The position numbers were made by a program, and so were the translations under genes. A DNA stretch of 46,692 bases, taken from assembly GCF_001194135.2 (NCBI RefSeq), contig NC_068991.1:61537151-61583842 (forward strand), written 5' to 3'. Numbering within the stretch: position 1 is the first letter of the stretch; each line of letters opens with the position of its first letter. Source of the DNA: Octopus bimaculoides. Taxonomy: Eukaryota. This document shows positions 1 to 46,692 of this stretch, one piece after another. A model generated the notes under the pieces. It was not told where the DNA came from and ran no database searches. It saw only the letters and a list, made by a program, of their open reading frames with translations.

Positions 1-289
1 CTATTGAGAAGCACAAACTACAACACCGCAACTTTGTGGTGGGAACCAGCCACTTTGATTCCTGAGGTAAAATTATAATGGAAGGTTCTAATTTAAACAC
101 AAATATTTTATAACAAAACAGCTTGTATCACCATAACATCAGTTGTAGATTCAGTTGGAGTGGTAACAGGGTATGTGTGATCAACAAAAGTATTGCTATT
201 TCAATTTTCATTGGAATTTTCCTTGAAGACGGCGAACTAACAAAATCATTAGAGTGGAATGTCTCATATTTGTTCCAAGAGTCTGGATT

Positions 290-468
290 CTGGATTTTGT
301 TAGAGGGTTGCAGCAGGAGTACTCATTCTTGTCAGCTGAGTGGAGTGGAGCAACATAAAATGAAATGTTTTATTCAAGATCACAACACATCACCTGGTCC
401 AGCAATCAAAACTGCAATTTTAAAATCATGCATCCAACATCCTAACCATCAGGTCACATGCCTCCACT
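290..468 (-). mobile_element. Degenerate tRNA-derived SINE (head related to 9330/18855 family)
   Basis: Reverse strand gtggaggcatgtgacctgatggttagg...ttgattgctggacc...ctccactcagctg matches A/B-box head and body of other copies in the window. Confidence 0.65.
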
Positions 469-522
469 GGTTAATCAGGACTGACCCAGGGCTAAACAAC
501 AACAATAACAAGGATGTCTTAC

Positions 523-637
523 CTAGTTCACTGATGGTCAAGTCTTTCAAGGTGCGCTTACAGGATATACAACGTCCTGCTGACTTGTAACACAAACACC
601 GGCCACTTTCCGAACGATGAGGATCGAAAGGTCTCAC
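523..637 (-). CDS. Coding exon (115 nt, phase 0 to 1) of an IL-17 receptor-like gene: VRPFDPHRSESGRCLCYKSAGRCISCKRTLKDLTISEL
   Basis: Acceptor tttttctgattatttcag| and donor CTAG|gtaaga; only one open frame; continues in frame from exon 6703-6750. The VxPF...C...C.RT pattern resembles the F/G strands of the IL17RA/B second domain (similarity judged from memory). Confidence 0.8.
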
Positions 638-690
638 CTGAAATAATCAGAAAAAGCAGGATTAAAAAGGGGCCATGATAGGGAGTTTAA

Positions 691-900
691 CCCTTTGGCA
701 TTCTGATTATCCTGTCAAATGTAATGCTTATCCATGGTTTGAGTTAATCTTGCATCATCTAGAAGCTTTGAGATTTCAATGATTTGATTGTTTATTTTCA
801 GAATGACAATGTAGAATGCAAATGAAAGACAGAATCTGGATGGCTTGAACACAAAACCAGTAGAATAACTGGGCTGGTTATGGCCAATTTAAGCACTTTT
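691..900. mobile_element. TTAA/CCC-ended (piggyBac-type) MITE, right end decayed
   Basis: Starts ttaa|ccctttggcattc; a reversed related copy lies at about 27633-27810. Confidence 0.55.
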
Positions 901-1228
901 AAATGTTGCTTTAACTTGGGCAAACAACCAACTCATCACATTTTTATCATCTTCTCTTTCCTCTTTCTCTCTCCATTCTGGGGTAGTTTTGTTTCTTCTC
1001 TGATGCAAGACAGCTTTTTACCGTCCCTCAATACTATACAAGTTCTTCAGTTGGGAAGGTGCATCTTGCAAGTTACTTGGTAACCTCANNNNNNNNNNTT
1101 CTTCAGTTGGGAAGGTGCATCTTGCAAGTTACTTGGTAACCTCACTGCTGCTGGTGCCACATAAATATCACCAAATACACTCTGTAAAGTGATTGGCAGC
1201 ATTAAGAAGGACATCCAGTCATCAAACT

Positions 1229-1519
1229 GGCACTCCATTGGTTACGATGATGAGCATTCCAGTTATTTCGACCAATGGAACAGCCTGCTCATGAAATTAA
1301 CTTGCAAGTGGCTGAGCACTCCACAGACACATGAAACAGAATGTGATAAGGCTGGACCTTTGTAATACAGCTGCAACTCGTTTTTGTCGGCTGAGTCTTT
1401 CAGTTTCCGTCTACCAAATCCACTCACAAGACACTTGCCGAAGGTGCCATGCAGTGGGACTGAACCCGGAACCATGTGGTTGGTAAGCAAACTACCTACC
1501 ACAGAGCCACTCCTGCACC
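1229..1519 (-). mobile_element. Chimeric tRNA-SINE: family-A head joined to family-C tail
   Basis: 1385-1519 matches the head of 2978-3383; 1229-1385 matches the tail of 14586-14970 (aacagcctgctcatgaaattaac.tgcaagtggctgagc.ctccacagacac). Confidence 0.75.
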
Positions 1520-1568
1520 TATATATAATATATGCATGTATGTATGTATAAATGCATATATTCCACAT

Positions 1569-1602
<34 letters not shown>

Positions 1603-1713
1603 ATGTATGTGTGTGTGTATGTGTGTATGTGTGATTATTTGGTAAGCAGTGCCAGATTTTACAATCTTTAAATGTTGATATTTTATAAGCTAAAAGCTTA
1701 TAAGCATTCAGTG

Positions 1714-1870
1714 TGCATTGACTAAGGTAAATAATTGAAAATATCAGGGCATATAAGCCCTCCACGGAAAAAAATAGGGTTTGGCATATGCATGGGTACA
1801 GCAAACCCTTCTGTTTTTTCCATCGATGGCAACATGCCCCAATATTAGACTATTTACCTTGGTCAATGCA
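1714..1870. repeat. Foldback / MITE-like imperfect palindrome
   Basis: Left arm tgcattgactaaggtaaata...ggaaaaaa.tagggtttg pairs with right arm (reverse complement tgcattgaccaaggtaaata...ggaaaaaacagaagggtttg); short central loop near 1786-1802. Confidence 0.65.
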
Positions 1871-2130
1871 GGGTGATTGCTTCTAAGCTTTAAGCCTATA
1901 AAATGTTACAATATATGAGTATATGCATATATATGTACATGTATGTACATATAGATACATATCTGGGTACATGACATTGCAAAAAAAAAAACATAGACAA
2001 AATGATAAACAAGGTACAAAAAACAAGCAGGCCACATAGAGAACATATCCTTCATCAGCTGCCACCATTAAAACACCAGTGTTTCGAAGAGTTAGTGAGA
2101 GAGAGAGAGAGGAGGGAGAGAAAGAGGGAG

Positions 2131-2172
<42 letters not shown>

Positions 2173-2181
2173 ATACATATA

Positions 2182-2470
2182 GGATCACAACATATAGGTA
2201 CATTGCGGCATAATTTCTTTTCCTCAACAGGCCCTGCCCTGTTTAACATTGTCCCAAAACAGATCCTATCAGCTTTAAACTGAGTCTAGACAGCTTTCTT
2301 CAAAGAATACCAGATAAGCCACAACTCAGTACTGGATACAACTCATTACTTGAATGGACCATAGACAAAACTTGACTGTAAAAAGGATTTAGATAATCCT
2401 ATCAGGTGGTGCTATTAAATTAGACATGGCCTGGACCAATCTTTGGTTGAAACACATCTAAGCTTTATCT
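2182..2470 (+). mobile_element. 3' end of a CR1/L2-group LINE (ORF2 C-terminus plus 3'UTR)
   Basis: Translates GSQHIGTLRHNFFSSTGPALFNIVPKQI, then after a frameshift ISFKLSLDSFLQRIPDKPQLSTGYNSLLEWTIDKT* (stop 2373-2375); GP.LFN...FK..LD.FL..IPD.P is a typical C-terminal motif of such LINEs. Confidence 0.75.
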
Positions 2471-2977
2471 AAGTTTTATATATATGAATGAGAAAAGAGG
2501 AAGAAAATAAAAGCAGTGGGAGTGAAAGAGGTGGAAAGAAGCAAAGAAAGAAAGAAAAAAGCAAGGAGATAATGTCAAAAGAAAAAGCAGACAAACAATA
2601 AAATAAGACAGACAAAAAAGAGGAGGCAGCTTATACTGGGCCAACCATTTCCATAAATGTTGACCTAATATTGACAGCAACACATAAAACCACCACTGCC
2701 ACCATCCATCCATCACTTACAATACTACAAGTTCTTCTAAGCTCTAAACAGCATCCACCCCTGACAGTAGCTGACACTGTCACCATCCTTCATCTTTCCA
2801 ATAATAGAGGCTGTTGTTGCTGCTGCCACCCAACACCATAGCCATGGGTAGTAACATAACATATATATGTATATATATATATATCTATATATACAAGAAT
2901 AAGGGCAGAGAATCGTCAATTAATAATAGAATTAATAATTAACAATTCTGCCAAGTAGTTCAGTATATATATATATA

Positions 2978-3383
2978 TACTCTTTTACTCTTTTATTTGT
3001 TTCAGTCATTTGACTGCCGCCATGCTGGAGCACTGCCTTTAGTCGAGCAAATTGACCCTGAGACTTATTCTTTGTAAGTCTAGTACTTATTCTATCGGTC
3101 TGTTTTGCCGAACCACTAAGTGACTGGGACATAAACACACCAGCATCGGTTGTCAAGTGATGCTGGTGGGACAAACAAAGACACACAAACACACAGACAT
3201 ATATATATATATATACACATATATACGACGGGCTTCTTTCAGTTTCCGTCTACCAAATCCACTCACAAGGCTTGGGTCGGCCCGAGGCTATAGTAGAAGA
3301 CACTTGCCCAAGGTGCCACGCAGTGGGACTGAACCAAGAACCATGTGGTTGGTAAGCAAGCTACTTACCACACAGCCACTCCT
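2978..3383 (-). mobile_element. Full-length tRNA-SINE family A (ggagtggctgtgtggtaag head, internal (TA)n/(TG)n, gagtaaaaga tail)
   Basis: Near-identical blocks recur at 10470, 18003, 22506, 29860, 32199 and 46507; B-box ggttcagtcc; ccttgggcaagt after the head. Confidence 0.9.
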
Positions 3384-3456
3384 ATATATTACATATCTCT
3401 TTTACTCTTTTACTTGTTTCAGTCTTTTGACTGTGGCCATGCTGGAGCACCGCCTT

Positions 3457-3493
<37 letters not shown>

Positions 3494-4754
3494 CATATAT
3501 GATGGTGGTATTGTAATTGGTGGGTGTGGCAACAGCAGTGGCAGCAGTAGTGACTTCCATTGTTGAAGCAGGTGAAAAATGAGTGTGTGAGAGTAACGGA
3601 AACCTGTAGGTTGATGCTGTACTTTAAGACTTCCTTAGCACTGAACACTCCTAATTATACTCAAGCACTCAAGCAAGCATATGGGTGTGTGTCATTGACG
3701 TTGACTGTGATATTGCATGTGTGTGTATATCTATCTATTATATATATATATATATATATAAAAGATAATAAGAGTGAAAAAACTACAGAAGGCTTGTGTT
3801 ACATGGCTAAAGTATATATTTAAATTATGTCAGAAAAATGTAAGAAAAATGTTAGGAAAATGTTATAAAATCTTTTTGGTATATAAACATTGTATTTTGA
3901 GAAATAACCAGTTTCGTGTTGTCTTTTCAAATTTCTCTACTTCATTGTGTCGTGTTCGTTCCAGTCTGAGAAAGGAGAATTCTAGATATATATATATATA
4001 TATATACATATATATATAATATTTACTCTTTCACTTGTTTCAGTCATTTGACTGTGGCCATGCTGGAGCACTGNNNNNNNNNNNNNNNNNNNNNNNNNNN
4101 NNNNNNNNNNNNNNNNNNNNNNNNNNNNNNNNNNNNNNNNNNNNNNNNNNNNNNNNNNNNNNNNNNNNNNNNNNNNNNNNNNNNNNNNNNNNNNNNNNNN
4201 NNNNNNNNNNNNNNNNNNNNNNNNNNNNNNNNNNNNNNNNNNNNNNNNNNNNNNNNNNNNNNNNNNNNNNNNNNNNNNNNNNNNNNNNNNNNNNNNNNNN
4301 NNNNNNNNNNNNNNNNNNNNNNNNNNNNNNNNNNNNNNNNNNNNNNNNNNNNNNNNNNNNNNNNNNNNNNNNNNNNNNNNNNNNNNNNNNNNNNNNNNNN
4401 NNNNNNNNNNNNNNNNNNNNNNNNNNNNNNNNNNNNNNNNNNNNNNNNNNNNNNNNNNNNNNNNNNNNNNNNNNNNNNNNNNNNNAATACAAAAAAGGTG
4501 TTTTTTTTGTATGATTGTGTATAGAGGAATATATTATTTTGTTTAAAAGAGTTCCAACACTGTCTGTTTTTTATGTTTTATTTATATTCCTGCAGAACCA
4601 ATGTGGGGTATAGAATATGGAATATACAATATATAATATAATATAAAATAAAATAAAATAAAAATGGATGGCACCATTAAAGAAAGTATTGAATGTAGAT
4701 GAAATATTGAGTGTTCAATATAAAGGATCAAATATATAAATATAAATATATAAA

Positions 4755-4794
4755 GGCGACTCGAGTTTCAGGGCTATTTCCCTTCGTCATGGCC
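4755..4794 (-). ncRNA. Minimal type-I hammerhead-ribozyme-like motif (Penelope pLTR type)
   Basis: Minus strand GGC-CATGACGA-AGGG aaatag CCCT-GAAA-CTCGAG-TC/GCC: stems I and II pair, stem III is the palindrome ACTCGAGT, GUC cleavage triplet; one extra A after C3. Confidence 0.55.
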
Positions 4795-5433
4795 GGTATG
4801 ACAGACTAGTCAATTCGATGATGTCAGGGCCTCATTAGGGATTAAATAATCCAAAAATTTCACTGGTTAATCACTATCAGATACGAAAGAATGAAGGATA
4901 TCTTAACAGTTGACTAATAATATTTTTTACTATCTAACTTATCCTTCATTTATTTTATTATATAATTCTTCTCTTGCATATTTAAGTATTTCTTTTTCTT
5001 TAAATTTATATACTATATATTTTTACATAAATTTATATTTTTCTTTACTTTTTATCTTATATTTTCTTACTTTACCTTTATTTCTGTTATTTTAATTTTA
5101 TTTCATCTTTAAATCTGTAATTCACTAGTTAAATACATGCGCATAATGTATGTGATCTAACTTCTTAAACTTATATGTAATTCAGCTGCATCTTTCAAGG
5201 AATATGTTAACCTTTGTTGTATAAGCTTATAAAGCCCTGATAAGATTCTGTCCCCATATAGTTGAAAATGATGACCAATTCCTAGCATATGAGTCTACTC
5301 AAATGCATAGAATTATGAATCACCTAGAGGCATAAACTGAAACATATATGTAGGTTTTTGGCATCTGCCATTTCTTTTAGAGCTTTATAATTCATTTGTA
5401 TCATTTTTATAAAAAAAAACATTCTTTCATTAT

Positions 5434-5472
<39 letters not shown>

Positions 5473-6271
5473 NNNNNNNNNNNNNNNNNNNNNNNNNNNN
5501 NNNNNNNNNNNNNNNNNNNNNNNNNNNNNNNNNNNNNNNNNNNNNNNNNNNNNNNNNNNNNNNNNNNNNNNNNNNNNNNNNNNNNNNNNNNNNNNNNNNN
5601 NNNNNNNNNNNNNNNNNNNNNNNNNNNNNNNNNNNNNNNNNNNNNNNNNNNNNNNNNNNNNNNNNNNNNNNNNNNNNNNNNNNNNNNNNNNNNNNNNNNN
5701 NNNNNNNNNNNNNNNNNNNNNNNNNNNNNNNNNNNNNNNNNNNNNNNNNNNNNNNNNNNNNNNNNNNNNNNNNNNNNNNNNNNNNNNNNNNNNNNNNNNN
5801 NNNNNNNNNNNNNNNNNNNNNNNNNNNNNNNNNNNNNNNNNNNNNNNNNNNNNNNNNNNNNNNNNNNNNNNNNNNNNNNNNNNNNNNNNNNNNNNNNNNN
5901 NNNNNNNNNNNNNNNNNNNNNNNNNNNNNNNNNNNNNNNNNNNNNNNNNNNNNNNNNNNNNNNNNNNNNNNNNNNNNNNNNNNNNNNNNNNNNNNNNNNN
6001 NNNNNNNNNNNNNNNNNNNNNNNNNNNNNNNNNACACACACACATATATTTACATACATTTATATACATATATTTATATATCTATACACACGTACACGCA
6101 CATGAACACATGCACGCACACACACACACACACACATATAGAGAGAGAAAGGCAATTATGTGGATTAAGAAATTAATAGTTTGGGTATGAAATACAAAAG
6201 AGAGAAAGCAAAAGGTGGAGACTTTCAGATGATGAATTTTTAAGTATAAATATATAGATATTTATATTAGA

Positions 6272-6560
6272 CGACTGCGCTGGTAGGGTCATGTGTTGTA
6301 AATGAATGAGGACAGCTGTGTGAAAAAGTGTCACACCCTAGCAGTTGAGGGAACCTGTGGAAGAGGTAGACCCAGGAAAACCTGGGACGAGGTGGTGAAG
6401 CATGACCTTTGAACATTGGGCCTTACTGAGGCAATGACTAGTGACCGGGACCTTCGGAGATATGCTGTGCTTGAGAGAACCCGACAAGCCAAGTGAGACC
6501 ATAGCTCATGGCTTATGCCAGTGGGTGTAACCAGCTCATTTATGAATACCCCTCGTTTAT
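6272..6560 (+). mobile_element. RTE-clade LINE 3' fragment (decayed)
   Basis: Translates RLRW*GHVL*MNEDSCVKKCHTLAVEGTCGRGRPRKTWDEVVKHDL*TLGLTEAMTSDRDLRRYAVLERTRQAK* (stop 6494-6496); RLRWxGHV...GRP..TW is the RTE C-terminal motif. Confidence 0.9.
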
Positions 6561-6702
6561 TCTCTGAATGAGAAATGCTACGTTGCAAAACAGAGATAAC
6601 AGTTCCCCCTTAAATATTTCCAGCCCCTCAGCAGCACCCATTATGGCTACTACCTTTAGTATGCAAACATAAATATACAAAAGAGAATACAGATACACTT
6701 AC

Positions 6703-6750
6703 GGATATGGTATATTTGCCATTGCAGATATTGTTGAAGACAACTTCCTT
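6703..6750 (-). CDS. Coding exon (48 nt, phase 0 to 0) of the IL-17 receptor-like gene: KEVVFNNICNGKYTIS
   Basis: Acceptor atattatctcttacag| and donor TCC|gtaagt; supplies the FnIII E-F segment (F.N...G.Y) missing between the two flanking exons, in the required phase. Confidence 0.85.
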
Positions 6751-7651
6751 CTGTAAGAGATAATATTTCTATTATTATAACAATTATAATCATATATTTG
6801 CTACAAGGGTAACATAATTAGTTGAAAACAATACAATTCAGACTAAAAAACACAGAATTATACAAATGCATGTTTCGCATTAATTTTTTTACGGATAGAA
6901 CATTGGCTCTGTTGGAGACGTTTCCATACCTAATTATTATATTTTCTAGTAGGGGTTCTGAATGAGAAGGGTAGATGCGAGACAACCACCAAAAATGTCC
7001 ATGCAAATGTTTTCGGCCATCTCACATTAACCAATCAAGATACAGAGTTTTAAAACAGAAAAATGTCCATAATGAAAATTTTTTTTACATAATGCTCATT
7101 TCAAGAAGTAGCACATTGTTAATATTTCATGTGGCTTCCCTGAGCTTCAATAATAGCTTCAGTGCACCTGGGAAGAGATGCATACAAGTCCTTCATCATC
7201 TTCACATATATGTGGTGATACTGTTTAAAGAACAGAGAGGCAGGCAAACAGACATAGGTAGAAGAAGAGAGAGTAAGAGGAGACACCGAGATAGAGAGAC
7301 AAAGAAAGAGAGAGCAAGAGCAAGATAGAGAAAAAGATAGAGAGAGTAAGAAAGAAAGAAAGAAAGATAGAGAGAGCAGGAAAGAGAGAGAGAGAGCTAG
7401 AGAAAGAGTGAAGAGAATGAGAGATAAAGAGAGTAAGAGGGAGTTAGAGAAAGAGAGAGCAAGAGAAGGAGAGACCAAGAGAGAGAGAGAGAGAGAGAGT
7501 AAGAGAGAAAATGAAAGAAACATTAAAATGTTTTCTGTCAAATACGTCAGCATTAAAACAGCAAAGCCAAATATGTGCCACCAAAATGGTTCTGTGAAAG
7601 TGTCTCATGCTCTCTTGTGATGCTGTGAAAATAACAGCAGTTAGAACTTAC

Positions 7652-7800
7652 CTCAGCTGTTTTTTTAGTTATATTACGAATACCTCCAATTAACTCCACT
7701 TCGTAATACACAAATTTCATTTCTTGTGGGGTATGTGAAAATCGCACTTTTAGGCTGTGATGATCTTTATCAACATGTGTGCTGATATTAGATTGCCATT
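7652..7800 (-). CDS. Coding exon (149 nt, phase 1 to 0) of the IL-17 receptor-like gene: (Q)WQSNISTHVDKDHHSLKVRFSHTPQEMKFVYYEVELIGGIRNITKKTAE
   Basis: Acceptor ctattttctttacatttcag| and donor CTGAG|gtaagt; open frame; W..N.S...L.V.F.H.P..F..Y pattern like IL17RD WKPRNLNIS...MQVSFDHAPHNFGFRFFY; two N-glycosylation sequons (NIS, NIT). Confidence 0.85.
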
Positions 7801-8120
7801 CTGAAATGTAAAGAAAATAGGATTAGAGATTCTGTTAGAAACGGAATTCAAGTACACTAATAAATTAGTTTAGAAACTTTATCATTTTTTTGCATCATTT
7901 AACAAAATCTTTAAAGATAAAAATTTAAAGAAACAGTATTTTGGCATATATCTTAAGGGCTTAGAATAAATAAACTTGTTTTATTCTGTACGTTTTCACA
8001 ACTTAATTCATAGTATTTTCGCATTATGTGCCAGTTTGGCTGGGTAACATTGCAAGCAAGCAAGATTCAATTTCACTTTTTATGTATTATAGTAATATCC
8101 CACACAACAAATGATTTCTT

Positions 8121-8408
8121 GTGCTGAAACACTTTCTGGACATTTGACCTGACCCCCAAACTGATACCTCTGCACTTCTTCGTCTGGCTGAACTTGTTCT
8201 GTCCCTCAACTGCTTCTCATTCGCGGTGGATTTTTACCAACAGTTCTCGGGAGTGGACATGGGGATGAGAATGGGTCCCAACAATGTGAACCTGTTCGTT
8301 GGCTATGTTGAGGTCCAAATATTCTCACAGTTTACTGGTCCAATCCCGAACTATACGGTCATTATATCCTTCCATCCTGCCCTCAAATTCTCCTGCACTA
8401 TCTCGAAG
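8121..8408 (+). mobile_element. Penelope-like element reverse-transcriptase fragment
   Basis: VLKHFLDI*PDPQTDTSALLRLAELVLSLNCFSFAVDFYQQFSGVDMGMRMGPNNVNLFVGYVEVQIFSQFTGPIP...SFHPALKF; matches PLE RT motifs (G.AMG..MGP..ANLF, FHP.LKF). Confidence 0.85.
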
Positions 8409-9064
8409 TTTAGCAGAGGGTGATGTTCTGCTGGTGAGGTTGAAGGTAGTGAGAAGGGGTGAGAGGGAGAGGAGAGAGATATGAGGAAGAGAGAGAGGAG
8501 AGAACAGAGATAGAGAGATGATGATAGCGGTAGTGGTAGTGATGGTGGTTGAGGTAGTAGTAGTGACTGAATAGTGAAAATGTATTTTTCTAACTAATTT
8601 TTTTACATTACCTATCACTTAACGCATACACATAAGTGCAATTCTGTGAAATATTCATGCTTATTAATTTGGCAGACGTGCAATTTCACTAAAGGTTGTA
8701 TCATATCTATGGTGATATTTTTTTAGTTTATGGAAAAAAATAGAAAAATAAGAGCGAAAATTTATTTTATGAGTGCTGTGTATTAAGTCTATAAAATTGT
8801 GTATGAAGTATATAAAGTGTATTAATTAATCATCGTATTCCAATTTCTTTCAGTTACAGACACAACACAGACTATGCTTTCAGGATTTTTGTATAAAGTT
8901 TTCAGAGATAACCCAATAGGTTTACCATTAATCCCATGAAATATTCATGGGTTCTACTAGTACATATATATATATAACAGCTATATTTGTAATATAACAT
9001 TAACAAGCATTAAATCAGACATACAGACAGACAGATGCACAGAAATAAATAAAATAGTTCTTAC

Positions 9065-9089
9065 GGTATGGATAACATAACCCATTGGT
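9065..9089 (-). CDS. Coding micro-exon (25 nt, phase 0 to 1) of the IL-17 receptor-like gene: TNGLCYPY
   Basis: Acceptor tattttctttatcttttgcag| and donor ACC|gtaaga; length gives the phase-1 end the next exon needs; NGLCYPYQW aligns with IL17RD DNLACKPFW. Confidence 0.75.
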
Positions 9090-9329
9090 CTGCAAAAGAT
9101 AAAGAAAATATACATTAATAACATATATATACATATATATAAATATGCAATATACCTACATATACAATATATTATTACACACACAAACATATTTAATTCT
9201 TGTACAAGAAGCTACGTCAAAACTTTGATAGATGCAACAGGTCTATGATCAGAAGGTAACTGCAGTGATTCCTTAATTCATTCAGTTGTGAAGCATTTGG
9301 CATATATGATTTCTATAATGCTACAATGG

Positions 9330-9585
9330 TGAAGGCACATGGCTCAGTGGTTAGAGCGTTGGGCTTACAATTGTGAGGTTGTGAGTTCAATTCCTAGAAA
9401 GAGCTGTGTTGAGTTCTTTGAGCAAGACATTATATTTTCACATTGTTTCAGTTCATTCAGCTGTAGGAATGATTTGTAATGTCATTGGTGCCAAGCTGTA
9501 TCGGGCTTTGTCTTTCCCTTGGACAGCACTGGTGGCATGGAAAGGAGAGGCTGGTATGCCTGAATGAATGCTGGTCTTCCATAAA
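9330..9585 (+). mobile_element. tRNA-SINE family D (truncated by gap)
   Basis: gaaggcacatggctcagtggttagagcg...gagttcaattcc...ttgagcaagacat; same family as 18855-19190. Confidence 0.85.
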
Positions 9586-10344
9586 NNNNNNNNNNNNNNN
9601 NNNNNNNNNNNNNNNNNNNNNNNNNNNNNNNNNNNNNNNNNNNNNNNNNNNNNNNNNNNNNNNNNNNNNNNNNNNNNNNNNNNNNNNNNNNNNNNNNNNN
9701 NNNNNNNNNNNNNNNNNNNNNNNNNNNNNNNNNNNNNNNNNNNNNNNNNNNNNNNNNNNNNNNNNNNNNNNNNNNNNNNNNNNNNNNNNNNNNNNNNNNN
9801 NNNNNNNNNNNNNNNNNNNNNNNNNNNNNNNNNNNNNNNNNNNNNNNNNNNNNNNNNNNNNNNNNNNNNNNNNNNNNNNNNNNNNNNNNNNNNNNNNNNN
9901 NNNNNNNNNNNNNNNNNNNNNNNNNNNNNNNNNNNNNNNNNNNNNNNNNNNNNNNNNNNNNNNNNNNNNNNNNNNNNNNNNNNNNNNNNNNNNNNNNNNN
10001 NNNNNNNNNNNNNNNNNNNNNNNNNNNNNNNNNNNNNNNNNNNNNNNNNNNNNNNNNNNNNNNNNNNNNNNNNNNNNNNNNNNNNNNNNNNNNNNNNNNN
10101 NNNNNNNNNNNNNNNNNNNNNNNNNNNNNNNNNNNNNNNNNNNNNNNNNNNNNNNNNNNNNNNNNNNNNNNNNNNNNNCCTCATCCACATATTGGTGGGG
10201 GGGATATGCTCTCACACACGTAGACAGAGGCGGGAGGGGTGGAGGGGAAGATTGAGAATAACATTACAAGAGAAACATAAAAACATCTGATGTGAAACAA
10301 GCCAGCATTGAATCAGCACCGCCAAATAAACGGCACCAAAATGA

Positions 10345-10396
10345 CTGCGCCAAAGTGGCTGTGCCAAAGTGGCTGCGCCAAAGTGGCTGTGCCAAA
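10345..10396. repeat. 14-bp minisatellite with alternating variants (ctgcgccaaagtgg / ctgtgccaaagtgg)
   Basis: About 3.7 units read directly; preceded by degenerate units. Confidence 0.85.
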
Positions 10397-10469
10397 AGAT
10401 TTCATACCCTGTGGCTACACGAGAATGTTGGACATTCTTCTCTGACCCAAGGAAACTATCTTCTATCTT

Positions 10470-10975
10470 TCCATCTTTTATCTATTTCGGTCATTAGACT
10501 GGCCATGCTGGGGCAAAGACTTGAAGAATTTTAAGTGGAACGAATCATTCCCAGTACTTTTTCTATTTTTTAAAAGCCTGATATTCATTTTATTGGTCCT
10601 CTTTTGCTGAGCCGCTAAGTTACGGAGATGAAACTCACCAACACTGGTTATCAAGTAGTGGTAGGGGTCAAATACACACACACACACACATGCACACACA
10701 TACACACACACAAAACACATGCACATGCACACACATACACACACACAAAACACATGCGCTTGTACACACACACATATTCACACAAACACATGGGCATGCA
10801 CACACACACACATGCTCACTCACACACATATACAACGGGCTTTTAGTTTCCGTTTACCAAATCTACTCACAAGAGTTTGGTCAACCTGAGACTATAAAAG
10901 ACTATAAAAGAAGACACTTGCCCAAGGTGCTATGCAGTGGGACTGAACCTGGAACCATGTAGTTGAGAAGCAACC
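10470..10975 (-). mobile_element. tRNA-SINE family A with expanded (CA)n centre
   Basis: Matches 2978-3383 on both sides of the microsatellite. Confidence 0.85.
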
Positions 10976-12724
10976 ATGATTGCCCCTATATGTTTCCCTT
11001 TTTTTTTTCCTTTTTGTTTATTTGTCATGTGCAGGCAAAACACTTCATTTCACGTTACTCCAGTCTGCTCAGCTGGCAAAAGTGAGTAATCCTGCAACAG
11101 ACTGGCGTCCCATCCAGGTGGGGAATTTATACGCCAAGGAAACAGGGAACCCGGCCCTTATGAGTCGGTATGACTCGAGAAGGTAACCTTTACATTTACT
11201 TTACCACCACTACTACCACCACCAAAACCACCATCCCCACCACTAACACCGCCACCGCCACTGCCAACACCATCACTGCAGCTACAGTCACTACCACCCC
11301 ACCATAACTACTGCCACCCTCACCATAACCCCTTCTCATCACCACCACCACCACCACCACAACAACCAGCATCACCATCACTAACATCACCACAGCCACC
11401 ACCACCATTAACACACCACCACCACCACCACCACTACCACTGCCACTGTTACCCATACCCTCACCACCACTAACTGCTACCATATGGTAGCACTAGGCCC
11501 GACACACACACACACACACACTCAGACACATTAAAATCCACAGACTAAAAGAGGAAAACATTAAAAGAACAACAAAAAGAATTGGTAATACGATAAAGCA
11601 AAATAAAAAAATAAAAGTCTGATTACGTAATGAATGAACAGCGATGATGACAATGTGTAAACATGTTATCTAACTGTTTTACTCCCCCCCCCACCACACA
11701 TCTAAGTGTCTGTACGCTCATCTGAACAATGTAGCTAGTTGTTAAGGAAGACAGAGAGAACAGAATATGTCATTTACAGTGTCTTGCGAACAAAGCACAA
11801 CACAACGTAATGTCATTAATCCTCAGAAACGATCTTCCGCGAAAGGCAGATGAATGAATGAGATATTATACACTTTTACACATCTCTTGCACACGCCACG
11901 TATTTGAGATGCGCTTTGGTTGGTTCCTGCACTTGCTTACATAATTGACATGCTTGGCTGGTTAGCTAGCAGACATACAGTTCACACACACACAGACACA
12001 CACACGTATGTATGTATGTATGTATGTATNNNNNNNNNNNNNNNNNNNNNNNNNNNNNNNNNNNNNNNNNNNNNNNNNNNNNNNNNNNNNNNNNNNNNNN
12101 NNNNNNNNNNNNNNNNNNNNNNNNNNNNNTTATATATATATATATATACAATATATATATATATATTATATATATATATGTAGGAAGAGAGAGAGAGAGA
12201 GTGTGAATGATACAGAAGAGTCCGTCATGTACACACACATACACATATATACACACACATACACACATATACATATACACATACATACATTATATATATA
12301 TACACACATATATTTATAATACACACACACATATATTTTCATAAATATATACATAAATATTTTGACATCACAGGAATTGAGTAACTCACACTCGCATACA
12401 CATGCATGTACATACACACACACACACACAGAAATATGAAATGCCTTTTATATTTAGGGAAAAGAGAATGCACAAATTAAGCACAGTTCAACCGAGGAGT
12501 TTCTATTGAAAGTCTTGTAAACATTTCCTTGTTTATCAGAAAATGATCTCTTTTATGAATGCCAGCTTTCTATTCCTGGTCATCTGGTAGTATTTTTAGT
12601 TTCAGTTTCACTTTAGTTTGCTTTTCAACCTTTCAGGGTCAATAAATCAAGAAATAGCATCAACAGCATCATCTAACATCCTCTCACCCTTTTTCGTCTT
12701 TTTCATATTATTATTATTGTATTA

Positions 12725-13113
12725 GTGGAGGCGCAATGGCCCAGTGGTTAGGGCAGCAGACTCACGGTCATAGGATCATGGTTTCGATTCCCAGACCGGG
12801 CGTTGTGAGTGTTTATTGAGCGAAAACACCTAAAGATCCACGAGACTCCAGCAGGGGGTGGTGACAAACCCTGCTGTACTCTTCCACCATAACTTTCTCT
12901 CACTCTTACTTCCTGTTTCTGTTGTGCCTGTAATCCAAAGGGTCAGCCTTCTCACACCCCGTGTCACGCTGAATATCCCCGAGAACTACGTTAAGGGTAC
13001 ACGTGTCTGTGGAGTGCTCAGCCACTTGTACGTTAATCTCACGAGCAGGCAGTTCCATTGTTTGGATCAACTGGAACCCTCGACGTCGTAAGCGACGGAG
13101 TGCCAACACACAC
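12725..13113 (+). mobile_element. Full-length tRNA-SINE family C with 12-bp TSD
   Basis: gtggaggcgcaatggcccagtggttagggc head, ggtttcgattccc B-box, gagtgccaaca tail; TSD attattgtatta at 12713-12724 and 13114-13125. Confidence 0.9.
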
Positions 13114-13512
13114 ATTATTGTATTAAGCCTCACAGCTTATATTGCTGGGTATGATGGGACATATCAGCTGTCCACAGCCAGTAGACTAAGGTGACACTTG
13201 TTTTACTGATCATGTTTCAAAAACCCTGCAAAGAATTTTTGCAGTTCGAAGCAATGCTGATCTTTGTAGGCATTTTACCTTCACACTTGCACCGGTCTTT
13301 TTCAACCATGTTGCTAGTTGAGTGCTGATAATTCCAAGTGCACCAATTACTATTGGTATCAAATCTACTCTCTTCACTGACCACAACCTTCGTATTTCCC
13401 ACTTTAAATCATCATAATTGTCTATCTTTTCTTCTTTCACATTGATCCTGTTGTCACTGGGGCATGCTATGTCGATTATCATATACGTTTTTTGTTTTTT
13501 ATTCACCACAAT
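13114..13512 (-). mobile_element. 5'-truncated Dong/R4-clade non-LTR retrotransposon (restriction-like endonuclease C-terminus plus 3'UTR), family B
   Basis: NIVVNKKQKTYMIIDIACPSDNRINVKEEKIDNYDDLKWEIRRLWSVKRVDLIPIVIGALG...LQRSALLRTAKILCRVFET*; flanked by (TAA)n. Confidence 0.85.
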
Positions 13513-13530
13513 ATTATCATTATTATTATT

Positions 13531-13945
13531 TAGTAGTCTTATTTTAGTCACGTGCTTTCACTGCACTACCGAGTGCAGCTCTGTGCGCTTTGGGTATGTG
13601 ATGTGGTTTGTTATGATGCTCTTATTTTTACTGTATTGAAAGTGTGTTTTACATAGGATGTGTGCATTGCCTAGTAGTGCTATTTTCTGTATGTTGTATA
13701 TACTTGTAAGTCCTGGTGTGTTTGTTATGTATTTGTCTGAATATTTTTTTATTATACCTAAGGCACCTACTATGATAGGAATTGTTTCTGTGTTTAGACT
13801 CCACATTCGAGTTACCTGTATTTCCAGGTCTTTGTATTTTGAAAGTTTCTCCATTTCTTTTAGAGAAACGTTGTCATCTGTTGGTATTGATACATCGATT
13901 AGAAAGCATTTTTTTCTTGATGATCTCTGACAACTATATCCAGCA
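13531..13945 (-). mobile_element. 5'-truncated Dong/R4-clade element, family A
   Basis: LDIVVRDHQEK.CFLIDVSIPTDDNVSLKEMEKLSKYKDLEIQVTRMWSLNTETIPIIVGALG...IQKIALLGNAHIL; 3' end gtgaaagcacgt...actact followed by (TAA)n. Confidence 0.85.
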
Positions 13946-13979
<34 letters not shown>

Positions 13980-13980
13980 G

Positions 13981-14020
13981 TTCAGTAGTTTTATTTTTAT
14001 AACGTGCTTTCACTTCAGTG
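13981..14020 (-). mobile_element. 3' tip of another Dong/R4 family-A copy
   Basis: Reverse complement cactgaagtgaaagcacgttataaaaataaaactactgaa matches the 3' end of 13531-13945 and is followed by (TAA)n at 13947-13979. Confidence 0.75.
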
Positions 14021-14585
14021 GCATTTCATGTCTTTATATTTTGAGTTCAAATTCCACCAAGGTCAACTTTACATTTTATCTTTTTGGGGTTGGGAAAACA
14101 AGTACCAGTTGAGCATTGGGGTTGATGTAATTTGAACACACAACCTACAAGAAAGGTGGTCCAATAGCATTATCCATTCAGCAATCCCACACATCTGGAG
14201 TAACAGGAACTGCCAGCTATGAGCTGCCAGAGATTCAATAAAAGCTATGGCCCTTTGCCAAGTGCAAAAGAGAGTAATGTTTACAAAGTCTCTTCTTTTA
14301 CTGGTTCTTTACAACCCAAACAACCTTACTTAGTAACAGTTTCTAGTCATTTTTATTAAGAGTGAGGAGGAAGGAGATGGTTCCAAGCGCTTCTTAAATA
14401 ACATGCGAATAGCCTCTGAGGAAATCTAAAATTTAATGACTGTCGAAGTTAATTGTTTTGGACAAGGTATATATGTTTATTATATCAAATATACATTCGA
14501 CCATTATCTAATTTGCATCTATAGATTATTTCTGTAAAACCAGATGCCTGCATTTTAATTTCACTTACTCGTACAACCACAAGAA

Positions 14586-14970
14586 TTGTTGTTGGCACTC
14601 CGTCGCTTACGACGTCGAGGGTTCCAGTTGATCCGATCAACGGAACAGCCTGCTCATGAAATTAACGTGCAAGTGGCTGAGCGCTCCACAGACACGTGTA
14701 CTCTTAACATAGTTCTCGGGGATATTCAGCGTGACACGGTGTGACAAGGCTGGCCCTTTGAAATACAGGCACAACAGAAACAGGAAGTAAGAGTGAGAGA
14801 AAGTTGTGGTGGAAGAGTACAGCAGGGTTCGCCACCATCCCCTGCCGGAGCCTCGTGGAGCTTTTAGGTGTTTTCGCTCAATAAACACTCACAACGCCCG
14901 GTCTGGGAATCGAAACCACGATCCTATGACCACGAGTCCGCTGCCCTAACCACTGGGTCATTGCGCCTCC
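14586..14970 (-). mobile_element. Full-length tRNA-SINE family C with 13-bp TSD
   Basis: Inverted copy of 12725-13113 (about 90% identical by eye); TSD acaaccacaagaa at 14573-14585 and 14971-14983. Confidence 0.9.
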
Positions 14971-15009
14971 ACAACCACAAGAATAAACTATTATTATAAT
15001 CCTCATTCA

Positions 15010-15610
15010 GGTGGCATGCTGGGCAGAATCGTTAGCACACTGGGCAAAATGCTTAGTGGCATTTCGTCTGTCTTTATATTCTGAGTTCAAATTCCACTTA
15101 GGTCAACTTCGCCTTTCATCTTTTTCAGGGTCAATAAAAAAAAGTACCAGTCAAGCACTGTGGTTGCTGTAATCGACTTCCCCTCCCCTCAAAACTGTTG
15201 GCTCAGTGCCAAAATTTGAAACTATTATTATTATCATCAAATTATAAGGGAGTGATCAATGCATTGGAAAAATGCTATGGAATATTCTACTATTTTGTTA
15301 CATTCAGAGTTCAAACCCTGCTGAGGTCGACTTTACCTTTTATTCCTTCAGGGCTGGCAAAATAAAATACTAGTCAAGTACTGGTATTGATATAATCAAC
15401 TGGCTCCCTTCTGCAAAATTTGAAACCATCATCAAATTATAAAGCAGTGAGGAGTGCATTGGGAAAATGCTACGGGTTATTCTACTGGCCTGTTACATTC
15501 TGGGTTCAAACCCTGCTAAGATCAACTTTAGCCTCCTGAGGCCTAGAGCCTATAGTTTAAAAGGATTATTATTGCTGGCCGTGTGCCAAAATTGGAAACC
15601 ATTATTATCA
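15010..15610 (+). mobile_element. Head-to-tail cluster of tRNA-SINE family B copies
   Basis: Repeated ggcagaatcgttagc...ctgagttcaaattcc...gcctttcatc...gtaccag...aaatttgaaac modules separated by att repeats. Confidence 0.75.
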
Positions 15611-15879
15611 TTGTATCAACAGAATTGTCGGGATATTGGATAAAATGTCTTGCAGAATTATTTTTTTTCTGGCTCTTTACATTCTGCGTCGTGCGGATTC
15701 GCATTGAGGAAGGATTTGCACTCTGACCTCGTGAACCCTTCCCCTGCAACAACTTCTGAAACTGACCCATGGGTTGGAAGCTTGACACCTGAGTGGTGTA
15801 AAGGTGTCGTCTGCCAGGAGTAGTAGCGAATCAACAACAAATGGTAGATGCAGCGATGCACTGTTATAGCGCATGCCCC

Positions 15880-16003
15880 CATACTACTAATACCACTACT
15901 ACTGCTACTACTACCACCACCACTACTACCATTATCACACCTACTACAACTACCACCACCACCTCTACCATTACTACCACAATTACCACCACCATCACCA
16001 CAC

Positions 16004-16037
<34 letters not shown>

Positions 16038-16048
16038 CATTACCACAC

Positions 16049-16079
<31 letters not shown>

Positions 16080-16080
16080 C

Positions 16081-16121
<41 letters not shown>

Positions 16122-16190
16122 CACTACCATTACCACACCTACTACAACTACCACCACCACCACTACCATTACTACCACAATTATTCTTCT
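15880..16190. repeat. Compound (ACC/ACT)n trinucleotide repeat
   Basis: Read directly; source of the poly-T/V/P/S ORFs in the track. Confidence 0.95.
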
Positions 16191-16206
16191 GAGTTGCTTT
16201 GTAATG

Positions 16207-16292
16207 GTGGAGGCACAATGGCCCAGTGGTTAGGGCAGTGGACTCAACGGGAACCCTCGACGTCGTAAGCGATGGAGTGCTAACAACAACAA
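16207..16292 (+). mobile_element. Internally deleted family-C SINE (head fused to tail)
   Basis: gtggaggcacaatggcccagtggttagggcagtggac-tca-acgggaaccctcgacgtcgtaagcg; about 300 bp missing relative to 12725-13113, with tca microhomology at the junction. Confidence 0.8.
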
Positions 16293-17199
16293 CAGCTTTG
16301 TAATGAGGTTTAGGTTTTTTTCTCTGTTGTTTTCAGTGTCATTTCAGTATTTAGTTTGCTCGTTGTAAAGAACATGTGAAACATGAGTCAGGTATGTTTC
16401 ATTGGGTGGATGATCACAAGAGGAATGACTTCAATCATAGATCTGATCGATATAGAACAGCTGTTCCAATACCATAGGAATTTGTTTCAATAGAATTTAT
16501 AGAAAAAAAATATTGAGCAATTATCGAACAATTTTGTTTTCTCTTCTCATTCCAACCCACACAAGCCTGGAAAACGGACATTAAATGAAGATGATGATGA
16601 TGATGATGATGTGTTAATTTCTCTGTATTTTTTTTTTTTGCTTTTCTATTTGTTTTCCTGGAACACCTTCTAATTAACTGTTGTTAATTGTTATTAATTG
16701 CATTTATTTAAATCATTTAAATGTGTCAGTAGGAATCACAGATATTGATTTAATAATTCAAACATGACAAAGAGAAAAAAAAAACACATAGCATTTGAAA
16801 TGAACTGTTAAATGTAGTAACTGGAAGCGCACTACAAGGGGTGAGGAAAAAATTATTGTCAAACAAGTGCCCTGGCCCATTTGTTCTTGACACTCTAAAG
16901 GAGCCAGGCCTATTCCTAACTGTCTCTCCACTGTTTTCAAAAAAAAAACCGCCTTTATTGGGGACTGAACTCAGAACCTTCATGTAATCTTCTTTCCCTT
17001 AACTGTGGTGTATACTGCTCAGCCACAAAGATCACCAAAAGGACTTGCACCGTTAATCTATTTAAACCTGGGTTTTGCCTCCTCCTACTCTCTGTTTAGC
17101 AGCTTACCATATTCTATTTTAATCCTAGCAATTGTTTCTCTTTGCCCATAATCACGCTGAGCTCTTCTCAGGTGTCTCTGATATGTATTTTATTGTGCT

Positions 17200-17465
17200 G
17201 ACATCACATAGAGAGCACCCATGCTGGCACCATGTAAACAGACCCATGATGGCACCACATTTGAAGTAGTTGTGCAGGTGCCACAAAAAAAAGCACCCAG
17301 TACACTCTGCAAAGTGATTGGTATTAGTGGAGGGCATCCAGCTGTAGAAACCATACCAAAACAGGCAATTGGAGTCTGATGCAGCTCTGCAGCTAGCCAG
17401 CTCCAGTCAAACCATCCAACCCATGCCAGCATAGAAAAAGGGATGTTAAATGATGATGATGGTGA
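17200..17465 (+). mobile_element. RTE-type 3'UTR tail element
   Basis: cactctgcaaagtgattgg...gggcatccagctgtagaaacc...aacccatgccagcat...ttaaatgatgatgat; same tail as 39535-39842, which carries RTE ORF end. Confidence 0.8.
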
Positions 17466-17752
17466 TGGTGTTCTTTTGTGGCCTTTGATTATAGAAAAGC
17501 ATCACCAGCTAGTCATAAGTTTAAGCTTTGTCATTAAAAGGGTTAAGGAAGTAACTGGTTGGGCTATATATGCATATACACCTACCAGTTTTCTAAAGCT
17601 AGCTACCTAACCAAGAGTCAATGCGAGAGAAGGGGGAGAGAAACGGAGGAGGAAGTGTGTGTGTGTGCATAACAAATAACGGAAATCGTTAAGCTAAATT
17701 TACGCCAGCAACACCTCAAACTGCTACTTTAGAAAACTGGAAGTGTGCCTAC

Positions 17753-17760
17753 CTGCATAC
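17753..17760 (-). other. Candidate 8-nt micro-exon (GTATGCAG) or recursive splice site
   Basis: Branch-like ctgtaac plus tttttcttttctcag acceptor, immediately followed by GTATG (donor-like) and 8 nt later by GTAGGC; phase-compatible with the 25-nt exon (x-M-Q-TNGLC). Confidence 0.35.
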
Positions 17761-18002
17761 CTGAGAAAAGAAAAACAGTTTGTTACAGGCAGGTAAAGAG
17801 AAGTAGTTAAAAGGTATTCCTTGCTTATATTTATTTATTTATTTTTGCTACAATGTTTACAGATATTTTGTTCTGTTTATATTTGTTTATTGTTTGCTCT
17901 TTCTTATTTATCCAGGTCAATATTGATCAAGTAAACTTATAATCGAAGGCTTTCCAGCTGTGACCACCTCTTTCAGTTATTGATTTATTATTATTATTAT
18001 TA

Positions 18003-18405
18003 TTTTACATGTTTCACTCATTTGACTGCGGCCATACTGAAGCACCACCTTAAAGGGTTTTTTAAGTCAAAGAAATCAAGCCCAACTTATTCTTTGTAAG
18101 CTTAGTACTTACTCTATTGGTCTCTTTTGCTGAACCGCCAAGTTACAGGCGTGTAAACACACCAACATCGGTTGTCAAGCGATGGTGGGACACAACGCAG
18201 ACACTAAGACACACACACACACACACACTCACACATATAGACATATACATATGACGGGCTTCTTTCAGTTTCCTTCAACCAAATCCACTCACAAGGCTTT
18301 GGTCGGCCCGAGGCTATAGTAGAAGACACTTGCTCAAGGTGCCACACAATGGGACTGAACCCAGAACCATATGATTGGGAAGCAAGTTTCTTAACGCACA
18401 GCCAT
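18003..18405 (-). mobile_element. tRNA-SINE family A
   Basis: Matches 2978-3383 along its length. Confidence 0.9.
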
Positions 18406-18854
18406 AATCATCATCATCATCCTCATCATTATTATTAAGGTATAATGTATCTGCTGGGGTTACACAAAGCACATTTTCCCAGTGTGTCCTACTTGTTCTC
18501 ATTACCCTTGTAAGATGTCAGGTTGTTATTTGAGAAAGATATTTTAGCGTTATTTCTAGCATAGAGGTTTTTCTATGAAGTTTTCCATGTTAGTGAAACT
18601 AGAGGGGGGACGGGGAGCAGAGAAATCTTGGAAGACTAATATGGATATACGCACATATGTGCGCGCACACACACGAATACCATAGCAACTACTGGCAATC
18701 TAACTTGCTAAAGTACAAGTGCAACTTGCTAATGTTGGTCAGAGAAGCTACCCTACTATTACTGAGATGTAATCTCTTCCAAAAACACATGCTCACATAT
18801 ATGTTTGTATGAGTATGTATGTGTGTGTGCGTGTGTGTGTGTACACACACACAA

Positions 18855-19190
18855 GGTGTATGGTTCTATGGTTCAGTGGTTAGAGTGACGAGCTCACAAT
18901 CATGAGGTTGTGAGTTCGATTCCTAGATTGAGCTTGAGCAAGACACTTTATTTCACGTTGCTCCAGTTCACTCAGCTGTAGTAATGAGTTATTACATCAT
19001 TGATGCAAAACTGTGTCAGCCTTTGCCTTTCCCTTGGATAACATTGGTGGCACGGAGAGGTGAGGCTGGTATGCATGGGCGACTGCTGGTCTTCCATAAA
19101 CAACCTTGTCTGGGTCTTGTGCCTCGGAAGGGAACTTTCTAGGTGCAATCCCATGGTCATTCATTACCGAAGTGGGGTCTTTACCTTACC
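18855..19190 (+). mobile_element. tRNA-SINE family D, near full length
   Basis: ggttcagtggttagag...gagttcgattcc...gagcaagacactttatttcacgttgctccagttcactcagctg...ctttaccttacc tail. Confidence 0.85.
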
Positions 19191-19194
19191 TACA

Positions 19195-19400
19195 TACATA
19201 TTATGATTGACCGTTGACTGAACACTATTCAATTTTTTTTCTCCGTGTTTTTCTCCTTGTCTCCGTATTCTTTCTGTTGAAGAGCGTAGCTCGAAACGTC
19301 AAAGACTTTCCGTATTCCCGAGCGTCATACTAATATATACTTTTGTTATTTACACCACCTGTCCTCGTCTGTTGTTATTTTTTGTATATTCTCCTACATA
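19195..19400 (+). mobile_element. Penelope-like element terminal repeat (pLTR) with hammerhead-like core
   Basis: CTGTTGA-A-GAGC gta GCTC-GAAACG...CGTC at 19274-19326, the CTGANGA..GAAAC arrangement typical of PLE pLTRs; A6 replaced by U. Confidence 0.6.
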
Positions 19401-19795
19401 CATTATATATATATATAATGTACACACACAGGCACACACACACACACACACACACTCATTCACTTACACAAACACACAAATCACACCAACAAGATACATT
19501 ACCGATGGCAGTAGCTTATTACTTCCTCTGAGGTTGTTGTAATTTTAATTTATTTACTACCAAACTAATTAACACTACTAGAAGACCTCAAAATGCTGAT
19601 GCATAGTGCATAACGGTTGTTTTAGTACGGTTTCTTGATGTCAAATAGGAGATGGCAGTTTAATCTCTCTTCAAAAAGGATGTCTGTCTATTCTTGGTGA
19701 ATTCTCTTAGAATGTTCCAGCACTTATTCCCAACAGTTGCAGAAATTAAATTAATTGTACAGTCAAAAATACAAAGCATAGAAACAGCTCATGTT

Positions 19796-19836
<41 letters not shown>

Positions 19837-20029
19837 GCAGTCAAGTATGAGATGTTTTGGCACAGCTGGTTTGGTGCGGCCTATTTGGCATTACTGAGTT
19901 GATGCTGACTTATTTGACATCCCTCATTTTACTATTACACATCTGTCTGTCTGTCTGTCTCTCTCTCTGTTTAAGTGCGTGAGCATATTTCTTACTTTTG
20001 GCCCTGGAAACAAGCATATGCACATCATT

Positions 20030-20215
20030 ATCATCATCGTTTAACGTCCATCTTCCATGCTGGCATGGGTTGGACAATTTTTTTTTTACAGGAGCTGGCA
20101 AACCAGAGGACTGCACCAAGTTCCACTGCTTGTTTTGGCATGGTTTCTGCAACAGGATGCCCCTAATGCCAACCACTTTACAGAGTGAACTGGGAGATTT
20201 TTATGTGGCATCAGC
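20030..20215 (-). mobile_element. RTE-type 3'UTR tail element
   Basis: catcatcgtttaacgtcc...catgctggcatgggttgg...ggatgcccc.taatgccaaccactttacagagtg. Confidence 0.8.
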
Positions 20216-21211
20216 CCATAAAGATAGAAAGAGACAAAGAGATAGGGAGGAGAGAGAAAGAGAGGGAGAGAGAGAGTGATGGAAAGCAGGGGAGAGTGAG
20301 AGAGAAAGAGGCATTATAATTTATTAATTGAACATGACTGACATAAACACTTTCCCTCTCCTCATACGCATAGAGAGATATAGACTCACACACATAAACA
20401 GAGAGAGAGAGGGGGGGAGATAGAGAGGGAGAGAGAGATAGAGAGGGAGATAGAGAGAAAGAGAGAAAGAGAGAGAGAGAGAGAGAGATTAAAACTTACT
20501 AACTGAATACAACTGGTATAAAGACTTGCCACTTCTCAGACACATAAAGTATGAGAGAAAGAAAAAGAGATGGAGAGAGAGAGAGGAGGAGGAAGAGGGA
20601 GAGAGATGGAGAGAGGGGGAGAGAGGTAGAATAAGAGAAACTGCGAAACGTCTGGTGTTAAAAAAGTCAGTATTGGATCGGTGACGCTAAAACAGCTATG
20701 CCAAAATATCTCATACGCTTGAATTACACCTCTGCCACATTATGGCCAACCTGGGGTTAAACAGCAGCAGCAGCAACAACTGTTAATTTCTCACTTTCAA
20801 CTTTTACTCTAATACAATGTAAACATAGAAATCACAGAAGCTATTTTCTTTACTGCAATAACAACAGTCAGTGCGCTTTACTTATTGTGTTTATTTATAC
20901 ACACTCTCTGTTTTGTGCTTGTGTAATTAATGAGATCATGCGCCAGTAAAGGCTTCACTTGGATGACCTCTCATGCAGAGGTCATCCAAATGAGTTATGA
21001 GCCAACTTAATGAAACAAACTTTTATGTGATTACCTCGTCTGCTAGAAATCTCTGCGCTACCTTAAAAATGAAGAAGAAATACATTTTGGATAATATAAG
21101 TTTGTGACTAAATCCTCAGTTACTCTCATCTTCTTTCTGTAATGTAGGTCGCCAAGCAGCTCCTCCATAGCAAGAAATATGTTCTGTTCTGGCGCCTTCT
21201 CTGAGACTTAA

Positions 21212-21431
21212 CCCTTTTGATACCAACCTGGCTGAAACCAGCTCTGGCTCTGAGTACAAATGTCTTGTTTTCATAAGTTCTGAATTAAAATCTTCCACCA
21301 AACCTTAATCACAATTTATGTTCCTAACACTAGCTTAATGATAACTAAGTTATTTTACTAAATTCTTTGTTATATTTAAAGTGATTGAAAGAAAAACATA
21401 GCATCTAAAAATAAATACAGTAACGAAAGGG
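21212..21431. mobile_element. 220-bp piggyBac-type MITE with intact TTAA TSD
   Basis: TTAA (21208-21211) | cccttttgatac ... gtaacgaaaggg | TTAA (21432-21435); TIRs 10/12 identical. Confidence 0.8.
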
Positions 21432-21724
21432 TTAAACCTTATGTCTTCGTTCCCTAGCAAGGAGCTGCCTCCTGCTTCTCCGCTGTAGCCCTCAGTCAAA
21501 GGGGATCTTAGTTTCGCAAGCTGTATGGTAAACTCACTAGTGCTGGTAGCAAGGAGAAAAAGCATCTACGAACACACTGTAAAATGGTTGGCATTTGGAG
21601 ATACATCGATCCATAGAAACCATGCCAAAGCAGACACTGCAGTACAATGTAGTCTTTGGACTGATCTAACCTTGTTCACAATCTAATGCATGCCAGCATG
21701 GGATATGGACAATAAAAGATGGTG

Positions 21725-21788
<64 letters not shown>

Positions 21789-22292
21789 CCTATTTAAATG
21801 CAAAGAGCAAAAGAATTTATTTAATTTTTGTTTTGTTTTGTTTTAAATGACTTTATAGGTCTTGAAACATAGGCTTGCTGGATCAAGGCTCACCAAAAAA
21901 ACAATGGCACTGCTAATAATTACTGGTAAGCTGCAAATTAAAAGAGTAACTATTCCATGAGTAAGTATATAAAAAAAAAAAACCTGTAAATGTCTGCATA
22001 CACATACTTCATCACCGAATTTGAAGAATTCACTAGAAAAATGTCTGCGAGATAACTTGTTCATTTGGCATTTATCAGGAAACTGTTTTAAGGTGGCACC
22101 ATACCAACAAAACCATGTATTTGTTTTTTAGCTCCAAGACAACCCAGATTGTGCAAACACGTGATTAAAACATCCTGTGACCATCTCATAAAATGTTTTG
22201 TTTTTTTTTTGGTTTTTCTAAGCATTATATACCATGGACAACATTATTCAATGTGACCTTTGTTTTGTTTTTCTTTTACCGTTTAGTTTTAA

Positions 22293-22501
22293 CTCTTTTT
22301 ACTGTGAAATTAAATTTCATGGTTATTCCAGGAATGATGTTATTTATCAACAGAAAACAATAGAATTAGCAGTTTCTGCATGTCACGTTGCTTCAATAAA
22401 CTTTATGTTATCTCAACAAAAAAAACAAAACAAGTTTCAAACTTGATGTTCCTCAAACAAAAGATAGATTGGTCTAGAAAACTGCTTCCTGCAGTTAAGG
22501 G
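22293..22501. mobile_element. piggyBac-type MITE (TTAA-flanked, decayed TIRs)
   Basis: ttaa|ctctttttactg ... cagttaaggg|ttaa. Confidence 0.5.
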
Positions 22502-22505
22502 TTAA

Positions 22506-23150
22506 TTTTACTTGTTTCAGTCATTTGACTGTGGCCATGCTGGAGCAACACCTTGAAGGGTTTTAGTTGAACAAATCAACCTACCAGGACTTATATATTT
22601 AGGCGATGAGCTGGCAGAAATGTTAGCATGCCGGGCGAAATGCTTAGCAGTATTTTGTCTGCCGCTACGTTCTGAGTTCAAATTCCACCGAGGTCAACTT
22701 TGCCTTTCATCCTTTCGGGATCAATAAATTAAGTACCAGTTACACACTAGGGTCGATATAATTGACTTAATCGATTTGTCTGTCCTTGTTTGTCCCCTCT
22801 GAGTGTAGCCCCTTGTGGGCAGTAAAGAAATAAGGACATATATACTTTTTTTAAGCCTAGTACTTATTCTATTGGTCTTTTTTGCTGAACCACTTAGTTA
22901 CAAGGATGTAAACACACCAACACCAATCGTCAAGCAGTAATGGGGGACAAACACAGACACAAGGGCACACACACACACACACACATAATGGGTTTCTTTC
23001 AATTTCCGTCTACCAAAATCCACTCACAAGGCTTTGGCCGACCCAAGGCTATAGTAGAAGACACTTCGTCAAGGTACCACATAGTAGGACTGAACCCGGA
23101 ACCCTGTGGTCAGAAAGCAAGCTTCTTACCACACAGCTGCAGCTGTGCCT
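22506..23150 (-). mobile_element. tRNA-SINE family A interrupted by a family-B SINE
   Basis: Family-A tail 22506-22600 and remainder 22833-23150 are collinear with 2978-3383. Confidence 0.85.
22601..22832 (+). mobile_element. tRNA-SINE family B (long-tail form) with imperfect 15-bp TSD
   Basis: ggcgatgagctggcagaaatgttagc...gagttcaaattcc...tttgcctttcatcctttcggg...ccccttgtgggcagtaaagaaata; TSD aggacttatatattt / aggacatatatactt. Confidence 0.9.
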
Positions 23151-23978
23151 ATATCTATCTAATTTTTGCAGTAAACAAGTTAAAACAATAGGGTGAGATT
23201 TGAAACAGAATTGGAGGAACAGCAGATGAAATCTAAAAGGGAAAAGTTGTCATTTAGCCCCAGGTCAAACCTGCTCAAGCAGACTTCTTATGACCAAAGG
23301 CACTCTAACTGTGACCATCTCATCTGGGTTTTTTTCTATTTTCACTGGGTAGTCTTTGACTAGCAATGTCTCGATCATTAACTTTATATAACTTTGCCAG
23401 CAACAATCAATGCTATCACTTCTACTACCACCACTACTTTACAACCTACATCATCATCATCTCTAGTACCACTGTTACTCCTCCTACTACTAGTAACACT
23501 ACCTAATACAACTACCAACAACTACAACTATCGTTATAACCATAAAATCATTACACACAATCCCTCCACCACCACCACCACCATCACCGCTGACACAACA
23601 ATTATCATACAAACATCATCATCATGATAAAACTACAGCTGCTACCACAACACAACCACAACAATAACCACCACTACCACAACAACAACAATCAGTTATC
23701 ACCACACAGAGATTGCCACCACCACCACCATCACTACCACCACCACCACCACCACCACCAATACCACTACCAATATAATTACACAACGATAATCACCCCC
23801 ACCACCACCACAACCATCCCCCTCAATACCAACATCACCGCCCTCATCCCCATACAACAACCCCCACTATCACCACACTACTCTCACCTCCACCCCATTC
23901 TCACCATGCTATCCCTCCTATGGCCACCCCTCTCCAAGAGCCATCCATCTACACATAATGCATCAGACTGTTTTTGTT

Positions 23979-24009
<31 letters not shown>

Positions 24010-24010
24010 C

Positions 24011-24057
<47 letters not shown>

Positions 24058-25376
24058 AAGTAGCTATGATGGTGGTAAGTAGTAGTAGTAGTAGTAGAGG
24101 TGATTGTGGTGGTGGTAGTAGCGTTGGCGGTGGTGATGTCAATAATAGTAGTAGTAGTGGTGGTGGTAATGGTGATGGTGGTGAGTAGTAGTACATCTCA
24201 NNNNNNNNNNNNNNNNNNNNNNNNNNNNNNNNNNNNNNNNNNNNNNNNNNNNNNNNNNNNNNNNNNNNNNNNNNNNNNNNNNNNNNNNNNNNNNNNNNNN
24301 NNNNNNNNNNNNNNNNNNNNNNNNNNNNNNNNNNNNNNNNNNNNNNNNNNNNNNNNNNNNNNNNNNNNNNNNNNNNNNNNNNNNNNNNNNNNNNNNNNNN
24401 NNNNNNNNNNNNNNNNNNNNNNNNNNNNNNNNNNNNNNNNNNNNNNNNNNNNNNNNNNNNNNNNNNNNNNNNNNNNNNNNNNNNNNNNNNNNNNNNNNNN
24501 NNNNNNNNNNNNNNNNNNNNNNNNNNNNNNNNNNNNNNNNNNNNNNNNNNNCATCGTTACCAACATTACCACCACCATCATCAACACAACCACTAACACC
24601 ACTGCCACCAATACCAGTAGTGACAGTTCAAGAAATATTCCTCTTAAAAAATTATGGCCGGGCAAGTTGTCTTCCTTCGCTTGATAGCTAAGTTTTCCAA
24701 TTTTGAAGCAAAAATTTCCCGAAAATGTGGACAATTCCCCACAGCTTCCATCCTGGAGTTCAGGTAGCCTCCTGGCTCATGTGAGTTCATAAGGATTATA
24801 TATATATCAACATTCTTTGCAAAGAACAGTTATCATTTAGAGAAACTGAAGATATGTCTAGTTCACGCTAGATATGAAACCACTAGTTTTTTTTTTTTAC
24901 TCTACACATACAAAAATAAACAACTGCTCTATATTTTATAGGCTATGCTCTTCTCCTGATTTATGATCTTATAATGAAGATATATATATATATGCATAAA
25001 CATACATATGTGTGTGTGCATGCGTGCATGCATGTATATGTGTCTGCCCATGTGCTTCTGTGAGTTCATATTCCCTTGCTTTGGCTGGTTTGTAAACAAA
25101 GACTTCCTAACAATGAGATTTGCTAGTAGTCCACCACAGAAGCATGTTCAAGTTTCTTCACATGTCTTCACTTGTTGCACTAACTTTATAAACAAAGGAC
25201 TAATTCAAACAAGATCCTTCATTTCCAGTTTTCCCCATAAAAAACATGTCCAGGCTGTCATTCAACAGACTGGGGGATTACTACTCACCTTGAAATCAAG
25301 AGGTGTTGTTGGTAAAACATGAAGGACAACCAATCGTAAGAGCTATGTTTAAATGGACTTTCATTTTACCTATGTA

Positions 25377-26260
25377 TGAGGGGGTACCCAAAAGAAACCA
25401 GAATTTTGCAATATTATTTTATTCACTTGGTTTTACATGTTTACACTTTTACCGCCTTCAAAGTTTTCTCCATTTGAAGCAATGCATCAGCCCAGATGCG
25501 TTTACTAAAGTTCAAAGCAGTTCTAGAACTCTTGTGAAGTGATACCTTTTAACACCGCTATCATTTTTTCTTCACCTCTTCCACATCTGCAAATTCTGTA
25601 GCACCAGCTTTTGTCGCCAGTAATGACCTTCACAGAAAGATCCAGAATAACCTCCAACTAGTCTTTCACTTTGTGACATGCATTCAGTCGTGACTGCTTT
25701 TGATTTTCCATGAGCAAGCGAGGCACAACTTTTGTTGCAGTTCTTTTTGTTCTCAATTCCTTGCTCAAAATTTGTTGGCAAGAGCTCCAGGATACACTAG
25801 TTTGTCAATTGTTTGGTATTAGTCCTCCAAGATCAGTTCATGAATTTTCATGATGTTTTCATTTGTTCGGGAGGTTAACAGTTGCCCTGAATGAGGTTGG
25901 ACCTCAAGTGACAAGTGACCATTCCTAAACCATGACAAACACTCATAAACTTGCGTTTTGCTCATGACACAGCATCCTTGTAAGCTGTTTGAAGCATGAC
26001 AACTGTTTTAGCCGCTATCTTCCCCAGCAGAAAACAGAATTTCACAGAAGTACACTGTTCTTTCATTTCAGTCATTGCAAAAATCAATGAACATGGGAGA
26101 AGCACTGCAAAGCAAAGATGCACCATGTGACAGTGTGACTTAACTGAAAGTGACCGGTCAGCAGACTGATGCCTGATGGTCGCATCAAGTGGCAGAAACC
26201 TTAACTACAACATGCTTGTCCCACAGAAAACGTTTCCGGTTACTTTTGGGTACTTCCTTG
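25377..26260 (-). mobile_element. Internally deleted mariner transposon (884 bp) with both TIRs and TA TSD
   Basis: TIRs tgagggggtacccaaaagaaaccagaat / caaggaagtacccaaaagtaaccggaaa (21/28); decayed transposase from ATG 26075 (EQCTSVKFCFLLGK...KVVPRLL...VITGDKSWCY) joined near 25598 to FADVEEVKKK...CIASNGENFEG. Confidence 0.9.
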
Positions 26261-26307
26261 TATTCATGGAAAAACAGACATTAAAACAATGACGACAATG
26301 ATGATGA

Positions 26308-26483
26308 CAAGGGGTCCCCAACCTTTTAAATATTCAGGACAGATCCAAAGTTTGGATTTTTTTAGGGGGCCACACCAAGCAAAGTAAAACACAAGTTAAT
26401 TAAAGAAAAAAAGGGAGGGGGTGCTTCTAGAAGGATGTTTGAAGGCCATATTTGGCCCTGACAACCACAACTGAAAACTGCTG
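26308..26483. mobile_element. hAT (Charlie-like) MITE
   Basis: caaggggtccccaacctttt start and ggccatatttggccc...aaactgctg end resemble hAT MITE termini; right flank atctatag; no matching TSD on the left. Confidence 0.5.
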
Positions 26484-27810
26484 ATCTATAGTCATTGAAA
26501 CTGAGTGATGGTCTCTATTAGCCATTTATTTGAGTTAACCAGCCCTGTGGCTTGAGTCTAACTCATACAGAGATCACTGACCAAAAGACAGGGAAAGCAG
26601 GATGCAATTGTGTACTCAACAACTATGAAGACGACAACAACGATCATGGTTTTAATTGCTATTTCTCACACCAAGCTATCACAGATATTTCTAGAACAAG
26701 CCATGATTATACACCACCACCGCAACTACAAATAGCAACCAATCCACTACTCCACCATTACTACTACTATCACCACCACCACCACCACCACCACCACCAC
26801 CACCACNNNNNNNNNNNNNNNNNNNNNNNNNNNNNNNNNNNNNNNNNNNNNNNNNNNNNNNNNNNNNNNNNNNNNNNNNNNNNNNNNNNNNNNNNNNNNN
26901 NNNNNNNNNNNNNNNNNNNNNNNNNNNNNNNNNNNNNNNNNNNNNNNNNNNNNNNNNNNNNNNNNNNNNNNNNNNNNNNNNNNNNNNNNNNNNNNNNNNN
27001 NNNNNNNNNNNNNNNNNNNNNNNNNNNNNNNNNNNNNNNNNNNNNNNNNNNNNNNNNNNNNNNNNNNNNNNNNNNNNNNNNNNNNNNNNNNNNNNNNNNN
27101 NNNNNNNNNNNNNNNNNNNNNNNNNNNNNNNNNNNNNNNNNNNNNNNNNNNNNNNNNNNNNNNNNNNNNNNNNNNNNNNNNNNNNNNNNNNNNNNNNNNN
27201 NNNNNNNNNNNNNNNNNNNNNNNNNNNNNNNNNNNNNNNNNNNNNNNNNNNNNNNNNNNNNNNNNNNNNNNNNNNNNNNNNNNNNNNNNNNNNNNNNNNN
27301 NNNNNNNNNNNNNNNNNNNNNNNNNNNNNNNNNNNNNNNNCCTCATTACACCCATTACCACATTCAAGGAAGGAGCCACCACAAGCTGAACAGGCTCGCT
27401 AAAAATAGCAGTCAAATTTCACTCGAATCATACTACCGTCTTTAAAAAGATCAAAGGTGTGGCTGGCCCTTTTCCACCATTGATCAATGTTACATTATCA
27501 TGGAGACAAGTAGTTTAACCACCTCAGATGTTCCGGGGCTGTTTCCAGAAACAAGTGCCCACCCCCGAGTATGCTTACCACCTTTTTACTGATGAATTAG
27601 AGTGGAATAAAGTGTCAATGGCATGGATTTGTCTAACCGCTTAGCATTCAAATCAGTTTTATGTTAAAACTGGCCAGATCTGGACTCTCGCACCTATCAT
27701 ACAATGTCTTTTTAAAACTAAGCATTTGCATCACGAAAATGTCTTAGCTACAAGATAATGTATGATTAATTTTTAAAAAATGTGAATAAATAAGCTTTAC
27801 ATTTGACAAA

Positions 27811-28045
27811 ATCATCATCATCATCTTCATCACTTAATGTCCGCTTTCCATGCTAGCATGGGTTGGACGATTTGACTGAGGAGTGGTGAACCGGATGGCT
27901 GCACCAGGCTCCAATCTAATCTGGCAGAGTTTCTACAGCTGGATGCCCTTCCTAACGCCAACCACTCCGAGAGTGTAGTGAGTGCTTTTACGTGCCAACG
28001 GCATGAGGGCCAGTCAGGCGGTACTGGCAACGGCCACGCTCAAGT
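27811..28045 (-). mobile_element. RTE-type 3'UTR tail element
   Basis: catcatc...ttaatgtccgctttccatgctagcatgggttggacg...ggatgcccttcctaacgccaaccactccgagagtgtag. Confidence 0.85.
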
Positions 28046-28901
28046 GAATACTAAAGGCTTAAGGTGGACCTTGACTTGCCAGGAAGTGACCCACACACTT
28101 GGTTTCCTGACTTTTCTCTGTGGCACATGTAGAATAAGACATGCAGGATCCAGTATTGAAACTGCAAGGGGTGGCACCTTCTGTAACATGTCATGTGTAG
28201 CCCTCTTCATCTGCTGGTTTAGGCATTGGATCTGTTATAACCATTGGCTTGTTCCACTGTTGAGATCTTCGGCGACTGGTCATGCTTAGTCTGGGCCCTC
28301 GTCCTCAACCTGGCTATCAAGGGTAGCCCTACCAGGATCCCCCCTCTGATGGTCACTCGTTGTTGTTGTTGTGGAGGGGCTTGTGTGAACCAACGACTCT
28401 GACAGCAATGTCAACAGGAGTTTTAAACTCATGGATACAGCAAGACAAGTCAGATAATTGGTTAAGTATAACTGTGGATATCTGCCTTAGGGTCCCCCCA
28501 CCTCTAGATTTTCTGTAGGGGTTTAACCCCTTAGCTCTTTTTAACTGCTTGATAACTTACCCCACAAAACAGCAGGGATTTATCATTATAGTGGGCATGG
28601 TTTGTGTAAAGTCAGTCCTACTTTCTCATCTTTCAAACTTGTATTAGTCTGGAGCAACAAGTACTGCGATACCAGTAATTATTAAGATGCAAGATTTATA
28701 TGGAGTTACCTTCTCTTAGATGAGCAGCTAAAGAGCCGAAGGGCTTCGTCTACCCAGGCTTCATTGGCGCATCTGTGACTGACCTTCTTCTTCCAGAAAC
28801 TATAGCCATGGGCTGACCAAAGCCTTGTGAGTGTATTTGGTAGACAGAAACTGGAAGAAGTCTGTTTTATATATATATATATATATACACATACATACAC
28901 A

Positions 28902-29740
28902 CAGAGTGCGGTGAATAAATTGTTGTCTAAAATACGCAAAAATGAAAATAACACTGACATCCCATTTTAACAGATATATTTACCTAAATTACATAAAAAT
29001 ATCTTGAAATACTAAAGAATAAATTTATTCAATAAAATCACCATTGGCTTCAACAACAGTCTCCAGACGACTTCAGAATCTCCTGCAGCTCTTCTGGATG
29101 GTCTCCTTGTTTAAGTTGGTGAATGCTGCCATAATTCTTGCTTTCAGTTCATCTATGGTGTTACAAGGAGATTTGTTTGTTTCTTGTGCAACTGCATTCC
29201 ACACATGATAATCAAAGGATTGCAGTCTGGGGAGTTAGGTGGTCAGATGCTAGGGATTATGTGGTTGTAGAACTTATGTGGCATGGAGAAGAGTCCTGTT
29301 GCCAGATATAGGGTTTCCGAGCAGCCACTTTCTTAACCCAGGGAAGCATCACCTCCTCCATGCACTTGATGTAGGCCTCTGTTGCATCTGAGACCATGTG
29401 GGAAGATGAATGGAGGCATAACGTCGCTATCACTCGTGATCACTTCAAACACCACGATGTTGACTGGATGCTTGATTTTTATCATTCTTGGTAAATGTCC
29501 TCCGACTGACACCCTAACACTCAGAAATGTTTCTATTGGAGCTTCCGGTGCAAATGTCAAGCAGTACAGCATGTCATTTCCAAATTTCTGGCAGAGAGAA
29601 TTGCACCATGGTGCTGTTTTTCTTACAGACAGTGCCCAACTGAACCTACTATACTGTGTAGTCGACAAAATCAAAAACAAACAATGTGCATGCACGAAAA
29701 TAAAAATATAAAATGGAGGCAATTTACCCATCACACCCTA
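28902..29740 (-). mobile_element. Internally deleted Tc1/mariner transposon, DD37D (maT)-like, 839 bp, both TIRs
   Basis: TIRs cagagtgcggtgaataaattg / tagggtgtgatgggtaaattg differ by transitions only; transposase remnants MVQFSLPEIWK*HAVLL..., KHPVNIVVFEVITSDSDVMPPFIFPHGL, YIWQQDSSPCH, I*PPNSPDCNPL(D)Y, ELKARIMAAFTNLNKETIQKSC...VEANGDFIE*. DD37D spacing is inferred because a small deletion removes part of the interval. Confidence 0.85.
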
Positions 29741-29859
29741 TATATATATATTTATATACACACACACACATATACNNNNNNNNNNNNNNNNNNNNNNNNN
29801 NNNNNNNNNNNNNNNNNNNNNNNNNNNNNNNNNNNNNNNNNNNNNNNNNNNNNNNNNNN

Positions 29860-30097
29860 TATATATATATGCATATATGTATATATTCATGAGTGTCTTT
29901 ATTTCTGTGTTTGTCCCCACCACCATTGCTTGACAACCAATGTTAGTGTATTTATGTTGCTGTAAACTAATAGTTTGGCAAAGGAAACCAATAGAATAAG
30001 TGCTAGGCTTACAAAGAATAAGTCCTGGGGTCAATTTCTTCAACTAAAACAACCTTTAAGTTGGTGCTCCAGCATGGCCGCAGTCAAATGACTGAAA
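29860..30097 (+). mobile_element. 3' half of a family-A SINE (head hidden in gap)
   Basis: tgtgtttgtcccccaccacc...ggcttacaaagaataagtcctgggg...ggtgctccagcatggccgcagtcaaatgactgaaa. Confidence 0.85.
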
Positions 30098-31199
30098 ATC
30101 TCCCCTGTACTACAACCATCACACACTTTTACACTCACTATCACAGGCATCATACCACTAAACTACAGCCACAACCACAATCACCACATAGTACTTACTA
30201 CAATCTCAGCTATCATACCACTATCACACTATACCACCGCAATCACCACTACCACCACCACCACCACCACCATCATCATAACCACCACTACGACTATCAC
30301 CACCACCACCACCAAAGCCACATTACTACTACAACTAAAGCCATTATGCCAATGTGACCACCTCTACAACCATCAACACCACCACCATCACACACATAGC
30401 CCTCAGACTACTACAACCACCACCACAACATACCACTCAACCCATTTCACCACCACAACCACCACCACCATATGCCATTCAAGAATTATGGCGGATATTA
30501 TTTGACATTTGACCCAAGGTGATTTTCTAGAGACTCAGCCCCTCTCTCTTCACACAAATGAGTCAACACACACACACACACATTACACATCACACACACA
30601 CACACACATTACACACCACACACACACATACACACACACACACAAATACATTACACACCACACACTGAGAAATACATTACACACCACACACTACACATAC
30701 ACTACACGACATGTGCACAAACTACACCACACACACACACACACACACACTTTCTCAAGCAAAAGACAAATACATTTCCAGACACCACCACCATCAAAGA
30801 TAAATATACACAAAGTCACACACACACACACACANNNNNNNNNNNNNNNNNNNNNNNNNNNNNNNNNNNNNNNNNNNNNNNNNNNNNNNNNNNNNNNNNN
30901 NNNNNNNNNNNNNNNNNNNNNNNNNNNNNNNNNNNNNNNNNNNNNNNNNNNNNNNNNNNNNNNNNNNNNNNNNNNNNNNNNNNNNNNNNNNNNNNNNNNN
31001 NNNNNNNNNNNNNNNNNNNNNNNNNNNNNNNNNNNNNNNNNNNNNNNNNNNNNNNNNNNNNNNNNNNNNNCGATATAGACAAGACAAACTCGCCATTAAT
31101 AAATTACATTTTACTCAAGAAGGGGACAGATGATGATTATGAAAAAGCAACCCCCTCCTCTATTATTTATCTATTTCTCTGTCCATCTATCTCTCTGTC

Positions 31200-31213
31200 C
31201 ATCTATCTCTCTG

Positions 31214-31257
<44 letters not shown>

Positions 31258-31615
31258 CCTACCTAACTGTATGTCTGTCTGTCCATCCGTCCATCCATCC
31301 ATCTAACTATCTGTCAATCTATCTATCTATCTATCTATCCATCCATCCATCCATCTATCTATCTATCTATTTTTTTTCTCTCGATCCCTTTTGATCGAAC
31401 TCCCCCCTTTTTTCCTTCCTACGATCCCTTTTGATCGACACCCCCCCTACTTTTTTCCTTCCCTTCCCCCTCCCAAAAAGAAAAGCTCTACATTGTATTT
31501 GTCCCATCTTTGTTGAGCCCTGTGTGGCTAATAAAAGAAATGTATCTATCTATCTATCTATCTAACTGTCTATCTATCTATCTATCTATCTATCTACCTA
31601 TCTATCTATCTATCT
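31200..31615. repeat. (ATCT/ATCC)n tetranucleotide arrays flanking a 150-bp retro-element 3' end (31375-31520)
   Basis: Read directly; insert ends ttgtcccatctttgttgagccctgtgtggctaataaaagaaat. Confidence 0.8.
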
Positions 31616-31974
31616 ATGTTCTCAGTGACAATAAACAGAATTTAAGATCAATATACTAACAACAACAACAGCAACAACAATGTGTCTGTCATTGCAAGGG
31701 TGGGATGAGGTGTGATGGGGGGAGGACAATGAGAAAAAAACCACACATGATACACAAAGGACTGCCATATGGTCACTCAACAAGTTAAAAATAACAACCA
31801 GACATGAGATGATTGAGGAAAACTGTGTGGATGCTGATGATTTGGCTCAGTTGACTGCACATTCGACCCATTTTGCTGACAGTATTTTTTAGCACTAGAG
31901 ACAGACAGACACACACACACACACATAACAGGCACCTTAATTGAACTGGTGATTATGAACATTACAGTAGTCTG

Positions 31975-32145
31975 GAGCCATGTAAAAAGCACCCTGTCCA
32001 CTCTGTAAAGCGGTTGGTATTAGGAAGGGCATCCAGCCATAGAAACTAAGCCAAAGAAAGCAACAGTGCTTGGCATAGTCCTCTGACTTGGCACCTTCTG
32101 TAAAACTGTCCAACCCATGCCAGCATGGAAAACAGACATTAAATG
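31975..32145 (+). mobile_element. RTE-type 3'UTR tail element
   Basis: catgtaaaaagcaccc...ggtattaggaagggcatccagcc...aacccatgccagcatggaaaacagacattaaatga. Confidence 0.8.
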
Positions 32146-32198
32146 AGTATACATACATACATACACACACATATATACATATATAAAATACCAATTGG

Positions 32199-32551
32199 CT
32201 GGGTTCAGTCCCACTGCGTGGCACTTTGGGCAAGTGTCTTCTACTATAGCCTTGGGCCGACCAAAGCCTTGTGAGTGGATTTGGTAGAGACGGAAACTGA
32301 AAGAAGCCTGTCGTATATATGTATATGCATATATATGTGTGTGTGTGTGTTTGTCCCTCCCACCATCGCTTGACAACCGATGCTGGTGTGTTTACGTCCC
32401 CGTCACTTAGCGGTTCGGCAAAAGAGACCGATAGAATAAGCACTAGGCTTACAAAGAATAAGTCCTGGAGTCGGTGTGTTCGATTAAAAGGCGGTGCTCC
32501 AGCATGGCCGCAGTCAAATGACTGAAACAAGTAAAAAGAGAGTAAAAGAAT
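32199..32551 (+). mobile_element. tRNA-SINE family A
   Basis: Reverse complement of 2978-3383 from the B-box onward. Confidence 0.9.
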
Positions 32552-32670
32552 ACATACAACAAAAGGCACACAGAGCTGTGCTCAATGGTGCACTGAAAGC
32601 AAACACTACGAGCATTATTACTGGAACACTAACTCATGATCTAACAACTACAAGAACAACAACAACAACG

Positions 32671-32726
<56 letters not shown>

Positions 32727-33518
32727 TGTTCCTTTGTTGTAGTGTTTATAATTTAATAAAAAAGAATATAATAGTAGTAATGCTGACGGCATCAAAAGTC
32801 TCTATTTAATGTCCATTCTCTTTCCGCTGGCATTAGGTTAAAATGGATTGCTTCAATCCAATGTTAGCTTTCTCTCCTCTTCATTTACATCACATTCCAG
32901 TTCACACTATTCAATGCTTTGTGTGTGTGTGTGTGTGTGTGTGTGNNNNNNNNNNAGACAGAGAGAGAGACAGAGAGAAAGAGGAGAAAAGAGAGGGAGA
33001 GAAAGAGGAGAAAAGAGAGGGAGAGAAAGAGGAGAAAAGAGAGGGAGAGAGAGAGCATGTGTCTGCTTTTGTTTGGTTTATTTGCTTCTTTTCTCAATTT
33101 TTTTTATTCTTTTATGTATTTTTGATTGTTTTTTTTTATTATTATTTTTATTATTATTATTATTTTTTTAATTATTATTTTCCATCTCTATTCTTCTACA
33201 GCTATTCGTCATGATCGATTCAGTCACCATCACCGTTATCACCATCACCATCATCATCATCATCATCACCACCACTACCATGATTTCAGTCCACTTCATC
33301 ATAAACATCAGCAGCAGCAACAGTAGCAGCACAAACAACGACCACCACCACCAACAACAACAACGACGACAATGACAATACTAGCACCACCACACCACAA
33401 CTATGACCATCACCAACACCACCGCCGCCACCGCCATTATCATGACTAACATTTTACTTTCTTTCGCTATGTCTGCTGGCCATTTTGTCAATCAAATAAT
33501 CGACAATAACATATACAT

Positions 33519-33611
<93 letters not shown>

Positions 33612-34589
33612 CACACACATACATATATATATATGTATATATATATATATACTCACACGCACATACATATGCATATATATACAGACTCACTCATATACAT
33701 ACACCCCCCCACCACCACCACACACACGAAATATTCTTTTCTACTCTAGGTCCGAAATTTTTTTTGGGGGGGCAGTCGGTTAGATCGACCCAGTACGCAG
33801 CTGGTACTTAATTTATCGACCCCGATGATGAAAGGCAAAGTCAACCTCGGTGGAATTTGAACTCAGACTGTAAAGACAGACGACACACACATGCACGAAA
33901 TATTGTTAAAGAAACGCAAAAGGTCCCCGAATACACAAGGGGTGTTTTTAAGGGCCGGCGTCTTGCTAAGCTCTTGTCACATGGTGATAAGGACTCAATG
34001 AAAAATTCTTTCCTCTTCAGGACAAAAAGCCAACCAATCTGGAGATTGATTTCTAATGTTGTCACAAGACCTACTCCATATGATAGATTGAATCTATGCC
34101 CCAGCATATGACAGGTACTGGCTGTTTGGTTGCATGGTTTTTTAAAAATTAATTTTTGTACATCTGCAAGATCATCTTCATCCATATCAATACCATCACC
34201 ATCACCATCATTATCAGCAGCAGCATTAACAACATCGACAGACATCATCTCAGCCTCCATCAGCATTATCAACAATGGCACCCACATCACATCATCATCA
34301 TCATCGAATCATCATCACTGTCTCACATCAACCACCAGTGCCACTTCCAACACCACCGCCATCATCATCATCATCATCATCATTGTTATCAATCACCATC
34401 ATCATCATAGTCTCTAACATCAATCATCATCGCCATCATCTCTGACACTCTCATCATTACCACCACCACCACCGCCACCATCAGCCAAATCAATCATCAT
34501 TATCATCATCATCATCAGCATCATTACCGCTGCCACCATCACCACCACCATCATCACCATCGTTATCATCATCATCATTACTAAGCAGT

Positions 34590-35700
34590 GAATTGGGAAA
34601 AATATATAAACCTGGGAGAAAATGCCTTGTAGTGTTTTTTTCTGCCTGTTTGTGCTCAGAATTTGAATCCCATCAAAGTCACCTTTGACCTCCCTTCTTC
34701 AGGATTGATTAAAAATACTGATCAAATAGTAGCATTGATTTCATTGTCTGACCCTCCCTAAACAAGATGTCTGACCTTGTGCTTAAACTTAAAAAATGCC
34801 TTTCGTCTTTTCAGGGATCAATAAAATAATAGAGAATCAATCAAATTAATACTGGGGTCAGCGTAATAGACTTGCTCCCACTCTTCAAAATTGAATTGCT
34901 GGCCTTGTGCCTATAGTGTAAAAGATGATGATTATTATTATCATTATTATTTTTAATATTATTATTATTATTATCATTATTATTTTTAATATTATTATTA
35001 TTATTATTAGTTTTAATATTATTATTATTATTATCATTGTTAGTTTTAATATTATTATTATTATTATTATCATTATTAGTTTTAATATTATTATTATTAT
35101 CATTATTATTTTTAATATTATTATTATTATTATCATTATTATTTTTAATATTATTATTATTATTATCATTATTATTTTTAATATTATTATTATTATTATC
35201 ATTATTATTATTATTATTATTTTTTTTTTTTTATTATTATGGCAGTGAACTGGCAGAAACGTTAGCAAGCCAGGCAAAATGCTTAGTGGTATTTCGTCTG
35301 CCGCTATGTTCTGAGTTCAAATTCCGCCGAGGTTGCCTTTGCCTTTCATCATTTTGGGGTCAATGAATTAAGTACCAGTTATGCACTGGGGTCGATGTAA
35401 TCAGCTATTCCCTCTCCGAGATTTCAGGCCTTGTGCCTATGATAGAAAGGATTATTATTATTACTTAAAGCGGTGAGCTGGTAGAATCGTTAGCACACTG
35501 AGCAAAATGCAAAACAGTATTTCATTTATTTTTACGTTCTGAGTTCAAATTCCACCAAGGTCGACTTTGCCATTTTTCATCTTTTCGGGCTTGATAGAAT
35601 AAGTACCAGTTGAACACTGGGGTTGCCATAATCAACTAGTCCCCTCCCCAAAAATGTCAAACTTTGTGCCTCTAGTAGAAAGGATTATCCTTATCATGAT
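34590..35700 (+). mobile_element. Head-to-tail array of about four family-B SINEs around an (ATT)n minisatellite (34925-35235, about 30-bp higher-order unit punctuated by ttttaat)
   Basis: Copies at about 34590, 34790, 35240 and 35468; each ends ggccttgtgcct...agaaaggattattatt. Confidence 0.8.
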
Positions 35701-35710
35701 TATTATTATC

Positions 35711-35742
<32 letters not shown>

Positions 35743-35743
35743 T

Positions 35744-35778
<35 letters not shown>

Positions 35779-35873
35779 TAAGCAGACAGGCGTTTGGTAG
35801 AGCAGCAAAAGTGGTGAATATAATAGCATATGCAGTACGACAGAGACTGTAGTTGTTATCCTAGTGAAAGGTT

Positions 35874-35910
<37 letters not shown>

Positions 35911-36006
35911 ACAGAGGGAAAGGAAAATCAGAGACTAGAACAAGACAGAACAGACAGTTCATAAAAGGAAGTAATGTGAACAACATTAGCATTGCAAGAG
36001 GAGGGT

Positions 36007-36045
<39 letters not shown>

Positions 36046-37458
36046 AAAAAGAAACTGAGAGAGAGTGAGGGAATGAAAGTGAGAGAGTCGGCACATTATG
36101 TAGTGCAAAGAAAATCAAAAGTCAATAACCTTCCTCTCTCCCCCACCCTCAATCTACCATCTCCTCTTACTGCTCCCCTGCCGCCCCCACCTCGTCCTTC
36201 TCTCAGTGCTTAGGAAAGCTAATTACGCATTCATGCGACTATACCCCCTTTTCTCTTTCATTCCACGCTGCACCCTGAAGCATTGCAAAGCTACTCTGGG
36301 TGTTCCACCCTGGGCATGTATGGCAGATGGATGTGATGGAAGGAGAAAAAAAAATGATAGAGAGGAGGAGGAGGAGGAGGGGGAGGAGAGGGTAAGCAGA
36401 AAAAAACTCCCTCTACTATAAATAGCAAGGGGAGTCGAGAAACAAGCACAAATTTCAATATTAAACAACAACAACAACAACAAAAAACCCTGCAATGTGA
36501 ATGGCAGGAACAACACCAACAACAAATGCAAACTCCATATGGTTATCATATTCAATATCCATCCTCCATCACAAACCTACACATTCTCCTCTCTCTCTCT
36601 AAATTACGACATATATTGAGGCCACTGTATCTGCAGACACATGTACTCATGCGCACATGTGTGCCCCACTACTCTAACCAACGTAGGCATCAGCGAAGCA
36701 TTTGATGGAGTCAAGTGCTTCAAGAAATGTACCAAACATTTCCTTAATAAATAACACAAAACATCGGCTAATGAATTACCTCTTACAAATTTTCAACTCT
36801 ATATTTAAGCTTATGCCATAAATATATCAAAAGCATGCATAATTTCTAATTTCTTCAATGGTATCCCACAAGAACATGCGTTTCCATCAACCTTTTTCAA
36901 GCTATAATTACAAGACCTTCTCCTTCTCAGCACCTCTGCAAAACACAGACACACATAGACACACACACACACATACCCGCATAACATAATGTTATGCAAA
37001 TAACATTATGTTTATATTTACGCCACCCCCCACTACCATTCTTCAGACACGCAGCTGCAGGCACAGCTACACCAATGCTTTCAACAATCTCATAGAAACT
37101 TGGTTCCAAAAAAAACCCAGCAGTCTTGAAAATAGCACCGACCGAATCCTCCATCTTGCTTCACACCAGCAGCTTGAAAAGAGCATCGAATACAACAGGC
37201 CATTAATGCACTGAATAACATATTCGTAGCCCTACCTCCACAGACATGCACACACAAACACACAGATGCGTGTGTACACACATGTGCATGCATACACTCA
37301 TGCATGCACACACACATTGATGTGCACACAAGTGCACATGCACACACACACACACACACAAGCACACACATACACATGCACACACACACACACACACACA
37401 AGAATGATAAACAAGACAAAAATACAAGGAGATATTACTTAAACAGTTTGGTGACATT

Positions 37459-37489
<31 letters not shown>

Positions 37490-37937
37490 AGATGTATTAA
37501 TTAAGTAAAACAATGCACAAACCTATTATTCTCAGCGCTCAAGTACCACCACATTCAGCGACAAACAGAAGCAGCCACGGAGGCACACAAACAATAGAAT
37601 AGATTGCCACATACGCCCAGACTGGTAGCATATTTTGGGTTGTGCATTTTCAGTGTTTATTTTGATGTGTGATCATCATCATCATCATAAACATCATCAC
37701 CATTTAATGCCAACTCTTCCTCGCTTGCATGGGTCAGATGGAATGTGTTGAGACAGATTTTTGTTTGGTTGGATGCTGTTCCAGTCACCAAGCCCCCAAC
37801 TGTTTCCAAGCAAAATATTTTCCCATGGACAGACATGTTTCCCTGTAAGACTGGAAACAGCATCACTTGTATAACAGCGATGCAGATACATAAATACACA
37901 CACACACACACATACTATGGGCATTCACACACACAAA

Positions 37938-38168
37938 GGTGGCGAGCTGGCAGAAACGTTAGCACGCCGGGTGAAATGCTTAGCGGTATTTTGCCTGCCG
38001 CTACATTCTGAGTTCAAATTCCGCCGAGGTTGACTTTGCCTTTCATCCTTTCGGGGTCAATTAAATAAGTACCAGTTACGCACTGGGGTCGATATAATCG
38101 ACTTAATCCGTTTGTCTGTCCTTGTTTGTCCCCTCTGTGTGTAGCCCCTTGTGGGCAATAAAGAAATA
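37938..38168 (+). mobile_element. Young family-B SINE (long-tail form) with 18-bp TSD, nested in a family-A SINE
   Basis: TSD actatgggcattcacaca at 37914-37931 and 38173-38190; flanks rejoin into the family-A (CA)n-acgggcttctttcagtttcc region. Confidence 0.9.
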
Positions 38169-39016
38169 ACACACTATGGGCATTCACACAGTTTCCATCT
38201 ATCAAATTCACTCACTAAGGCTGCAGAAGAAAATACTTGACCAAGGTGCTGTGCATTGGGTCTGAACCTGAAACCACATGGTAGTAATGCAAGCTTCTCA
38301 ACCACACAGCCATGCTTGTACCTATAAGATATGGCTTAGAATTTGGTATGATTCTCAGCACTCCAATTCCCTCCCTCTTCCCATGGCGCCTCAATTCACT
38401 ACACAAGCTGAAGACATGTCTAAGTTCACAGCTTCATCTTTCCACTAAATCAGCTTCCCTCCACATCAACCAGAAGCGTTTCAAATTCATAAAATATAAA
38501 ATTGACATTGCTGATCACTCCGTACCCACCACTCTCTCATTTTCACTTCTCTAGTTCTTTTCTCTGCTGACTCACGGCTTAAGTCTTGTACACAGTGTTA
38601 ACATGTAAGTATATGACCAGCCTGTCACATACTCATGTCTACTGGCTGTCCACTTGTTCAACCAACTGTGTGCTTTCTTGTCCATCAATCATTACGAAAA
38701 GTAATCTATTTTTCACTCCTAGTTTATTCTGTTCAATGAACTGGTTAGATTTTCTGGAGAAACTCAAGTAAAACAGACACCTGAATCATCAGACATAAAT
38801 TATTTTATTTAACCATCATATCATGTACTTTTTTTCTTGCTTGATAATACTAACACACACACACACACACAAATAGTTTATAGCAGAGACTCCATCTCAG
38901 AATATCTGAAGAAGGAATTGTATTCCGAAATATCATCGGACTATAGATAACTAAATTACAACAGGTATATAGTCCATTTTTTGTATTACAGTGCATTGTT
39001 GTACCATTCAAAACTT

Positions 39017-39059
<43 letters not shown>

Positions 39060-39534
39060 GATGGGCTTCTTTCANNNNNNNNNNNNNNNNNNNNNNNNNN
39101 NNNNNNNNNNNNNNNNNNNNNNNNNNNNNNNNNNNNNNNNNNNNNNNNNNNNNNNNNNNNNNNNNNNNNNNNNNNNNNNNNNNNNNNNNNNNNNNNNNNN
39201 NNNNNNNNNNNNNNNNNNNNNNNNNNNNNNNNNNNNNNNNNNNNNNNNNNNNNNNNNNNNNNNNNNNNNNNNNNNNNNNNNNNNNNNNNNNNNNNNNNNN
39301 NNNNNNNNNNNNNNNNNNNNNNNNNNNNNNNNNNNNNNNNNNNNNNNNNNNNNNNNNNNNNNNNNNNNNNNNNNNNNNNNNNNNNNNNNNNNNNNNNNNN
39401 NNNNNNNNNNNNNNNNNNNNNNNNNNNNNNNNNNNNNNNNNNNNNNNNNNNNGATAACCATTGATGTAGACGGTCCCCAATTGGCTCATGCATGTGTGTG
39501 CATGTGTGTGTGTGTGTGCATATATCATCGACAC

Positions 39535-39842
39535 CATCATTATTTAATGTCCGTTTTCCATGCTGGCATGGGTTGGACGGTTTGACTGAAAACTGGTAAG
39601 CCAGGGAGCTGCACCAGGTTCCAGTCTGATTTGGCAAGGTTTCTACAACTGGATGCCCTTCCTAATTGCCAACCACTCTGAGAGTGTAGTGGGCACTTTT
39701 TACATGCCACCGGCACGGATGCCACTGGCCTGACACTGGCATCGGCTACAACTATGGTCTCACTTGGCTTGGCAGGGCTACACAAGAGCAGCATATCATC
39801 AGAGGTCTCAATTACCTGTCACTGCCTCCATGAAGCCCAAGG
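39535..39842 (-). mobile_element. RTE LINE 3' end (ORF terminus plus 3'UTR plus gat tail)
   Basis: Reverse complement ...gaggcagtgacagg...gatatgctgctc...ccaagccaagtgagacc matches RTE 6430-6500 and runs into the common tail. Confidence 0.85.
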
Positions 39843-40237
39843 ACGAATGGTGCTTTTCACATGCGACCGGCACTGGTGCCGGTCAGACAATGGACTCTAC
39901 CAATGAAGACAACGTATGAGAGTTCAGCTTTTTGCCGAATGACCAGCACAAACGATTTCTTTATAGTGACCAAATGTTCATGTTGGACATTAGCTCACTC
40001 TCTCCATCAAATCAACATTGAACAGGTGCACGGTGTGCCACGTGTCAGGTGTTGAAGTGATCACAGAGCAACATGAAATGAAGTTTCTTGCTCAAGAACA
40101 TAATGCACCACCCAGTCTAGGAACTGAAACCATGATTGCTAGATTGACAGTGCAACACACTTAATACTTTGCATGTACCACGTCCTTGCATTGTTGTTTT
40201 TTCCATGTGTTGCTTCTTTGTTTTTGGATTAACTATA

Positions 40238-40314
<77 letters not shown>

Positions 40315-40932
40315 TTGAAGCTGATCTTGTGCATGTGTGTGTGTGTGTGTGTGTGCGTATGTGTGTGTGTGTGCTTGTACTTGTTTATATATATATATAT
40401 GGGAGACTGTGTGTTTGTGTACATAACTATGACCTCTATTTTGTTGCTGAGTTGTGTAATTTTATGATGTATTTTGGCCTACTTTCCAGGTTGTAAATAA
40501 AGGATACACTATCATCATCATCATCATCATCAGTACTATAATCACAACCACCTGCATCGCCATTACCATCATCATCATCATCATCACTACCACCACAACC
40601 AATCATAATCGTCGCTCACCACCCCGACCGCAGCCACCATCATATCATCGTCACAATGACGACGACCACCACCACCACAATCATCATCATCATCACCATC
40701 ATTACCAACATCATCAATACTATTGTGAAGATCACCACTGCTACCACCACCATCACCACCACCATCATTCGTTAACAACTACCACAACCACCACCATCAT
40801 CTAGACAAGCTAGGCTGTGTTTACGAGGCAGATAGGTCTTTTGTGGTACTACAGCACCATGCTACTATATAGGTATAGTGTCGGATTTCAGTAGTTTAAC
40901 TGATTAGACAGACACTGCTGCTGCTGCTACTG

Positions 40933-40983
<51 letters not shown>

Positions 40984-41626
40984 GTACTATTGCTGCTGCT
41001 GCTGTTGCAGTTAATGGTTTAACATTTCCAAGACGGCGCCAACAGTGTTTAGGAAGCCTATAGTCAATTTAATCAGGCTTAGCATTTGACGAGAGAAGAG
41101 ACCACATACATGTAAGCTAAACGAGTGATAATAAACGATGATAACTGGGACGACAACGATGACGATGATGATGATGATGATGATGATGCTGTTGGTGTTG
41201 AAGGCGATGATTATAATGATGGTGATGATAATGATGACGATGATGGTGACAGTGCTGATGGTGGTGGTGGTGGTGGTGGTGGTAGTGCTGATGGTGATGT
41301 TAATGATGATGAAGGTGAGAATAAACTGACCAATGATTGTTGACCATTATATTGACAACAATGATGGTAACGATGATGATGATGATGATGATGTGATGAC
41401 GGTTTCCTTGACTGGGCATGATGTCAAGTTCTTTTTGTAACAGGTGGTGGTCATGATGGTGAAAAGGTAGATGTAGTTTAGGGAAATGACCCCCACCCCA
41501 GTAAATTGCAGTAATTCGCAGTTCATTATACAATATTTGTTTTCATTTAACCCAAGGTCAGGTCTGGTTTGACCTTTGACATAACATCAAAGACATTCTC
41601 ACCATGACCAAATTGCCTTTTTTTTT

Positions 41627-42914
41627 AATAATAATAATCCTTTCTACATTTTAAAATCAATAGAAATATTGATTTCAAATTTTGACGCATGGTCCACAAT
41701 TTGGGGGAGGAGGCTAGTCAATTACATCGAACCCCAGTGCTCAACTGGGATTTATTTTTTTGTCTCTGAAAGAATGAAAGGCTGAGTTGACCTCGGTGGA
41801 ATTTGAATTCAGAGCATAAAGACAGACAAAATGCCGCTAAGCATTTTGCCTGGCATGCTAACGATTCTGCCAGAATGCCGCCTGAAAGTATTTGACTAAT
41901 ACTGATTTCAAATGTTGGCACAAAGCCACCAATTTTGGGGGAGGGGGTAAATCAATTACATCTATCCCAGTGGTCAACTGGTACTTATTTTATCAACTCC
42001 GAAAAGATGATAGGCTAAATTGACCTCAGCAAAATTTGAACTCAGAACTCTACATTTTGTCGCTCTACGTTTTGTCCAATGTGCTAACATTTCTAATCTT
42101 TTCTATTATTAGGCATAAGCCCTGAAATTTTCAGGGGCGGGTGCTAAACGAATAAATTGACCCTGGTGTTCAGCTGGTACTTCTTTAAGCAACCCCGAAA
42201 GCATGAAAAGCAAAGTCAACATCAATGGAATTTGAACTCAGAACGCACAGATGGAAAAACTGCCACTAATTGTTTTGTCCAGCATGCTAACAATTCCAAT
42301 AGCTTGCCACCTTTTACCACATTGTAGCGCAAGGCCAGTAAGTTTCAAGGAGAGGATTAGTCAAATACATCAATCTTATTGCTTATCTGGTACTTATCTT
42401 ATCAACCCTGAAAGGATGAAAAGCAAAATTGACTTCAGGAGGATTTGAACTCAGAACGTAACGAGCCAGAAAAAATGCCACTAAGCATTTCGTCTGATTC
42501 ACTAACAATTCTGCCAGCTTCACCATCATTGGACAATCTGACGATGGCTTAGATGGCCAAGAGTTTGAAGTCACTGTCAATACTATTTTTGTTAAAGAAA
42601 AATACACGTATATGTTTAAGCATCTAGAGTTATGAAGAAGTCATCTCCAGAGCATTGCCCCGCAACAAACTGGCAAACAAGCAAAACACATAGATTGAGT
42701 ATGTGTAATCAATAATGTTTATATATATATTCGAATCCTCTATGTGTTAACATGGGTTTCATAACAGCAATGTAAACTCCATATCATCAAGATACGCTTC
42801 GCCTGAAGAATAACCTGCAGTGTACACCTCGCTTGGACAATTACCACTTCTGAGGTTCCACTCACTAAGAAGCATGTGTAACCCAGATTTTATCTACTCC
42901 ATTCCTTAATTTTT

Positions 42915-42966
<52 letters not shown>

Positions 42967-43180
42967 TTTTCTACTTTAAGCATAAGTCCTAAAAGGCTTT
43001 TTAGGGTGGGAGGGGACAGTCAATTAGATTAACCCTGGTACACAATTGGTACTTAATTTATCGACCCAAAGGGATGAAAAGCAAAGTCGACCTTGGAGGA
43101 ATTTGAACTTAGAACATAAAGACAGACAAAATACCTCTAAGCATTTCGCCCGGCGTGCTAATGTTTCTGCCAGCTTGTCT
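41627..43180 (-). mobile_element. Cluster of five family-B SINEs in the same orientation
   Basis: Copies at about 41627-41885, 41900-42060, 42095-42310, 42310-42520 and 42963-43180. Confidence 0.8.
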
Positions 43181-43725
43181 ATTTATATATAGTGTTGGAG
43201 GGGGTTTTCGTGGACCCCTGATCATCACTTGACAATCCATGTCGGTTTGTTTGAATCTCCGTAACTTTGCAGAGAGAATAAATACCAGACTTTAAAAGAA
43301 ATAAGCATCGGGGTCGAGCTATTGAACTAAAACCTTCCAAAACTGTGCCCCCACCATGACCACAGTCCTATCACTAAAACAAATAAATGATAAAAAAGAT
43401 AGAAGATTCAAGTGTAGCCTTACTGTGCGTAATAACAAATGTGTTTATCTTAATTAAATGAATTGAAAGCAATTATGAAGGAAAGTGAAAATATATTCGG
43501 TCTGTTAATGGTCATTGCAAATACCAGAATAACAACAGGAAATTGATATCTGCTTTAAAAAGAAAATTGCTATTTTGTGTGATAAATTTAACCTTGGGAT
43601 ACCATCACTGGTCTCTTACTACTAGTTTGTAGTAAATTTATATTCAAAGCTGCCTACGATACATACACGTATATTTATAAGCAGCATCTGTTTTTCTCAC
43701 TCTGTCTCTTTCTCTCTCTCTAAAA

Positions 43726-43980
43726 GGTACCCATGCCAGTTACAAGTAAAAGACACCTGTGCCAGTGACATACAGGCGGCACCTGGGCTGCCATTGACAT
43801 ATTATAGGCACCCATACCGGTAACATGTAAAAGGCACTCTTGTAGTGGTTAGTGTTGGAAAGGGCATCCAGCTGTAGAAACTAAGCCAAACCAGACTGGA
43901 ATCTCGCTTACCAGTTCCAGTCAAACCATCTAACCCATGCCAGCATAGAAAAAAGATGCTAAATGATGATGATAATCATG
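43726..43980 (+). mobile_element. RTE-type 3'UTR tail element
   Basis: ggtacccatgccagt...catgtaaaaggcac...agggcatccagctgtagaaac...aacccatgccagcat...taaatgatgatgat. Confidence 0.8.
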
Positions 43981-44382
43981 ATATATATATATATATATAT
44001 CACAGTTTTATATTGTAATCTGTGGAAGGGCTCCAGATTAATTAGTGTCTACAGAGGGATATATAAGAGACAAGTTAAAAATAATGGTCATTTCATATAA
44101 TTCCTTTACTGGAGCAAATTTGGTTTATAATATATATTCACACACATTCACAAATATCCAGGGACACTCAGAATGTAAACACATGCAAATATAGATACAT
44201 GCGTATATGAAGTGAGTGGCACCTGTTCCTTCCGCCAGTCAGCACAGCTGTGTATTATGCAATAGAATGTGCAAATCTTTGGCCAGGCTCAAGAGTCATA
44301 CGAGAGCTTCACATAGCATCATCAGTGACTCATTTCAATGATTCTTTCTAACAATGGCTTTGCTCATGAACAAGAAAGCAGC

Positions 44383-44421
<39 letters not shown>

Positions 44422-44525
44422 TGTGTCTGTGTGCATGTGTATAAAGTATATACATACATACATACATACAAACAGACATACGTTCATATACAAACATTCA
44501 TACACAGATAAATACATTAATGCAA

Positions 44526-44569
<44 letters not shown>

Positions 44570-45329
44570 TTTATATATACACGCACACACCTATTCAAAG
44601 TTGTATGCTACACAGACATACACACACTCAGTTAATGCTATCTATACTCAAACACACATATACATTCACACATGTTTAGACATGCACACGCTGCCTCAAC
44701 TGTAAGCACACATTAAACGTACATATGCACATAAACACATAGTGACACATGCATACACACACACACACACATGCATACACACACATACATATACATATAT
44801 ACATACATACATATATATACATATATATATATACATACATACACAAAGCCAACAAGATAACAGAAGTATGACTAATTGCAAGGATATATGAAACTGCAGA
44901 TCAAACATAAACAAAAGACAAGAAAATGACAGAAGAGAAAAAGCTAATAAAAAGGGAACGGAAAGCTTCTGAGCAAGAAAAATACACAGAGGCAGGAAAC
45001 TGAAAGAAGATTTACTAATGCAAGGACACTTCAAACAAGGAGGTAAAATGAGAAGAAAAATAAAAGACAAAGCCGCAGTAGATGCTTGGAAAAGGATTAT
45101 GAGAAATGATGCAAAGACTGTTTTAAAACATAACGATGAATATGAAGGAAGAATAAAGAATAGAAATTAACTACGGTGGAAAAATGGATGCTAAATGTTC
45201 ACAATGGTGTGTATAAGACAATGGGCAGTTGGTACAACGACCTATTCTTGTCTTCTGTAAACAGCATGTATGTGTCAATATGCTATCTTTAAGATAGCGT
45301 GTTAGCATCTTATCTATATTCTTATCTAC

Positions 45330-45766
45330 TCTAAGCACAAGGCCCAACATTTTGGGAGAGGGGGCCAGTCGATTAGATCAATCCCAGTATGCAACTGGTA
45401 CTTAATTTATCGACCCTGAAAGGATAAAAGGCAAAGTCGACCTCGACGGAATTTGAACTCACAACGTAAAGACAGGCGAAATACCACTAAGCATTTCGCC
45501 CAGCGTGCTAATGTTTCTTATTTCTTTATTGCCCACAAGGGGCTAAACATAGAGGGGACAAACAAGGACGAAGGGATTAAGTCAATTACATCGATCCCAG
45601 TGTGTAACTGGTACTTAATTCATCAACCCTGAAAGGATGAAAGGCGAAGTCGACCGCCGTTGAATTTGAACTCAGAACATAAAGACAGACGAAATACCGC
45701 TAAGCATTTCATCTGGCATGCTAACGATTCTGCCAGTCTGCCGCCTTAATAATAATAATAATAATC

Positions 45767-45822
<56 letters not shown>

Positions 45823-45850
45823 CCTTTCTATTATAGGTACAAGGCCTGAA
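45330..45850 (-). mobile_element. Two to three tandem family-B SINEs with (AAT)n spacer
   Basis: Copies at about 45330-45515 and 45517-45745, plus a tail at 45820-45860. Confidence 0.8.
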
Positions 45851-46506
45851 ATTTGGAGAGAAAGAGCAAGGCAATTACATAGACCACAGGGCTCAGAAGA
45901 TACTTATTTCAGAGACCCCTAAAGTATGAAAGGGGAAGTAAACTTTGGTGATATTTTGAATCCAGACCATGAAAACAGACAAAATGCAACAACCTCACTT
46001 TATAAAATGCTACAATTTCTATAGAATTAACAAGGAGCTAAGGAAGAAATACTTATTGACCTCCCCATGTATATTGTGATTGGCTCACTAAGTACCCAAC
46101 CTGAAACTGAAATATCTTCTTGATATCCTTATAGTAGACTACCAGCAGGATGTATGAAACCAAGCTTAGACTAACCCCAACTTAGTCCCACCCCATCCTA
46201 CTCTACCCACCCCCTACAAGAAGCAAAGTGATATAAAATTGAATTTGAGAACTTGAAATAGGTGGAGCTTGAAGTCTTTAAACCAGCAACATCCAGGTCT
46301 ATAAACCCTATTGAATAAAATTAGACCTGTAATTTACGATTTTATCATTAACCCCTTGACAATGATTTTTTATTAGGCAACTAGGTTGCACTGACAGTAA
46401 TCATCTAGGGGCCGAGATCGTAAATTCAATGAAACTGGCATGGCTAGATCCGACTGTAAATTCTGTAAAGGACCAGAAGAATTTGCTGAATGTGTACGAA
46501 TTTAGA

Positions 46507-46692
46507 GGCGTAGGAGTGGCTGTGTGATAAGTAGCTTGCTTGCCAACCACATGGTTCCAGGTTCAGTCCCACTGCGTGGCATCTTGGGCAAGTGTCTTCT
46601 ACTATAGCCTCAGGCCGACCAAAGCCTTGTGAGTGGATTTGGTAGACGGAAACTGAAAGAAACCCGTCGTATATATGTATATATATATATAT
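46507..46692 (+). mobile_element. 5' half of a family-A SINE (runs off window)
   Basis: ggcgtaggagtggctgtgtgataagtagc...ggttcagtcccactgcgtggcatcttgggcaagtgtcttc. Confidence 0.9.

Follow-up and report, generated by a model that had tools for sequence, protein, structure and literature searches.

The vertebrate IL-17 receptors (IL-17RA to RE; IL-17RD/SEF) are single-pass proteins that combine FnIII-like ectodomains with a SEFIR domain in the cytoplasm (PMC8353272). In C. elegans, ILCR-1 and ILCR-2 are IL-17 co-receptors that signal via ACTL-1, probably through their SEFIR domains (PMC7190641). The IL-17 family is expanded in Octopus bimaculoides, for which 31 genes have been reported (PMC8353272). 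Set against this large expansion of ligands, the IL-17 receptors of octopus have hardly been described in the literature.

The DNA analyzed here, called the window, is a stretch of 46,692 nt of the O. bimaculoides genome. Four exons on its minus strand encode the complete Ig_ILCR1 (FnIII-like) ectodomain of LOC128249101, an IL-17-receptor-like gene. Members of its family have a signal peptide, one Ig_ILCR1 domain, a Ser/Thr/Pro-rich mucin-like stalk, a TM helix, a cytoplasmic SEFIR domain (Pfam E about 1e-11 in the octopus proteins), and a C-terminal tail. The SEFIR domain is shared with the vertebrate receptors, but these have two or more FnIII-like ectodomains, whereas the octopus short form has one. 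O. bimaculoides has at least two tandemly related genes for short-ectodomain IL-17-receptor-like proteins, and LOC128249101 is among them. It is an ordinary further member of an already known family, and knowledge of that family is unchanged by the finding. An IL-17-receptor-like (Ig_ILCR1/SEFIR) label can replace the present names of LOC128249101 ("uncharacterized") and LOC106879934 ("mucin-17-like"). The public models of both are defective, the former by intron read-through and the latter by an assembly gap.

Exon chain and introns

The AG/GT sites of the four exons, and the lengths of 25, 149, 48 and 115 nt given in a preliminary description of this DNA, are confirmed. E1 (9065..9089) encodes TNGLCYPY plus one nucleotide and is coding exon number 2 of LOC128249101. 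E2 (7652..7800) encodes the N-terminal strands of the Ig_ILCR1 domain, and E3 (6703..6750) encodes KEVVFNNICNGKYTIS. E4 (523..637) encodes the end of strand F, a CxC...CxxC loop and strand G, and ends in phase 1. All four are preceded by a polypyrimidine tract and AG and followed by GTAAG. Spliced together they give 337 nt, which in frame 0 encode a stop-free peptide of 112 aa, TNGLCYPYQWQSN...TLKDLTISEL; the remaining two frames contain many stops.

Two independent public O. bimaculoides models of LOC128249101, UPI0006951F44 and XP_052827855.1, splice all four exons, E1 included, and are 100% identical to the peptide over its 112 aa. Matching exon sets with the same splice sites and phases are present at the locus of the paralog LOC106879934 (L001; 22, 146, 48 and 115 nt) and at a gap-free O. 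vulgaris locus (L002; 22, 149, 48 and 115 nt). The identity of the public models and the conservation of exon structure at these two loci lead us to reject a chance origin of the four-exon chain. The chain proposed in the preliminary description is thus borne out. The gene it had called hidden is already in the public annotation, and both public models keep the 25- and 48-nt exons that annotation had been expected to drop.

The public annotation gives LOC128249101 a range of 103 kb. The window does not include the signal-peptide exon of XP_052827855.1, and positions 9090..46692 are part of the long, repeat- and microsatellite-rich intron between that exon and E1 on the minus strand. Comparison of 20 family proteins with the window by tblastn located the four exons only, with no further family exon in 9090..46692. 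Rfam and tRNA scans of the window gave no matches, nor did Pfam scans of the three longest non-repeat ORFs of the intron upstream of E1.

Intron 3 (638..6702) contains about 4.8 kb of repeat-rich sequence (about 1270-6559) and no exon. This sequence is absent from the paralog, whose intron 3 is 4.8 kb shorter. Three assembly gaps (1089-1098, 4074-4485 and 5473-6033) fall within intron 3 and leave the exons untouched. The E3/E4 junction (KYTIS|VRPFDP) aligns without gaps in 14 of 14 family members, and the counterparts of intron 3 at L001 (1.2 kb) and L002 (2.4 kb) are gap-free and have no extra exon. The three gaps conceal no coding sequence. The 10-N gap at 1089-1098 is a false gap; an identical 46 nt stands on both sides of it (1144-1099 and 1088-1043), and both copies correspond to a single place in L001 (30711-30756).

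The Ig_ILCR1 domain and its family

The 112-aa peptide matches Pfam PF23608 (Ig_ILCR1) with 71.8 bits (gathering threshold, 27; E=6.4e-20) over 108 of the 114 model positions (2-109). The Pfam family is named after the C. elegans IL-17 receptor/co-receptor ILCR-1. Residues C88, C90, C97, C100, G69, Y71 and P77 are invariant in an alignment of 14 cephalopod and bivalve sequences, with W10 and D79 conserved to 90% or more. The window peptide shares with the bivalve and cephalopod members the CxC(x6)CxxC motif, a W close to its start, and the G-x-Y...P-x-D core. An AF2 model of the domain (pLDDT 92.7, pTM 0.84) has seven strands, with the four cysteines in the long connection joining the last two. 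When the model was compared with the PDB by Foldseek, the top 50 were dominated by FnIII domains (probability 1.00; best E only 2e-3; TM-scores 0.5-0.6). These were generic FnIII and cytokine-receptor domains, none with E≤1e-3 and none from an IL-17R. This result supports the Ig/FnIII-like beta-sandwich fold, though no specific kinship with IL-17R.

Neither Pfam IL17R_fnIII_D1 nor D2 matches the peptide at E≤10, and PDB sequence searches with the peptide and the profile (both E≤10), and also with a full-length O. vulgaris homolog, retrieved no IL-17R chain. The sole matches were weak ones to FnIII, NOMO and low-complexity RAD23B. Kinship of this ectodomain with the vertebrate IL-17R FnIII domains D1 and D2 is not indicated by these sequence and model comparisons. 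The IL-17-receptor-like label stands because of the PF23608 match and because the octopus homologs have the signal peptide, the domain, the mucin-like stalk, the TM helix and SEFIR.

The preliminary description had assigned the peptide to an IL-17-receptor-type ectodomain, which agrees with the Ig_ILCR1 score and with the TM and SEFIR of close homologs. Its placement of the cysteine loop in the F-G hairpin likewise agrees with the AF2 model. The check it had proposed with HMMER and Foldseek came out in two ways: it led to the Ig_ILCR1 family and to SEFIR-bearing homologs, but Foldseek returned only generic FnIII domains. The specific likeness to the IL17RA and IL17RD ectodomains is not supported by the Pfam, PDB and Foldseek searches, none of which gave a match to an IL-17R. 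The loop described as extra lies inside the Pfam model, and its four cysteines are invariant in 14/14 homologs aligned. Nor is the domain the membrane-proximal one of two; in XP_052827855.1 and all short-form homologs it directly follows the signal peptide, and tblastn with two-domain members located no ILCR1_N-type exon in the window that could encode an N-terminal second domain.

Relatives were found by an exhaustive HMMER search; a word-indexed protein search with the 112-aa peptide and the 14-sequence profile returned the gene's own model only. Proteins matching in multiple stretches (P0005, P0007-P0014 and others; 499 to 4224 aa, 2-13 repeated matches) were taken as generic beta-sandwich repeat similarity. 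Ig_ILCR1 and SEFIR occur together in O. vulgaris P0004 and P0057, O. sinensis P0053 and P0055, and Argonauta P0006. The Sepia-type P0016 has SEFIR and an alignable domain, but no Pfam Ig_ILCR1 match at E≤0.01. A TM helix is present in the paralog (IILWAVIGSLAAIITAFSFICFI) and in the orthologs. In bivalve P0019, P0022 and P0025 and in O. bimaculoides LOC106873189, the domain is located at about residue 180, after more N-terminal sequence, with a weak ILCR1_N match in P0019 only. The octopus short form, unlike these members, has the domain directly after the signal peptide, followed by the mucin-like repeat stalk.

The O. vulgaris proteins CAI9729818.1 (P0057, 647 aa) and CAI9729820.1 (P0004, 528 aa) are full-length SEFIR domain-containing proteins with the same architecture and exon plan. 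The E4 of P0057 is closest to that of the window (66% aa; both end ...ISEL), and the signal peptide and exon 1 of P0004 are closest to those of the window gene (66% and 75%). The exons of the window gene thus have their nearest relatives in different genes, a mosaic pattern, and there is no one-to-one orthology with O. vulgaris. Across species the Ig domain is only 44-55% identical; the SEFIR half and tail are 82% identical between L001 and P0057 and 85-87% in other pairs.

Read-through tail and 3' continuation

The public protein models, of 136 and 169 aa, both end at a read-through stop, with the tail GKTSLLLLLFSPGSVLINQWRHVT* (449..522, minus strand); the homologous sequence is intronic in both the paralog and O. 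vulgaris. The GTAAG donor of E4 is intact in the window. At L001 and L002 the phase-1 donor of E4 joins a stalk/TM exon (beginning AT GAT TCT AAA TGC, DDSKC) located 3.57 and 3.76 kb downstream, respectively. Both public models appear to be truncated at the 3' end, their artificial ends resulting from reading past the E4 donor into intron-homologous sequence. A truncated public model and a next exon beginning in phase 1 had both been predicted in the preliminary description, and such an exon is found in both the paralog and O. vulgaris.

The best explanation, and probably the correct one, is that LOC128249101 is a short-ectodomain IL-17R-like receptor gene that continues to stalk/TM and SEFIR exons, its public ends being artificial. 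The gene would run on to the left of position 1, with the phase-1 stalk/TM exon about 3-4 kb off and a SEFIR exon beyond the window. An orphan O. bimaculoides model, A0A0L8G137, may be the SEFIR exon of this gene. We infer the continuation of the window copy, rather than observe it, because tblastn with family proteins located no TM or SEFIR exon within the window. Besides the SEFIR sequence of L001, O. bimaculoides has an orphan SEFIR model (P0056) that is about 90% identical to the L001 tail and is therefore a distinct SEFIR copy.

It is unlikely, although worth weighing, that the window copy is a partial duplicate of the Ig-domain exons only, either encoding a secreted single-domain soluble IL-17 decoy (signal peptide, Ig_ILCR1 and a 24-aa tail) or being an expressed pseudogene fragment. 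Such a copy would account for the end of both public models at the read-through and for the lack of a downstream exon detectable with family proteins in the window, but the E4 donor is intact, the species has the orphan second SEFIR model, and the tail is ordinary intron sequence; the 520 nt after E4 share about 97-100% identity with the paralog intron at the same place, and the sequence is conserved and spliced out in O. vulgaris. The read-through frame is open for 24 codons in the window and meets a stop after one codon in L001, but it is equally open in O. vulgaris, where the gene is full length, and its openness is therefore uninformative. A single AATAAA hexamer (369..374, minus strand), about 75 nt past the read-through stop and without a counterpart at the same position in L001 or L002, weakly supports a short isoform polyadenylated within the intron, but one such hexamer is the chance expectation in an AT-rich intron. 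The mature read-through product would also have seven cysteines, an odd number, and would lack the cysteine that 6/6 members checked have no more than about 10 residues past the domain. The protein collections searched yielded no transcript-derived protein of LOC128249101.

The 103-kb range annotated for a 169-aa product could instead reflect a variable/constant locus in the manner of the protocadherins or UGT1A, in which the window exons, together with a signal-peptide exon and a promoter of their own, form an alternative 5' cassette that is spliced to stalk/TM/SEFIR exons used by the neighbouring paralog as well. The two O. bimaculoides models do have near-consecutive accessions on one chromosome, and in an O. 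sinensis gene A-type 5' exons are joined to an exon 4 that is of a different type and lies 14 kb from them. We regard this arrangement as very improbable, given that O. vulgaris carries two separate, complete genes whose SEFIR exons differ slightly from each other, that two different SEFIR sequences exist in O. bimaculoides too, and that the window overlaps neither L001 nor its 10-kb flanks.

For a receptor gene of its own, a mechanism can be proposed by analogy with C. elegans ILCR-1/ILCR-2 and the vertebrate IL-17Rs. On its stalk, at a distance from the membrane, the disulfide-rich domain would bind at least one of the numerous IL-17-like ligands of octopus. Clustering of the receptors would then let SEFIR recruit an Act1/CIKS-type adaptor, leading to NF-kB/IkB-zeta-type signalling.

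Divergence of exon 4 from the paralog

The paralog LOC106879934 (XP_014785174.1 / XP_052827853.1) is on the same chromosome as the window gene and has the same exon structure. Collinear DNA of the two loci is 92-100% identical, and the introns flanking E4 are 97-100% identical. The exons differ widely in this respect. E3 is identical (48/48 nt) and E2 nearly so (139/146 nt, 95%), but only 79 of the 115 nt of E4 are identical (69%; 53% aa), with the divergence at synonymous and non-synonymous sites alike. E4 is thus far more diverged from the paralog than are the introns around it, which is a new observation. E1 is also diverged, with 25 nt in the window gene and 22 nt in the paralog.

The high intron identity beside E4, together with a gap-rich assembly containing at least one unmerged overlap, raises the question of whether the window and L001 are one locus, seen as divergent haplotypes or as an assembly duplication. 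This is the least probable of the readings weighed here, since the other collinear blocks are just 92-96% identical with many indels and the 4.8-kb insertion, the signal-peptide exons share 51% aa identity, O. vulgaris independently has two genes, and NCBI places both models as separate loci on the same chromosome.

The ectodomain evolves fast (omega about 1, near-neutral overall, vs 0.37 for the SEFIR tail), and E4 stays paralog-specific while the DNA surrounding it is homogenised. This pattern may reflect paralog-specific ligand recognition. We tentatively propose that the E4 island, together with the diverged E1, is a specificity-determining module kept by selection between tandem paralogs, the rest being homogenised by gene conversion. 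With the omega values and the exon swapping between paralogs of Octopus species, it is possible that in cephalopod IL-17R-like receptors the ligand-binding F-G loop becomes diversified through exon-scale shuffling, keeping pace with the expanded set of IL-17 ligands. A short receptor type with one domain on a mucin-like stalk, whose ectodomains evolve fast and are exon-shuffled, suggests a route to matched ligand and receptor diversity.

In the primate L/M opsin and MHC genes, exons stay divergent while gene conversion homogenises introns. The likeness, which is one of analogy only, lies in near-identical introns between duplicates and one functionally critical exon that is much more diverged. 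The octopus genes belong to another family. In the public model of LOC106879934, half of the SEFIR domain has been lost in an assembly gap.

Exon chain and intron 3

The four coding exons lie on the minus strand at 9089-9065 (exon 1, 25 nt), 7800-7652 (exon 2, 149 nt), 6750-6703 (exon 3, 48 nt) and 637-523 (exon 4, 115 nt). All are preceded by a pyrimidine-rich tract and AG and followed by GTAAG. Joined, they form 337 nt whose frame 0 is stop-free and reads TNGLCYPYQWQSNISTHVDKDHHSLKVRFSHTPQEMKFVYYEVELIGGIRNITKKTAEKEVVFNNICNGKYTISVRPFDPHRSESGRCLCYKSAGRCISCKRTLKDLTISEL; the remaining two frames contain many stops. Splice sites and translation of the window confirm the exon coordinates, lengths, phases and peptide of the preliminary description. 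Its view of a hidden gene whose small exons are easily dropped by annotation has to be abandoned, because two public models carry the full 112 aa at 100% identity and both retain the small exons. These are UPI0006951F44 (136 aa), which begins at exon 1, and XP_052827855.1 ('uncharacterized protein LOC128249101 [Octopus bimaculoides]', 169 aa), which has a signal-peptide exon ahead of exon 1. The signal-peptide exon is absent from the window, so 9090-46692 belongs to a very long first intron; the annotated span of LOC128249101 is 103 kb.

The window contains eleven N runs. The three within the gene segment discussed here (1089-1098, 4074-4485 and 5473-6033) are confined to intron 3 (6702-638), so no exon is touched, and three lines of evidence show that no coding sequence is hidden in them. 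The exon 3/exon 4 junction, KYTIS|VRPFDP, is crossed without a gap in the 14-sequence family alignment. Neither gaps nor exons interrupt the counterpart of intron 3 in LOC106879934, the O. bimaculoides paralog (1.2 kb), or in O. vulgaris (2.4 kb). A tblastn search with 20 family proteins against the whole window found nothing beyond the four exons. Of the three gaps, the 10-N run at 1089-1098 has an identical 46 nt on either side (together 1043-1144), and both copies align to one and the same stretch of the paralog locus (30711-30756); this gap is an unmerged contig overlap with no sequence missing. Relative to the paralog, which has 512 bp there, intron 3 of the window gene holds a repeat-rich extra stretch of ~4.8 kb (about 1270-6559), within which lie both large gaps and, at 3010-3384, a dispersed SINE-like repeat.

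Dispersed repeats of at least two families, about 200-350 nt long and in both orientations, occur at 3172-3384, 18198-18404, 32201-32547 and 46506-46692, also at 22601-22833, 37937-38169 and 45367-45731, and in the paralog locus as well. These repeats are probably SINE-like; ARAGORN reported no tRNA and Rfam no RNA family. An inverted repeat at 12955-14743, with 154-nt arms that are 93% complementary around about 1.5 kb, encloses a pair of neighbouring minus-strand ORFs that resemble each other (13210-13551 and 13558-13854; …IPIVIGALGII…), neither with a Pfam match. It may be a transposon remnant. Intronic microsatellite or low-complexity arrays of (AGAG)n, (ACC)n, (TAC)n and (ATT)n, at 7266-7508, 11203-11440, 15882-16178 and 34931-35240, yield long spurious entries in the ORF list.

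Domain identity, fold and relatives

The 112-aa peptide matches the Pfam family PF23608, 'ILCR1 Ig-like domain' (Ig_ILCR1), over model positions 2-109 of 114 with E=6.4e-20 and 71.8 bits, well above the 27-bit cut-off. ILCR-1 and ILCR-2 are the IL-17 co-receptors of C. elegans, and their signalling runs through the Act1 homolog ACTL-1, probably by SEFIR domains (PMC7190641). An exhaustive HMMER search retrieved 28 relatives. Identity to the window peptide is 79% for the paralog (XP_052827853.1 / XP_014785174.1) and 44% for O. vulgaris CAI9729820.1; proteins of Argonauta, of the Sepia type and of bivalves rank after these. Among the homologs, those of O. vulgaris and Argonauta have Pfam matches to both Ig_ILCR1 and SEFIR, the Sepia-type protein matches SEFIR alone, and precomputed annotation gives both domains for the O. 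sinensis homolog. In the short-form homologs the signal peptide is followed directly by the Ig domain, and a stalk, either short or mucin-like (…STPVSSTPVIS…), then leads to the TM helix. LOC106873189 represents a second type in O. bimaculoides, with ~170 further residues ahead of the Ig domain. The CxC(x6)CxxC motif, previously taken for an extra loop, is a family hallmark, invariant in 14/14 aligned homologs.

Some HMMER matches (P0005, P0007-P0014, P0017, P0021, P0024, P0026 and P0029) are repeat proteins of 499-4224 aa that align to the mid-domain (…G.Y.V.V…), each in 2-13 repeated stretches. The pattern fits the weak Pfam Ig_J and Y_Y_Y matches and looks like a general resemblance among beta-sandwich folds, not family membership.

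AlphaFold2, run on the 14-sequence alignment, predicts seven strands (pLDDT 92.7, pTM 0.84). Residues 78-102 of the model form a 25-residue link that joins the last two strands; the four cysteines of the motif all lie in it. A Foldseek search of the PDB returned FnIII domains with probability 1.00 (integrin beta4, EphA2, NCAM, class I/II cytokine receptors), the best E being just 2e-3. The model and these matches support a FnIII-like fold and the position of the Cys loop, and to this extent the earlier proposal is upheld. The specific kinship to IL17RA and IL17RD ectodomains proposed with it is not shown: only generic FnIII similarity was recovered, no IL-17R chain is among the Foldseek top 50, and sequence and profile searches of PDB and Pfam gave no match to a vertebrate IL-17R ectodomain.

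Beyond the domain identity, fold, family architecture and exon plan, which these analyses demonstrate, the ectodomain would be held on an O-glycosylated stalk and bind IL-17-like cystine-knot ligands, for which 31 genes are reported in O. bimaculoides (PMC8353272). The SEFIR domain would then bring in an adaptor of the Act1/CIKS type, following the C. elegans and vertebrate pattern. The best candidate for paralog-specific recognition is the exon that encodes the F-G loop. Public databases already contain this gene with its splicing and Pfam domain, and UniProt names its relatives 'ILCR1 Ig-like domain-containing' or 'SEFIR domain-containing' proteins. New here are a functional label for LOC128249101 and LOC106879934, both poorly named so far, the demonstration of 3' defects in the models of both, a cephalopod single-domain, mucin-stalk receptor architecture, and an exon-4 divergence island. 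The window gene joins a known family as an ordinary new member, and its evolution has one feature of modest interest.

The 3' end of the gene

The public models run 24 codons beyond the exon-4 donor (522-449), reading GKTSLLLLLFSPGSVLINQWRHVT followed by a stop. This stretch and all sequence from it down to window position 1 are about 97-100% identical to the paralog intron, and in the paralog the read-through ends after one codon. O. vulgaris has conserved the stretch too, as part of an intron. In the paralog locus and the O. vulgaris locus, exon 4 ends in phase 1, as the leftward continuation proposed earlier required, and joins an exon starting AT GAT TCT AAA TGC (DDSKC…). This exon encodes the stalk and TM helix, lies 3.57 kb and 3.76 kb downstream of exon 4, respectively, and is followed by the SEFIR exon. 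We infer that the window copy likewise continues into stalk, TM and SEFIR exons; by homology, its next exon would lie ~3 kb past position 1. An orphan SEFIR-only O. bimaculoides model, A0A0L8G137, contains …DKKILFLYSHDHQHH… and is about 90% identical to the paralog tail, and hence is a separate copy. This makes it a natural candidate for the missing 3' part of the window gene. The mature read-through product would contain seven cysteines, and a Cys occurs within about 10 residues past the domain end in 6/6 members checked with sequence there. A single AATAAA at 374-369, found in the window copy and not in the other two loci, makes a short secreted isoform possible.

The paralog models have defects of their own. 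The N-terminal half of the SEFIR domain appears to fall inside an assembly gap (37809-38479 of the locus, region 35818-38479), so XP_014785174.1 skips that half. XP_052827853.1 ('mucin-17-like') stops just past the TM helix with four residues, RSIK, for which no coding sequence was found near the paralog TM exon; its annotated range extends to 53.9 kb of the locus.

Divergence of exon 4 and mosaic relationships

Window 1-10774 is collinear with 23.7-31.8 kb of the paralog locus (CM046611.1) at 92-99% identity, without overlap. Exon 3 is identical (48/48), exon 2 matches at 139/146 and exon 1 at 18/22 positions, each of the latter two with one codon indel, and exon 4 matches at only 79/115 (69%). 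In 40-nt windows, the introns flanking exon 4 agree at 37-40 positions, except in two windows with a 7-nt indel, and the exon interior at 26-27. The island (window 503-640, paralog locus 31175-31310) has about 65-69% identity inside introns that are 97-100% identical; it covers exon 4 and reaches no more than about 20 nt past the exon ends. Differences are significantly more frequent in it than in the 150-nt flanks (Fisher p=1.5e-9). dS is 0.50 in exon 4 vs 0.075 in exons 1-3, and dN is 0.39 vs 0.048. Both being raised, exon 4 has an ancestry that differs from, and predates, that of the surrounding DNA. The raised dS is a sign that the gene is mosaic in ancestry or that exon 4 escaped gene conversion: either gene conversion homogenised the flanks but spared exon 4, or exon 4 was imported from elsewhere.

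Judged by nearest relatives, the exons are a mosaic across species. For the signal peptide and exon 1 the nearest sequence is O. vulgaris CAI9729820.1, for exons 2-3 the same-species paralog, and for exon 4 O. vulgaris CAI9729818.1. Between species, omega is ~1.0 for the Ig domain (bootstrap 0.6-2.1) vs 0.37 (0.23-0.63) for the SEFIR half and tail, rough estimates from ~110 codons.

O. sinensis LOC115217418 (positions 10001-62461 of the locus taken from CM016869.1) combines a signal peptide and exons 1-3 of the CAI9729818.1 type with exon 4, stalk and SEFIR of the CAI9729820.1 type, and a 14-kb intron precedes its exon 4. Unequal crossing-over could have produced it as a hybrid gene, or the assembly could have collapsed here. 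A separate O. sinensis locus, LOC115217223, is annotated with TM and SEFIR only.
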